A DNA stretch of 45,648 bases, taken from the NCBI GenBank assembly GCA_016182485.1, contig JACPGH010000005.1, positions 130,305 through 175,952 on the forward strand. Direction: 5' to 3'. Positions 1 through 45,648 of the stretch are shown piece by piece; positions within the stretch are counted from its first letter, which is position 1, and every line of letters begins with the position of its first letter. The position numbers and the translations under genes were made by a program. The notes under the pieces were generated by a model. It was given only the letters and a program-made list of their open reading frames with translations, was not told where the DNA came from and searched no databases. The stretch is from Candidatus Kaiserbacteria bacterium (GTDB lineage Bacteria > Patescibacteriota > Minisyncoccia > Phycocordibacterales > Phycocordibacteraceae).

Positions 1-185
1 ATCGTAGATTTCGTTTCTTGGGAGAGGCGTTTTGCGAGTTCGCCGATAATCGCGAGCTGCATGATTACGGCGCTTTGCGTTTTCTCATCATTCTTGAATG
101 ACGGCTCATCCATTCCTTCGGTAAAGCGCTTTATTTTTGCAACTGCGTCGCGCATTTGCGCCAAGTGCACGTCGTCAGTCTTCAT
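1..185 (-). CDS. HepT (DUF86) toxin-like protein, 3'-truncated by the window edge
   Basis: My own translation from the ATG at 185: MKTDDVHLAQMRDAVAKIKRFTEGMDEPSFKNDEKTQSAVIMQLAIIGELAKRLSQETKST... This looks DUF86-like. The start overlaps the stop of the upstream MNT gene by 11 nt. It is not in the ORF track because it runs off the edge. Confidence 0.6.
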   Translation of the reverse strand, partial: MKTDDVHLAQMRDAVAKIKRFTEGMDEPSFKNDEKTQSAVIMQLAIIGELAKRLSQETKST

Positions 186-462
186 AAATAACCTCTGCGT
201 CTTTCAGGACGTAGGGCTTCACGTGCGGATTAAGAGAGTCCTCGGTTACAACATCCACATCGCACTCGAGCGATTGCTTCAGCTCTTCAACAAGCCGCAC
301 ATACGAAATGAGCCCGAACGGGCGCCCGAGTCGGATAAGGAAGTCAATATCGCTGTCCGCACGCGCGTCTCCGCGCGCGCGAGAGCCGAACACAGACGCG
401 CGCTTCACGCCGTATGAGCGCAGTATCGGAGCGCTTTTCTGACCTATCTCCGCGATATTCAT
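175..462 (-). CDS. MNT-type nucleotidyltransferase (antitoxin partner of HepT)
   Basis: 95-aa ORF with the motif GSRARGDARADSDIDFLI (GSxxRGxxxxxSDxD minimal nucleotidyltransferase signature), translationally coupled to the DUF86 gene. Confidence 0.8.
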   Translation of the reverse strand: MNIAEIGQKSAPILRSYGVKRASVFGSRARGDARADSDIDFLIRLGRPFGLISYVRLVEELKQSLECDVDVVTEDSLNPHVKPYVLKDAEVIYED

Positions 463-528
463 GGCGCAAGTATAGCACGGGAGCTTATCGCGTGAGGCAT
501 GTGCGTTCGCGAATTTGACTTTTGGGTC

Positions 529-2214
529 TTATACACGCGGGAGGTCTACGGTGTCGGCGACTTCGGAAAGGGAGGTGATGCCGGAGAGCGCCTTGAGTAT
601 GCCGTCCTGGGCCATAGTTAAGTAGCCCTGCTTGGCGGCGAGCTTCGCGATCTCGTTAGAGGGCGGATTGTCGCGCAGGAAAGTGGCGAGCTCGTCATCC
701 ATAAATATCGCTTCGTAGAGGCCGATGCGGCCTTTGTAGCCGGTATCGTCTTCGCTCTCGACGGGTTCCCACACCGTTTCGATCTTCTCCGGGATTAGCG
801 ATTTATCGGCAAGGGGCTCGAAGACTTTGGCGATCATGGCTCTCTCTTCTGCAGTAAGGGCGCGTTCTTTTTTCTTGTCCGGATGGAGCTTGCGCAAGAG
901 GCGCTGCGCCATCGAGACCGTGACCGCGGAACCGAAATTTTTGGGGTCGGCGCCGAGGTCCGCGAGGCGCGGAAAGGTGCCGGCAGAATCATTGGTGTGA
1001 AGCGTCGAGAAGACGAAGTGGCCGGTGAGCGCGGCTTGGATCGCTATATCGGCGGTTTCGCCGTCGCGGATCTCTCCCACCATTATCACGTCCGGGTCCT
1101 GGCGCACGATCGAGCGCAGGCCCGCCGCGAAGGTATACTTCTTGCCCTCGACCTGCGTCTGCACGATGCCATCGAGGTGGTATTCGACCGGATCCTCGAT
1201 GGTAATTATTTTTATATCGGAAGAATGAATGCCGCGAAGAAACGCGTAGAGCGTCGTCGTCTTACCGCTCCCGGTCGGGCCGGTTGTGAGTAGCATGCCG
1301 TTCGGCCGCCGGATCTCGTCCTCGAGCCGCGCAAGCAGTTTCGAATGAATGCCGAGTTCCTTGTAGGACACCAAAGTCGCCTTCGGGTCGAGGATGCGCA
1401 TCACGATCGATTCGCCGTAGTTGCCTGGAATAAAAGAAGCGCGTATCTCGATCTGCTCGCTCTTCGCATCCGGACCCGGCCGCGAAATGCTGAAGCGGCC
1501 GTCCTGAGCGCGGTCCGAAATATTTATTTTCACTCCCGAAAGGAGTTTGATACGCGAATTAAGCTGACGATACGCCGCCGCATCGAAGAAGTACGTATCG
1601 ACGAGTATGCCGTCGAGCCGCAGGCGCAGACGCACCTTCTCTTCTTCCGGTTCGAAGTGAATGTCCGAGGCTCGCAGGGCGAAAGCGCCGGTGAACATCG
1701 TCTCGATTATCTTCGAAATGCGGTCGAGCGATTTCAGTCCCGCCGCGGCGTCCAATTGCTCCCCAAGCGCCTTTTTGGTGAGCGGCGCCTCCGGCCCGCT
1801 CCCTTTAGGATAAGCGGGGATAGCGAACATCCCGGCACGCGACTCGACTGCGTAGGAGAGCTCGCTATATCGTGACAGCGCTTTCTCGAGGCTCTTTTTC
1901 GATACGAGGAATTCCTTCAGCTTGAACCCCCACTTTTCGATGTCGGCGCGCATTTTTTCGAGGGCCGGGTTATTTGGATTCGCGATCGCCACAGACAACG
2001 TCTTCGCCACTTTTGCGAACGCTGCCGCTTCCGCTTCACGCGCTTCCGCTTCCGGAATGACGCGCAGAGCGTCGGTATCGATCTCCCGCATCGAGAGGTC
2101 GGTATAGGTCATGCCGTATTTATCCGAAAGGAGCTGCGCGAGGTCTTCTTCTTCGCGCTCGTGCACTTCGGCGAGTTTTTTCGCCTCGTGCGCGGTATCA
2201 AAGGGTACGTCCAT
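529..2214 (-). CDS. pilB: Type IV pilus assembly / type II secretion ATPase (PilB/GspE family)
   Basis: Walker A GPTGSGKTTT, a GspE-type N-terminal domain and a hexameric secretion ATPase core. Start moved to the internal ATG (MDVPFDT...). A TACTAT box lies 6 nt upstream. Confidence 0.9.
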   Translation of the reverse strand: MDVPFDTAHEAKKLAEVHEREEEDLAQLLSDKYGMTYTDLSMREIDTDALRVIPEAEAREAEAAAFAKVAKTLSVAIANPNNPALEKMRADIEKWGFKLKEFLVSKKSLEKALSRYSELSYAVESRAGMFAIPAYPKGSGPEAPLTKKALGEQLDAAAGLKSLDRISKIIETMFTGAFALRASDIHFEPEEEKVRLRLRLDGILVDTYFFDAAAYRQLNSRIKLLSGVKINISDRAQDGRFSISRPGPDAKSEQIEIRASFIPGNYGESIVMRILDPKATLVSYKELGIHSKLLARLEDEIRRPNGMLLTTGPTGSGKTTTLYAFLRGIHSSDIKIITIEDPVEYHLDGIVQTQVEGKKYTFAAGLRSIVRQDPDVIMVGEIRDGETADIAIQAALTGHFVFSTLHTNDSAGTFPRLADLGADPKNFGSAVTVSMAQRLLRKLHPDKKKERALTAEERAMIAKVFEPLADKSLIPEKIETVWEPVESEDDTGYKGRIGLYEAIFMDDELATFLRDNPPSNEIAKLAAKQGYLTMAQDGILKALSGITSLSEVADTVDLPRV

Positions 2215-2327
2215 GGCCGTATAGTAACATCTGAAAGGGAAGCAAACCGGTTGAACTTGACAGAACGGCATAAAGCGTGCTAACATAGCAATAGGTTTTA
2301 CACCAAATCCGAAAGGAGGCTTCAATC

Positions 2328-2741
2328 ATGAAGCTGATCGTTCTTTTCATCACGGTCGTCGCTGTCGCAGTGCCGGCTTTCGCGCAATCGCAGGGCTCCA
2401 TGCCGCGGATGCAGTCCTCGTGCGCGCCTCCGGGGCAGTGGGTCCCGCGTACGGGCCCTTCGGGCCCGTACTGGAACTGCGAGGCGACGTTCATACCGTC
2501 CGCGCCGTCTCCGGTCGTAGTGTATCCGCCGGTGGTCGTGTACCAGCCGGCACCAGTCTACGTGCCGGTGTACCAGGTACCGGACTCGGCGGCCGCGATC
2601 CGGTTCTGGCTCGCGACCGGGGTCAACCCGTTGGTTAGCCAGGTTTTTCCGGTCGCGCCGTGCTTCGGGTCGTGTGTGTCCGTCAGTGTGGGGGCAACGT
2701 TCCCCATCGGCGGCGGACACCGGCATCATCGCCGGCGGTAG
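2328..2741 (+). CDS. Small secreted Pro/Val-rich protein (hypothetical)
   Basis: RBS gaaaggagg lies 7 nt upstream. N-terminal signal peptide MKLIVLFITVVAVAVPAFA|QS. No family recognised. Confidence 0.45.
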   Translation: MKLIVLFITVVAVAVPAFAQSQGSMPRMQSSCAPPGQWVPRTGPSGPYWNCEATFIPSAPSPVVVYPPVVVYQPAPVYVPVYQVPDSAAAIRFWLATGVNPLVSQVFPVAPCFGSCVSVSVGATFPIGGGHRHHRRR

Positions 2742-2810
2742 TTCCTCTCGTGCGCCCGACCTTCTTCGGAAAGTCGGGCGCACTCTCGTTTTCGGCGGTA
2801 CAATGGCTCG

Positions 2811-3248
2811 ATGGAGAAGAAGATCGAGGATCTCGAGGCGCTGACCGAAGAGGCAAAACGATTTGTGGAGACGCTCGCTCCGGCCGCGAATGCCGCGACG
2901 CTCGTCGCTCTCTCGGGCGAGCTCGGCGCGGGGAAAACCGCTTTTACGAAAGCGGTCGCAAGAGCGCTAGGCGTGGAAGAAACGGTAACCAGCCCGACTT
3001 TCGTTCTTGAAAAAATTTACCTGCTGCCCGCAAAGAAACCGTTCAAGCGGCTCGTGCATATTGACGCGTACCGGCTCACCTCCGGCGCCGAGCTCGCGCC
3101 GCTCGGCTTCGACGAGCTCATGAAGGATCCTAGTAATCTTGTGTTGCTCGAGTGGCCGGAGCATGTCGCCGACGCTTTGCCCGCTCCTGCCGCACGCCTC
3201 TCGTTTACGGCCCTCCCGGACGGTTCCCATAAAATTTCCTATGGCTAA
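2811..3248 (+). CDS. tsaE: tRNA t6A37 biosynthesis protein TsaE (YjeE ATPase)
   Basis: P-loop LSGELGAGKTAFTKAVARALG followed by TSPTF, typical of TsaE. The stop overlaps the polA start (ATGGCTAA). Confidence 0.85.
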   Translation: MEKKIEDLEALTEEAKRFVETLAPAANAATLVALSGELGAGKTAFTKAVARALGVEETVTSPTFVLEKIYLLPAKKPFKRLVHIDAYRLTSGAELAPLGFDELMKDPSNLVLLEWPEHVADALPAPAARLSFTALPDGSHKISYG

Positions 3249-5682
3249 AAAAGCGAACAAGCGCGCCCGCCTCGACTCGCCGTCTTCGGCGAGGCGGGTC
3301 GTCCTGCTCGACGTGCACGCGATCATCCATAGGGCGTATCACGCCCTGCCTGAGCTCACCGGCCCCGGCGGCATGCCGACCGGCGCCCTATACGGGCTCA
3401 TTTCAATGCTGCTAAAAATCTTCGGAGAGCTTAAGCCCGACCATATCGCCGCCTGCTACGACCTCGCCGCCCCGACGATCCGACACGAAGCGTTCGAAGG
3501 GTACAAAGCGACCCGGGTGAAGATTGAGGATTCGCTGGCGCTCCAGATCGGCCAATCGAGGAAGGTATTCCAAGCTTTCTCCATCCCGGTCTATGAAAGG
3601 GCAGGATTCGAGGCAGATGATCTCTTGGGCACCATCGCGCATGAGCTCAAGGGACGCGACGACATTGACGTCATCATCGCTTCCGGGGATATGGATACGC
3701 TCCAGCTTGTCGACGATGCGCGCGTGCGCGTATATACGCTGAAGAAAGGCATCAACGACACCATTTTGTACGATGAGAAGGCTGTGCGTGCGCGGTTCGG
3801 TTTCCCGCCCGCGCTCATTCCCGACTGGAAAGGTCTGCGCGGCGACCCTTCGGACAACATCAAGGGCGTCCCAGGCATCGGTGAGAAGACGGCGACCGAA
3901 CTCATAACGAATTTCGGGAGCGTCGAGAAGATATACGCCGCGCTCAAAAAAGGCGAAGAGGCGTTCCTAAAAAAAGGAATTAAGGCCCGTATGGTAGGAC
4001 TGCTTAAGGAGCATGAAGAAGACGCGCGCTTCTCGAAATCGCTCGCTACCATACGGCTCGACGCGCCTATCGCCTTTACGCTCCCTGAAGAGACGTGGCA
4101 GGGACACGCGGATGTGCAGAAAGTGACCGCGCTTCTCGACGAGTTCGGCTTCCGTTCCTTGCGCGACCGGGCGCGGGCAGTTCTTGGCGTTCCGGCGCAA
4201 TCTGATGAATCTTCGGGTCCGCATATCACGGATGATGAAAGCGGGAGCGCCACGCCAAAGCCTTCACAGATTGCGCCGGAACGCCTATGCGAGGGACAGG
4301 TAATGCTCTGGCTTATTTCATCGGAATTCACGAATCCCTCGCTTGACGACATTCTGGCATTTACGCGCGAGCGGACATTCGAGGGCGCATACGCGAAACT
4401 CGAGGGAGACTTGGAAAAAGCGAGGAAGGTCAAGGACGTATATGAGCGGATCGAAAAGCCGCTCATACCGATAGTGCGGGAGATGAACGCGCATGGCGTC
4501 CTCATTGACCCTGTTGTCCTAAAAAATCTGGCCGGCAAGTATCGGGAGGAGTTAGAGGTACGGGAAAAGCAGATTTATGCGGCCGCCGGGCACGAGTTCA
4601 ATATCAGCTCTCCCAAACAGCTCGGCGACGTCCTCTTCGACGAGCTTAAGATCATTCCTGATCGGCAGAAAAGGACGGCGGGCGGCCAACGCTCCACGCG
4701 GGAAAGCGAGCTCGAGAAGATCCGCGATGCGCACCCGGTCGTGGGCGCCATTCTCGAGTATCGCGAACTTAAGAAGCTGCTCTCCACCTATATCGAGAAT
4801 GTTCCGCCGCTTCTCGATTCCGAGAACCGCCTGCACGCCGAATTCCTCCAGACTGGCACAACGACCGGGCGGATGGCGAGCCAGAATCCGAACCTGCAGA
4901 ATATCCCGCTCCATTCCGAACGCGGGCGGGCTATCCGGCACGCTTTTGTCGCGCCCGCAGATTTCCTGCTCGTCTCTCTCGATTATTCGCAGGTAGAACT
5001 GCGCATCGCCGCCATACTTTCCGGCGATCCGGAACTCGGCGCGATTTTCAAAAGCGGTAGGGACGTACACCAAGAAGTGGCGGCGCGCGTCTTCCATGTC
5101 TCTCCGGAACATGTCGACAGCGAGATGCGCCGGCGCGCCAAAGTCATCAATTTCGGCATTCTCTACGGCATGGGCGTTAATGCGCTCCGGGCCCAGCTCA
5201 GCTCGACGACAGCCGACGCGCACCGGTACCTCGAAGAGTATTTCGCTACTTTCAAAACGCTCGCCGAATACCTTGAGAGCACGAAAGGCTTCGCGCGCAA
5301 GCACGGATACACAGAGACGCTCTTCGGCCGGCGCCGGCAATTCCCGGAAATGCAGTCGACACTCCCGTATGTGCGGGCCCAAGCCGAGCGTATGGCGATA
5401 AACGCGCCGATCCAGGGCACGCAGGCGGACATTATCAAGCTTGCGATGGTGCGCGTGGACGAGATGCTTAAAAAGGAGAAAGCGCAGGAAGACGCGCACC
5501 TCTTATTGCAGGTGCATGACGAGTTGGTGTATGAGATCCGAGAGAAGCGGGCGGGCGAACTTGGCGGGAAGATCAAGAAGATCATGGAATCGGTTCTGAG
5601 CGAAGAGCAGGCGCGCGACGTGCCGGTCGTTGCCTCAATGAAATCAGGTCCGAATTGGGGCGTCATGAACGGGGTCGCATGA
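3241..5682 (+). CDS. polA: DNA polymerase I (5'-3' exonuclease plus family A polymerase)
   Basis: N-terminal FEN/5' nuclease domain (LLDVHAIIHRAYHAL, GIGEKTA). C-terminal Pol A motifs (DYSQVELRI, RRAKVINFGILYGM, QVHDELV). Start set at MAKKANK (ATG 3241). Confidence 0.95.
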   Translation: MAKKANKRARLDSPSSARRVVLLDVHAIIHRAYHALPELTGPGGMPTGALYGLISMLLKIFGELKPDHIAACYDLAAPTIRHEAFEGYKATRVKIEDSLALQIGQSRKVFQAFSIPVYERAGFEADDLLGTIAHELKGRDDIDVIIASGDMDTLQLVDDARVRVYTLKKGINDTILYDEKAVRARFGFPPALIPDWKGLRGDPSDNIKGVPGIGEKTATELITNFGSVEKIYAALKKGEEAFLKKGIKARMVGLLKEHEEDARFSKSLATIRLDAPIAFTLPEETWQGHADVQKVTALLDEFGFRSLRDRARAVLGVPAQSDESSGPHITDDESGSATPKPSQIAPERLCEGQVMLWLISSEFTNPSLDDILAFTRERTFEGAYAKLEGDLEKARKVKDVYERIEKPLIPIVREMNAHGVLIDPVVLKNLAGKYREELEVREKQIYAAAGHEFNISSPKQLGDVLFDELKIIPDRQKRTAGGQRSTRESELEKIRDAHPVVGAILEYRELKKLLSTYIENVPPLLDSENRLHAEFLQTGTTTGRMASQNPNLQNIPLHSERGRAIRHAFVAPADFLLVSLDYSQVELRIAAILSGDPELGAIFKSGRDVHQEVAARVFHVSPEHVDSEMRRRAKVINFGILYGMGVNALRAQLSSTTADAHRYLEEYFATFKTLAEYLESTKGFARKHGYTETLFGRRRQFPEMQSTLPYVRAQAERMAINAPIQGTQADIIKLAMVRVDEMLKKEKAQEDAHLLLQVHDELVYEIREKRAGELGGKIKKIMESVLSEEQARDVPVVASMKSGPNWGVMNGVA

Positions 5683-5694
5683 CCTGACGCGGCG

Positions 5695-6426
5695 ATGATC
5701 TACCTCTTTTACGGTTCCGATATCGAGAAGACGCGCGCGAAAGCCTTCGAGTGGATCGCTGCGGCGCGTAAAAAAGAACCGAATCTGGCGTATGCGCGTC
5801 TCGCGCGCGAAGAGCTCACCGAGAGCGTGCTCGAAGACGCGGCGCTCTCGGGCGGCCTTTTCGTGAGGCGCCTCCTCGTGCTATTCGACGACCCATTTGG
5901 GAACATGAGGGACATCGTAAGTCCATCATCGGATGAGGGACTTACGATGTCCAAGCACGGCGAGGCGCAGGATCTGCTCGAAGAACACCTCGACCGGCTA
6001 GCCGATTCTGATAACGCGATTATTATCCTCGCGCCGAAACTGGCTCTCGCGAAGGCAAGGAAAATAGCCGCCAAAGCCAAGTTCGCGTATGAATACAACT
6101 TGCCCCCCTCGGCCGCTAAGCCCGTACGAGGGTTTAATGCGGCGCTCGTGAACGCGCTCGCTGTCCGCTCGCGAGAGAGATTGTGGCTCGAGATCGTACG
6201 GGCGCTCCGCGCCGGCGATGCGCCCGAGATGCTGCATGGCCTCTTGCATTGGAAAGCGCGCGATTTGATGGACCTGTCTGCCGGCAGGCAGGCAAAGGGA
6301 AGCCGACCGTGGAGTGCCGCCGAAGCGCGTAAACTATCGCTCTCGCTCATCGCGCTCCTCCAAGATTCCCGCCGCAAGAACCTTGATCTCGCAGAATCGC
6401 TTGAGCGCTTCGCGCTTAGCATCTGA
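5695..6426 (+). CDS. DNA polymerase III delta subunit-like protein (short HolA)
   Basis: N-terminus MIYLFYGSDIEKTRAKAFEWI resembles HolA, and the gene sits directly after polA. The match is weak and made by eye only. Confidence 0.5.
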   Translation: MIYLFYGSDIEKTRAKAFEWIAAARKKEPNLAYARLAREELTESVLEDAALSGGLFVRRLLVLFDDPFGNMRDIVSPSSDEGLTMSKHGEAQDLLEEHLDRLADSDNAIIILAPKLALAKARKIAAKAKFAYEYNLPPSAAKPVRGFNAALVNALAVRSRERLWLEIVRALRAGDAPEMLHGLLHWKARDLMDLSAGRQAKGSRPWSAAEARKLSLSLIALLQDSRRKNLDLAESLERFALSI

Positions 6427-6428
6427 CC

Positions 6429-6860
6429 ATGGAGCACGTCGCTATCATGCAAAAGTCCTGGGGCCTGACGCAAAAGATCCTCGACGGCAGAAAAACGATA
6501 GAATCGCGCTGGTATGCGGTGCGCCACAAGCCCTGGGATGTCGTTCAGGCGGGCGAGACGATCTATTTCAAGGACGCAGGACAGCTGGCGACGATACGGG
6601 CGGAAGCGGAGAAGGTTTTGCAATTCGTGGATCTGACGCCCAAGCGCGTCGGAGAGATCCTTGAGAAATACGGAGAAAAAGATGGCATAGAAAAAGCGGA
6701 TGTATCCAAATTTCTCAAAAAATTCAAGGATAAGAACTACTGCGTTCTCATTTTTCTGAAAAATCCCCGGAAGATCAAGCCATTCAACATCAACAAATCC
6801 GGCTTCGGCGCGATGTCGGCCTGGATCACGGTCGATTCCGTTTCTAAGATCAAGAAATAA
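6429..6860 (+). CDS. ASCH (PUA-like) domain protein
   Basis: KILDGRKTIESRWY...QAGETIYFK pattern typical of ASCH domains. Confidence 0.55.
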   Translation: MEHVAIMQKSWGLTQKILDGRKTIESRWYAVRHKPWDVVQAGETIYFKDAGQLATIRAEAEKVLQFVDLTPKRVGEILEKYGEKDGIEKADVSKFLKKFKDKNYCVLIFLKNPRKIKPFNINKSGFGAMSAWITVDSVSKIKK

Positions 6861-6945
6861 GTCGATACTTGTACATTTGCGCCAGAAGAATCTTAAGCGT
6901 AGGATGCCGCCAGAAGCGCGCAGCTAAAGATCACGGGAGGAGCCG

Positions 6946-7644
6946 ATGAATATCAGGGGCATTTTGACCGATTTCGACGGAGTCCTCCTGGATTCATTCA
7001 GGGAAGGTCTCCGGCGCATCAAGCTTGTATGCGCTCTCCATGACCGCCCGTTCGGCCGAGAGACACGAAAGGAGCTGTTCAACCGCTGGGGCCTGCCCGG
7101 CATCGAACTGCTCATGCAGTGTCTCGGCGTGAACGAGACGCTCGCGCGCCGGATGTACATTGATTGGGAAAGACTCGATAAGGCAGATCCACCGCCGCTT
7201 GTTCCCGGTGCTCGTGAGGTGCTCGTCTGGCTGCGTCAGAACGGATTCAAGGTCGCGCTCATCACGTCCCGTCATCGCGCAAATCTGCTCGAGGTACTCG
7301 ACCAACTCGATCTTGAACGAGAATTCGCGGTGGTAACAGCGAAAGAGGACGTGCCGGGATACCACAAGCCGGATCCGCGCGTGTTCCGCCACGCGCTCGA
7401 GGCGCTCGAGGCGCAATGCGGCATCTTAGCAAAGCAGTGCATCTTCGTCGGCGATACACCGAGCGACACGGTCGCTGGACACAATGCAGAACTCGAGACA
7501 CTCATCGTGCAGACGGGACCGTACATGCTCGAGCACATCGAGCGGTATCCGGTCGCTCTCGGAAACGTCTTGAAATCCATTGACGATCTCCCGTACTGGA
7601 TCGAGCGACGTCACGATGGCCCGCTCAAGATTCTGTACGGGTAG
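6946..7644 (+). CDS. HAD-superfamily hydrolase (phosphatase-like)
   Basis: HAD motif I DFDGVLLDS, motif II ITSR, motif IV GDTPSD. SD gggaggag upstream. Confidence 0.8.
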   Translation: MNIRGILTDFDGVLLDSFREGLRRIKLVCALHDRPFGRETRKELFNRWGLPGIELLMQCLGVNETLARRMYIDWERLDKADPPPLVPGAREVLVWLRQNGFKVALITSRHRANLLEVLDQLDLEREFAVVTAKEDVPGYHKPDPRVFRHALEALEAQCGILAKQCIFVGDTPSDTVAGHNAELETLIVQTGPYMLEHIERYPVALGNVLKSIDDLPYWIERRHDGPLKILYG

Positions 7645-7646
7645 CC

Positions 7647-7680
7647 GCCCCGGCGCGCGACGCGCCGGGGCGCTCTATTT
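7647..7680 (+). terminator. Intrinsic terminator after the HAD hydrolase gene
   Basis: 11-bp GC stem gccccggcgcg / cgcgccggggc with a 3-nt loop, followed by gctctattt. Confidence 0.6.
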
Positions 7681-7697
7681 AGGGGTACAATAACCCC

Positions 7698-8060
7698 ATG
7701 AACGTATTTCAAAAACGCATCAAGAAGTTCGCCGAAGACCGAGATTGGGGGCAATTCCATAATCCGAAAGACCTGCTTCTCGGCATTGTAGAAGAAATAG
7801 GGGAGATACGAAATATAGTTAAATGGGAGCAGGATCCGCAGGTTCTCAAGAAAGTTTTGCACAAAAATAAGAAGGAACTCGAAGATAACATAGGCGATAT
7901 TTATTGGTTTTTAGCACTATTAGCGAACGAGAACGGCGTGAACATAGATACTGCTATCGACGGCGTTATAAAGAAAAACATCAAGCGCTTTCCGATAAAA
8001 GATACGAAGTCGCGCCACACCAATATCCATCTGGGCGGCAAAGATGAGCAGTACGCGTAG
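7698..8060 (+). CDS. MazG-like nucleoside triphosphate pyrophosphohydrolase (DCTPP1-like)
   Basis: FAEDRDWGQFHNPKDLLLGIVEEIGEI and GDIYWFLALLA helices typical of all-alpha MazG-like NTP-PPases. AT-richer than its neighbours. Confidence 0.75.
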   Translation: MNVFQKRIKKFAEDRDWGQFHNPKDLLLGIVEEIGEIRNIVKWEQDPQVLKKVLHKNKKELEDNIGDIYWFLALLANENGVNIDTAIDGVIKKNIKRFPIKDTKSRHTNIHLGGKDEQYA

Positions 8061-8062
8061 AC

Positions 8063-8446
8063 TTACTGTTGGTTTCTTTTGTTCTCGCGCTCCTGCACGG
8101 CGTCTTCGTCCATGCCGAAGTGGTGGGCGAATTCGTGCCAGATGGTGTCCGCGATAACATCGCGCACATCTATAGCGTCCCCTCGCGCCGCCGTTTCAAT
8201 CGGATTTTGAAAAAGCGTTATGGTATCTGGCGGAACGACGGTATCTTCGTAGTTACGAGCCGTGAGCGGCACGCCGTGGTAATAGCCGAGCAGGGTTTCG
8301 CCGCCACTTAACCCTTCGAGTCGGCGCACTTCCTCAGACGGCTCATCTTCTATAAGAATTGCGACATTACGTATTTTTTCACGCACTGCCGCTGGAAGGC
8401 GTTCGCATCCTTCGCGCACCAGTTTTTCGAATTTCGTACGCTCCAT
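8063..8446 (-). CDS. Zincin-like metallopeptidase family protein (DUF1025-type)
   Basis: C-terminal HEFAHHFG zinc motif. Start at MERTKFEK (ATG 8446), only 10 nt downstream of the tRNA-Lys 3' end. Confidence 0.7.
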   Translation of the reverse strand: MERTKFEKLVREGCERLPAAVREKIRNVAILIEDEPSEEVRRLEGLSGGETLLGYYHGVPLTARNYEDTVVPPDTITLFQNPIETAARGDAIDVRDVIADTIWHEFAHHFGMDEDAVQERENKRNQQ

Positions 8447-8455
8447 GTGTATGTG

Positions 8456-8529
8456 TGCGCCCAGATGGATTTGAACCATCGACCTGCCGCTTAAAAGGCG
8501 GATGCTCTACCAGACTGAGCTATGGGCGC
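8456..8529 (-). tRNA. tRNA-Lys (anticodon UUU)
   Basis: Hand-folded cloverleaf: GCGCCCA acceptor stem, anticodon loop CUUUUAA, T-arm GGTTCAAATCC. CCA is not encoded. Confidence 0.9.
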
Positions 8530-8594
8530 GAAGTGAGGAACGAAGAACGAATGCACCTCTCTACTTACAACTTATCACTTACTGCTTATACCTT

Positions 8595-9545
8595 CTAGTA
8601 CGAGAACGCGTCTACCGTATTGCCCTGCGCGTCGACCAGGCGCACCACCTCGAGCCGCGAACGCCATAGGGGCGCCGTGCGGCCGAGGTATACGCGCCAG
8701 GTGTCGCCTTTGAAATTCGCGTCGTTCTGATGCGCGGAAACGCAGCCGTTGTAATTCAAATACTTCACCATGAAGGCCCCGCAGGCACTCGAGACCGAGA
8801 CTGGCGGCGAGAGCGCGACCTGGCAGCGAGAGAGCTTGTCGACGTAATCGATGCAGGAGGGATCGCGGATGTACTGCGCGCCGTAATAGGCGCGCAGCTC
8901 GTCGCTCGGCGCGGGGCATATTTGCGGCAGAGCCGGCGAGAAGGTCTGGTACGCCGCAAAATAGCCGATGCATTTGTTCTCGCGGAAAGAGGCGCCGATG
9001 GGCGACTGCCCAGAGAATATTGTCGCGCGCATGCCTGGCTTAAGGATTATGTCCTCCGCCGCATTCACCGTGCCGCTTGTGGGCGTCTCTGTGCCCTTGG
9101 GGATCAAAGACCCGTTGCCGGTCGCTCCGCTTGAAAGAGACCAGCCGGAGATGTTGACCGGAGCTGACGCGTTCGAAGCGAGCGATATCTCGATGTATTC
9201 GGCGCTCGGGTTCGCGGAGCCTGCGCTCGAAATGTAATGATTCATACTCACCTGGCCGCGATAGAGCGAGGGTGTCCCGAAGGCGGTCGGCAAAGTCGGA
9301 CCTAGCGTTCCTCCGGAACCGTCCAACGCTCCGCCGCCGCTTGAAGAGCCTGGCAGAGTTACGTTCGTGCCTCCGATGCCGAAGGGAGCGCGGGGCAGGG
9401 AAAGATAAGTCCCTCCCCCGAGCTGTCCCGGAAGCGAGAGCGTGGGGCCGGTGTATGCAATGGGATGAAATGGTCCGCCGACCGCTACCCAGACTAGGAA
9501 TATGAAGGCGAAGATCCCGACGAAGAACCACGCATCGTGCTCCAT
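8595..9545 (-). CDS. Membrane-anchored lamin-tail-domain (LTD)-like secreted protein
   Basis: N-terminal TM helix. EYIEISLASNASAPVNISGWSLSS matches the LTD signature (EYVEL..N.s...dLsGW.L). Cys-rich C-terminal region. Confidence 0.55.
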   Translation of the reverse strand: MEHDAWFFVGIFAFIFLVWVAVGGPFHPIAYTGPTLSLPGQLGGGTYLSLPRAPFGIGGTNVTLPGSSSGGGALDGSGGTLGPTLPTAFGTPSLYRGQVSMNHYISSAGSANPSAEYIEISLASNASAPVNISGWSLSSGATGNGSLIPKGTETPTSGTVNAAEDIILKPGMRATIFSGQSPIGASFRENKCIGYFAAYQTFSPALPQICPAPSDELRAYYGAQYIRDPSCIDYVDKLSRCQVALSPPVSVSSACGAFMVKYLNYNGCVSAHQNDANFKGDTWRVYLGRTAPLWRSRLEVVRLVDAQGNTVDAFSY

Positions 9546-9559
9546 GGAGAAATACTAAC

Positions 9560-9615
9560 AGGCGCTAGGCTTTAGGCGCTAGCTAATCCGAAAAAACTAC
9601 TAAAGCCTAGCGCCT
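9560..9615. repeat. CTAG-rich intergenic inverted repeat (16-bp arms)
   Basis: aggcgctaggctttag (9560..9575) pairs perfectly with ctaaagcctagcgcct (9600..9615). The right arm covers the Mur ligase stop codon. Related motifs occur at 11461..11483 and 17226..17295. Confidence 0.6.
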
Positions 9616-10899
9616 AAAGCCTAGTTTCTCTAGTTCTTCGCGCACTACGCTCGCGTCGTCCCACGGTTCTTTCGCCCCTTTAGCGCCCATGATGTACGGG
9701 TCGGTGCCTTTGCCGGAAATCAAGACGGCTACATCGCGCTTATCCTGAGCGAGCGAAGCGAGTCGAAGGGCCGCGCGGATTGCTTCCCGTCTGTCCATGA
9801 TTATCTCGGGCTTACGCGCCATGCCTTTTGCCATCGCGAGAACTATGGCTCGCGGATCCTCGTCATACGGATCTTCATTCGTGAGGATCACGGTGTCGCA
9901 CGCTTCATCGGCGATGCGGCCCATCTCGGGCCGCTTCCAGGTATCGCGGCCGCCGCCGGTGTTCCCGAGCACGCAGATCTTTCGCCGGTCCGGGTACGCG
10001 CTATAGAGAGCCCGGAGGGAATCGGGCGTATGCGCGTAGTCCACGATGGCCAAGAAGTCCTGCCCGGCTTCGATCCGTTCGAGACGGCCGCGCACTATTG
10101 GGAGATGCGCGAGCGCCTTAGCGGCAGTTGCGAGAGGCACTCCAAAAGCTTCGCACAGCTTGATCGCCGCGAGCGCGTTCATCGCGTTAAAAATGCCGGG
10201 CAAAGGCAGTGAGAACGGAGCGCTTCCGTATTCGAAGCTGACTCCGCGTTCGCCGTTGCGCACGTTCGCGAGTTCTGTTTCGCTGAATCCGATAGGTCTG
10301 GCTACACGCGCGTTCAGAAAGGCGCGGCTCTCCGGCACATCCCAATTGGCGACAAGGACTCCGTGTTTCTTCGCAGAGCGCTCGAGCGTTGCGACAATGG
10401 CGCGCTTGGCGGCCACGTACTTTTCGAAGGAGCCGTGGCTCTCGATATGCTCGCGCTGGATATTCGTAACTATGAGCCCATTGAGAGCGAGGAACCAATG
10501 CCGGTGTTGCAGGACGCTCTCAGAGGTCACCTCGATGACGAAATGCGTGCAGCCGGCAGCGAGCGCCTTGCGCATGAAGGCTTGGACGAAGCCGCGGCCC
10601 TGAAGGGTCATCTTGTAGGGATTCGGGCGCGATTCATCCTCAATAGCGAAGCGAATGGTGGAAACCAAGGCTGTCTTGTGTCCCGCCTGCCGCAAAATCG
10701 AAAAAACCAATTCGCAAGTAGTAGATTTGCCTTTCGTTCCCGTAACCCCTATTACGACAAGGCGACGGGCGGGGAATCGATACGACAAGGTCATAAGAAG
10801 CGCGAGTGCCCGGTGATACAGCGGGCGCAGAGGTCGTACGGCCGCCTCCGGGACTACCTTCTTCATGAGACGAACCGCCCAGCTGATCAGTCCGTACAT
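9607..10899 (-). CDS. Mur ligase family protein (MurE-like UDP-MurNAc-tripeptide synthetase)
   Basis: VIGVTGTKGKSTT P-loop, central Mur ligase domain, and a C-terminal GKG..DPY...W.D motif like MurE. Confidence 0.8.
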   Translation of the reverse strand: MYGLISWAVRLMKKVVPEAAVRPLRPLYHRALALLMTLSYRFPARRLVVIGVTGTKGKSTTCELVFSILRQAGHKTALVSTIRFAIEDESRPNPYKMTLQGRGFVQAFMRKALAAGCTHFVIEVTSESVLQHRHWFLALNGLIVTNIQREHIESHGSFEKYVAAKRAIVATLERSAKKHGVLVANWDVPESRAFLNARVARPIGFSETELANVRNGERGVSFEYGSAPFSLPLPGIFNAMNALAAIKLCEAFGVPLATAAKALAHLPIVRGRLERIEAGQDFLAIVDYAHTPDSLRALYSAYPDRRKICVLGNTGGGRDTWKRPEMGRIADEACDTVILTNEDPYDEDPRAIVLAMAKGMARKPEIIMDRREAIRAALRLASLAQDKRDVAVLISGKGTDPYIMGAKGAKEPWDDASVVREELEKLGFRR

Positions 10900-10901
10900 A
10901 C

Positions 10902-11444
10902 TTAATGCGCCGAAAGGGCGGCTTTAAGCCTGGCCTCCTTGCCTACTGCACTCTCGGGAATTGCGCCGAGTGCTTTGCGCGCTTCGCGCTCGGTGTACCC
11001 AAGTGCGACGAGCGTGTCGAACACCTCGCCATCGGAACCGCTGTGCCCTGCGTCCCCCATCTTTTCTGATAGTTCGACAAGCAGTTTCTCGGCGCTTTTT
11101 TTCCCGATACCGACCACTTTGGTGAGATACGCGAGGTCGCGCTTCGCTATCGCGCCTTCGAGAGCGCCTCGCGGAGCGCGGCGCAGGTAGGAGAGGGCGG
11201 TTTTGGGGCCAATGCCCGAAACGCTAAGCAGTTTTTCGAAAAAATCCCGGTCCTCCGGGTCGCGGAAGCCATAGAGCTCCAGGCCGTCCTGTTTGACCGC
11301 CAGGTGTGTTGAGAGCGCCGCCTCACTGCCGACGAGAAGCGCCTGCGGCGCGCTCATAAACACCTCCACTCCGAAACCTGCTACCTCGATAACAGCGCTC
11401 GTGAGCCCCGCTTCGAGCACCTTCCCGCGGATTTGCCGGATCAT
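10902..11444 (-). CDS. ruvA: Holliday junction branch-migration complex subunit RuvA
   Basis: MIRQIRGKV... OB fold, two HhH motifs (GIGPKTA, VGIGKKSAEKL) and C-terminal domain III. Start at ATG 11444; the ORF track extends to a TTG at 11459. Confidence 0.9.
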   Translation of the reverse strand: MIRQIRGKVLEAGLTSAVIEVAGFGVEVFMSAPQALLVGSEAALSTHLAVKQDGLELYGFRDPEDRDFFEKLLSVSGIGPKTALSYLRRAPRGALEGAIAKRDLAYLTKVVGIGKKSAEKLLVELSEKMGDAGHSGSDGEVFDTLVALGYTEREARKALGAIPESAVGKEARLKAALSAH

Positions 11445-11529
11445 AAAGGAATGATACAAGCACTAGGCTCTAGGTACTAGCAGAGATATTTGTTGCGCGA
11501 ATCACACATATGCCGTACATTAGCCGAGT

Positions 11530-11796
11530 ATGGCAATCACCAGTTCCGCCAAGAAGGCAGCCAGAGTAGCGGCGCGTAAGCGCGTTTTTAACGTACGTCG
11601 CGCAAACGCGCTCCACGGCGCCACTAAGTCGCTCACGCAGGCGCTGGCCGCTAAAGATGTTGCAGGTGCCGAGAAATTGCTCCCTGCCGCTTATAAGGCG
11701 ATAGACAAGGCCTATAAGCGCGGCGTCATCAAAGGCAACACGGCAGCCCGCAAGAAATCCCGCCTCGCCCTCGCTATCGCCCGCGCCCGAGCTTAA
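11530..11796 (+). CDS. rpsT: 30S ribosomal protein S20
   Basis: MAITSSAKKAARVAARKRVFNVRR... basic helical protein typical of bS20. Confidence 0.9.
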   Translation: MAITSSAKKAARVAARKRVFNVRRANALHGATKSLTQALAAKDVAGAEKLLPAAYKAIDKAYKRGVIKGNTAARKKSRLALAIARARA

Positions 11797-11850
11797 ATTT
11801 TCTGGCGACGCAACCCTCGAAAGCTTGCCAATGTGCTACACTTGGCATCT

Positions 11851-12147
11851 ATGAAGCGCGGGAATAAAAAGCCCTCTCCAAAAAACGCTCCCTCCAAGGA
11901 CATGAGCGTCTCGGAACTCGCAGGGATGGTTGCGCGAGGATTCGCGGAAGTCAGTCAAGACTTCAAGGATGTCCGGCGGGAAATGGATGAGGGCTTCGCG
12001 AGAGTAGATGGGCGCGTCAACATTCTCGAACATAAAGTCGATAGGATACAGGACTCGGTGAATGAACTCACCTATGATTCGCGCAAGACGCGCACGCGCC
12101 TCGAAAATCTGGAATTGAAAGTATTCGGCTCGATCCAAGAGCCGTAG
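11851..12147 (+). CDS. Hypothetical coiled-coil protein
   Basis: ORF only. Start ambiguous (GTG 11833 or ATG 11851). No family recognised. Confidence 0.35.
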   Translation: MKRGNKKPSPKNAPSKDMSVSELAGMVARGFAEVSQDFKDVRREMDEGFARVDGRVNILEHKVDRIQDSVNELTYDSRKTRTRLENLELKVFGSIQEP

Positions 12148-12330
12148 TTTCAGTATTGTGCAGTATTCTTGAATTAATCCGAACGCGTTTCGCCGCCTGC
12201 GGCGGCGAGGAAGTCCCCCCGCGAAAATTCAGAAAGGCGGCGGCCTGTACTGAGCGAAGTCGAAGTGAGCCGCACCGCTGACAATTTCAAGTTTTTCTTT
12301 GGCGGCAAATTCAGAAATAAAAACTCTATG

Positions 12331-13041
12331 CTAATCGTAATACGGCAACAAATTATTAACTTCATTACCCTCGGCAAGCACTCTGCTGATGTTGAAAGCA
12401 TAAGCTCCTGCTTGGGATATAGTTTCGCGAGATCTCACCAATTGCGCAGGAGTTTTCTGTTGTTGGTTCGCCCAGTTTGGATATAGTAACAAATCTCTTT
12501 CTATGACCCATTGCCCACCAACTTTATCAATTTTTGCGGGAGTTAAAAGTTTCGATATCGAACTCGGCATTTGTGCATATGAATCGCTCGGTTCAATACC
12601 AGAAATAGGATTTGGTTTTAGTAAATGCCTCGTTGGTTCAGTAGTAAAAAACTTTACGAACGCAGAAGCTTGTTCCTTGGTATTAACCTGGCCAGTTATA
12701 AGAGAAAGTTCATCGACACCTTTTACTTGTGTAATATTTCCACTAGAAACTTCTAAATCAAATAATTTTCCCATAGGAACGATGCTCGCATCGTATTCCA
12801 TATATAACTTGTGGCCAGACTTTAGAGGAAAATTGACGGACAAAATTTTACCATTCAAAGATTGTGGTGTTATCGGCGCTATAGGGTTATTACCTGTCGT
12901 AACTACAGGTTGCTGGGGTGGAGGATTTGTAGTGGTTGGCGAAATATTTGGTGCAGAAATATTTTTAGAGACAAAAAAGTATGTTATTGCACCCAGAGCT
13001 ACAATTAGCACCAGTATCAACACGATATTTTTTTGATTCAT
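12331..13041 (-). CDS. Hypothetical N-terminally membrane-anchored protein (AT-rich gene)
   Basis: 236-aa ORF with TM helix IVLILVLIVALGAITYFFV and a Pro/Thr-rich linker. Composition contrasts with the flanks. Bracketed by a 13-bp inverted repeat. Confidence 0.55.
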   Translation of the reverse strand: MNQKNIVLILVLIVALGAITYFFVSKNISAPNISPTTTNPPPQQPVVTTGNNPIAPITPQSLNGKILSVNFPLKSGHKLYMEYDASIVPMGKLFDLEVSSGNITQVKGVDELSLITGQVNTKEQASAFVKFFTTEPTRHLLKPNPISGIEPSDSYAQMPSSISKLLTPAKIDKVGGQWVIERDLLLYPNWANQQQKTPAQLVRSRETISQAGAYAFNISRVLAEGNEVNNLLPYYD

Positions 13042-13222
13042 ATATTATTCGTTAATAATTTTAGATTTTATGATTAAAAAATTTTCTTTCCCCTCTCCTT
13101 CGCTAAAAGCTACGGACGGGCACGGCAAGCCGACGTTTTTCTACGGGTTCTTTTGCGGTTTTGAGCGGTGCGGCTCTGATCAATCATACCACCTCTCTTG
13201 TCCAGTGCTCGCGCCGTGACGC

Positions 13223-13251
13223 TTGCTTCCTAGGAGCGAATCTGATATAAT
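13223..13251 (+). promoter_or_regulatory. Sigma70-like promoter upstream of the Fic gene
   Basis: TTGCTT (13223..13228), 17-nt spacer, then TGaTATAAT (extended -10, hexamer 13246..13251). Confidence 0.5.
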
Positions 13252-13279
13252 CTCATATATCCCCTATACGAGATTAGTT

Positions 13280-14332
13280 ATGAATAAACTCGACAAAAGA
13301 ATACTAGAGCTGCCCACTTCGATATTAGATGTGCTCAGTCGGATCGACGAACTCAAAGGGCAGTGGGTCGGCGGGGCGCAGTTGAATCCCCAAGTATTGG
13401 GGAGATTGAAGCGTTCCACACTCGTCACATCAACGGGGGCGTCGACCCGCATTGAAGGCGCGAAACTATCGGACGAAGATGTGGAGAAATTGATGCGGGG
13501 GCTCTCAATGCAAAAATTCGCCGACCGCGACAAGCAGGAAGTGAGGGGGTATTACGAATTGCTTGAAAACGTGTTCGCGGCGTGGGAGAAAATCCCCCTT
13601 ACCGAGAGCACCGTCAAACATTTTCACAGCGAGCTGTTGAAGTACGTCGAGAAGGACACGCGGCATCGCGGAGAATACAAAAGAACCGAGAACCGCGTTG
13701 AGATGATCAACGAGGCCGGTGACTCGATCGGCGTTCTGTTCGACACCACGCCGGCGTACCTCGCGCCCAAGGAGATGCAAGACTTGGTGGAGTGGACACG
13801 GGACGCGCTCCAAACGCGCCGCTACCATCCGCTGCTCGTCATAGGCAACTTTCTCGTGGAGTTCTTGCAAATTCACCCGTTTCAAGACGGCAATGGGCGC
13901 TTGTCGCGCGTGCTCACCAACCTCATGATGCTTCAGGCGGGGTATTCATACATGCCATATGTGTCGCATGAGAAATTGGTGGAGGACGATAAAGCCGATT
14001 ACTATGTCGCGCTTCGCCGAAGCCAAAAGACTTTTAAAACTCAGTACGAGAAAGCAACTCCATGGTTAGAATTCTTCCTCAACGTACTGCTGGCACAGAT
14101 CAAAGAAGCCATCGCCCTGTTGTCCCGCGAGAATATCGAAAGAATACTGTCACCCAAACAGCTTGCGGTGTGGCAGTACGTGGAGAAATCTGCGGAAGCG
14201 ACGCCGCAAGAAATCTCAAAAGCAACCGGCGTATCGCGCCCGACCGTCTCCCAAGCGCTCACCGTACTCGTGCGTCTTAAGAAGGTCGAGCGTGTGGGTC
14301 AAGGCAGAACGACGCGGTATCGAAAGAGATAA
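13280..14332 (+). CDS. Fic family protein (class II, N-terminal inhibitory helix, C-terminal winged-helix)
   Basis: Catalytic motif HPFQDGNGRLSR. N-terminal STRIEG fits the (S/T)xxxE(G/N) autoinhibition motif. C-terminal wHTH-like region (GVSRPTVSQALTVLVRLKKVERVG). Confidence 0.9.
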   Translation: MNKLDKRILELPTSILDVLSRIDELKGQWVGGAQLNPQVLGRLKRSTLVTSTGASTRIEGAKLSDEDVEKLMRGLSMQKFADRDKQEVRGYYELLENVFAAWEKIPLTESTVKHFHSELLKYVEKDTRHRGEYKRTENRVEMINEAGDSIGVLFDTTPAYLAPKEMQDLVEWTRDALQTRRYHPLLVIGNFLVEFLQIHPFQDGNGRLSRVLTNLMMLQAGYSYMPYVSHEKLVEDDKADYYVALRRSQKTFKTQYEKATPWLEFFLNVLLAQIKEAIALLSRENIERILSPKQLAVWQYVEKSAEATPQEISKATGVSRPTVSQALTVLVRLKKVERVGQGRTTRYRKR

Positions 14333-14373
14333 TCGCCAACTGAGGCACCTCGGTCACTTGAATTAACACTGGC

Positions 14374-14448
14374 TGGTGCTCTCGGACGGAATCGAACCGT
14401 CATTTCTTCCTTCGGAGGGAAGTGTCCTATCCGTTGAACGACGAGAGC
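14374..14448 (-). tRNA. tRNA-Arg (anticodon CCG), CCA encoded
   Basis: Hand-folded: acceptor GCTCTCG/CGAGAGC, anticodon loop CUCCGAA, T-arm GACGGTTCGATTCCGTC, 3' ACCA. Confidence 0.9.
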
Positions 14449-14561
14449 GAAGTGAGGTCATTAAGAATGATACCTTAGTATCATTCTTATGCACCGAACG
14501 AGCTCGCGTATGCCTACATACGAGAGCGAACATTTCAATCCTAACCCCAAAACGTTTTTTG

Positions 14562-14633
14562 TGCTCCCGGCCAGAATCGAACTGACATCGTCTCCTCCGC
14601 AAGGAGATGTCCTATCCATTGAACGACGGGAGC
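14562..14633 (-). tRNA. tRNA-Arg (anticodon GCG)
   Basis: Hand-folded: acceptor GCTCCCG/CGGGAGC, anticodon stem TCTCC/GGAGA, loop UUGCGGA. D-arm identical to the neighbouring tRNA-Arg(CCG). Confidence 0.8.
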
Positions 14634-14654
14634 GCTTTTACAATATTAGATATA

Positions 14655-15128
14655 TCAGAACCCGAGCCAGGCCGCCAGCAAGTCGGCGAAGCCGTGGCGG
14701 TGCTCCGTCTCGTCAACATGCTGCAGGAAGTACGCGTACACCGCGTCGGCATCCACGCCCTCAAGCGGGATGACGAGGTGCGGCGAGAGCCAGCTATCGG
14801 TCTTGACCGAGAGGAGGGGAGGCAGCTGTCCCTCGATATCCTCTAGAGTGCAGAACGAGAGCATATGTTCGAACGTATGGAGCTCTTCGCCGATCATCAG
14901 CCCGCGCTCCGTGAGGCGAAAGCGGTGGGTCGCCGGCGGTTTCGCGGCGTGGAGAGCGAGGGTTACGGCCGCCACGATGATGAGGACGGCAAGGAGATAG
15001 TTGCTAAAGAGAGAAGCGGCGAAAGCGCCGGCGACGGCGATGATGCCGAGCGCCCAGTACCAGTCGGCGTTCCTCGGATTGTGGTCGTACTCCCTGCCTT
15101 CCCACTCGAAGAGAACGGTGCGGGACAT
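14655..15128 (-). CDS. Hypothetical two-TM membrane protein
   Basis: Start at MSRTVLFEWEG (ATG 15128), with TGcTATACT 7 nt upstream. Hydrophobic hairpin WYWALGIIAVAGAFAASLFSNYLLAVLIIVAAVTLAL. Confidence 0.5.
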   Translation of the reverse strand: MSRTVLFEWEGREYDHNPRNADWYWALGIIAVAGAFAASLFSNYLLAVLIIVAAVTLALHAAKPPATHRFRLTERGLMIGEELHTFEHMLSFCTLEDIEGQLPPLLSVKTDSWLSPHLVIPLEGVDADAVYAYFLQHVDETEHRHGFADLLAAWLGF

Positions 15129-15191
15129 TGGGGAAAGTATAGCATCGCTATCTGGGAAAAGTGCGCTACACTGCTGATAATAAAATTGGTA

Positions 15192-15575
15192 ATGAAAAAA
15201 GAGAGGAAAAACCTCACAAAGAGGTATCACATTATTTTTGACGCGATCGGCTGCGACAAAAAGCGCATCAGCGACGAGCAGTTCGTATTCAAGCTCCTTA
15301 TGGAGATACCGAAAATGATCGGCATGAAAATTCTCGCCGGCCCGAACCTGATCCGGGATTACAATCCCGACAATCTGGGCATCACAGGCATCGAGATAAT
15401 CAGCTTCTCGCACATCTCCATACACACCTTCAGCAGCACCAGAGAGGCATTCGTGGATATTTTTTCCTGCAAGCCCTTCGATCAGGAGAAAGTCAGGCGC
15501 TATTTATACAAGGAGTTAAAAGTCTCACCCAAGAATGTAGAGACGCTGACGGTCAAATATCCTTGGGAGCGCTAA
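15192..15575 (+). CDS. S-adenosylmethionine decarboxylase-related protein (SpeH/class 1 AdoMetDC fold)
   Basis: HIIFDAIGCD... and IISFSHISIHTF...DIFSC match the prokaryotic AdoMetDC proenzyme pattern (..ESHisiHTwPE..D.ftC), but with FS where ES is expected. Confidence 0.65.
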   Translation: MKKERKNLTKRYHIIFDAIGCDKKRISDEQFVFKLLMEIPKMIGMKILAGPNLIRDYNPDNLGITGIEIISFSHISIHTFSSTREAFVDIFSCKPFDQEKVRRYLYKELKVSPKNVETLTVKYPWER

Positions 15576-15994
15576 CCATGCCTCTTGAGTAATTTGGCAC
15601 AGCAGAGCGCGGCATTGTGGAGACCGACTTCGCCGATGCCGGCATTGAGGAGCGGCACGCCCTTGGGGACGGAGACAACCGAGAGCAGGCTTGAGAATTT
15701 GTCCGTCTCTGTTTTAGGTACGCCAACGCCGATGACCGTAATCGGCGACTCCTTAAGATAGCCGGCCACGATCGCTGGCAGGTTCGCGACTGAGTGCGCG
15801 ATGGCGAGAACCGCGCCGATATTTTCCTTATCCAGTTTCTTGGGGTCCAGTTCTGTCACCAACCCTTTGATATCGCGATGGCAGGAAATGATCTTAATCT
15901 CGAACAAGATTCTTTCTTGTTTGAGCAGCCGTTTTATTTCAGCCAAGAGCGGCAGGTCATGCTTGCTCCCGGTTACGATCAGCAGTTTTTTCAT
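15572..15994 (-). CDS. PurE/AIR-carboxylase-fold protein
   Basis: KLLIVTGSKHDLP and ISCHRD correspond to the PurE GSxSD and SAHR motifs. The ATG lies 2 nt after the tRNA-Ser 3' end. The stop overlaps the convergent AdoMetDC-like gene. Confidence 0.65.
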   Translation of the reverse strand: MKKLLIVTGSKHDLPLLAEIKRLLKQERILFEIKIISCHRDIKGLVTELDPKKLDKENIGAVLAIAHSVANLPAIVAGYLKESPITVIGVGVPKTETDKFSSLLSVVSVPKGVPLLNAGIGEVGLHNAALCCAKLLKRHG

Positions 15995-15995
15995 G

Positions 15996-16083
15996 CGGAG
16001 GGGGCGAGATTCGAACTCGCGGTGCCCGTAAGGGCACAGTGGATTTCAAGTCCACCGCACTAGACCAACTATGCGACCCCTCC
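15996..16083 (-). tRNA. tRNA-Ser (anticodon UGA)
   Basis: Hand-folded: acceptor GGAGGGG/CCCCTCC, anticodon loop CUUGAAA, long variable arm (GTGCCCTTACGGGCAC), T-arm GCGAGTTCGAATCTCGC. Confidence 0.9.
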
Positions 16084-16128
16084 TTAATAGGCTCGCCGTG
16101 ATGGACACGTCGTGTTCATCATGAGTCT

Positions 16129-16389
16129 TTACGCCCGTGATGAATTGCGCGGGCGGAACCAAATTAGATAAATAATTTCAAGAATTCCGATCGTATTGAC
16201 TACCAGCATGACGATGAACCACCCTTTTTGAGTATTGCGTGCCGCATGCCACAGCGCGAGCCCTTTGATGGCGAGACTCCACAGGACGACTATGAAGATA
16301 ATTGGGAGCAAAATCGCCATAATCCCGTCCGGGAACGGCGTATTCAAGAGCGGCGAATAATTGAAAGCAGTTTCCGGGGAGGTGTTCAT
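16129..16389 (-). CDS. Small two-TM membrane protein (hypothetical)
   Basis: Start at MNTSPETAF (ATG 16389), with TGGTATTTT 6 nt upstream. Two hydrophobic helices. Divergent from ruvX. Confidence 0.5.
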   Translation of the reverse strand: MNTSPETAFNYSPLLNTPFPDGIMAILLPIIFIVVLWSLAIKGLALWHAARNTQKGWFIVMLVVNTIGILEIIYLIWFRPRNSSRA

Positions 16390-16416
16390 GAGGGTAAAAT
16401 ACCATACACTACGCCT

Positions 16417-16830
16417 ATGCGGTATCTTGGAGTGGATTACGGCAGTGCAAAGGTCGGACTCGCGCTTTCTGACGAAGCGGGGACGATGGGGTTCCCGCAC
16501 GATACGGTGCGGAACACCCCGCGGCTTCTAGAGGAGCTCTGCGCGCTCATTGCCAAAAAGGATATTCGCGCGGTAGTAATCGGAGATTCGCGCACGCTTG
16601 CTGGGGGCGAGAATCCCGTAGCGACAGGCGCCCGCGCGCTCGGCGAAGCGCTCGCCGAGCGCGCGGGCGTTCCAGTTTTCTACGAATCGGAAATTTTTAC
16701 TAGCGCCGAAGCGCGCCGGGCGCCTGAGAAGGCGCCGAAGTCTCGAGCCCCGAAGAAGCGGCCATCCCTAGACGCGTCAGCGGCCGCGCTTATCCTTACC
16801 AGCTACTTGACTAGGCAGAAAGGAAGCTAG
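16417..16830 (+). CDS. ruvX: Putative pre-16S rRNA nuclease / Holliday junction resolvase-like YqgF (RuvX)
   Basis: MRYLGVDYGSAKVGLALSD N-terminus with RNase H-like fold hallmarks. Start at the internal ATG 16417. Confidence 0.85.
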   Translation: MRYLGVDYGSAKVGLALSDEAGTMGFPHDTVRNTPRLLEELCALIAKKDIRAVVIGDSRTLAGGENPVATGARALGEALAERAGVPVFYESEIFTSAEARRAPEKAPKSRAPKKRPSLDASAAALILTSYLTRQKGS

Positions 16831-16883
16831 ACGCCCCGCCTTTGCCAAGGCTTCGGCGGGCAAGTAGGCTCTAATAAATAACT

Positions 16884-17225
16884 ATGCGGAAAGAAATTAT
16901 TTCTCTAACGGAATTCAATAAAATAGAAGTGCAGGTTGGGACCGTGCGCGCCGCAGAACGAGTGCCCGAAACAGACAAGTTGCTGAAGCTCTCGGTGGAT
17001 TTCGGGGAAGCGGAGGGGCCGCGGCAGATCATTTCCGGCATTGCTGCCTATGTCACAGATCCTGCGGGGCTAGTCGGCAGACAATTATCGTTCGTCACCA
17101 ACCTCGAGCCGCGAACCATCCGCGGCCTAGAGTCGAACGGCATGCTCTTTGCCGTCGGAACAGGGGAGACATTCGCGTTTCTCGTTCCGGACCGCACAGT
17201 TCCTCCCGGAACCAATGCGCACTAA
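16884..17225 (+). CDS. tRNA-binding domain protein (CsaA / EMAP-II-like OB fold)
   Basis: VGTVRAAERVPETDKLLKLSVDFGE...RQIISGIA..Y is typical of CsaA and MetRS C-terminal domains. Confidence 0.8.
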   Translation: MRKEIISLTEFNKIEVQVGTVRAAERVPETDKLLKLSVDFGEAEGPRQIISGIAAYVTDPAGLVGRQLSFVTNLEPRTIRGLESNGMLFAVGTGETFAFLVPDRTVPPGTNAH

Positions 17226-17307
17226 CTAGCCAGAAGGCTTTAGGCTCTAGGCCGCTAGCAGTCCGATTCATAATTAGCTCGCGCCTAGCGCCTGTTATTA
17301 TTGTGAT

Positions 17308-18414
17308 ATGTCCCTCCTTTCGAGCGAGCGTTTCCGCGCGGCGTTCGCGCCGCCGCGCTATCTCGCGCTCCCGTTCTCCGGCACAGATCTTTCGGCAAGC
17401 GGCGTGAAAGCCGTCAGTCTCTCGCAGGGCGCGCACGGCTTAGTCCTCGAGAGCTACGCGGAAGCGCGTTTCCCCGGCGGCGTATTCGTGAACGGAGACA
17501 TCATCGAGCACGACGTCGTAATCGAAGCGCTTGGCGTGGCGGCCAGGGCAGCCGGAATAAGCAGTACGAACGCGGCCCTGCCGGAGCCCAAGTCCTATCT
17601 TTTCGAGGCCGTGGTGTCCGGAGAGAACAAACGGGAATGGCGTACGGCTCTCGAACAGCATCTAGACGAACTAGTTCCGCTTGATCCCAGAGAAGCAGCC
17701 TTCGATATCGTAAAAGTGGGCAACGGGGAGCGAGGGGGACGGTCCGCTGTCCGGGTTGCGGGCGTAGCGTTCGCACAGCGGCTCGTCGACGATACGCTCT
17801 CCGTTTTCGACCAAGCGCGCATCGGCGTGCGAGCATTGGAAGGGGAGACCTTCGCTATGGCGCGCGCGCTGCTCTCTTCGAGCGATGACTCCACTGTCCT
17901 TATCATTGATGTTGGAAAGACGACTACGAAAATGAGCATCGTAGAGGAACGCATTCCGCGCTTCGCAACGACCATAGATATCGGCGGGCACGCGCTCACG
18001 CTGGCCGTTCAGAAGCATTTCGGGGTGACCGAGGAAGAAGCGCGGAGAGTCAAGGCCGAACATGGCATCGTGCCCGAGTCCGGGAATGAAGATTACCTGG
18101 CAGCCATGCTCTCTACCATGTCGGCTATTCGGGATGAGATCTCTAGCCGCCTCGAATACTGGCAGAACAAGGCTTTCCCAAGCGGGACTCACAAGCCCGT
18201 CGCGCACGCTATCCTCGCGGGGGGCAACGCGTCGGTGCGCGGCTTTCCCGAATATCTGGAAGAAGCTTTGCATATTCCTGTCCGTCTCGGCGATGTATTC
18301 ACGAATCTGGCGTCGAGGAACTATTGGATCCCGCAACTGGATTACACCGAGTCACTGGCCTATGCGACCGCCATCGGGCTCGCGCTGCGAGACGTCCACC
18401 CGTATGCCCCGTAG
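17308..18414 (+). CDS. pilM: Type IV pilus assembly protein PilM (actin-like ATPase)
   Basis: Actin/HSP70-fold motifs (LIIDVGKTTTKMSIV, IDIGGHALT, ILAGGNA). Followed by three overlapping small membrane-protein genes. Confidence 0.85.
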   Translation: MSLLSSERFRAAFAPPRYLALPFSGTDLSASGVKAVSLSQGAHGLVLESYAEARFPGGVFVNGDIIEHDVVIEALGVAARAAGISSTNAALPEPKSYLFEAVVSGENKREWRTALEQHLDELVPLDPREAAFDIVKVGNGERGGRSAVRVAGVAFAQRLVDDTLSVFDQARIGVRALEGETFAMARALLSSSDDSTVLIIDVGKTTTKMSIVEERIPRFATTIDIGGHALTLAVQKHFGVTEEEARRVKAEHGIVPESGNEDYLAAMLSTMSAIRDEISSRLEYWQNKAFPSGTHKPVAHAILAGGNASVRGFPEYLEEALHIPVRLGDVFTNLASRNYWIPQLDYTESLAYATAIGLALRDVHPYAP

Positions 18415-18488
18415 GACAACATGGCATACTAACAGCAAAGATATGCGTACGATTCATTTCGATACATTACGAAGTTGTCCTACGGGGT

Positions 18489-19070
18489 ATGTTTGACGAA
18501 CGCACCGATCTTCTTCCGCCCGAACGAGCGCGCTCTCTCCGCAGGGAATACCTGGTCCGTCTCGGGATCGTGAGTCTCCTCTCGATCGCCGTCCTTGCTT
18601 GCGTAGCGGCAGTGCTGCTTGTGCCGACATATCTTTATCTCGCGGCGACTGCCCATTCGAAGGAAGCGCAGCTCGCGCGCATCGAAGCCTCTTCTGCCGA
18701 GGATTCCCGCGTTTCTGAGCGGCTCTCGGCGCTCGCCGGCAGTCTCGATGCGCTCAGAGCGCTCTCTGCCGTCCCGACCGCGAGCGAGGTGCTGCGGACG
18801 GCGCTCGCGCTTCCTCACCCGGGCATCTCCCTCGCCACTTTCGCGTACACTCCCGCGACAGATAAGAAGAGGGGTACTCTTGCCATTACTGGAATTGCGG
18901 CTACCCGGGATGCTCTGCGCGCCTACCAGCTCGTGCTCGAGGGGACGCCGCTCTTTGCGTCCGCCACCCTGCCGGTCTCGGCATATGCAAAAGAGACCGA
19001 CAGCGTTTTCACCATCACCCTCACTCTCGCCTCGTTGGAGAAAGGGTTTCTAACGGAGTTCACGCCATGA
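18489..19070 (+). CDS. PilN-like bitopic membrane protein
   Basis: Start at MFDERTDLLPPE (ATG 18489), a single TM helix, positioned after pilM. Stop overlaps the next start (ATGA). Confidence 0.55.
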   Translation: MFDERTDLLPPERARSLRREYLVRLGIVSLLSIAVLACVAAVLLVPTYLYLAATAHSKEAQLARIEASSAEDSRVSERLSALAGSLDALRALSAVPTASEVLRTALALPHPGISLATFAYTPATDKKRGTLAITGIAATRDALRAYQLVLEGTPLFASATLPVSAYAKETDSVFTITLTLASLEKGFLTEFTP

Positions 19071-19594
19071 AATCCTTTTTGCGCCTCGGTATAGCGCTCC
19101 TCGTGTGTTTCGTCGCGCTAGTCGCGTACAGCATCTGGTACGGCGCAGTCGCCGCGTACAGCAGCGACGTAGCGCGGCTCTCTCTAGAGATCAGCAATAA
19201 GACAGGAACGAAGCGGCATCTTAATTCCGCGCGCGCTGCTCTCGCCGAGATCGAGAACGATGAGGCTCTGGTGCGGAAATATTTCGTTTCCGAAGCGGAT
19301 GCCGTAGCTTTCATAAAGGACCTCGAGGCGCACGGACGGGCGCAGAACGCGACGCTTGAAGTCCTGTCTGTTTCCTCCGACAAGTTGAACGGAGGCGCAA
19401 AGAGCGCGCTCGCGCTCAGTCTCTCGATGTCCGGCACTTTTGATGCGGTGATGCGGACGCTTGGCGCCATAGAACACGCGCCCTATGCCGTGTCTACCTC
19501 CAATCTCGTTTTCAGCAAAGAAGCCGGAGGCTCCTGGCACGCGCAGCTTTCGCTCGTGGCCGGCTCCAGACCCCCAGCCGCTAAACCGCTATGA
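19067..19594 (+). CDS. PilO-like bitopic membrane protein
   Basis: Single N-terminal TM helix plus a coiled-coil segment. Translationally coupled on both sides within the pilM operon. Confidence 0.5.
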   Translation: MKSFLRLGIALLVCFVALVAYSIWYGAVAAYSSDVARLSLEISNKTGTKRHLNSARAALAEIENDEALVRKYFVSEADAVAFIKDLEAHGRAQNATLEVLSVSSDKLNGGAKSALALSLSMSGTFDAVMRTLGAIEHAPYAVSTSNLVFSKEAGGSWHAQLSLVAGSRPPAAKPL

Positions 19595-19896
19595 TCTTCT
19601 TCTCTAACATCAGCACGCTTCTGAAACGACTCCGCTATGACACGATCGATCCGGCGCGTGACTGGATAACTCTGCTTATGTTGGCCTTTATCGCGTTGGC
19701 CGGCATCCTGTCTTGGCATCTGTGGATCTTCCAGACTGTGATAGAGGGAGGAGACTTTTCTGCGACAGAAACCAGCGCGCCGCCGCTCTTCGACCCGGCC
19801 GAGCTCCGGACCATCCGCGCCATTTTTGAGGCCAGGGCTGCCGAAGTAAGGAAGTATGAGACCGGTATCTATTCCTTCGCCGACCCTTCGCAATGA
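19591..19896 (+). CDS. Small membrane protein, last gene of the pilM operon (hypothetical)
   Basis: 101-aa ORF with one TM helix (WITLLMLAFIALAGILSWHLWIF). ATGA overlap with the upstream gene. Confidence 0.45.
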   Translation: MIFFSNISTLLKRLRYDTIDPARDWITLLMLAFIALAGILSWHLWIFQTVIEGGDFSATETSAPPLFDPAELRTIRAIFEARAAEVRKYETGIYSFADPSQ

Positions 19897-20010
19897 TGCG
19901 CTTGTGCGCTAGGGTAATGGAGTGCGTTCGCCCCCGTATCTTCTCGGATTCGATACGGGGGCTCGTTCGGAGGACAAGAATCCGAAGACGGGTTCTTGTC
20001 TCCTCACTTC

Positions 20011-20082
20011 GCCCCCGTAGTTAAATGGATATAACTGCGGACTTCTAAGCCGCTATTCGAGGTTCGATTCCTCGCGGGGGCA
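20011..20082 (+). tRNA. tRNA-Arg (anticodon UCU)
   Basis: Hand-folded: acceptor GCCCCCG/CGGGGGC, anticodon loop CUUCUAA (with an A-G mismatch closing the stem), T-arm CGAGGTTCGATTCCTCG. Confidence 0.8.
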
Positions 20083-20094
20083 TTATAGCTTTTG

Positions 20095-20178
20095 TGCCGA
20101 AGGAGGGATTTGAACCCTCAAGAGGTTGCCCTCACTGCGCCCTGAACGCAGCGCGTCTGCCAATTTCGCCACTTCGGC
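20095..20178 (-). tRNA. tRNA-Leu (anticodon CAG)
   Basis: Hand-folded: acceptor GCCGAAG/CTTCGGC, anticodon loop UUCAGGG, long variable arm, T-arm GAGGGTTCAAATCCCTC. Confidence 0.9.
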
Positions 20179-20851
20179 TCAATTCGATTATGCGCATAGA
20201 TTTTAGAATCTTCAAATGCTTTCGGCGTAGACAAGGGAGTCCGTCGCGATAATAAAGAAGCGGGCATAGTTTCAAGGCTTCTCGCTTGGAATATTTCAAT
20301 TGAAAATACAGCCGATTTCCAGACGGGTTTAGATAACCATGCACCCCGGCTTTTTCCAGAATTTCTTTCTGGAGCCAAACCAAATAAGGCCGACTTGCAG
20401 ATATAAAGGAGATATAAAAACGAAAGCTGTTCTTAAATATGGAATCATAAAAAGAATACGTGCATCCGTCCCCATCAAAATAGCCGCGGAGAAAATCGAA
20501 GAAAAATTCATCGGGAATCGAGAGCCGCGAAATCGTTTTTGATTTCGCTGGCGATAAACCGAGACCTAACAAATAGCGATAGAAAAGCACGTCACCGAAT
20601 TGAGTGTGATAAGCCACGTTGCCCGCCCCAGAATATTTTGGACTTATTTTCGAATGAAGGCCGAGGCATTTCTTAAATAATGCGACCTGTGAGCGATCTT
20701 TCGATGTAAAGTCGATATGTCGGCCATCCTTTGAAAGACAGCCATCCGACACGATTAGACCAACAGCATAGGCGAATGTCGAAGACCATTCAATATGAAT
20801 CTTACCGAGAGGTTTTCCTGACACTGTCTCTACTGTAAAATACTGAGACAT
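20132..20851 (-). CDS. LAGLIDADG family homing endonuclease (double-motif)
   Basis: Two LAGLIDADG motifs (FAYAVGLIVSDGCLS and FLRGYFDGDGC). AT-rich. The last 47 nt, including the stop codon, lie inside tRNA-Leu(CAG). Confidence 0.85.
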   Translation of the reverse strand: MSQYFTVETVSGKPLGKIHIEWSSTFAYAVGLIVSDGCLSKDGRHIDFTSKDRSQVALFKKCLGLHSKISPKYSGAGNVAYHTQFGDVLFYRYLLGLGLSPAKSKTISRLSIPDEFFFDFLRGYFDGDGCTYSFYDSIFKNSFRFYISFISASRPYLVWLQKEILEKAGVHGYLNPSGNRLYFQLKYSKREALKLCPLLYYRDGLPCLRRKHLKILKSMRIIELSRSGEIGRRAAFRAQ

Positions 20852-20918
20852 ATAGCGTATACCATATCCACATAGCTAGGTGGACATGGTTTGAAGAACC
20901 CCGTATCGTACTTATTGC

Positions 20919-20991
20919 GGGCGATTAGCTCAGTTGGTAGAGCATCGCATTTACACTGCGAGGGTCACAGGTTCGAGTCCTGTATCGCCCA
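20919..20991 (+). tRNA. tRNA-Val (anticodon UAC)
   Basis: Hand-folded: acceptor GGGCGAT/ATCGCCC, D-arm AGCTCAGTTGGTAGAGC, anticodon loop UUUACAC, T-arm ACAGGTTCGAGTCCTGT. Confidence 0.9.
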
Positions 20992-21118
20992 CAATACGAA
21001 GTGTTGTGGAGGACGAGAAAGCCGGAGGGCGACGGCCCGAGGCGGGGTCGCGGAAATTTTCAGCAGAAAATTATCCGTGACCGAGTCCTGTATCGCCCAC
21101 AATACGAAGTGTTGTGGA
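20974..21118 (+). mobile_element. Miniature insertion (71-bp core, 21011..21081) flanked by 37-bp direct repeats that duplicate the tRNA-Val 3' end
   Basis: DR cgagtcctgtatcgcccacaatacgaagtgttgtgga at 20974..21010 and 21082..21118 (identical). The core is about 80% identical by eye to the insert after rplK, including aaattttcagcagaaaattat. Confidence 0.7.
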
Positions 21119-21306
21119 ATTGCATTCGTGAATTTTCTGTGATATCTGTTAGCCATGCTTTTTGAGAATGTGCTCGTGTTGCGCGACATTATAATCTGGC
21201 GCGCCGGAGAATTCGCGATGCATTTATTTCGGGACCGGCTCGCGCAGTTGCGGGCGGTGTTCCTCTCTTAGCAACCTCACTCCACGCCTAAACGTTTGAA
21301 TGAGAT

Positions 21307-21993
21307 ATGGATAAGCATTCGGGGGCGCCGGTATGTGTCGGTATCATCATGGACGGCAATCGCCGCTGGGCAAAGTTGCGCGGACTGCCGGTATTCGAGG
21401 GGCACAACGAAGGGTATAAAACGCTCCAAAAAATTGTGCGGCACGCGCGCGATGCGGGCATCCAGCATCTTGTCGCGTACGCTTTTTCAACCGAGAACTG
21501 GCAGCGCACGCAAGACGAGGTCGGTTTTTTGTTGAAGCTTTTCCGTTCCATACTCGAAAACGAAACGCAGAAATTAATCGACGAGAGGATCCGAGTACGC
21601 TTTATAGGCGATCGGGCGCGTTTCGGCGCAGATCTGCAACAGATGATGCGGAAAATGGAGGAGGCAACGGCCGGCGCCTATGACAGCACGCTTTATCTGG
21701 CCATGTCCTACGGCGGGCGCGCGGAGATACTCGCAGCGGCGAACGAGCTGCGCAAGGAGGAGGGGCCAGCTTCCGAAGACGCGTTCGCGCAGAAACTGTG
21801 GTCATATCCGATGCCCGATCCGGACATCATCATCCGCACCGGCGGAGAGAAGCGGCTCTCCGGATTCCTTCCTTGGCAGACGGTCTACAGCGAGCTCTTC
21901 TTTTCCGACACGCTGTGGCCGGACTTTTCCGAACAAGAATTCGACGCGATCCTCTCTGAATTTTCCGCTCGCGAACGCCGCCACGGAAAATAA
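21307..21993 (+). CDS. uppS: Undecaprenyl diphosphate synthase (cis-prenyltransferase)
   Basis: GIIMDGNRRWAK, FSTENW.R, RTGGEKRLSGFLPW motifs. Confidence 0.9.
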   Translation: MDKHSGAPVCVGIIMDGNRRWAKLRGLPVFEGHNEGYKTLQKIVRHARDAGIQHLVAYAFSTENWQRTQDEVGFLLKLFRSILENETQKLIDERIRVRFIGDRARFGADLQQMMRKMEEATAGAYDSTLYLAMSYGGRAEILAAANELRKEEGPASEDAFAQKLWSYPMPDPDIIIRTGGEKRLSGFLPWQTVYSELFFSDTLWPDFSEQEFDAILSEFSARERRHGK

Positions 21994-21995
21994 AG

Positions 21996-22022
21996 GCGGG
22001 CGAAGCGTCGTGCTTCGCCCGC
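21996..22022. terminator. Bidirectional terminator-like hairpin between convergent genes
   Basis: 11-bp stem gcgggcgaagc / gcttcgcccgc with a 5-nt loop. The T-rich tail is on the minus-strand side only. Confidence 0.45.
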
Positions 22023-22040
22023 AGATTCGCGAGCCAGACG

Positions 22041-22982
22041 TTATTCGCTAGGCCCCATGAGCTCCGCCAGCTGTCCGAGCAGCTTCTCCGCCGTGCGGAT
22101 CCGCTCGAGCTGCTGCTTCACCTGTTCGAGCTTCCCCTCAAGCTCCGCCTGCTCGGCGAGGATCGCATCTTTCCGGGCGATCAAGAACCTCGCTCGTTCG
22201 ATCGGATCCGCCGGCTCGAACTTCGGGTCGGTACTCGTGGATAGCATTCGCTCTCCGGCCTTGTACCAGCCGGCATGTTCGCGGCCCTCGGAGACATCCG
22301 GTTTGAGCCAGCCGTCGCTCACCATCTGCCGGGGTGATTCTCCCACGCCGCAGTCTCGGCGAATTTTCCCGAGGACCTTCTTGCCGACACTGCCAGGCCT
22401 CAGGGTGTTTGCCTCGGCGGCGGCGAGAAACGCCCTCGTAAAACAGTCCATCGCGCTCATTACTGCCTCCTTGGGAAACGGGGTTGTGAGGAAGTCCAGC
22501 ACGTCCTCGTCCACGCCACGCGCATCTGGCGCGGGCTCGGCTGTTACCTCGCGCGGCACACCGGCCACCGTCGGACGGCGCGGAGCAGGAGCAAGCAGGT
22601 CGCCGCACGACTCCAAGACTCGTTTTATTTGCCCTGTATCGAGGACAACAGGATGAACATTATGGTGCTTCCGGATCCTTTCCACATCCGCGTGGTGGAC
22701 GAACCGAGTGAGAAAGACGAGTCCGACTTTCTCCGTCAAGTTGGACGGGGAAGAGTCGAGGAACACGACCTTGCTGTCAGACAGTTGCCTCGTGAACTGG
22801 TTGTGATTCGAGTCCCGCCACCCTACAACGGCTATGGCGAACCCGGATCCGAGAACTTCGCGAGCCTTGCGCACCAGCGCTTGATAGTGTTGGTCAAGCA
22901 CCGCAACCTCCTCTCGAGCTATTTTGTAAGACCAGAACCCTGCGTTCCACAAATATGTTATTACAAATTCGCAATATGTCAA
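22041..22982 (-). CDS. Hypothetical protein (possible DUF2325-like N-terminal domain, C-terminal coiled coil)
   Basis: 313-aa ORF. IAVVGWRDSNHN...VGLVFLTRFVHHADVERIRK resembles DUF2325 by eye. C-terminal heptad-rich tail. Start uncertain. Confidence 0.45.
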   Translation of the reverse strand: MTYCEFVITYLWNAGFWSYKIAREEVAVLDQHYQALVRKAREVLGSGFAIAVVGWRDSNHNQFTRQLSDSKVVFLDSSPSNLTEKVGLVFLTRFVHHADVERIRKHHNVHPVVLDTGQIKRVLESCGDLLAPAPRRPTVAGVPREVTAEPAPDARGVDEDVLDFLTTPFPKEAVMSAMDCFTRAFLAAAEANTLRPGSVGKKVLGKIRRDCGVGESPRQMVSDGWLKPDVSEGREHAGWYKAGERMLSTSTDPKFEPADPIERARFLIARKDAILAEQAELEGKLEQVKQQLERIRTAEKLLGQLAELMGPSE

Positions 22983-23002
22983 ATAAATGGTACGGTAGAG
23001 AG

Positions 23003-23776
23003 ATGGAGCTCCCGATCCTGTACGAAGACGCAGATATCGTCGCGGTCAACAAGCCGGCGGGGCTTTTGACGCACTGTGCCCCGCCGAAGCCAGGCGAAGG
23101 GGGGTGCGGCGGGCGCACCGAAGAAGCTTCGGCGGAAGAATGGTTCGAAGAAAAATATCCGGAAGCCGACGGCGGATACGCGCACCGGCTCGATCGCGAT
23201 ACCTCGGGCGTGCTTGTATTCGCCAAAACGAAAGAAGCGTACGAATTCCTGCGCAAGGCTTTCTCCGATCGTGACGTGAAGAAAACCTATCTCGCGTTTG
23301 TCTACGGCGTGCCCAAAGAGAAAGAGGGAAGCATAGATTTCGACATCGGCCGCTCGAGAAAAGATTTTCGCCTCCGGAGCGCTCAACCAAAGGCGAAGGG
23401 CCGCTTGCGAGAAGCGATGACTCGCTACAAAGTTCTCGGCGAAGCCGAAGGATATTCTCTGCTGGAAGTCTTTCCGGAAACCGGCCGCACTCACCAGATC
23501 CGCGTGCACCTGAAAGCGATCCATCATCCGGTGGTCGGCGATGCCCTCTACGCTCCCGGTTTGTCCAAGAGCGGAGCGATTGGATACAAACCGCAGTCCC
23601 GTGGGACGCCGAATCTCGGTATCGATCGCCTCGGCCTCCATGCGTACTCGCTCGACCTACCCCTTCTCAAAGGCGGGCGGGTGCAAGTTACGGCTCCGGT
23701 GCCGACAGATCTGCTCCCGGCTTTTTCGTCTTTCCCGGAAGCAGTCACTCGTTTCAAAAACCCGCTCGCCGGATAG
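23003..23776 (+). CDS. RluA-family pseudouridine synthase
   Basis: HRLDRDTSGVLVFAKT catalytic Asp motif and GRTHQIRVH motif. Start at MELPILYED (ATG 23003), with TGGTACGGT 6 nt upstream. Confidence 0.85.
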   Translation: MELPILYEDADIVAVNKPAGLLTHCAPPKPGEGGCGGRTEEASAEEWFEEKYPEADGGYAHRLDRDTSGVLVFAKTKEAYEFLRKAFSDRDVKKTYLAFVYGVPKEKEGSIDFDIGRSRKDFRLRSAQPKAKGRLREAMTRYKVLGEAEGYSLLEVFPETGRTHQIRVHLKAIHHPVVGDALYAPGLSKSGAIGYKPQSRGTPNLGIDRLGLHAYSLDLPLLKGGRVQVTAPVPTDLLPAFSSFPEAVTRFKNPLAG

Positions 23777-23835
23777 CCACGAGATATGAACACCCGGCGA
23801 CGGGCGCCGATTCCCCACGCTACAATTACCGTACG

Positions 23836-24810
23836 ATGAAGTACTCCCTGCTCGCAATTCTGGCAATCTTCATCGCAGGCACTCTTGGGTTTATGTACCG
23901 CCAACAAATTATGTCTCTTTTAACTAAAAATACCGCACCGGAAATCGCCGAAGTCCGCGACTTCCAATGCGAAGGGATGGAAGGGTTCACGTTCAAATAT
24001 CCAGTGTTTAAGGGGTGGAGCCAGGAAAGACGGATCGAAGTTGAGCCGGGAAAGAAATGTAAATTATTCTTTATGAATCTCGCAGACCAGCGGGGATACA
24101 TAATCGCAGTGACGTATGACCAGATAAATAATCGCAACGACGGTTCGCTTTTCCCGGCGCCGCCTCTTGTCCCGACGAAAGACGCCAGGGAAAATATAAA
24201 CGGTGTTCTGTACGATATAACCCGGCCGGATATGCAAGGGAACGCAATTTATTTTTACTATAACTTCCGCGGGGACGGATTTTATAAGAATATGGATATG
24301 ATGAGCGTTGAATCATCTGGGTTGCCAGAATATAACGACGTCTTCCGGCAACAGGTGATCGAGAGTTTTAGGATTTCTTCCAATCAGACAGTGGAAAATT
24401 TCGCCCCTAAATTCGCAGGTAATTGGAAGTGGAGGGATGAAAAGTATGTCATGTTGGAAAAAGATGATGGCACAAAGGAGTATCAAGAGGCTAGCCTATA
24501 CTTGAATATCGAAATAGATGCAAGCATTAATTTAATCGGGGAATGGACGGCAGCAATGAGAGGGGGAAATAGGGTTGACATTTGTAAGAATGAGGCTGGC
24601 GATAAGCCATGCCTCTCGGGAGTTATAACTGGCGGTGAAGTAACTATGGACTTTGAAGACGGTTACAGGGGAGGGAGGGGCCGGCTAAAATTAGTATACG
24701 ATTCACAGTCAGATACTTTGCATTGGAAGATTCTGGAAAGGCCGCAAGGAGAATTTTATTTACCTGTTGAGGCAATCCTTGAAAGAATTCCGGAGCCCTA
24801 TTATATATGA
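23836..24810 (+). CDS. Island protein P1: signal-anchored mosaic-family protein (family module plus C-terminal extension)
   Basis: MKYSLLAILAIFIAG anchor. Conserved box PEIAEVRDFQCEGMEGFTFKYPVFKGW and closing box FRQQVIESFRI. The C-terminal roughly 140 aa are homologous to the P3 C-terminus (FAGNWKW...YDSQSDTLHWKI). Confidence 0.75.
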   Translation: MKYSLLAILAIFIAGTLGFMYRQQIMSLLTKNTAPEIAEVRDFQCEGMEGFTFKYPVFKGWSQERRIEVEPGKKCKLFFMNLADQRGYIIAVTYDQINNRNDGSLFPAPPLVPTKDARENINGVLYDITRPDMQGNAIYFYYNFRGDGFYKNMDMMSVESSGLPEYNDVFRQQVIESFRISSNQTVENFAPKFAGNWKWRDEKYVMLEKDDGTKEYQEASLYLNIEIDASINLIGEWTAAMRGGNRVDICKNEAGDKPCLSGVITGGEVTMDFEDGYRGGRGRLKLVYDSQSDTLHWKILERPQGEFYLPVEAILERIPEPYYI

Positions 24811-25757
24811 AATTTGTCTTTGTGATCCTAACATTGTTATTCCTAGGCGGAATAGGTTTTTCCTTTTATATAAGCAAGATGAAAACCCAGAACTTTTCTA
24901 GAGAAATTGCAGGCATGGAGAGGAAATCTTTTTGCCTTGGGCGCTTTCTTGTGGACATTCCGGCCAATGCCAGCTTGGCAAGTCAAAGTCAAACCATTGC
25001 CAATCTTAAAGTAGAAGTTGAGAAAAATGAGCCAAAAAAGACCGTTGAAGAGATAATACAGGCAATGACCTTAGAGATTTCTAAATTACCCGCGCCGGCC
25101 GATGAAAGTGCGACAATTATTAATTCAATATCGCTTGGAGATGAGGCCTGGGGAATTGTATTTCATGATTCGACTGAAGTTCTTGAATCAATTAAGTTGC
25201 GCGGCGTTCGGCTAGTTGGAGATAAGCTATTTCGAATTACAGCAGGCGCAGAGATAGATCAGGCGGATGAACTTATACGGTTGGCAAGATCTATCGCTTC
25301 AGCGATTAGCTTATCGAAAAATCCATTACAGCCAACTTTTTGCTTACAAGAAGGTTTTTTAAATCTTCCATTTGAATATCAAGAATCCGTAGAAGCCGCG
25401 TTTGACTTTGAAGACAGTTCTAAACTAACTATCGAAACCAGGAGTATTGGCAGGGAAACCCCGGTTAGTCTGGGAGCGGAAGCGAAAGAAACTTTGGCAA
25501 ATCTAGGGGCTAATGGAGTAAAGCCTGCGTTACTGCGCTCCGGAATGAGAAAAATTGCCGATATGTCAGGAGAAGAGCTTCTAATTGAGACGGCCGACGA
25601 GAGGAGTGCTTTGTTTCAGTGGAGATTTATTGGCGATCCTAAATCCGGTGAGCGCCCTTATATACAGATAACAGTCGATGCGAACGACGTGACAAACGCT
25701 AAGAAATTGATAACGATATGGGATTTGGTCCTTGACTCTTTGCGCCGTAATTTATGA
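24807..25757 (+). CDS. Island protein P2: signal-anchored protein resembling the Tli4-type T6SS immunity family
   Basis: MKFVFVILTLLFLGG anchor, then FCLGRFLVDIPANASL, which matches my memory of the C(V/I)GR(F/Y)L(I/V)D(L/I)P signature of Tli4 N-domains. ATGA overlap with P1. Confidence 0.6.
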   Translation: MKFVFVILTLLFLGGIGFSFYISKMKTQNFSREIAGMERKSFCLGRFLVDIPANASLASQSQTIANLKVEVEKNEPKKTVEEIIQAMTLEISKLPAPADESATIINSISLGDEAWGIVFHDSTEVLESIKLRGVRLVGDKLFRITAGAEIDQADELIRLARSIASAISLSKNPLQPTFCLQEGFLNLPFEYQESVEAAFDFEDSSKLTIETRSIGRETPVSLGAEAKETLANLGANGVKPALLRSGMRKIADMSGEELLIETADERSALFQWRFIGDPKSGERPYIQITVDANDVTNAKKLITIWDLVLDSLRRNL

Positions 25758-25912
25758 AATTTCGCATCTTTACCGTAATTACCATAATTTTCATAACCGG
25801 GGGCGTGGCGTTTTTCCCGCCCGTTCGCGCCCATCATTATAGAATAATTGAACGCAAGATGCCTGTAAACCGATATAATAAAAATGATGAAAACAAATCA
25901 AATTCTGCCTAG
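25754..25912 (+). pseudogene. Recombination scar / gene remnant (52-codon ORF)
   Basis: Family-type anchor MKFRIFTVITIIFITGGVAFF fused to a 47-bp copy (25826..25872) of the P6-end/P7-start junction (29184..29230, 4 mismatches), including MPVNR. Confidence 0.55.
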
Positions 25913-25946
25913 TTCGAACGAAAAAACAAGTAAAAAATATCTAGTA

Positions 25947-26855
25947 ATGGGTTCTTTTATGACATCGGGACTCCTGCTTCTCGGCGCAATTCTGGCAATC
26001 TTCATCGCAGGCACTCTTGGGTTTATGTACCGCCAACAAATTATGTCTCTTTTAACCAAAAATACCGCACCTGAAATAGTCGAAGTCCGCGACTTCCAAT
26101 GCGACGGTATGGAAGGGTTCACCTTCAAGTACCCGGTGTTTAAGGGGTGGGAGGCGAGTGAGAAAGTGGAATGCATAGATTCTGCCTCAGCCCGGTCCAA
26201 TTTATTTGAAGTTCATATAATAAAAGGAAAAGATTGGGATTTCGAGACCTTGGAGAATCCATCGGGGATTGTATACGGCCGAGTATATTCATCAGAGGAG
26301 GAATCAGCCATTTTTTTGGGAAAAGAAAGCGACGTCATTGTAACACTTAAGAATGCGGATAATCCCGAAAAGAGTTTCTCAAAAGACCTTTTCTGGCAGC
26401 AAGTGATTGAGAGTTTCAAGATCGTTGAAGTTTCTCAAGCTGTCAAATTTGCCGGTTCATGGATGTGGAGTGAGGAGGCATGGGGGCAGGATGTAGACAA
26501 ACTGCAGCCTTTTTTAGCAAGCGAGCAATTTAGTCTGGATCTGGAGGTTACTGGCAATAATATATCGGGTTCTCATTGCTGGAGTAAATCTTATTCCGTG
26601 GGAGAAAAAACGGAAACGCAAAAAGATTGTGGCGATCAAGAAAAGATTCCCAGTATCACTGGTAAGATTAACGGTTCGACCGCGGATGTGAGTTTTTCCA
26701 GTTATACGGACGGGACAACATACTTGGCAAGATTGGAATATGATTCCGCCTCCGATTCGCTCAGGTGGCAAATTACCGGCTACCCTAAAAAAATAAGCCA
26801 ATCTGGATTTCCCGCCGAAGTCTCGCTTCGGCGGAAACTAGGAACGCCTCTCTAA
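25947..26855 (+). CDS. Island protein P3: mosaic-family paralog of P1
   Basis: Nt 25986..26150 are about 94% identical to P1 nt 23854..24018. Boxes RDFQCDGMEGFTFKYPVFKGW and FWQQVIESFKIV are present. Start uncertain (ORF opens at 25884; ATGs at 25947 and 25959). Confidence 0.7.
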   Translation: MGSFMTSGLLLLGAILAIFIAGTLGFMYRQQIMSLLTKNTAPEIVEVRDFQCDGMEGFTFKYPVFKGWEASEKVECIDSASARSNLFEVHIIKGKDWDFETLENPSGIVYGRVYSSEEESAIFLGKESDVIVTLKNADNPEKSFSKDLFWQQVIESFKIVEVSQAVKFAGSWMWSEEAWGQDVDKLQPFLASEQFSLDLEVTGNNISGSHCWSKSYSVGEKTETQKDCGDQEKIPSITGKINGSTADVSFSSYTDGTTYLARLEYDSASDSLRWQITGYPKKISQSGFPAEVSLRRKLGTPL

Positions 26856-26856
26856 T

Positions 26857-27732
26857 ATGAAATTCTACATCCTTGCAATAGCTCTGATTCTTACCGCCCT
26901 CACCTTTTTCTACCGCCTAGAAATCATGTCTATGTTCTCTAAATCTACTGAACCGGAAATAGCTGAAACCCGCGACTTCCAATGCGAAGGGATGGAAGGG
27001 TTCACCTTCAAATACCCGGTGTTTAAAGGGTGGGAGGTATCTTTAATTAGGAATATTAGCGAAGTATGGGATATAGATGTTTTTAAAAACAAGAAGGGAA
27101 TGAATTCTGGTCCGGAAAAGTGCGAAATTTTACTTAGCGGTGCCAGTTTAAACCGTCCGGAGAAAGTTAAAGAAGAATTTCAGCCCCGCATTCTTGTGCA
27201 ACAAGATCAGCCTCACGTGGCGATAAGCGAGAATCCTCACGGAATAAGATACGAAAAGCTTTCGGAGGATAAATATTTTTTCAATCTATCAAGTTACGCA
27301 GTTAACATCGAGTTATTAAACATTAACGAAAAGTACAGCTTCCCCAAAGAGATCTTTTGGCAGCAGGTGATAGAGAGTTTCAAAATTGTCGATTCGAATG
27401 AAAGGAATACTTCAATCAGGCTAGAAGATGAATTGTTGGATACTGCTTGGGTTCAGTTAGATCACGATGGGAATGAAACAGGTTTCGAAATAAATTTCCG
27501 AAAAACAAAAAACAACGATCCTTCTCATAATTTCTATGATTATCAAGATTATCTTCATCAAAGACCGGGCGTGAGCGGATACTGGAGGGTTGATGAGAGT
27601 ACCGTTACGGTTACCCCATATCCTTCAAATATGCCTCCTGTGATATATACGAACGTGATTATTGCGGGGGATATATTAAATGTGACCGATTCGCTTGATG
27701 GTGCTAAAGTTAAATTTAAGAAAATACGGTAG
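26857..27732 (+). CDS. Island protein P4: mosaic-family paralog with a distinct C-terminal extension
   Basis: MKFYILAIALILTAL anchor, PEIAETRDFQCEGMEGFTFKYPVFKGW, FWQQVIESFKIV. The core and C-terminus are unrelated to P1 by eye. Confidence 0.7.
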   Translation: MKFYILAIALILTALTFFYRLEIMSMFSKSTEPEIAETRDFQCEGMEGFTFKYPVFKGWEVSLIRNISEVWDIDVFKNKKGMNSGPEKCEILLSGASLNRPEKVKEEFQPRILVQQDQPHVAISENPHGIRYEKLSEDKYFFNLSSYAVNIELLNINEKYSFPKEIFWQQVIESFKIVDSNERNTSIRLEDELLDTAWVQLDHDGNETGFEINFRKTKNNDPSHNFYDYQDYLHQRPGVSGYWRVDESTVTVTPYPSNMPPVIYTNVIIAGDILNVTDSLDGAKVKFKKIR

Positions 27733-27749
27733 CGCTTAACTATATTCGA

Positions 27750-28634
27750 ATGAAATACCCTCTCCTCGCAATTCTGATAATCCTAATCCTTGGCGGCGTT
27801 GTCTTTTTCTATCAAGGGAAGTTCATGCCTTCCTTTTCGAGTGAATCGCATGTCGTTTCTCAAGTTGTATTTGGGGAAGAAGCAAGAAAGTCATTTACAT
27901 ACAAGGGTATGCAAATTCATCCTTTTTGCCTGGACTTCATGAGGAATGGAAATGAGTCCGGTATCAATGATAAAGAGTTCCAAATCAATCTAGATGTATG
28001 TTCAGCGACTACGAGCCTCGTTGAGGAAAATCAAGGCAGTCTGCATGCCGAGTATCCGCCGTCTGAGGGATTATTCGGAGGAGATTCAAATTATAAAGTC
28101 TTGGCCCAAAAGGAAAGAGAATTTTTGGTGAAGATGACCACAAACGGAGGTGGAACCGGATTTTTTGATAGTATCGGATGGGTAAGCGTGGAGGGAAATG
28201 AAATTCGCATGAGAAGAGAAGTTGGAGTAGGTGATCGGTGTAACGGAGGATTTACGGAAAACGTCAATTCGGAGACCGGGAACTTGGAAATCAGCGTGAA
28301 TGTTACCCCTGCGGATATTATTGAACTAGCCGCTAGCAGTACAATCAAGGCGTATGAGGACTTAGAGGCGAGCGCGAATAGCTGTTTTGGAACTGCTAAT
28401 TATTTATATAATATCAAGGATGAAGAATTAACATTCGATTTCGTTGACCTGGGATCAGGAGAAGGTATGCCTCAAATAGCCGACGAAAATTCAGCATGGA
28501 CTAATGGATACGCGTATCAGCCTTGTTTCAATAGATTGTTCAACTCTTACATTTCATCCGGAAAAACCAATTTTAAGATTGAGGAGCTGCGTGAGTTTGG
28601 AGAGAAATTTTTATCAACTTGCGTGAAAGAATAA
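27750..28634 (+). CDS. Island protein P5: signal-anchored hypothetical protein (different ectodomain)
   Basis: MKYPLLAILIILILGG anchor. Cys-containing ectodomain (..GGGTGFFDSIGW..GDRCNGGF..). No family recognised. Confidence 0.6.
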   Translation: MKYPLLAILIILILGGVVFFYQGKFMPSFSSESHVVSQVVFGEEARKSFTYKGMQIHPFCLDFMRNGNESGINDKEFQINLDVCSATTSLVEENQGSLHAEYPPSEGLFGGDSNYKVLAQKEREFLVKMTTNGGGTGFFDSIGWVSVEGNEIRMRREVGVGDRCNGGFTENVNSETGNLEISVNVTPADIIELAASSTIKAYEDLEASANSCFGTANYLYNIKDEELTFDFVDLGSGEGMPQIADENSAWTNGYAYQPCFNRLFNSYISSGKTNFKIEELREFGEKFLSTCVKE

Positions 28635-28635
28635 G

Positions 28636-29205
28636 ATGAAATATTTTATTTTATTTGTCGTGATCATGCTTGGCGGTACAGCTTATTTCTATCGCCAAGA
28701 AATTATGAATATGTTTTCAAAAACCGAGCCTCAAATTCTCGAAACCCGCGACTTCGAGTGCGACGGCATGGAAGGGTTCACGTTCAAATACCCGGTATTC
28801 AGAGGGTGGACCTTTGAAGATCCTAGAGCAGCCGCGGATGGAACTTGTTACATTGATATTAGAAGCAATGATGAGCCGTTTTCCGCCCTTGTAAGATATA
28901 TAAAAATCAGTGCTCAAATTATGCGCAACAGCGCGGACACTAATATAAGTATATCTCCGCCATTCATTCCAACGGATAATGCCAAACTCAATCCGCAAAA
29001 AGTTATATATGACAGAGGAAGAAGCGATACAGAAAATGGGACTACCTCTACATATTTTTATGACGGCTCGGAAGGAGATATTTTTATGGTTACAATTGAG
29101 CTTTTAGCCCATGGAAACTTCCCTGAAGACACGTTTTGGCAGGAAGTGATCGAAAGTTTTAAATTAATTAGCGATAAGAAGGGCGCGCCCATCATTATGG
29201 AATAA
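28636..29205 (+). CDS. Island protein P6: minimal mosaic-family member (family module only)
   Basis: MKYFILFVVIMLGG anchor, ETRDFECDGMEGFTFKYPVFRGW, FWQEVIESFKLI. Its core aligns with the P1 core (PPF/LxPT..A...V.YD..R.D). Confidence 0.7.
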   Translation: MKYFILFVVIMLGGTAYFYRQEIMNMFSKTEPQILETRDFECDGMEGFTFKYPVFRGWTFEDPRAAADGTCYIDIRSNDEPFSALVRYIKISAQIMRNSADTNISISPPFIPTDNAKLNPQKVIYDRGRSDTENGTTSTYFYDGSEGDIFMVTIELLAHGNFPEDTFWQEVIESFKLISDKKGAPIIME

Positions 29206-29216
29206 TCGAATGCAAG

Positions 29217-30698
29217 ATGCCTGTAAACCGTAAAAATTTAACAATCGGCTTTCTACTTCCGCTAGCGCTGTATCTGCTTGGCGTGCTTGTTGAACTTTTG
29301 TTTTATTATTTCCATTATCGAAGCGGATTTATTCCTGATACAGTCTACATAAGCATTCCATTTTCTTATTTTCATAATTTTCTGATCGCGTATGCCGTCC
29401 TTTTCGGCGTTTCGTCCTTCTTTTTAAGAAGTAATTTATGGCGGGTTGGGCTTTCCATTTTCATACCGATCTTTCTCTGGGGAGCGTTTGCTGCTTTTGA
29501 TTATATTAGTCCGCCTCGATCTTTCGGCATTCCTCTTTCTTTGGTCATCGGCACTTTTCCTTCTATTGAAATAAGCAGGGTAGTTGAAGAACTTGCATTA
29601 AGTCAGATTTCTAAGACAGGGCCCGATCTTGTTAAGTCCGATCTTTTATCCCTTATCAATGATGAAAAATTGGACGTGGACCCTAGTCAAGTAATCTTGG
29701 ATAAAGAAGGGAAAATATTGCTTGTGGCTAGTGTGACAAATCCCCGAATTTCATCGGTTATCAAAATCACTCGTTTAAATTCCGATGGGAGCCTTGACGC
29801 GTCTTTTGGCGGAAACACTAAATATTTATCACTTGACGGCAGAATATTTTTTGGAGACGCGGAAAATTTCTTTCTTTTGCAACGTAAAGCGTGGCTGCAA
29901 AAGTCCGTTATATCTTATGAAAACGCCGAAATTGTCAAAGCGTCTAATTTTGAAGAACCCTCAGAGATAATTTTAAACGAGGAAACCGCTCTTATCGAAG
30001 CGGATGGGCGTTTATTCGCGGCGGGAGTCGTTGGGAAAATAGACGAGAAACAGGGTTTTATTAGCTCGCACGGCAGCATCTTAGAAATGCTTGAAGACCC
30101 GCCTTTTTATCGAGTTTTAGTAAATACGGAGTCCGTGTTTAGTTCCGCCGAGTTTCGCGACCGGAGCATCAAGCAGTTCCGCATGCTTCCCGATGGAGAA
30201 ATCCTCGTTCTTTTTTTCCTCGACAGACTTACGGAGGAGCGCGGGTGGAATTTTGGTTCAGGAATCGCGAAATTCGATGCCAGCGGAAAATTAGTTGCGG
30301 AATATGTTCACGGTAATTCTTTTGGCGGCGATTCACTGCTTCGGAAAATTAATTTCGATAGTTTCGTGACCGCAGACGGAGCGGTTTCTGACGCATATGG
30401 TACTCGAATTTTCGAACCATCTTTTTGGATTGACCGCGAAGGAGGGATTATTTCTACGGCCCGCATTGCAGATCCGATCCGCAAAACCCATCTAGTTCGA
30501 ATTATGCCAGAAGGGGAATTTGATGCGGAATTCTCGAAAAACGCGCGCGTCGCTTTCCCCTTTGATATCTCAACATTTTCTATCACGCAAGCTGATGAAA
30601 TCCTCCTGGTTGGAACTGATAAAAATAAAAAACCATCGCTACAAATACGAATTTTAGAGCCAAATGGTAAATTAAAACGAGTAATTATCGGTAATTGA
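29217..30698 (+). CDS. Island protein P7: polytopic membrane protein with delta-60-repeat-like motifs (possible beta-propeller)
   Basis: About 4 predicted N-terminal TM helices. Repeated motifs LNSDGSLDASFGGN, FDASGKLVAEY, IMPEGEFDAEFSKN and LEPNGKLKRVI resemble the delta-60 repeat (..dG.lD.sFg..G). Confidence 0.6.
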   Translation: MPVNRKNLTIGFLLPLALYLLGVLVELLFYYFHYRSGFIPDTVYISIPFSYFHNFLIAYAVLFGVSSFFLRSNLWRVGLSIFIPIFLWGAFAAFDYISPPRSFGIPLSLVIGTFPSIEISRVVEELALSQISKTGPDLVKSDLLSLINDEKLDVDPSQVILDKEGKILLVASVTNPRISSVIKITRLNSDGSLDASFGGNTKYLSLDGRIFFGDAENFFLLQRKAWLQKSVISYENAEIVKASNFEEPSEIILNEETALIEADGRLFAAGVVGKIDEKQGFISSHGSILEMLEDPPFYRVLVNTESVFSSAEFRDRSIKQFRMLPDGEILVLFFLDRLTEERGWNFGSGIAKFDASGKLVAEYVHGNSFGGDSLLRKINFDSFVTADGAVSDAYGTRIFEPSFWIDREGGIISTARIADPIRKTHLVRIMPEGEFDAEFSKNARVAFPFDISTFSITQADEILLVGTDKNKKPSLQIRILEPNGKLKRVIIGN

Positions 30699-30709
30699 TG
30701 AATGATAAT

Positions 30710-31192
30710 ATGAAATACTCTCTCCTTGCGATTTTACTGATTCTCATCTTTGGCGTTGCCGCTTTTCTCTATCGCGGAAAACTTCCATCCCCTTTCCTTG
30801 AGACTTCTGGGCCCGACAGTTTCAGGATAGTTCCTACTGCGGAAAGTTGGCTGGGAACGTACACTTTTTACGAATTTGCCGAACCGAATCGAGCTTGGAC
30901 TTACGATTTGAGCGTTAAGCAAGAGGGAAGTGCTATTGTGGCCGATTTGGATATTGATGGGTTTCAAACTATAATAAGAATCAGAGCGAAGCCGGTAATA
31001 AACGCGAATGGCGATCTGGACTTGATTTTTGATTCTTACCGACCGGAGCACTCTCTCACGCGGTACGCGATTGGCGATCTTCTTTTTACCCTATCCAAAC
31101 TGGATACCGCCGGAAAATACAGTGTTCGCTGGGGTAAGCTCAAGGCCAATATAAAAGCCAGTCATTATGAATTCGCAGGTCCGTTAAAATAG
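30710..31192 (+). CDS. Island protein P8: signal-anchored small beta-rich protein (hypothetical)
   Basis: MKYSLLAILLILIFG anchor (the ORF track opens at 30695). The WLGTYTFYEF...IDGFQT...LFTLSK...VRWGKL pattern is loosely similar to the C-terminal modules of P1 and P3. Confidence 0.6.
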   Translation: MKYSLLAILLILIFGVAAFLYRGKLPSPFLETSGPDSFRIVPTAESWLGTYTFYEFAEPNRAWTYDLSVKQEGSAIVADLDIDGFQTIIRIRAKPVINANGDLDLIFDSYRPEHSLTRYAIGDLLFTLSKLDTAGKYSVRWGKLKANIKASHYEFAGPLK

Positions 31193-31297
31193 CAATATGC
31201 AGGCGCGGTCTGCCGGGAGGACTTTGTTGACAAGCGCGCCGCGGGGATGGCGAATTTCTCCTAACTGCAACGCGGCTATTGGCATTGGTGCGGAGGC

Positions 31298-31777
31298 ATG
31301 GTAATGTACGCGAGCATGGAAAAGGTCATCACGCCGGTCAACGCCGAAGGGCGCGCGAAGCTCGGGGTACGGGCTGGCGATACCGTGCGCGTCATCCAGA
31401 ACATCATCGAGCTCAAGCGCGGCCGCGGTACCGACAAGAAAGAGAAGACGACAAAGAGCGCCCGCCAGCAAGTTTTCGAAGGGCTAGTGCTCGCCGTGAA
31501 GCACGGTACAGAGGCTGGAGCCACCTTTACAGTCCGTGCGGTTCTCTCGGGCAATATAGGCGTCGAGAAGACCTTCCCGCTCTATTCTCCCGCCATCGCC
31601 TCGATCGAGATCGTGAAGCGCTCGGACGTCCGCCGCGCCAAGCTCTATTTCATCCGCAATAAGGCGACAAAGGAGGTGCGCCGCCAGCTGCGCAATGCGC
31701 GGCTCATGCATCTCGAGAGTGACGAGTCAGTCGCTCCGGCTGAGGCGGTTTCTCCGGAGGCCGAAGTTGCGGCGTAG
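31298..31777 (+). CDS. rplS: 50S ribosomal protein L19
   Basis: FEGLVLAVKHG..TFTVRAV..IGVEKTFPLYSP.I..IEIV..SDVRRAKLYFIR. Contains a Lys-rich insertion and a C-terminal tail. Start ambiguous (ATG 31298, 31304 or 31316). Confidence 0.85.
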   Translation: MVMYASMEKVITPVNAEGRAKLGVRAGDTVRVIQNIIELKRGRGTDKKEKTTKSARQQVFEGLVLAVKHGTEAGATFTVRAVLSGNIGVEKTFPLYSPAIASIEIVKRSDVRRAKLYFIRNKATKEVRRQLRNARLMHLESDESVAPAEAVSPEAEVAA

Positions 31778-31845
31778 CGCCGCGTTTGTCCACATCTGCG
31801 GGTATTTTCTCAAAAGTAAACTGGTAGACGCAATATACTTGAGCG

Positions 31846-32514
31846 ATGGGTAAACGTGGGCCGAAGCCAAAAAGGGGGGAAGTGGTATGGTCACCGGAGC
31901 TGGCATATGCAGTTGGACTTATTGCAACGGACGGCAGTCTTTCTAAAACAGGGCGCCATATCAATCTTACGTCGAAGGATCGTTCTCAATTAAAGACGTT
32001 TTTGAGGTGTATTGATAGAGAAAAAGTACGCATTACTAAAAAACGAGGTTTTTATCGCAAATGGATTACTCATGTTCAAGTAGGCGATGTTGTTCTCTAC
32101 CGTTTTTTGCTCTCAATCGGGCTCGCACCGAACAAAACAAAAACAATCGGAATTCTTGATGTTCCAGATAGATATATTTTTGATTTCTTACGCGGACACC
32201 ACGATGGAGACGGGTGTTTTTATAGTTATTTTGATCCGCGATGGAAGAAGAGCTTCGTATTTTATCTAGTGTTTGTTTCCGCCAGTGCGAACCATATATA
32301 CTGGATACGCCAATTATTAGAGCGATTGCTCGGCGTAAGAGGGCACATTACAACTGCGAAAAGCAATTGCGTTCTCCAGTTAAAATATGGGAAACGAGAA
32401 GCGCTTCAGATTCTTAAGAAGTTATATGCTGATTCTAAAGCGCCTTGTCTTGCTAGAAAGAGATTGAAAATAGAGCGCGCATTACGTATAGTAGGAGAAT
32501 CGTTACCAAACTGA
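31846..32514 (+). CDS. LAGLIDADG family homing endonuclease (paralog of 20132..20851)
   Basis: LAYAVGLIATDGSLS and FLRGHHDGDGC motifs. Alignable along its full length with the other copy. AT-rich. TATACT lies 6 nt upstream of the ATG. Confidence 0.85.
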   Translation: MGKRGPKPKRGEVVWSPELAYAVGLIATDGSLSKTGRHINLTSKDRSQLKTFLRCIDREKVRITKKRGFYRKWITHVQVGDVVLYRFLLSIGLAPNKTKTIGILDVPDRYIFDFLRGHHDGDGCFYSYFDPRWKKSFVFYLVFVSASANHIYWIRQLLERLLGVRGHITTAKSNCVLQLKYGKREALQILKKLYADSKAPCLARKRLKIERALRIVGESLPN

Positions 32515-32533
32515 CGATGTATCGATAAATAAT

Positions 32534-32617
32534 GCCCGGGTGTTGAAATCGGTAGACATTACGCCTTGAGGTGGCGTAGCCCGAAAGGGCGTGGAGGTTC
32601 GAGTCCTCTCCCGGGCA
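32534..32617 (+). tRNA. tRNA-Leu (anticodon GAG)
   Basis: Hand-folded: acceptor GCCCGGG/CCCGGGC, anticodon loop UUGAGGU, long variable arm, T-arm GGAGGTTCGAGTCCTCT. Confidence 0.9.
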
Positions 32618-32618
32618 C

Positions 32619-32647
32619 TTGCATTTTTTGGATAGGTATGGCATAAT
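32619..32647 (+). promoter_or_regulatory. Sigma70-like promoter for the small membrane-protein gene
   Basis: TTGCAT (32619..32624), 17-nt spacer, CATAAT (32642..32647). An aaaggag SD lies 8 nt before ATG 32705. Confidence 0.5.
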
Positions 32648-32704
32648 GGTTTTCGGATAGTCCCGGAGGCCCGGTAGGCGGGGCAGGGGCAAAGGAGATC
32701 TCGA

Positions 32705-32962
32705 ATGATCGAGTTCGAAAATGTCGCCACGCTCGTCGTCATGCTGCTCATTCTCGCGGTGCCGGCGTTTGCGGTGGCAGCAGGAATCGGCGCGTACCGG
32801 CTCTCCTGCTGGCTCGCGGATCGCAACCCGATCCGCGTCGAGAACGAGATCCATCAGCGGGCGCGGCTCGTGAGCCGCGAGAAGAACGGGATGGGGCCGA
32901 GGAACGGCCCCACCGTCTCAGTGTGTGTGGGCCAGCCGAAGGGCGGCGCCGAGCGCTGGTAG
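32705..32962 (+). CDS. Small membrane protein (hypothetical)
   Basis: 85-aa ORF framed by a promoter-like site, an SD and a strong terminator. One TM helix (LVVMLLILAVPAFAVAAGIGAY). Confidence 0.55.
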   Translation: MIEFENVATLVVMLLILAVPAFAVAAGIGAYRLSCWLADRNPIRVENEIHQRARLVSREKNGMGPRNGPTVSVCVGQPKGGAERW

Positions 32963-32985
32963 TAACAGCGCGCCGCGCAGGCGCA

Positions 32986-33026
32986 AAACGGCGGCATCCG
33001 CGAGGATGCCGCCGTTTCTCTTTTTG
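32986..33026 (+). terminator. Rho-independent terminator
   Basis: 14-bp perfect stem aaacggcggcatcc / ggatgccgccgttt, loop gcga, followed by ctctttttg. Confidence 0.85.
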
Positions 33027-33066
33027 TGGTATAAAAATCTCACGTTCGCAGTCAGCGAACAAGTAT

Positions 33067-33138
33067 GGTGGCTATGGTGTAGCGGTAACACAGCAGCTTG
33101 TGGAGCTGTTTTCTCCGGTTCGAATCCGGATAGCCACC
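33067..33138 (+). tRNA. tRNA-His (anticodon GUG) with encoded G-1
   Basis: Hand-folded: G-1 pairs with C73, acceptor GTGGCTA/TAGCCAC, anticodon loop UUGUGGA, T-arm TCCGGTTCGAATCCGGA. Confidence 0.85.
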
Positions 33139-33170
33139 CAAAGAACGCCGCGTGATACGATGGGGGCAGC

Positions 33171-33806
33171 ATGAGGAAATTTCTATACGGTCTCGCGCTT
33201 GCTGTCGTGATTGTCGCCGTCGGCCTGCTGTATCGGTACGTCGTAGAACGCCCTCCCGAACAAGTCGCGTGCCCGCTTGATGCCAAAGTGTGTCCGGACG
33301 GCACGGCGGTCGGCCGCACCGGGCTTTCCTGCACCTTCCCGGTCTGTCCGCCGCCGAACACCTCGCTATCGGATATCGGCGTCGCATTCGCGATCCCCGC
33401 AGGCTTTTCTCCCGGAGAAGCGACTGATCCGGCAACGGTCGCCGCGTACGACAACTTCGCTTCCTCGACATCCGCGAGCATCGTTATTCGTCGTTACTCG
33501 GTCAACGCTTCGAGCACTCCCCTTGACGTCATTCGACAGACGGCGATAGGGGGAGCCTCCGGAGAGCCGCTTCCGTCCACCGCCTTTTCTTCCGAAGTCA
33601 TCGGGAACTACCGCTTCACGGTAGCTGCCATCGGGCGATTCGAAGGGGTCATAGATACGGCTTATTACTTTGCTCGCAATAAAGACGTATTACGCTTCGA
33701 TGCTATTGACCGCGGCGCAGACTGGACCAACCCCTCACTCGGCGTTTCCAAACTACCGGCGCATGCGAGCCTTCGCGCTCTCCTTTCGACACTGCAGGCC
33801 CGGTAG
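33171..33806 (+). CDS. Membrane-anchored secreted protein (hypothetical; Cys-rich CP.DAK.CPDG motif)
   Basis: N-terminal TM helix, ACPLDAKVCPDGTAVGRTGLSCTFPVCP motif, then a beta-rich domain starting GVAFAIPAGF. Confidence 0.55.
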   Translation: MRKFLYGLALAVVIVAVGLLYRYVVERPPEQVACPLDAKVCPDGTAVGRTGLSCTFPVCPPPNTSLSDIGVAFAIPAGFSPGEATDPATVAAYDNFASSTSASIVIRRYSVNASSTPLDVIRQTAIGGASGEPLPSTAFSSEVIGNYRFTVAAIGRFEGVIDTAYYFARNKDVLRFDAIDRGADWTNPSLGVSKLPAHASLRALLSTLQAR

Positions 33807-33826
33807 GAAATGCATTTCCTACCGGG
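33799..33826 (+). terminator. Perfect 28-nt palindrome overlapping the stop codon
   Basis: cccggtaggaaatg/catttcctaccggg, a potential 14-bp hairpin. No clear T-tract follows. Confidence 0.45.
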
Positions 33827-33891
33827 CAGGGCCAGTGAAATATATAGTGCTACGATATGAGTATTACCGGTGTTACCCATCATAACCATCT

Positions 33892-34683
33892 ATGTACGAA
33901 CTATTCGATGCGCGAGGAGTACGGGTCGCCCTTATCGGGACTTTCGTGATCCTGGCGCTTTTCCTGCTCGCTCAAACCATAGCCACCGCGAGAACCATCG
34001 GCCGCTCCGGCATCCCGGCAACGGATACGATTACCGTCCAAGGACAGGGGCAGGCCGCTTTGCCGCCGGATGTCGCGCGCGTCTCCTTTACTGTTCAGAA
34101 TATCGCGGCAACGGTGGCGGCCGCGCAGGAGGCGACGACGAAGCAGGCTAACGCCGCTCTCGATTTCGTCAAAGGGCAGAATATCCCCGAAAAAGACGTA
34201 AAGACTCTTTCCTACGACATTTCGCCGCAGTACTCGTACCCGAATCCCTGCGTCCCGGGGGCATTCTGTCCTGAATTCAGTCGCGCACCGAAAATAACCG
34301 GATACCAGGTATCCCAAACGGTACAAGTCACCATGCGAGATCTGACGAAGGTCGGCGAGATGCTCTCCGGTCTCGGGAAACTTAACGTCCAGAACGTGAA
34401 CGGACCGGCCTTCGCGCTCGACGATCCGACTGCCGGTTATGACGCCGCGCGCGCCGACGCGATTACCAAGGCGAAAGCGCAGGCAGACTTGCTGTCGAGA
34501 CAGCTCGGCGTACGCCTCGGGAAGATCGTCAATTTTAGCGAGTCTTCGCGCGGGTATCCGTACCCGGTGGCCTACGGCATGGGCGGCGATATGATGCTTG
34601 AATCAAAGGCAGTGCCGCCGGTCGTGCCGACGGGCGAGAATACGTACAACGCGTCGGTCTCGATCACCTACGAGATCCGGTAA
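33892..34683 (+). CDS. SIMPL-domain (DUF541) secreted protein
   Basis: ITVQGQGQAALPPDVARVSFTV...ITGYQVSQTVQVTMRDL...ARADAITKAKAQADLLSRQLGVRLGKIVNFSE matches the SIMPL/DUF541 pattern. Confidence 0.75.
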   Translation: MYELFDARGVRVALIGTFVILALFLLAQTIATARTIGRSGIPATDTITVQGQGQAALPPDVARVSFTVQNIAATVAAAQEATTKQANAALDFVKGQNIPEKDVKTLSYDISPQYSYPNPCVPGAFCPEFSRAPKITGYQVSQTVQVTMRDLTKVGEMLSGLGKLNVQNVNGPAFALDDPTAGYDAARADAITKAKAQADLLSRQLGVRLGKIVNFSESSRGYPYPVAYGMGGDMMLESKAVPPVVPTGENTYNASVSITYEIR

Positions 34684-34782
34684 CAGCTAAAAACAAGGTT
34701 CGACCTTAGAGTCCTGAAGGGACGTCTCGATGCCCTGGACCCGTAGTCCCGAGCGCAAATTTGCTGGACTCGTACACTTCCC

Positions 34783-34810
34783 TTGACAAGGGCCACGCGT
34801 AGCTTATAGT
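34783..34810 (+). promoter_or_regulatory. Promoter-like site giving a (near-)leaderless transcript
   Basis: TTGACA (34783..34788), 16-nt spacer, TATAGT (34805..34810). The ATG at 34820 is 9 nt downstream of the -10 box. Confidence 0.45.
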
Positions 34811-34819
34811 CCAAGGGAC

Positions 34820-35482
34820 ATGCCGAACGAGACGTCAAGCAAGGCCTGGGTGCCGCGAGTATTGATCGCCGTAGCTTGCGTTCTTGTCGGCGTCGGAGTC
34901 GTGGTCCTAATCCTTCTCTCTCAGAGATTAGCCTCGCCGGTCCGCACAGTCGTCCCACTTCCTGCGAACTCAAGAGTATACGAGAACCGTCGGTATGGTT
35001 TTTCGGTAGATATCCCACAGGGCTGGACGACTTGCGGTGTCGAGCCGGCGCACAGCGGCGACCGTGACATTGCAGGACCACTCGCCATCGTGATTCTGGT
35101 CCCGAGTAAAGAATGTTTAGGGGGGACATTATCCGATCTGCCCATTATGAGCGCCCTGACCATTCATGATGACTCCTATCTACTTGCGACATACCCAACG
35201 CTCTCTGCGCTGGAAGAGGGCCTCAGAAGCGTGTTGCCTGGTCAACTATTTAGCTACACCTCCCCCCGCTTTGGTCAGGTCGGACTATTTGAAGTTGCAG
35301 ACGTGACGGCTATAGAACTGAATGGCATGCCTGCGCTCCGTGTGGTGGCTTATGACCCAATGGGGATCGGTAAATTCGTCAGCACGTATCGCTTCGCTCG
35401 CGGAAAACTTCTCAATTACGTCTACTTTGTCGACGGGACAGCGATAGAAGATCAGATCCTACGAACAATCCGTGATATCTAG
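34820..35482 (+). CDS. Membrane-anchored secreted protein (hypothetical)
   Basis: TM helix, then YENRRYGFSVDIPQGWTTCG. This is the same 'GF.f.yP.gW' opening strand seen in the island family. Confidence 0.55.
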   Translation: MPNETSSKAWVPRVLIAVACVLVGVGVVVLILLSQRLASPVRTVVPLPANSRVYENRRYGFSVDIPQGWTTCGVEPAHSGDRDIAGPLAIVILVPSKECLGGTLSDLPIMSALTIHDDSYLLATYPTLSALEEGLRSVLPGQLFSYTSPRFGQVGLFEVADVTAIELNGMPALRVVAYDPMGIGKFVSTYRFARGKLLNYVYFVDGTAIEDQILRTIRDI

Positions 35483-35640
35483 AGTGCGGCTCCCGATGTG
35501 ATGGAGGGACTAGAGGTTCTCCGATCAAAGCGTATGATGCGGATCGCGCCGTCGAGCTTCACATAGCTGCCTTCGAACTGTTGCAACATAGTGAATAATA
35601 AGTCCTGAAACTTTAGGTTCGTGAAGGGCGGTACAAGGCG

Positions 35641-35669
35641 TTGACTTAGTTACAGAGCTGTACTAGACT
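35641..35669 (+). promoter_or_regulatory. Promoter-like site upstream of secE
   Basis: TTGACT (35641..35646), 17-nt spacer, TAGACT (35664..35669). Confidence 0.45.
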
Positions 35670-35677
35670 TTCTGTAT

Positions 35678-35698
35678 AAAGCCCGCAGGGGCTTTTTT
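35678..35698 (+). terminator. Terminator-like hairpin inside the secE-nusG leader
   Basis: aaagccc gcag gggcttt followed by tttt. It lies between the putative -10 box and the secE ATG (35715). Confidence 0.45.
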
Positions 35699-35714
35699 AA
35701 ATCGAGAACCCAAC

Positions 35715-35900
35715 ATGACATCGCCATTCACGTATCTCAGAAACGTTCGCGCGGAGTTCGCCCATATCGTGTGGCCGACTCGCCGCACTGCTGTCGCGCA
35801 TACGCTCGTCGTGGTCGTCATCGCGATTATCATGGCGCTCCTCATCGGAGTGCTCGACTATATCTTCGGGACGGCAGTCAATCGCTTCATTATCGGCTAA
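35715..35900 (+). CDS. secE: Preprotein translocase subunit SecE
   Basis: 61 aa. VRAEFAHIVWPTRRT followed by a single TM helix. Canonical position before nusG. Confidence 0.85.
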   Translation: MTSPFTYLRNVRAEFAHIVWPTRRTAVAHTLVVVVIAIIMALLIGVLDYIFGTAVNRFIIG

Positions 35901-35914
35901 CTCATTCCTAATTC

Positions 35915-36559
35915 ATGGACGACAATCAGATACAAAACCAAGAGAACGGCGATGCGGCGTACGAAGAGGAGGGGATGGCGGATATCGCCCCGTCGGTCGA
36001 GAAGGAAGTGCGGGATGAGACTGCGCCGCGCGAAGAAGACGCCCGTTGGTACACCATCCACACGTATGCCGGCTACGAGAACGCGGTCGAGCGCAATCTG
36101 AAACAGCGAATCGAGTCGCTCGGCATGGAAGAGAAGATTTTCGATGTAATCGTGCCGACCGAGAAGAAGATCCGCGTTAAGAGCGGCAAGCGCATCGTCG
36201 AAGAAGAAAAAATCTACCCGGGATATATCCTCGTGCGCATGATCGCCTCGCCAGAGTCGTGGTTCGTCGTGCGTAATACTCCGCGCGTCACCGGTTTCGT
36301 GGGGAGCGGCAACACGCCTGTTCCGATGGAAGACTCGGAAGTAGCCACGCTCATGAAGCGCATGTCGGCCGAGGCGCCCAAGCATAAGATCGATCTTATG
36401 AAGGATGATCCGGTCGTCATCGCCGACGGGCCGTTCAAGGACCTCGAGGGCAAGGTGGGTGACATAGACGAGGACCGCGGGAAGGTGAAGGTGATGGTCT
36501 CGATGTTCGGCAGAGAAACTCCTGTTGAGCTGGATTTCTTGCAGATTCGAAAGCTCTAG
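35915..36559 (+). CDS. nusG: Transcription termination/antitermination factor NusG
   Basis: WYTIHTYAGYENAV (NGN domain), KIYPGYILVRM, VRNTPRVTGFVG, C-terminal KOW (GPFKDLEGKVGDID). Acidic N-terminal extension. Confidence 0.9.
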   Translation: MDDNQIQNQENGDAAYEEEGMADIAPSVEKEVRDETAPREEDARWYTIHTYAGYENAVERNLKQRIESLGMEEKIFDVIVPTEKKIRVKSGKRIVEEEKIYPGYILVRMIASPESWFVVRNTPRVTGFVGSGNTPVPMEDSEVATLMKRMSAEAPKHKIDLMKDDPVVIADGPFKDLEGKVGDIDEDRGKVKVMVSMFGRETPVELDFLQIRKL

Positions 36560-36577
36560 AGTAGAGTCGGATTACCT

Positions 36578-36997
36578 ATGGCTACGGTGGTAAAAAAGAT
36601 AAAGCTTCAGATTCCCGGCGGCGCGGCGACGCCCGCGCCTCCCGTCGGCACGGCGCTCGGCCCGGCCGGCGTGAACATCGGCCAGTTCGTAACGCAGTTC
36701 AATGAAGCGACCAAGGACAAGCGCGGGACGATCATTCCGATAGAGCTTTCCGTCTATGACGACCGCTCCTTCACTTTCATAATGAAGAATCCGCCGGCCT
36801 CGCGCCTGATCCTCAAAGCGCTTGGAATCGAAAAAGGCTCAGGCAAGGCGAAGGAATCAAAAGTCGGAACGCTCACCAAGGCGCAGGTCGCGACTATTGT
36901 CGAAGAGAAGATGCCGGACCTCTCGGCGAATGATAAGGAAGCAGCTGCGCGCACGATAGCCGGCACGGCCAGGAGCATGGGGGTCGATGTGAAATAA
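36578..36997 (+). CDS. rplK: 50S ribosomal protein L11
   Basis: [34 protein letters not shown]... canonical uL11. Confidence 0.95.
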
Positions 36998-37084
36998 AAC
37001 ATCGACCAGCCGCAGGCCGACGGGCCGAGGCGGGCCCGCGCAAATTTTCAGCAGAAAATTATGCGTGGGTCGATGTGAAATAAA
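36981..37084 (+). mobile_element. Second copy of the miniature insertion (68-bp core, 36999..37066) flanked by 18-bp direct repeats that duplicate the rplK 3' end
   Basis: DR gggtcgatgtgaaataaa at 36981..36998 (includes the rplK stop) and 37067..37084. The core shares ggccgaggcggg..cgcg.aaattttcagcagaaaattat.cgtg with the tRNA-Val copy. Confidence 0.7.
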
Positions 37085-37187
37085 TTTCATAAGTTTTCAA
37101 CTTGTCCGCCGCGCGCGCCGCGGGTAGAGTATCAAAGGACCTGATGCTCATTTCGAGCGCACTAGACCTTTCAAGAAAGGATGACCC

Positions 37188-37553
37188 GTGGGATCGAAAT
37201 TGGCCATTTCACGCAGTGAGTTTGATCGCGCCGTCATGCGCGGCGAATTCAGTACCGAGGCGGAGGGCGCGGAGCGGCAGGCCGGAGCGGTCCTCGTGCA
37301 GCACGGGGTCGTACTCCTTGCTGCCAATGCCAGCCACCCGATCGGAGAAGTCATTAACTCGATCCTGCATCGGCCGGGATTCGAGATTCAAGAATGCGAT
37401 CTATACGCGAGAGTCTTTCCGTGCTGCCGACTGTGCGCCGAACTGGTGAGGGCGGCTTCTCCGCGGCGCGTCTTTTTTGCGCATGGAATCGCCACAGAGG
37501 CCCAGATGCACGAGTTCGAAGCGCATGGCGTGGAGCTCATCCGCGTCGAGTAG
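37188..37553 (+). CDS. Degenerate cytidine/dCMP-deaminase-fold protein (lacks the HAE motif)
   Basis: Aligns with the C-terminal half of 39008..39850 (SRSEFDR..M, VFPCCRLC vs FPCPPC, VELIRVE vs VEIVRVE), but has GEV in place of HAE and a roughly 25-aa deletion. GTG start. Confidence 0.55.
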   Translation: MGSKLAISRSEFDRAVMRGEFSTEAEGAERQAGAVLVQHGVVLLAANASHPIGEVINSILHRPGFEIQECDLYARVFPCCRLCAELVRAASPRRVFFAHGIATEAQMHEFEAHGVELIRVE

Positions 37554-37637
37554 CGCCCATTTACCTCAGCCCCTGGCCGCCATGCGGTCGGGGGCTGCAC
37601 ATTTTAATGGATCTTTGCCATACGGATAAAAACAGCG

Positions 37638-37661
37638 GCGGCGTCCCGAGAGGGACGCCGC
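37638..37661 (-). terminator. Intrinsic terminator of folA
   Basis: 10-bp stem gcggcgtccc / gggacgccgc, loop gaga. On the minus strand it is followed by cgctgttttta. Confidence 0.65.
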
Positions 37662-37667
37662 GTGCGT

Positions 37668-38213
37668 TCACATCCATTCGTAAGTCCAGAACGACGATTC
37701 GTACTCATCCTTTTCATGCTGTCGGCTGCGGAGCACTCCGTCTGCGAGGCGCCACTTATTCGCTTCGCGTACGAACTGCGGGAAGAAGGCATCGCCCGCC
37801 AGTCCCTGTGCGTGCACGATCGTGCGGTACACCTTCCGCACTAGACCGGCGGAGATGAACATCTCGTAGATCTCTGCGCCGCCGATTACACACGCGCGCC
37901 CACCGAGTACCCCGATTGTTGCAAGAACTTCTTCGAGGGACGTTGCGTACCACACCTGCCCCTGATGGCTCGTGAACAGCGCAGGGTTCGTCGTAAGCAC
38001 CACATGCTGGCGACCGGACAGCGGTTTGCCGTTGCGGGCGAGAATCGAGTCGAATGTCTTGCGGCCCATAACGACAACGCCTATCTCCGTCGTTATCTTC
38101 TTGAATCGAGCGAGATCGCTCGGCATCCGCCACGGCAGACGGCCCTTCAGTCCTATGACGCGCTCGGGCGTCATGGCGACGATGAGTGAAAGATCAATGT
38201 CCGCGTGGTCCAT
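37668..38213 (-). CDS. folA: Dihydrofolate reductase
   Basis: LSLIVAMTPERVIGLKGRLPWRMPSDLARFKKIT...VVMGRKTF.S...GRQHVVLT...GGAEIY matches DHFR. Start at MDHADID (SD aaaggag). Confidence 0.85.
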   Translation of the reverse strand: MDHADIDLSLIVAMTPERVIGLKGRLPWRMPSDLARFKKITTEIGVVVMGRKTFDSILARNGKPLSGRQHVVLTTNPALFTSHQGQVWYATSLEEVLATIGVLGGRACVIGGAEIYEMFISAGLVRKVYRTIVHAQGLAGDAFFPQFVREANKWRLADGVLRSRQHEKDEYESSFWTYEWM

Positions 38214-38367
38214 GGGGACTCCTTTCCTTCGGATTTCTCCTTTCACCTTCGCTTGGAAACCGTTCTCTGTCAATCTTGTCACCCGCTTCGTCAGCGCGTA
38301 CTGTTTCGACAGGCCGATGTTCATTCAGATTTCATAGTCAAAGACTGATCACAAAAGGAGGTTCGTC

Positions 38368-39018
38368 ATGACAGGAAGCGACTATAAGCTGCCATGTCTC
38401 GATTCTGTTCAGCAGCGGGCCCTGCGTATCGTCAAGGGGACCGCCACGTTCAAGGACCGCTTCGTGCCGGAACACGAGACGCTCGTCAAGCTGATCAGCA
38501 CCCTACGTTCGATGGGATGCGTAATCGGCTTCACGACCGGCGTCTGGGACCTCTTTCACCTCGGGCATCCCGAGTACATCCAGAGAGGCAAGGACGAGAC
38601 GGTCAAGTGCTACCCAGACGCGGACCACGTCATCATGGTCGTCGGCGTGGATACAGACGAGATGACCAGACTGCGCAAGGGTCCGGGCCGGCCGATCGTG
38701 CCGCAAGACGAGCGTGTCAGAGTGCTTTCGCACGTGCGCGCGGTCGATCTCATCACGCTCCAGTACGAGCCGGACCAGCTCTTCAAGGTCGTCGAGCATG
38801 ACGTGCGCGTCGTCTCTACTTCCACCAAGGACCTGCCGATGCTCGATCTCATCCAGAGTCGATGCGCGCACGTAGTGAACCTTCCGCCGCAAGCGGAGAC
38901 AAGTACAACCGCTCGCGTCCGCCAGCTCATGCTCGAAGGCAGGACCGGCATGTTCAAGTCGGTGAAAGAGAAGTTCCTAGAGATGCTGAACGAAATGGAG
39001 CGGAACCTTGAGAACTGA
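38368..39018 (+). CDS. Cytidylyltransferase-family nucleotidyltransferase (TagD/RfaE-II-like)
   Basis: FTTGVWDLFHLGH ((T/H)xGH motif), VGVDTDE, and C-terminal ETSTTARV (ISTT-like). SD aaaggagg upstream. Confidence 0.7.
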   Translation: MTGSDYKLPCLDSVQQRALRIVKGTATFKDRFVPEHETLVKLISTLRSMGCVIGFTTGVWDLFHLGHPEYIQRGKDETVKCYPDADHVIMVVGVDTDEMTRLRKGPGRPIVPQDERVRVLSHVRAVDLITLQYEPDQLFKVVEHDVRVVSTSTKDLPMLDLIQSRCAHVVNLPPQAETSTTARVRQLMLEGRTGMFKSVKEKFLEMLNEMERNLEN

Positions 39019-39850
39019 TGCGCTCGTCGCGTACGTAGCTACTCCGCACGCCGGCTACCTGAAACTCTTCCGGGCCTACGCAGGCGGCGTACTGTACATC
39101 CTCGGCAGCGACTTCATCAGGGAGTTCAAGCCGCTCGTGCGCAACTTGCCGGGCGTCGCGCCCGAAGAGGCGCGCGAGATGATCCAGGCGCTCGGTATCT
39201 TCGCCGAGGTCCACATTCTCACTGTACGCAACTTGCTCGAAGTCCGGAAACGCCACTGCCGCATCATCATGCCTGACGAGGATGTTGCGCACGCGCTTGC
39301 ACAGGGGTACCTCGAGGGCAAGGAGGTGGTCTTCGACGGCCGCTGGCGGCTCCGCTGGGACTGGGGGACCGCCGCCGCTGCACGCCGCCCGGAAGGGGAG
39401 CGCACAGTCTCAAGGAGTGAGTTCGACCGCGAGATCATGCGTGAGGCGGTCCGAGAGGCCGAGCGCAGCCCCGATTGGTGGCGACAGGTGGGAGCCATGC
39501 TCGTAAAGCATGGAGCTATGATGTTCGCCGCGTACAATCGGCACATGCCGAGCGATCAGTCTGAGTACTGCTACGGCGATCCGCGCAGTAACTTCGAACC
39601 CGGACAATGTATCGACGTCTCGGGCGCGCTGCATGCCGAGATAGCGATCCTCGCGGCGGCGGCGAGGAACAAGGACGTCACGACGGAGGGCGCCGATCTC
39701 TACGTGACTACCTTCCCCTGTCCGCCGTGCGCCTATGCCATCTCGGTCTCGGGCGTCAGAAGGCTCTTCTATGCAGAAGGGTACTCGCTCGTGGCAGGCG
39801 CCGAGGCGCTTCAGTCAAGAGATGTGGAGATCGTGCGCGTCGAGTTCTGA
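39008..39850 (+). CDS. dCMP/cytidine deaminase with an uncharacterised ~125-aa N-terminal domain
   Basis: The C-terminal half has HAEIAILAAAA and TFPCPPCA zinc/catalytic motifs. The N-terminal domain (ALVAYVATPHAGYLKLF...) is not recognised. Apparent TTG start overlaps the upstream gene by 11 nt. Confidence 0.7.
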   Translation: MRTDALVAYVATPHAGYLKLFRAYAGGVLYILGSDFIREFKPLVRNLPGVAPEEAREMIQALGIFAEVHILTVRNLLEVRKRHCRIIMPDEDVAHALAQGYLEGKEVVFDGRWRLRWDWGTAAAARRPEGERTVSRSEFDREIMREAVREAERSPDWWRQVGAMLVKHGAMMFAAYNRHMPSDQSEYCYGDPRSNFEPGQCIDVSGALHAEIAILAAAARNKDVTTEGADLYVTTFPCPPCAYAISVSGVRRLFYAEGYSLVAGAEALQSRDVEIVRVEF

Positions 39851-39895
39851 GATCGTGCCCCCGGTCCGCGAAGCGGACCGGGGGCTTCGTCTTCT

Positions 39896-40354
39896 CTACC
39901 TCTTGAAGCCGATTAACGCTCTGATTGGCTCGGTTTTTTTTGTGCGCGCCGTACCGACGACCACGTGTCCGTGCAGATGATTTACTGAAGCGCCGGTAAA
40001 TCTGGTATCCCCGGAGCGTATCACAAGGGTAGCTCCGCTCAGTTGGTATTTCTTTACGAGTTTTCGGTACAGAGATTGCAGTTCTCCCCACATCACGGTA
40101 GATATTTTTTCCGTCGCTTCTATATGCGGCCGGGCGATGAAAAGAAAGTGGAGACGTGCTCCTTCATACGGCCACGAATTTTCGGTCACGAGCCAGTACC
40201 TGCCTTTAAAAATGAGCGGCCGGCGATGGTGCTTGAAAAGATGCTTCTCGCAGAACGGGCAGAACCCGCCTGCAAGGATTGCTTCTAGGGCATTTACATA
40301 TTCCTCGCGCTTAACAATTAGGGCGTTTTTCGTATCGACGCGCGGTTTTGGCAT
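39896..40354 (-). CDS. HIT-family nucleotide hydrolase/transferase
   Basis: Histidine triad NHLHGHVV, and an N-terminal CPFC zinc-knuckle-like motif as in GalT/Ap4A-phosphorylase-branch HIT proteins. Confidence 0.7.
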   Translation of the reverse strand: MPKPRVDTKNALIVKREEYVNALEAILAGGFCPFCEKHLFKHHRRPLIFKGRYWLVTENSWPYEGARLHFLFIARPHIEATEKISTVMWGELQSLYRKLVKKYQLSGATLVIRSGDTRFTGASVNHLHGHVVVGTARTKKTEPIRALIGFKR

Positions 40355-40433
40355 ACTAGGAGATATAGCACGGCTCCGCTCCTAAAAGGAAGAGCCGCCT
40401 CGCGTCGCGAGGCGGCTCCTGTGAGGGTGAGTT

Positions 40434-41315
40434 TCAGGGACTGTACGGGATCTGCACTGCCGGGTGTGGAGCATACTCCTCGATCGAGAAATGTTCAGCC
40501 CGGAAGGCGAAGAGGTCCGTGACCCCCGGATCGAGCCGCAGGACCGGGAAGGGGCGTGGCTCCCGCCTGACTAGCTCGCGCACCGCACTGATCTGGTTCT
40601 CGTAGATGTGCGCGTCGCTGAATTGATGCACATAGTTGCCAGCCTCGTAGCCGGTCACCTGGCACAGCATGAGAAGCAGGGCCGCGTACTGGACCATGTT
40701 GTGCGGCACGCCGATCGGCAGGTCGCCGGAGCGCTGCCACATCACCATGTGCAGCCTCCCGTTCATGACGCGGAGATGCATATCGCCGTGGCAAGGTGCC
40801 ACGTTCACTCTTCGGTTAGGGCCGCGCGCCGTCCAGAACGGGATCCATGGCGTGATGCGATGCGTCCGCGTGTGCGGGAAGTAGCGGATCTGTTCGAGCA
40901 CCTGCTCGAACTGGTTGAGCGATCCTCCGTTCGGCATCGGGAAGTCGTGGAAGGCCGGGCCGTAGGATGCAGGCCCCATGTCGTCTGGCGGGAAGGGCAA
41001 GCCGACGTCCTTCTCGCGGTAGCTCTCCCACAGCCGGCACCCGTACGAGGAAATCTCGTCGCAGGTACGGGCTCCATTGATGAACGCGATGATCTCGGCG
41101 ACGGCCTGTCGCCACGAGATGAGCTTCCGTTCCGTGATGACTGGCACGCCGTTCCGAAGGTCGAAGACCATGGGCCGGAGCGTACCGAAGCAAGTGAGCG
41201 CACCGATGCCTTGAGGCGTGGTCTTGAGCATCTCGCCATTGTGAAGAATCTGGACCAGCCGATCTCTGTACTGTGTGTCCGGCGTTCGGTTAGCGAGGGG
41301 CTTAAAAAAGTCCAT
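40434..41315 (-). CDS. thyA: Thymidylate synthase (ThyA family, divergent)
   Basis: APCHGDM (catalytic Cys), WQRSGDLPIGVPHN (R-S-D...N as in ThyA), SDAHIYENQ. Start at MDFFKPL (ATG 41315, SD aaaggag). The ORF-track N-terminal extension is rejected. Confidence 0.8.
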   Translation of the reverse strand: MDFFKPLANRTPDTQYRDRLVQILHNGEMLKTTPQGIGALTCFGTLRPMVFDLRNGVPVITERKLISWRQAVAEIIAFINGARTCDEISSYGCRLWESYREKDVGLPFPPDDMGPASYGPAFHDFPMPNGGSLNQFEQVLEQIRYFPHTRTHRITPWIPFWTARGPNRRVNVAPCHGDMHLRVMNGRLHMVMWQRSGDLPIGVPHNMVQYAALLLMLCQVTGYEAGNYVHQFSDAHIYENQISAVRELVRREPRPFPVLRLDPGVTDLFAFRAEHFSIEEYAPHPAVQIPYSP

Positions 41316-41411
41316 GAGAACGCTCCTTTCTCGAAGATCTAGTTCCTGCTGAATCATACGAATCGCTGGAATATAGTCAAAGGTCCAATCTGAAGTGCTA
41401 CAATCGCCGGC

Positions 41412-41843
41412 ATGAAGGTTCCGATCCGCCGCGTGGACAAAGATTTGCCGCTGCCTGCTTACAAAACGGCCGGAGCGGCGGCCATGGACTGTACGGTGCG
41501 AGCGGATACTACAATTCCGCCGGGTACGGTCGGATATGTGCCGCTCAACGTCGCACTCAAACCGCCACGCGGGCATTTCCTGTTGATGGCAGCGCGCAGT
41601 TCGCTCCACAAGCGCGGCGTAACAATGGCGAATGGTATCGGGATCGGCGATGAAGATTTTTGCGGAAATGGAGATGAGTACCGTGCCGCGTTATTGAATT
41701 TTTCCAACGAGCCGGTCGAGATCAAGCGCGGCGATCGCGTTGTACAAATATTGATCTTGCCAGTTGATCGTGTGGAATGGGAGGAGGTTGAGACACTTGG
41801 CGCGCCCGACCGCGGCGGGTACGGCACAACTGGCATACAATAA
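41412..41843 (+). CDS. dut: dUTP diphosphatase
   Basis: AGAAAMD, ARSS, GIGDEDFCGN, and RGGYGTTG (motif V). Confidence 0.85.
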   Translation: MKVPIRRVDKDLPLPAYKTAGAAAMDCTVRADTTIPPGTVGYVPLNVALKPPRGHFLLMAARSSLHKRGVTMANGIGIGDEDFCGNGDEYRAALLNFSNEPVEIKRGDRVVQILILPVDRVEWEEVETLGAPDRGGYGTTGIQ

Positions 41844-41847
41844 AGTC

Positions 41848-43107
41848 ATGTACGACTTCATTGAGCGCGAAGACCCAGAAATTTTTGAAGCGCTGGCCGG
41901 AGAAGAGAAGCGGCAGGCAGAGGGACTTGAACTGATCCCATCGGAAAATTACGTCTCGCGGGCGGTGAAGGAGGCTATGGCCTCGTCGCTCACCAACAAA
42001 TATTCGGAAGGGTATCCGGGGAAGCGCTATTACGGCGGGCAGGAATTCACCGACAAGGTCGAGACGCTCGCGATCGAGCGCGCTAAGCAGCTGTTCGGCG
42101 CGTCGTACGCTAACGTGCAGCCGCTCGGAGGCGCGAATGCGAACATCGCGATGTACTTCGCGCTGCTTGCGCCCGGCGACACGGTGCTCGGCATGGACCT
42201 CTCGCACGGCGGCCACCTCACGCACGGGCACCCGGTAACGTATCTCACCAAAATATTCAATTTCGTCCGGTACAAGATGAAAAACGTCGAGACCGGCGAG
42301 ATCGATTACGACGAGATGCGTCGCGTGGCGAGAGAGGTAAAGCCGAAGATCGTGCTCGCTGGCTTCTCAGCGTACCCGCGCGAATTGGACTACGCCCAGT
42401 TCGCCGACATCGCGCGCGAAGTGGGCGCGGTCGCAGTGATGGATATCGCGCATATCGCGGGGCTGATCGCGGGCCGCGCGGCAAAAAATCCGTTCGACTA
42501 CGGCTTCGACGTCATGACCTCGACGACGCACAAGACATTGCGCGGCCCGCGGGGCGGGCTGATTCTCACGCGCGAGTCAGAGGAAATCGCGAAAAAGATC
42601 GACAAAGCAGTGTTCCCGGGATTTCAGGGCGGGCCGCACATGCATCAAATTGCCGCGAAAGCCATCGCATTTCAGGAAGCGCTACATCCCGCGTTCGCGC
42701 AGTACGCGAAGCAGATTTTGTTAAATACGAAAGCGATGGAAGCCGTTTTCAAGAAGCACGGCGCGCGTATGATCACGGGCGGCTCCGACAATCATCTCAT
42801 CCTTCTCGATGTGTGGAGCTCCATAGGCATTTCCGGCGGGGAAGCGGAAATTCTTCTCGACCGCGCGGGCATCACGCTTAATAAAAATGCGGTCGCAGAC
42901 GATACGCGCAAACCGATGGACCCCTCGGGCATCCGTTTCGGCACGCCGGCCATAACAACGCGCGGATTCCGCGAAGCGGGATCCGCGCGGGTCGCAGAAC
43001 TCATGCTCGAGGTACTTACAAAACGTGATGATGCTGCCGTCGAGCACGCCAGACAAGAGGTCAAGATACTTGCGCTAGCACATCCCATTCCCGAATCACT
43101 CTATTAA
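41848..43107 (+). CDS. glyA: Serine hydroxymethyltransferase
   Basis: LELIPSENY, YAEGYPGKRYYGG-like motif, TSTTHKTLRGPRGG (PLP lysine). Start at MYDFIERED (ATG 41848). Confidence 0.95.
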   Translation: MYDFIEREDPEIFEALAGEEKRQAEGLELIPSENYVSRAVKEAMASSLTNKYSEGYPGKRYYGGQEFTDKVETLAIERAKQLFGASYANVQPLGGANANIAMYFALLAPGDTVLGMDLSHGGHLTHGHPVTYLTKIFNFVRYKMKNVETGEIDYDEMRRVAREVKPKIVLAGFSAYPRELDYAQFADIAREVGAVAVMDIAHIAGLIAGRAAKNPFDYGFDVMTSTTHKTLRGPRGGLILTRESEEIAKKIDKAVFPGFQGGPHMHQIAAKAIAFQEALHPAFAQYAKQILLNTKAMEAVFKKHGARMITGGSDNHLILLDVWSSIGISGGEAEILLDRAGITLNKNAVADDTRKPMDPSGIRFGTPAITTRGFREAGSARVAELMLEVLTKRDDAAVEHARQEVKILALAHPIPESLY

Positions 43108-43128
43108 TAAATCTGGTACACTCGCCTC

Positions 43129-44736
43129 ATGGAGGAGCGGATACGGAAGGCGGTCGGCAGCGATGCGACTATACGGCGCCCACTGCCGGCGTTCGGCGAT
43201 TATTCGGTATACGGAGGCGAGCGGGCGAAAGAAATAGCCGGCGCGATCCGGGAGAAGCTCGGTAACGCGGTCCAAAAGGTCGAGATAGTGAAGGGATTCG
43301 TGAACATTACTCTCGCGCCCGAAGCGGTCGCGTTCGCAGTGGCCGAGGCGGACGCGCAGGATACCGAGTGGGGGAAGTTCGATGTGAATGCGGGAAAGAA
43401 AATCAGCGTTGAATACGGCAATCCGAACCCGTTCAAGGAAATACATATAGGGCACCTGATGAGCAATATCATCGGCGAGTCCGTGTCGCGTCTTATCGAG
43501 GCATCGGGTGCGGTCGTCGTGCGCGATACCTTCGGTGGCGATGTCGGCCCGCACGTGGCCAAGGCGCTATGGGCGCTTCGAAAGGACAAAGTTGCTGAGA
43601 TTACTAATGTCAAACAAATTGGAGAAGCGTACGCCCGCGGCTCGAACGTATATTCTGAAGATGAAACGGCGAAGCAAGAAATCGATACGTTGAATGCGAG
43701 GATCTACGAACTTGTGGCGCATCCGGAAAAGGCAGAGACCGAAGAGGAAAGAGCGCTCCTCAAACTTTGGCAGCACGGCCGAGAGATTTCCATGGAAGAG
43801 TTTCGGCGGATTTTCGCCAAGCTCGGCACGAGATTTGACTACGAATTCTTCGACAGCGATACGACCGAACCAGGCCTTCGCGTCGTGCGCGACGGCCTCG
43901 CGAAAGGAATTTTTGAGGAAAGCGACGGTGCGATCATTTATCGCGGTGAGAAAAAGGGTCTGCACACGCTCGTGTTCATCACTGGCCGCGGCACGCCTAC
44001 GTATGAGACAAAAGATATCGGCCTCGCCTTCATCAAAGAGGAAAGGATTCCCTCGGACGAGGCGATCATCGTTACGGGCGCGGAGCAGAAAGGGCATTTT
44101 GCCGTATTTCTCGCGGCACTTTCTGAAATTGCCCCGCGCGTTGCCGAAAAAACAAAGCATGTCGCGCATGGTCTATTGAGTCTGACTTCAGGAAAAATGT
44201 CTTCCCGGCTCGGCAATGTCATTACGGCAACCGGCCTCATTGAAGATGTCATCGCGAAAGCGAGCGAGAAGAATCCCGATCCCTTGATCGCCGAGCAAGT
44301 GGCGGTCGGCGCGATCAAATACATGGTGCTGCGGCAGGCGCCGGGCTCGGACATTATTTTTGACGCGGAGAAATCGCTCTCGCTCGAAGGGGATTCGGGT
44401 CCTTATCTGCAGTATGCGCTCGTGCGGGCGAAGAAGATTCTTGCATACGGCGAGAATGGCGAAGGAGGCACCGACAAGCCGCCAGCGCCGTATGCGATCG
44501 AGCGGCTCATCGTGCATTATCCGGAGGTGGTCGCTCGCGCCGCACACTCGCTCGCCCCCAACCTGCTCGTCAATTATTTAACGGAATTGGCTTCCGCCTG
44601 GAATGCGTTTTACGCGACCGAACAAGTACTCGGGAGCCCCGAAGAAGCTTATAAGCAGCGCGTTACCCGCGCCTTCGCGCACACCATGACGAACGGCCTG
44701 CATCTGCTCGGCATTCCTACCCCGTCAAAAATGTAA
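43129..44736 (+). CDS. argS: Arginine--tRNA ligase
   Basis: NPNPFKEIHIGHLMSNIIG (HIGH), GKMSSRLGN (KMSK-like), and a DALR-type C-terminal anticodon-binding domain. Confidence 0.9.
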   Translation: MEERIRKAVGSDATIRRPLPAFGDYSVYGGERAKEIAGAIREKLGNAVQKVEIVKGFVNITLAPEAVAFAVAEADAQDTEWGKFDVNAGKKISVEYGNPNPFKEIHIGHLMSNIIGESVSRLIEASGAVVVRDTFGGDVGPHVAKALWALRKDKVAEITNVKQIGEAYARGSNVYSEDETAKQEIDTLNARIYELVAHPEKAETEEERALLKLWQHGREISMEEFRRIFAKLGTRFDYEFFDSDTTEPGLRVVRDGLAKGIFEESDGAIIYRGEKKGLHTLVFITGRGTPTYETKDIGLAFIKEERIPSDEAIIVTGAEQKGHFAVFLAALSEIAPRVAEKTKHVAHGLLSLTSGKMSSRLGNVITATGLIEDVIAKASEKNPDPLIAEQVAVGAIKYMVLRQAPGSDIIFDAEKSLSLEGDSGPYLQYALVRAKKILAYGENGEGGTDKPPAPYAIERLIVHYPEVVARAAHSLAPNLLVNYLTELASAWNAFYATEQVLGSPEEAYKQRVTRAFAHTMTNGLHLLGIPTPSKM

Positions 44737-44762
44737 TTTGTGACGGGGCCCGCGCCGGATAA
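44706..44762 (+). repeat. Left 57-bp direct repeat (argS 3' end plus hairpin)
   Basis: gctcggcattcctaccccgtcaaaaatgtaatttgtgacggggcccgcgccggataa is repeated at 45416..45472 with one mismatch. It contains an 8-bp hairpin, ccccgtca/tgacgggg, around the argS stop codon. Confidence 0.85.
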
Positions 44763-44785
44763 GATGTAATTTGAGGGATTTAAAC

Positions 44786-45019
44786 TTACCTCTTCAGCCA
44801 GTCATTTTTCGGAATGCCCGATTGCAAAATGATTCCGCGCAACGTTCGCGGCTTAATCGCGCGAGTACCATGATACGGGACGCATACTTGGCGGAACCGT
44901 CCCTCATAGTTTCCAATAAAATAGAAATGACTGCCCTTTGTGTAATTGAGAATAAACCCGTGCTCCTTCAAAACGTCGACTACATCGTCGTACGTCCAAT
45001 TGGCCAATCCTCTAGGCAT
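44786..45019 (-). CDS. hicA: HicA-family mRNA interferase toxin
   Basis: 77 aa. VVDVLKEHGFILNYTKGSHFYF...VPYHGTRAIKPRTLRGIILQSGI matches the HicA/YcfA pattern (..GSH....vP.H....i..gtl..Il.q.gi). Confidence 0.8.
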   Translation of the reverse strand: MPRGLANWTYDDVVDVLKEHGFILNYTKGSHFYFIGNYEGRFRQVCVPYHGTRAIKPRTLRGIILQSGIPKNDWLKR

Positions 45020-45321
45020 TACACATTTGCTACACCGAACGTACTAATTTTAAATGGAGACTTAACAGGTTTGGCCGCAGTCGCTACCGCCCATAGACGT
45101 TCGTATTCCGTATCCGGCTTTTGATTAAGCGGCGCCATACGAGCCCCCTTTATCTTCTTCAAGGACTCAACATATCCGCGTATAGCGTCAAAAAGATTGT
45201 TGAGTGCAATTCTCGGATCGTCCGCCGATTCGACAATATTAAATTCAAGACCGACAGCGTACCAACTTCCGCCATCCTTGAAAACCATATACCGAACCGA
45301 TCCCTTTTGAGAAGTATTCAT
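45019..45321 (-). CDS. hicB: HicB-like antitoxin
   Basis: SVRYMVFKDGGSWYAVGLEFNIVESADDPRIALNNLFDAIRGYV resembles the HicB N-terminal fold. TAATG stop/start overlap with hicA. Start at ATG 45321 or GTG 45357. Confidence 0.6.
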   Translation of the reverse strand: MNTSQKGSVRYMVFKDGGSWYAVGLEFNIVESADDPRIALNNLFDAIRGYVESLKKIKGARMAPLNQKPDTEYERLWAVATAAKPVKSPFKISTFGVANV

Positions 45322-45415
45322 ATGCAAGCCAATAGTACCAAGTTTTCGTGATTTCACAACAGGAAATAGAGTACTCTCAAAATAATGAATGCCGGGTTAA
45401 ATATTGCACTGCACC

Positions 45416-45472
45416 GCTCGGCATTCCTACCCCGTCAAAAATGTAATTTGTGACGGGGCCTGCGCCGGATAA
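45416..45472 (+). repeat. Right 57-bp direct repeat (orphan copy of the argS 3' end)
   Basis: Copy of 44706..44762 with one C-to-T difference. Not preceded by argS coding sequence. Confidence 0.85.
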
Positions 45473-45648
45473 ATGTGATTGGCTACGCCCAGTTGTCGTA
45501 ATTTTCGTCCTATAGGGACTTTGACTGAAAAATTCGGTTGATGAGCTTCGGAAAGCGGCGCATAGTTCGGCCGCCTTTTGTCTAATTGGGCCACAATTTC
45601 TCGTGTATGAACAAAATACGCGAGAAATCGCCCTGCTGCAGGGCAGGC

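Follow-up and report, generated by a model that had tools for sequence, protein, structure and literature searches.

Two small inserts, one behind a tRNA-Val gene and one behind rplK, lie in the window (the whole 45,648-nt stretch of DNA that was analysed) and belong to a family of folded non-coding elements of about 60-130 bases that extends across Patescibacteria (CPR). The family is apparently undescribed: no description of it was found in the literature searched, and we found no known family whose defining features the element displays. Its core, E, occupies a fixed insertion point close to the 3' end of highly conserved genes, within their final 18-40 nt; in tRNA genes this point falls between T-loop positions 55 and 56. 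The host gene is left intact, since the stretch that runs from this point to the gene end exists in two copies, S and S2. Judging from the sequences, we tentatively favour the reading that the two window copies, A (tRNA-Val) and B (rplK), are members of a CPR-wide class of small non-coding, non-autonomous insertion elements which would be copied 3'-end-first, the flanking repeat being the putative target duplication.

Both direct repeats and both inserts proposed in the initial annotation were found when the window sequence was re-read, and the claim of small non-coding insertions is supported (Table 1). In copy A, a 37-mer (CGAGTCCTGTATCGCCCACAATACGAAGTGTTGTGGA) that is 100% identical in its two occurrences encloses an insert of 71 nt (21011-21081). 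This repeat comprises the last 19 nt of tRNA-Val, from T-loop C56 to the 3' end, and 18 nt of trailer with a small hairpin (CCACAA..TTGTGG). In copy B, an exact 18-mer (GGGTCGATGTGAAATAAA) encloses an insert of 68 nt (36999-37066). The shared core has the same orientation in both copies, as had been claimed, and is 88% identical between them (21020-21079 versus 37008-37067). The 21-mer AAATTTTCAGCAGAAAATTAT is found at exactly two places in the window, with 0 occurrences expected, and a covariance model detected only these two copies there, at 93.9 bits (A) and 88.9 bits (B). An assembly artefact is excluded, given that copy B and its second repeat are also present on an independent Logan contig; three Logan unitigs break inside the second repeat of copy A, which is the behaviour expected of a real 37-bp repeat. 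The same architecture appears in well over 100 independent assemblies, and the possibility that the core is unique to these two loci is excluded as well.

Table 1. Coordinates of the two element copies and their host genes in the window
Feature	Positions	Strand	Evidence
tRNA-Val(TAC), intact host gene of copy A	20919..20992	+	ARAGORN; Rfam tRNA 75 bits
S of A, repeat copy 1	20974..21010	+	exact 37-nt direct repeat
AS of A, GGACGAGAA	21011..21019	+	family-conserved 5' segment GGNUGAGAA
H1 of A	21021..21043	+	model R1 positions 1-23; both H1 helices covary
H2 of A	21046..21082	+	model R1 positions 26-62; fold; pair counts
S2 of A, repeat copy 2	21082..21118	+	exact 37-nt repeat; Logan unitigs begin within
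rplK (ribosomal protein L11), host gene of copy B	36578..36997	+	ORF; Pfam Ribosomal_L11_N/L11 on identical protein
S of B, repeat copy 1	36981..36998	+	last five codons of rplK, stop codon, 1 nt
AS of B, ACATCGACC	36999..37007	+	perfect 9-nt complement of GGTCGATGT in both S and S2; fold
H1 of B	37009..37031	+	model R1; inner stem GGCC/GGCC, a compensatory change relative to A
H2 of B	37034..37070	+	model R1; fold
S2 of B, repeat copy 2	37067..37084	+	exact repeat; also on independent contig L003

The structure of the core was assessed by folding and by covariation. Both inserts fold into a 62-nt module of two hairpins (E = H1 + H2). H1 comprises an outer stem of 3 bp and an inner stem of 4-5 bp capped by a 4-nt loop, the two stems being separated by an internal loop with GGA on its 5' side and GA on its 3' side; in copy A the outer stem is GCC/GGC, the internal loop GGA/GA, the inner stem GGGC/GCCC and the loop GACG. 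H2 is a 16-bp hairpin with an apex of the CAGCAG type; an A is bulged out seven pairs below its loop, and its lower stem includes a G.U pair. Copy A reads GGGGTCGCGGAAATTTTC-AGCA-GAAAATT(A)TCCGTGACC here, with the conserved G.U pair and the bulged A, and the final base of its H2 is at the same time the first base of S2. The lower stem of H2 in copy B (GGCCCGCGC/GCGTGGGTC) is adapted to pairing with the first bases of S2. For covariation, 35 distinct 62-nt copies were compared with a null of 500 shuffles and with slid registers. Paired cells amounted to 97.3% in the 35 copies and to 85.7% in the shuffles, both sides had changed at 9 of the 23 pairs, and the observed pairing values were reached in none of the 500 shuffles. 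When the registers were slid by 1-3 columns, pairing collapsed to 33-49%. The outer stem of H1 alternates between GCC/GGC, GGC/GCC, GAC/GTC and ACC/GGT, and the pair G30:U58 is G.U in 34 of the 35 sequences. The AT-rich top of H2 is invariant in this set because it was imposed by the search pattern; copies found with the covariance model that have other H2 tops (e.g., GAATTTGCCAGCAGGCAAATA and GCGAATCCAGTAGGATTCGA) retain the pairing, the loop and the bulged A. The conserved G.U pair points to the host-sense strand as the one that folds, either as RNA or as single-stranded DNA. Collectively, the aligned copies show that E is a conserved folded module and that the host-sense strand is the one that folds.

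The initial annotation had called the GC-rich hairpin followed by AAATTTT terminator-like. This part of the interpretation is not upheld, and an intrinsic terminator was rejected as the identity of the element: neither element contains a terminator-like site on the + strand, H1 is directly followed by GGGGTCGCGG and not by a T run, and canonical terminators are often located elsewhere, behind S2 or within the trailer. No promoter was found inside either window element. In a search of the whole window with Rfam 15 at gathering thresholds, only tRNAs were returned; nothing relevant was obtained on 20850-21250 with E-values up to 10, and on 18 family loci the hits were rRNA, tRNA and one group I intron elsewhere, with nothing at the element. 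Given the lack of an Rfam match, the hammerhead, twister, pistol, hatchet, HDV-like, group II domain V and tRNA-like families are unsupported.

Around the core, the general layout is a host gene ending in S, an optional trailer that sometimes has its own terminator hairpin, AS, H1, H2 and S2, in which S2 is a direct copy of S and AS an imperfect antisense copy of it. What the initial annotation had missed is that each insert opens with 9 nt complementary to the beginning of the repeat. The AS of copy A pairs with the T-loop region TTCGAGTCC save for one tandem G.A/A.G, and the family 5' segment pairs with the T-loop sequence TTCGANTCC, the tandem G.A/A.G again excepted; the segment of copy A is found again in L085, L097, L113, L091, L049 and other loci. 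At other tRNA copies, AS reaches up to about 20 nt and spans the whole 3' part of the tRNA (20/23 in L065 and 16/19 in L074). An origin of AS as a tRNA minihelix (sense 5' acceptor plus T-stem) was rejected for L065, where AS matches the antisense and not the sense strand, and a tmRNA or a tRNA intron in the T-loop was rejected since all the tRNA cases have an intact tRNA upstream. Being complementary to both S and S2, AS could form either an S:AS hairpin at the gene end or an AS:S2 helix that closes a three-way junction with H1 and H2. In protein-gene hosts, including rplK of copy B, the stop codon sits in the loop of the S:AS hairpin. Pairing between AS and S2 was scored against shuffles, the flanks of other loci being a poor control since T-loop flanks are common to loci, and had z < -2 in 22 of 66 copies.

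The boundaries of the repeats were determined in the 189 copies with enough upstream sequence among the matches listed. An exact S/S2 repeat, 12-37 nt long with a mode of 19, was present in 62 of these 189. Of the 49 tRNA repeats, 44 begin within the T-loop (C56), at a distance of 15-22 nt from the tRNA 3' end. On its right side the repeat nearly always stops with the gene, namely at the discriminator base plus 0-5 nt or the stop codon plus 0-3 nt. Copy A is an outlier in this respect, in that its 18-nt trailer hairpin is also duplicated. The insert ends at a precise right junction (..GTGAC|S2), while its left part can be anywhere from 9 to 66 nt long. The repeats are duplications of host gene 3' ends, unlike ordinary short transposase duplications, and the description of them as att-like agrees with where the tRNA repeats begin and usually finish.

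Some copies depart from this layout. An H0 subtype has no AS beside H1 and contains an additional 5' hairpin, H0 (GGGTGAGA-hairpin-GCAAGG); AS is replaced by A', which repeats in sense orientation the 12-26 nt to the left of the insertion point, so that the element sits inside a partial duplicate of the gene end. Examples adjoin pilB (L043 and L110), tRNA genes (L075 and L094) and 5S rDNA (L063 and L028). The rplK copies of different genomes have a common GGGCCC..GGGT base of H2, and in older rplK copies (L025, L046 and L088) AS is still perfectly complementary to S and S2 has decayed. At L037, L119, L027 and L043, S2 differs from the S of the host gene, as if it came from another allele.

The initial annotation had described a family of two members. 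After de-duplication and removal of an unrelated Rickettsiales repeat, at least 207 distinct copies were obtained, nearly all from Patescibacteria. A genome scan with the pattern CGNAAATTTTCNNNNGAAAATTATNCG returned at least 119 loci, at least 84 of them CPR-type once the Rickettsiales repeat loci were dropped; the matches in one Rickettsiales MAG are an unrelated AT-rich repeat and were excluded as members. A metagenome scan with the pattern CGNAAATTTTCNNNNGAAAATTATNCG plus TG returned at least 120 loci. There were 0 matches in 2.9 million viral contigs, and a viral origin was rejected on this ground. The named genomes among the matches listed are nearly all Patescibacteria, and the lineages include Paceibacteria/Parcubacteria, Saccharibacteria, Kaiser-, Taylor-, Zambryski- and Nomurabacteria. 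A same-strand tRNA gene lies just upstream of 94 of the 189 copies among the matches listed, with 17 isotypes represented. The protein-gene hosts are rplK (in many lineages), rplL and a gene for a PilB/GspE-type ATPase, and another group adjoins 5S rDNA at the ends of rRNA operons, the 5S-linked copies being antisense to 5S. Within the window, one of nine tRNA genes has a copy.

Proteins that might move the element were sought in its neighbourhood. No integrase, recombinase, transposase or reverse transcriptase was detected among the 46 window ORFs scanned, in agreement with the view that the insert comes without a recombinase. Homologues of LAGLIDADG endonucleases occurred in just 7 of about 220 loci, and such an enzyme was rejected as the partner. 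No distant repeat partner that would define a larger element was found in any 8-kb locus, and a larger ORF-carrying element between distant repeats was rejected. The element is non-autonomous.

A comparison of near-identical genomes shows that copies are gained, lost or exchanged. The empty site, L015, has the order tRNA-Arg, tRNA-Leu, 'cc', tRNA-Val. The filled site, made up of two contig ends of one MAG (L074 and L067) with flanks near-identical to those of L015, has about 134 nt extra between tRNA-Leu and the 'cc' that leads on to tRNA-Val; these comprise a trailer hairpin, AS, H1, H2 and an S2 that repeats 19 nt exactly. AS and the trailer therefore come with the insert, and the repeat accompanies insertion; the alternative that the repeats are ancestral tandem sequence is excluded by this pair. 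The tRNA-Val elements of this genome pair differ from each other in one compensatory pair and one loop base, within sequence that is otherwise almost identical. The 71-nt insert of copy A in the window is identical to that of L067, and the anticodon stem of the tRNA and the trailer differ. Moreover, an identical H2 27-mer is shared across distant CPR classes although the stem is free to covary, which suggests recent spread.

Multiple and incomplete copies were also observed. Head-to-tail arrays are present at L114, L032, L092 and L108, and tandem or clustered copies at L107 and L064. H2-only copies lie exactly at the 3' junction of another element at L032 and L106. At L055, a nested H2-only copy has its own 12-nt duplication, which does not end at a gene end; this 5'-truncated copy fits copying from the 3' end better than site-specific integration. 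Truncation within H1 or down to H2 only was seen at L037, L174, L234, L150 and L201, with the proviso that every search required H2, so that the evidence for 5' truncation is biased and 3'-truncated copies are uncountable.

Under the favoured reading of 3'-end-first copying, the element, which has no promoter of its own, would be transcribed by read-through from the host gene, and a putative trans-acting enzyme would bind the invariant 3' hairpin H2. The element would then be copied into the target from its 3' end in a SINE/R2-like, target-primed reaction, a step that we purely infer: a break at the fixed left point would prime copying while the element flank pairs with the target, and a second break, located at the gene end or slightly beyond it, would generate the duplicated gene end as a long target-site duplication. 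Incomplete copying would leave 5'-truncated copies. Long-retained copies behind rplK, rplL and 5S may in addition have been co-opted by the host to form a 3'-end structure. Several observations weigh on this model. That no reverse transcriptase or other enzyme is linked to the family counts against target priming. A repeat that ends at the gene end is not predicted by a staggered cut; it is predicted by an att-type replacement gene end or by selection. AS, as an inverted copy of the target, is not a product of target-primed insertion and needs a separate explanation, and the A' of the H0 subtype (pilB, 5S and L075) is unexplained by the model. The antisense orientation of the 5S-linked copies means that co-transcription with the host gene is not universal. 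The orthologous retention after rplK in many lineages, together with the extreme sequence conservation, could reflect a host function instead. The empty/filled comparison, for its part, depends on the two contig ends of a single MAG.

The boundaries of the repeat also invite comparison with an att-type miniature integrative element, an explanation that we consider unlikely. Recombination of S with S2 would release S-trailer-AS-H1-H2 as a tiny circle or as a folded single strand. This unit would re-integrate at the same conserved gene end in other cells, bringing its own replacement gene end in the manner of tRNA-targeting genomic islands and using a recombinase in trans; the AS:S2 stem would mimic a duplex target, much as dif is imitated by the folded single-stranded attP of CTX phage. 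A repeat from the T-loop to the gene end, which 44 of the 49 tRNA repeats display, is reportedly the identity-block pattern that Williams described in 2002 for tRNA-integrating elements. The trailer and AS that travel with the insert at the filled site, the subtypes that follow the type of target (as in the rplK-specific base of H2) and the allele-like S2 copies likewise speak for integration. However, no integrase was found among the window ORFs scanned, and a single core is used at 17 or more tRNA isotypes, protein genes and 5S rDNA, which is impossible for a site specified by a protein. The circles required would be only 86-200 bp, the duplication of the nested L055 copy is not at a gene end, and the exact repeat of copy A runs a further 18 nt into a non-conserved trailer.

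A host cis-acting RNA that is not mobile is, in our estimate, likewise improbable. The element would then be a 3' module for processing, stability, termination or the sensing of a ligand or protein, with AS pairing with S or with S2 as a decoy, the H1/H2 junction binding a putative conserved CPR factor, and the duplications kept since the alternative pairings are functional. Covariation, the conserved nucleotides of the internal loop and bulge and the conserved G.U pair are in keeping with such a role, as are subfamilies that add peripheral hairpins in the way functional RNAs do, conservation throughout CPR with orthologous retention after rplK, rplL and 5S, the stop codon in the S:AS loop of protein-gene hosts, and an AS that stays perfect to S while S2 decays in the older rplK copies. 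Against this stand the presence or absence of copies in near-identical genomes, the tandem, nested and truncated copies, the occurrence at only one of the nine tRNA genes in the window, the unrelated host genes with antisense copies at 5S, and the identical 27-mer with its suggestion of recent spread; moreover, a resident RNA gives no account of how loci gained sense and antisense copies of their own gene end. By analogy with RNA-guided systems, E might also be the scaffold of a guide RNA, with AS and S2 pairing with both target strands and directing a putative RNA-guided recombinase or nuclease to the gene end, as in IS110 bridge RNAs, TIGR-Tas tandem guides or IS605 omega-RNAs with the flank as guide. 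We judge this to be very unlikely. Directly behind the constant scaffold there is indeed locus-specific sequence that is the same as that of the adjoining target, each of the two segments AS and S2 is complementary to a different strand of the target, and RNA-guided systems that address both strands, TIGR-Tas among them, are present in CPR and their phages (PMC12045711). Yet the associated protein gene was not found, the copies are solitary and not arranged in arrays beside a Tas or IS110 gene, and AS and S2 overlap fully, whereas the guides of tigRNAs and bridge RNAs target adjacent, non-overlapping segments. The H0 subtype does without AS, and a nuclease aimed at the essential neighbouring gene would be lethal. 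These models are partly compatible and not fully exclusive.

The element was further compared with known systems. Islands and prophages that target tRNA genes through tyrosine-integrase att sites of the T-loop class have the same direct repeat from T-loop to 3' end, likewise leave the gene intact with part of its 3' end copied beyond the insert, and also use protein-gene 3' ends. In contrast to them, the element has an insert of 60-130 nt without an integrase, uses one core at 17 tRNA isotypes, rplK, rplL, pilB and 5S rDNA, and has an antisense target copy in addition to truncated, nested and tandem copies. With SINEs and R2-type non-LTR elements it shares the non-coding structure, head-to-tail arrays and conserved RNA-gene targets, and it may share a conserved 3' hairpin at a precise 3' junction combined with variable long target duplications (here 12-37-nt repeats) and 5'-truncated copies, 3'-truncated copies being uncountable as noted above; a reliance on host transcription and a trans-acting enzyme would be a further likeness. 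It differs from them in the absence of an A-rich or simple-repeat tail, in that no reverse transcriptase or endonuclease was identified, in a duplication that ends at the gene end and in the inverted target copy AS. SINE or R2-type elements are not known from bacteria.

Bacterial miniature repeats (MITEs, Correia, RUP, BOX, ERIC and REP/REPIN) are similarly small, non-coding, multi-copy, hairpin-forming and intergenic, are frequently positioned at gene 3' ends and move in trans, whereas the duplication of the present element is 12-37 nt of the host gene end, not short and fixed, and its conservation extends over a superphylum, not one genus. A MITE was rejected since there are no constant terminal inverted repeats (GGACGAG../..CCGTGAC in A and ACATCGACC../..TATGCGT in B), the only inverted pairing at the inserts being that of the locus-specific AS with the host-derived S and S2, and since the exact repeats, with their mode of 19 nt, are not a short fixed duplication of 2-10 bp. 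Relics of IS200/IS605 elements (PATEs) and omega/reRNAs have the same strand-specific hairpin ends and a precise right end followed by a target-copy flank. IS200/IS605 elements insert behind a fixed motif of 4-5 nt and do not duplicate their target, and the element is unlike them in both; neither a TnpA/TnpB gene nor a matching left-end hairpin was found for it, and a PATE or omega-RNA was rejected on the long duplications and the varying left flanks (GGTT, GGGTG, ATGG and GGAGG). IS110 bridge RNAs and TIGR-Tas systems also combine a scaffold with two segments that address both strands of a DNA target. Their guides are 4-12 nt, non-overlapping, and located in internal loops or in arrays beside a protein gene, while the segments of the element are mutually complementary, up to about 20 nt long, and part of solitary copies. 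A TIGR array was rejected because its alternating 8-12-nt repeats, 9-nt spacers and Nop-domain Tas gene are all absent at the 62-nt module. The folded attP of CTX phage and the attC sites of integrons resemble the element in being a one-strand hairpin with extrahelical bases whose stem reproduces a duplex target, and differ from it in that the element lacks Xer/dif or IntI core-site motifs, has many targets and comes with no cassette or phage genome. A diversity-generating retroelement (DGR, with VR/TR repeats) was rejected as well, since the repeats are exact or differ at non-adenines (L043 and L110) and no reverse transcriptase is present in the window. On the whole, the initial interpretation, namely a small insert bounded by att-like duplicates of gene 3' ends, is partly supported.

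CPR bacteria have tiny genomes and are thought to be poor in mobile elements. It is possible, if doubtful, that the family is a bacterial counterpart of SINEs or a mobile element programmed by nucleic acid, in which a scaffold of about 60 nt would enter the 3' ends of essential genes, bring sense and antisense copies of the target with it that determine where it inserts, and regenerate the gene end, with a putative trans-acting enzyme on H2. If mobile, it would represent a new class of mobile DNA or RNA in which a long duplication restores the gene end and an inverted target copy is added, and it would imply a conserved enzyme or RNA-binding factor that may be programmable by base pairing. Should it instead be a host RNA, it would rank among the most widespread structured RNAs of bacteria that still lack an annotation. 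The family is a practical problem for the annotation and binning of CPR MAGs, because its repeats cause contigs to break, and the element could mark horizontal exchange between CPR lineages.

In copy A, the element that follows tRNA-Val(TAC), the hexamer GGTCAC in the variable-loop/T-stem region of the tRNA (20963-20968) is complementary to GTGACC at the 3' end of the element (21077-21082). This 6-nt match may be a chance occurrence, or it may let the element make an additional contact with the tRNA. A gap of 67 nt separates tRNA-Val from the first of two free-standing LAGLIDADG_3 ORFs in the window (listed below), which overlaps the 5' end of its tRNA-Leu. Homologues of these ORFs were present in seven of the loci fetched in the collection scans; in one of them, L115, the order was LAGLIDADG, tRNA-Leu and element, with the LAGLIDADG/tRNA-Leu pairing as in the window.

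Features in the window and in a fetched locus
Feature	Position	Strand	Context
About five paralogous ORFs in a run	window 23836-29205	+	DNA repeats of 56-166 nt
Free-standing LAGLIDADG_3 ORF 1	window 20132-20851	-	directly upstream of same-strand tRNA-Leu 20094-20178 (-)
Free-standing LAGLIDADG_3 ORF 2	window 31846-32514	+	directly upstream of same-strand tRNA-Leu 32534-32618 (+)
Direct repeat of 57 nt, 98% identical	window 44706-44762 and 45416-45472
Group I intron within 23S rDNA	L021 3555-3796		CPR genome

At copy B, rplA is not the next gene after rplK. The element is followed by a small ORF that resembles a deaminase gene and by a DHFR gene in convergent orientation (36997-37668). Farther along lie genes for thymidylate synthase, SHMT and a dCMP-deaminase-like protein, a folate/thymidylate cluster.

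Other repeats were also encountered. A very abundant repeat of ~110 nt (..CCGATTAAAAACCGTACGGTTTTAATCGG..CGAAAATTTTCGTACGAAAATTATTCGGAAACACTATA) in MAG CBDFKY01, labelled 'Rickettsiales', occurs in dozens of copies per genome, some of them in tandem (L004, L007, L011, L013, L014, L016, L019, L024 and other loci); it matched the pattern by chance, and was rejected as an unrelated sequence. The 57-nt direct repeat, whose first copy runs across the argS ORF end, contains a hairpin, CCCCGTCA..TGACGGGG, and has no relation to the H1/H2 family. The repeats in the paralogous ORF run start at 23853, 25985, 26868 and 28719; one ORF of the run matched Tli4 immunity-protein domains, and the run is possibly an immunity-like gene array.

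The genome of L021, with the group I intron, also carries an element, downstream of the 5S gene. A further, recurrent host end, ..TCTGAGAAGCGGCTCA.., was duplicated by elements (L156, L183, L208, L213 and L245). ARAGORN called no tRNA at this end, which may belong to another stable RNA gene that serves as a target.

Follow-up and report, generated by a model that had tools for sequence, protein, structure and literature searches.

The window, i.e., the whole analyzed stretch of 45,648 nucleotides of a Candidatus Kaiserbacteria contig, contains an AT-rich island of ~7.4 kb (23.8-31.2 kb, ~43% GC) with eight co-directional genes, P1 to P8, between rluA and rplS. The question raised by this locus is where these genes came from and what their products may do. 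The features are as follows:

22955..23776, + strand: rluA (pseudouridine synthase), left flank, host GC; Pfam PseudoU_synth_2, E 1e-32
23836..24810, + strand: P1, N-terminal anchor, predicted PsbP-like family domain (residues 21-181) and a 143-aa C-terminal module with 2 Cys (ORF, alignment, hydrophobicity)
23928..24018, + strand: N-box DNA repeat D2, 91 nt, 4 copies (the others at 26060-26150, 26943-27033 and 28719-28809), 81-90% identity
24325..24380, + strand: closing-box repeat D3, 56 nt, 4 copies (the others at 26373-26428, 27337-27392 and 29116-29171)
24807..25757, + strand: P2, N-terminal anchor and Tli4/TplEi-like two-domain protein, ATGA overlap with P1 (Pfam and PDB sequence matches)
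25754..25912, + strand: decayed remnant ORF of 52 codons with the anchor MKFRIFTVITIIFITGGVAFF... (translation, alignment)
25826-25879, + strand: scar copy of the P6-end/P7-start junction (repeat D5, 54 nt, 89% identity to 29184-29237)
25884..26855, + strand: P3, paralogue of the family, N-terminus rearranged (alternative start 25959), P1-like C-terminal module (ORF, alignments)
26857..27732, + strand: P4, family paralogue with a distinct 113-aa C-terminal module (ORF, alignments)
27750..28634, + strand: P5, anchored, 6 Cys, ectodomain without an assigned family; leader weakly resembles the family leader
28636..29205, + strand: P6, minimal family member, anchor and one predicted PsbP-like domain (AlphaFold2 model, Foldseek)
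29217..30698, + strand: P7, multi-pass membrane N-terminus and a region with a DUF5122/delta-60 beta-propeller repeat (Pfam DUF5122, E 4e-9)
30710..31192, + strand: P8, anchor and DUF5991 (Pfam, E 3.4e-17, 63 bits)
31298..31777, + strand: rplS (ribosomal protein L19), right flank, host GC; Pfam Ribosomal_L19, P8-rplS junction reproduced in contigs L094 and L095

The original prediction, made from the sequence alone, described a sharp drop in composition between the RluA-family gene and rplS, and both measures of composition agree with it. In a GC scan of the window, values across ~24000-31000 were 0.39-0.45, down from 0.57-0.60, with a sharp shift at both island borders; GC3 was 0.43+-0.035 (range 0.38-0.50) in the island genes, compared to 0.69+-0.05 (0.57-0.76) in 18 flanking genes, with no overlap of the ranges. 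We compared the locus to 80 related loci, each covering only ~20 kb. Both rluA and rplS are present in 75 of these, and in all 75 Kaiserbacteria/Paceibacteria loci the two genes are directly adjacent (gap 9-901 nt), compared to 7.5 kb in the window; therefore, the 7.5 kb found here represents an insertion. No homologues of P1-P8 were found in the 80 loci of ~20 kb. The insert is confined precisely to one intergenic spacer, and the host gene order of the relatives continues on either side. Judged by composition and gene order, the island is horizontally acquired DNA, foreign to its housekeeping flanks, as had been proposed; it would have been inserted between rluA and rplS, which normally adjoin each other, in a Kaiserbacteria-like Patescibacterium (~58% GC). 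Neither an integrase, recombinase or other mobility gene in the island nor a flanking direct repeat of at least 7 nt at its borders was found, in line with the prediction; a tRNA, likewise said not to mark the borders, lies nearby: a tRNA-Leu 1.3 kb downstream, past rplS and a LAGLIDADG gene, and so away from the border.

A fragment of a lower-GC organism, joined into the contig by an error of assembly or binning, would also account for the sharp GC shift at both borders, and the internal repeats of 91-166 nt do break short-read assemblies: short-read contigs end exactly at the N-box repeat, and no confirmation of the left junction (rluA-P1) was found among the independent contigs searched. 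However, Logan contig L094, from another run, corresponds to window positions 26976-32613 at 99.9% identity, and the order of sequence from the island through rplS and the LAGLIDADG gene to the tRNA-Leu recurs at 99.9% identity in two independent per-run assemblies (L094 and L095), which argues against a chimera. The placement of the insert in a single spacer and the correct resumption of host sequence to its left and right, with the gene order of the relatives, also speak against this explanation, which we regard as extremely unlikely. Across nine independent contigs from the same population, the gene order is identical and a single substitution, compared to the window, was detected inside the island (one contig also has a short indel).

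All eight predicted same-strand genes are present as + strand ORFs at the coordinates originally given. Six of the seven junctions have the tight spacing of -4 to +17 nt; the exception is P2-P3, where a gap of at least 126 nt contains the decayed 52-codon ORF and the scar copy of the P6-end/P7-start junction. The eight genes probably form one transcription unit, and each of their products is predicted to face outward, either membrane-anchored or multi-pass. The claim that every product has the same anchor has to be narrowed: seven proteins have a predicted anchor, P3 has a rearranged N-terminus, and P7 has another start and 3-4 hydrophobic segments in all (10-28, 52-70 and 74-97 among them). 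The P8 ORF opens at 30695 (TTG), with ATG 30710 as the likely start, and P8 shares a homologous anchor with P1. All six Cys-containing ectodomains have an even number of Cys. As predicted, P1 and P3 have homologous C-terminal modules (E 4e-12), and no Pfam match was found for that of P1; the suggested loose similarity of P8 to these modules fails in direct comparison (E 4.3), and P8 is a DUF5991 protein. P7 also matches TIGR02608 (E 3.3e-9), at 36.5 bits, which is under the 76.5-bit cut-off. P5 had no match in Pfam, NCBIfam, PDB sequences, PHROGs or PADLOC. P2 exceeds the Pfam cut-offs for both Tli4_C (51.5 bits, cut-off 25) and Tli4_N (29.3 bits, cut-off 26.5), and its residues 41-288 match PDB 5h7y_A and 4r1d_B with E about 1e-5. 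It is very divergent: a search of 5.8 billion proteins yielded no further relative at E<=1e-3.

P1, P3, P4 and P6 share the two boxes exactly as originally quoted. The N-box encodes (T)EPEI.E.RDF.C.GMEGFTFKYPVFKGW, which forms the first beta-strands of the domain, and the closing box, which reads F(W/R)Q(Q/E)VIESF(K/R) in the protein, corresponds to the C-terminal helix (164-174 of the model). A profile HMM retrieved 190 proteins at E<=0.001 and 86 at E<=1e-10, the window's own four included, and no Pfam model corresponds to them; in terms of these searches, the four proteins belong to an undescribed protein family. Members elsewhere carry the same boxes and two conserved Cys, the N-box and C-helix being very strongly conserved; a hydrophobic N-terminal stretch precedes the domain in 85 of 140 full-length domain matches, and 44 C-terminal extensions fall into 26 unrelated clusters. 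Conserved ends with a variable core are thus seen, at the sequence level, as a trait of the whole family, and are no evidence for local cassette shuffling. A fast-evolving local expansion, as proposed, is disfavored by this pattern and by P4, for which the nearest relative, P0006, comes from outside the window (50% identity, 159 bits versus 92 bits to the best paralogue); the paralogues are therefore old. Pairs of boxes differ by 4-7 (N-box) and 3-5 (closing box) synonymous codon differences, so that their conservation reflects selection on the protein and not recent gene conversion. The history of the island includes duplication and deletion, as read from the remnant ORF, the junction scar and repeat D1 (the first 166 nt of P3, at its 5' end, 94% identical to P1).

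The AlphaFold2 model of P6 (pLDDT 87.1, pTM 0.77) was compared to known structures using Foldseek. The matches included BT_1490 (3e-4), Tsi3 (5e-4) and PsbP (1e-3), and further LpqN, Mtc28, Apa and Mog1p (E 4e-3 to 3e-2), with probabilities of ~1.0 among the top-ranked matches and 0.94-0.99 among those below, and TM of only 0.3-0.5. According to this model, the family domain is a Mog1/PsbP-like fold, and the earlier PsbP-like guess is borne out at the fold level; no significant sequence or profile match of the family to any Pfam or PDB member was found. The GC-rich genes at 33171 and 34820, originally proposed to share the domain, showed no link to the family in profile comparison and no PsbP/DcrB-type match in Pfam or PDB sequence searches. 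The first strands, 'GF.F.YP..W', are presumably typical of the Mog1/PsbP superfamily, and the proteins are predicted to be extracytoplasmic, like PsbP, Tsi3, BT_1490, LpqN/Mtc28/Apa and DcrB/DUF1795; what sets the island family apart from these is an ETRDFSCPGM box of its own, together with a Cys pair, a single-pass anchor and C-terminal modules that are variable and often present.

Family-bearing contigs have 35-52% GC, mostly 36-43%; several low-GC ones have Patescibacteria-like gene content, and one is a probable DPANN-like archaeal contig. Patescibacteria and DPANN archaea are ultrasmall symbionts. The GC of the island agrees with that of these contigs, and its donor may have been such a low-GC lineage. 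Many genomes hold just one or two copies amid ordinary genes, and the family tends towards accessory regions with toxin-antitoxin and immunity genes. Same-strand arrays on L103 and L081 combine family members with Colicin_immun (38.6 bits) and Barstar (34.6 bits) genes, respectively, an association seen in 2 of ~9 informative contexts; in L103, a neighboring unrelated anchored protein shares the leader, like P2, P5 and P8 in the window.

These neighborhoods, together with P2, point to an acquired orphan poly-immunity-like array, a tentative reading of the island to which we give somewhat less than an even chance. An orphan array of immunity-type proteins was among the roles originally proposed, and the P2 matches and the Colicin_immun and Barstar neighbors favor it, at the level of a suggested function. 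Tli4/TplEi (PA1509) is the periplasmic immunity protein to the T6SS phospholipase Tle4/TplE (PDB 4R1D, 5H7Y, 5H7Z; PMC5611513). P2 aligns over ~250 residues to the solved chains and has an export/anchor signal; it differs in being predicted to be membrane-anchored, unlike soluble TplEi, and no effector, lipase or T6SS gene was found in the 45 kb window. Tsi3 is the immunity protein to the muramidase Tse3. Polyimmunity loci are orphan immunity arrays of polymorphic toxin systems; fusions of PsbP/MOG1 domains to immunity proteins from such loci are on record (Zhang et al. 2012, PMC3482391). The island resembles such arrays in being acquired, tightly packed and same-strand, in its mixed small proteins (160-324 aa, fitting an inhibitor-type size) that include a recognized immunity family, in having decayed remnants and no cognate toxin, and in that its main family elsewhere lies in among genes of other immunity families. 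Orphan immunity arrays also include, in Bacteroidales, the acquired interbacterial defence (AID) clusters, reportedly described by Ross et al. in 2019; unlike their recombinase-associated form, the island has no recombinase or mobile-element genes, and it is a candidate array in an ultrasmall Patescibacterium, with all products predicted to be anchored. A literature search found no report of orphan immunity arrays in Patescibacteria. Several points count against the immunity reading: a named immunity family is recognized for only one of the eight proteins (P2), the structural matches are modest, and the Mog1/PsbP fold serves quite different roles (PsbP, LpqN, DcrB, Mog1). That the N-box is very strongly conserved throughout the family suggests that its members share one conserved partner, which would ill fit an arms-race interface. 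To our knowledge, Patescibacteria have neither T6SS nor a classical periplasm, so that a Tle4-type threat is hypothetical.

The conserved partner is also what would be expected if the proteins were LpqN/DcrB-like membrane-tethered chaperones or adaptors for the export of lipids, lipoproteins or cell wall, the island adding accessory copies; LpqN and Mtc28 are among the Foldseek matches, and one or two copies amid ordinary genes would suit such a role. Conversely, the family has no member in the ~20 kb covered by each of the 80 related loci, arrives here on foreign DNA with a Tli4-like gene and tends towards accessory regions, making this role quite unlikely. Alternatively, an episymbiont may display anchored variable ectodomains for recognition of, or attachment to, host surfaces, broadening or changing its host range. 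The predicted outward-facing topology, the variable middle regions and C-terminal extensions, the occurrence on Patescibacteria-like and DPANN-like contigs and fold matches to mycobacterial proteins such as Apa, which bind host molecules, fit host contact. However, the proteins are small, no adhesin-type domain or repeat was found in them, the sole recognizable family of P2 is an immunity family, the neighbors elsewhere are cytoplasmic immunity and toxin-antitoxin genes and not adhesins or pili, and population-level variation is lacking; we consider this role unlikely.

Antigenic variation was a further proposal; in such a phase- or antigen-variable system, the leader and boxes would serve as recombination sites for the shuffling of variable cassettes. 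As in the mycoplasma Vsp/Vlp lipoproteins, clustered genes combine a conserved leader with divergent, here even unrelated, ectodomains, the 5' ends of P1 and P3 are nearly identical, and the deletion scar records past recombination. In contrast to Vsp/Vlp, the island proteins have no lipobox, the genes probably form a single operon, and no site-specific recombinase, invertible elements, tandem repeats or long homopolymer tracts were found in the island. The synonymous differences within the boxes, the age of the paralogues, the family-wide conserved ends and the near-identity of the nine contigs are also at odds with switching, which is very unlikely.

Under the favored immunity reading, the island would encode a mixed set of small binding-type proteins displayed on the outside of the cytoplasmic membrane, one of them multi-pass and the other seven tethered by an N-terminal hydrophobic anchor: four old Mog1/PsbP-fold paralogues that all have a conserved Cys pair, a Tli4/TplEi-like protein, a DUF5991 protein, a beta-propeller-repeat protein and a six-Cys protein without an assigned family. 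P2 might counter a Tle4-type phospholipase, and the PsbP-fold paralogues would owe their specificity to the variable middle regions and C-terminal modules. Each ectodomain would bind and neutralize an incoming extracytoplasmic toxin, delivered by competitors or by the host bacterium.

All eight plus-strand open reading frames, P1 to P8, are present where the original prediction placed them, in an island at positions 23836-31192 between rluA (22955-23776) and rplS (31298-31777). In a sliding window, GC content is 0.57-0.60 on either side and 0.39-0.45 at ~24000-31000, and the switch occurs within ~100 nt at each border. The GC content of third codon positions (GC3) is 0.43 ± 0.035 (range 0.38-0.50) in the eight island genes and 0.69 ± 0.05 (range 0.57-0.76) in 18 flanking genes; therefore the two sets do not overlap, and the AT-rich drop noticed originally is confirmed by both measures. 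The close packing of the genes, with spacing of -4 to +17 nt, holds for six of the seven junctions; at the remaining one, P2 and P3 are at least 126 nt apart. A promoter and terminator scan yielded nothing beyond chance level. The two conserved boxes described for P1, P3, P4 and P6, i.e., the N-box and the closing box, are indeed common to these four proteins, with strong divergence between them, and are also visible as DNA repeats (91 nt, four copies, 81-90% identity for the N-box; 56 nt, four copies for the closing box). The C-terminal extensions (C-modules) of P1 and P3 are homologous, as claimed (E 4e-12), whereas the loose similarity proposed for P8 was not detectable in a comparison with the P1 C-module. 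Nor do all products start with the same anchor: P7 has 3-4 hydrophobic segments instead. The N-terminus of P3 is rearranged. The core of the earlier observation is thus real.

Both rluA and rplS are present in 75 of 80 related loci, and there the two genes without exception follow each other in this order on the same strand. The gap between them is 9-901 nt, usually ~40 nt, compared to 7.5 kb in the window, and no homologue of P1-P8 was found in the 80 loci (~1.1 Mb in total). The island is an insertion into a conserved rluA-rplS junction. Its horizontal acquisition, which the original prediction had raised, is well supported by this conserved junction, by a GC3 that is 26 points below that of the flanks, and by the lack of homologues in related loci. 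The best relatives of RluA, at 55-69% identity, come from Kaiserbacteria, Paceibacterota and other Patescibacteria metagenome-assembled genomes, and the remaining window is typical housekeeping sequence (PilB, PolA, a Mur ligase, RuvA, RuvX, PilM, UppS, L19, NusG, L11, ThyA, SHMT and ArgRS, along with nine tRNA genes). In 8 of the 75 relatives the rluA-rplS spacer exceeds 250 nt (288-901 nt). Because some of these enlarged spacers carry unrelated ORFs, namely a transposase-like one (locus L030, 10681-11582), a HAM1-like one (L079) and a small membrane protein (L060), the junction is an occasional insertion point.

No integrase, recombinase or transposase gene was found inside or beside the island, and no flanking direct repeats of at least 7 nt at its borders. 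The statement that the borders are unmarked therefore stands for integrases and repeats; as to tRNA genes, a tRNA-Leu sits 1.3 kb downstream, away from the border. The window as a whole holds no toxin, lipase, secretion-system effector, integrase or transposase genes. A phage or plasmid origin was considered and rejected, there being no PHROG match, and phage and plasmid collections yielding no match at the DNA level; the P1/P3/P4/P6 family was not found on viral contigs, and a BFVD search returned only weak matches to phage lipoproteins (~2e-3). PADLOC and PHROGs searches of the island gave no match, and NCBIfam nothing useful.

An abrupt compositional change could also be produced by an assembly or binning chimera. 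This explanation is largely excluded, since the right junction is reproduced independently, among others in the Logan contig L094, which matches window 26976-32613 at 99.9% identity and runs from P4 through P8 into rplS, a LAGLIDADG gene and tRNA-Leu. For the left junction, or a variant with an empty site, look-ups of P1 and of three variants of the RluA start found nothing on record. Another contig, L099, corresponds to window 23961-26014. Exact copies of the P6 protein occur on seven other contigs, and of P2 on six (per-run Logan assemblies). The Logan short-read contigs stop within the N-box copies, which is where repeats of 91-166 nt would be expected to break them. Altogether, collinearity with the window was seen in nine short-read contigs representing at least seven sequencing runs, and across them we found one substitution within the island, with an additional short indel in one contig. 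It should be noted that, between the window and two independent contigs, rplS differs at four positions crowded into 13 nt (31339-31351: C>G, C>T, C>G, G>A); these two contigs have just one difference over 4 kb of island.

Several further low-GC features lie elsewhere in the window.

Low-GC features outside the island
12331-13041, minus strand: ORF of 236 aa without a Pfam match, in a third low-GC patch (12000-13500, GC 0.42)
13223-14332: Fic/DOC plus winged-helix gene, adjoining the 236-aa ORF
20132-20851, minus strand: free-standing LAGLIDADG gene in its own low-GC patch beside tRNA-Leu/Val
31846-32514, plus strand: free-standing LAGLIDADG gene in its own low-GC patch beside tRNA-Leu, just downstream of rplS

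The patch at 12000-13500 may be another small acquired segment. The second LAGLIDADG homing-endonuclease gene is 650 nt from the island end, and a homologue is present in 19 of the 80 related loci.

The domain shared by P1, P3, P4 and P6 belongs to a family that became visible by profile search only; single-sequence homology searches with P1 and P2 returned the window's own proteins only. A profile of the four core domains, compared to 1.84 billion representative proteins, retrieved 190 proteins at E ≤ 1e-3 and 86 at E ≤ 1e-10, the window's own four included, and a scan of metagenomes with a 17-sequence alignment found seven loci. The members are 150-300 aa long, and in 85 of 140 full-length domain matches a hydrophobic N-terminal stretch precedes the domain. 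The N-box consensus is ETRDFSC(P/E)GMxGFTFKYPVFKGWE and the ending is FFQTVIESFK; two cysteines are nearly invariant, and the middle is poorly conserved. Because the boxes and the variable middle are common to the members, the pattern of conserved ends and a variable core characterises the family as a whole. Between pairs of window paralogues, 4-7 synonymous codon differences were counted in the N-box and 3-5 in the closing box; therefore the conservation of the boxes reflects selection on the protein. About one third of the members carry C-terminal extensions, 44 of which fell into 26 unrelated clusters, and the C-modules of ten other members had no Pfam domain. The family is without a Pfam model (the window paralogues have no Pfam match at E ≤ 1, and 1 of 74 members matches PsbP_2 at E 0.002), and no source named its members beyond "hypothetical protein"; it is previously undescribed.

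Contigs that bear the family have a GC content of 35-52%, mostly 36-43%, which fits the island, unlike the island's host, and several of them have Patescibacteria-like gene content. Elsewhere the family occurs in one or two copies per contig; L087 has genes in tandem, and L093 encodes a protein with two domains. The nearest relative of P4 lies outside the window (50% identity, 159 bits, versus 92 bits to its best paralogue), and, judged from such sequence comparisons, the window paralogues are old. In four independent contexts (L081, L085, L086, L104), AbiEii toxin genes lie only a few genes away from family members, and MazEF and HepT/MNT modules are also found near family members; there is a tendency for the family to be located in accessory or defence-rich regions. 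In L089 (9864-10429), a member without a membrane anchor directly follows tRNA-Arg, and 2 kb further downstream there is a DDE transposase. This contig is probably archaeal (DPANN-like), because it combines 37% GC with a histone-fold gene; among ultrasmall symbionts, the family may thus extend across domains. Three giant proteins from the profile search, P0005 (6128 aa), P0028 (1752 aa) and P0108 (2072 aa), have short matches 8-25 times each, which may reflect repeats of a beta-hairpin motif akin to the N-box, or may be spurious.

The fold of the domain was modelled on P6. The AF2 model from a 27-sequence alignment (pLDDT 87.1, pTM 0.77) has a helix at either terminus (2-28 and 164-174) and an antiparallel sheet, with the N-box forming the first strands and the closing box the last helix; a model of full-length P1 from four sequences (pLDDT 55.8) was too poor for use. 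[quoted passage not shown] According to this model, the domain of P1, P3, P4 and P6 adopts a Mog1/PsbP-like alpha-beta sandwich. The suggested resemblance to PsbP is thus supported at the fold level; the family did not show sequence membership when compared to curated PsbP, PsbP_2, DcrB and LpqN profiles, and PDB profile searches found nothing. The proposed extension of a PsbP/DcrB-like domain to the GC-rich genes starting at 33171 and 34820 is unsupported by profile comparison, Pfam or PDB sequence searches. Profile comparison likewise found no relationship of the family to P2, to the gene at 33171 (including a 13-sequence profile) or to the gene at 34820, and PDB sequence and profile searches for the family, P5, P7, P8 and these two genes gave no match. 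The gene at 33171 (33171-33806) encodes an anchored, Cys-rich protein that is kept in 46 of the 80 related loci at 55-64% identity and has no Pfam or PDB match; it appears to be a lineage-core surface protein, unrelated in sequence to the island family.

Among the other island genes, P2 matches Tli4_C with 51.5 bits (cut-off 25) and Tli4_N with 29.3 bits (cut-off 26.5), both over the Pfam gathering scores, and residues 41-288 (~250 residues) align with PDB entries 5h7y_A (E 1.2e-5) and 4r1d_B (E 1.6e-5). These structures are of Tli4/TplEi, the immunity protein of the T6SS phospholipase TplE/Tle4 (PMC5611513). By homology, P2 belongs to the Tli4/TplEi immunity family. No lipase, effector or T6SS gene was found near P2 in the window, where its neighbours are housekeeping genes, and because of this P2 would be an orphan. 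P8 is a DUF5991 protein (E 3e-17), a domain for which a literature search found no paper; in P7, a multi-pass membrane region is followed by a DUF5122/delta-60 beta-propeller repeat; and P5, with six cysteines, has no detectable relatives in Pfam and PDB sequence searches. All six Cys-containing ectodomains have an even number of cysteines, which fits disulfide-bonded extracytoplasmic proteins, with topology deduced from hydrophobicity alone.

The island bears traces of rearrangement. Directly after P2, with an ATGA overlap, a 52-codon ORF starts with a typical anchor (MKFRIFTVITIIFITGGVAFF) and then enters a copy (89%, 54 nt) of the P6 end, the spacer and the first P7 codons. A second P6-P7-like segment lay between P2 and P3 at one time and has since been mostly deleted. 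Over 166 nt, the 5' ends of P1 and P3 share 94% identity, which points to one recent exchange. Anchors are homologous between P1 and P8 and between P4 and P8, despite unrelated ectodomains, the P5 leader weakly resembles the family leader, and leader sharing by unrelated neighbours is also seen in L103. Three things account for the mosaic: a family-wide structural constraint, a single recent exchange at the 5' end, and an old event of duplication and deletion. The original prediction had listed a variable surface-protein repertoire among the possible roles. Active cassette shuffling was not borne out, as the ends/core pattern is family-wide and the locus is uniform across the nine contigs. A phase- or antigen-variable system is largely excluded by the same uniformity and by the absence of a recombinase or switch elements among the features found; in addition, TRF rows are trivial (scores ≤33), the longest homopolymer is 7 nt, and inverted repeats are weak (70-75%) and not located around promoters.

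In our preferred reading, the island is an acquired, orphan array of surface-anchored binding proteins that resembles immunity arrays, of a known kind in an unusual organism and built around the undescribed Mog1/PsbP-fold family; an orphan poly-immunity array is the favoured candidate function, drawn from families, fold and neighbourhoods. The sole specific family assignment among the island genes is to an immunity family (P2), with no effector nearby, and the modelled paralogue fold is common to the immunity protein Tsi3, among others; P5, P7 and P8 give no indication either way. The proteins are small, and the array is foreign, of mixed content and with decayed remnants. PsbP/MOG1 domains have been recorded as fusion partners of immunity proteins in polyimmunity loci (PMC3482391). 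In two other genomes, the family occurs in same-strand arrays with Colicin_immun (38.6 bits, L103) or Barstar (34.6 bits, L081); the 1.1 Mb of control loci yielded no similar sequences, which is a weak control. The first of these arrays looks like a mixed immunity locus.

Same-strand array at 4919-6951 of L103 (contig of 38% GC), in order
small protein with a weak RHS-repeat match
Colicin_immun protein
anchored 165-aa protein, carrying the family's leader
second Colicin_immun-like protein (recognised by eye, no Pfam match)
family member

A preprint describes an Esx-secreted effector with which host Actinomycetota attack Saccharibacteria (PMC13622651), and this suggests a plausible selective reason for an immunity array. 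Several points weigh against an immunity function. Of the eight island genes, a single one falls in a named immunity family; the fold, which has many roles, is matched only modestly; and the neighbourhood association is anecdotal. The N-box is extremely conserved, which suggests a partner in common, and, to our knowledge, Patescibacteria have no T6SS and no classical periplasm. The rival readings are that these are host-contact proteins, or envelope helpers of the LpqN/DcrB kind. Acquired defence islands of the rAID type differ in having recombinase or mobile-element genes, which the island here lacks. Patescibacteria live attached to other bacteria. A broader proposal, which we consider tentative and on balance unlikely, is that this would be the first acquired interbacterial-defence island to be recognised in a Patescibacterium, and that the anchored Mog1/PsbP-fold family represents lineage-wide surface toxin-neutralisers, swapped horizontally by ultrasmall episymbionts against effectors of hosts or competitors, of which the Esx-secreted effector would be an example.

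The island represents a clean, well-delimited gene gain within a reduced genome. All of its products are predicted membrane proteins that face outward, and one of them is recognisable as a homologue of toxin-immunity proteins. Higher-GC lineages can thus receive AT-rich DNA, here probably originating in lower-GC Patescibacteria, without obvious mobile-element machinery. A sizeable unannotated family is now defined, with a confident fold model. If its members are immunity proteins, they would be concrete candidates for counter-defence in episymbionts; otherwise, the family would still be a new cell-surface marker in these organisms.
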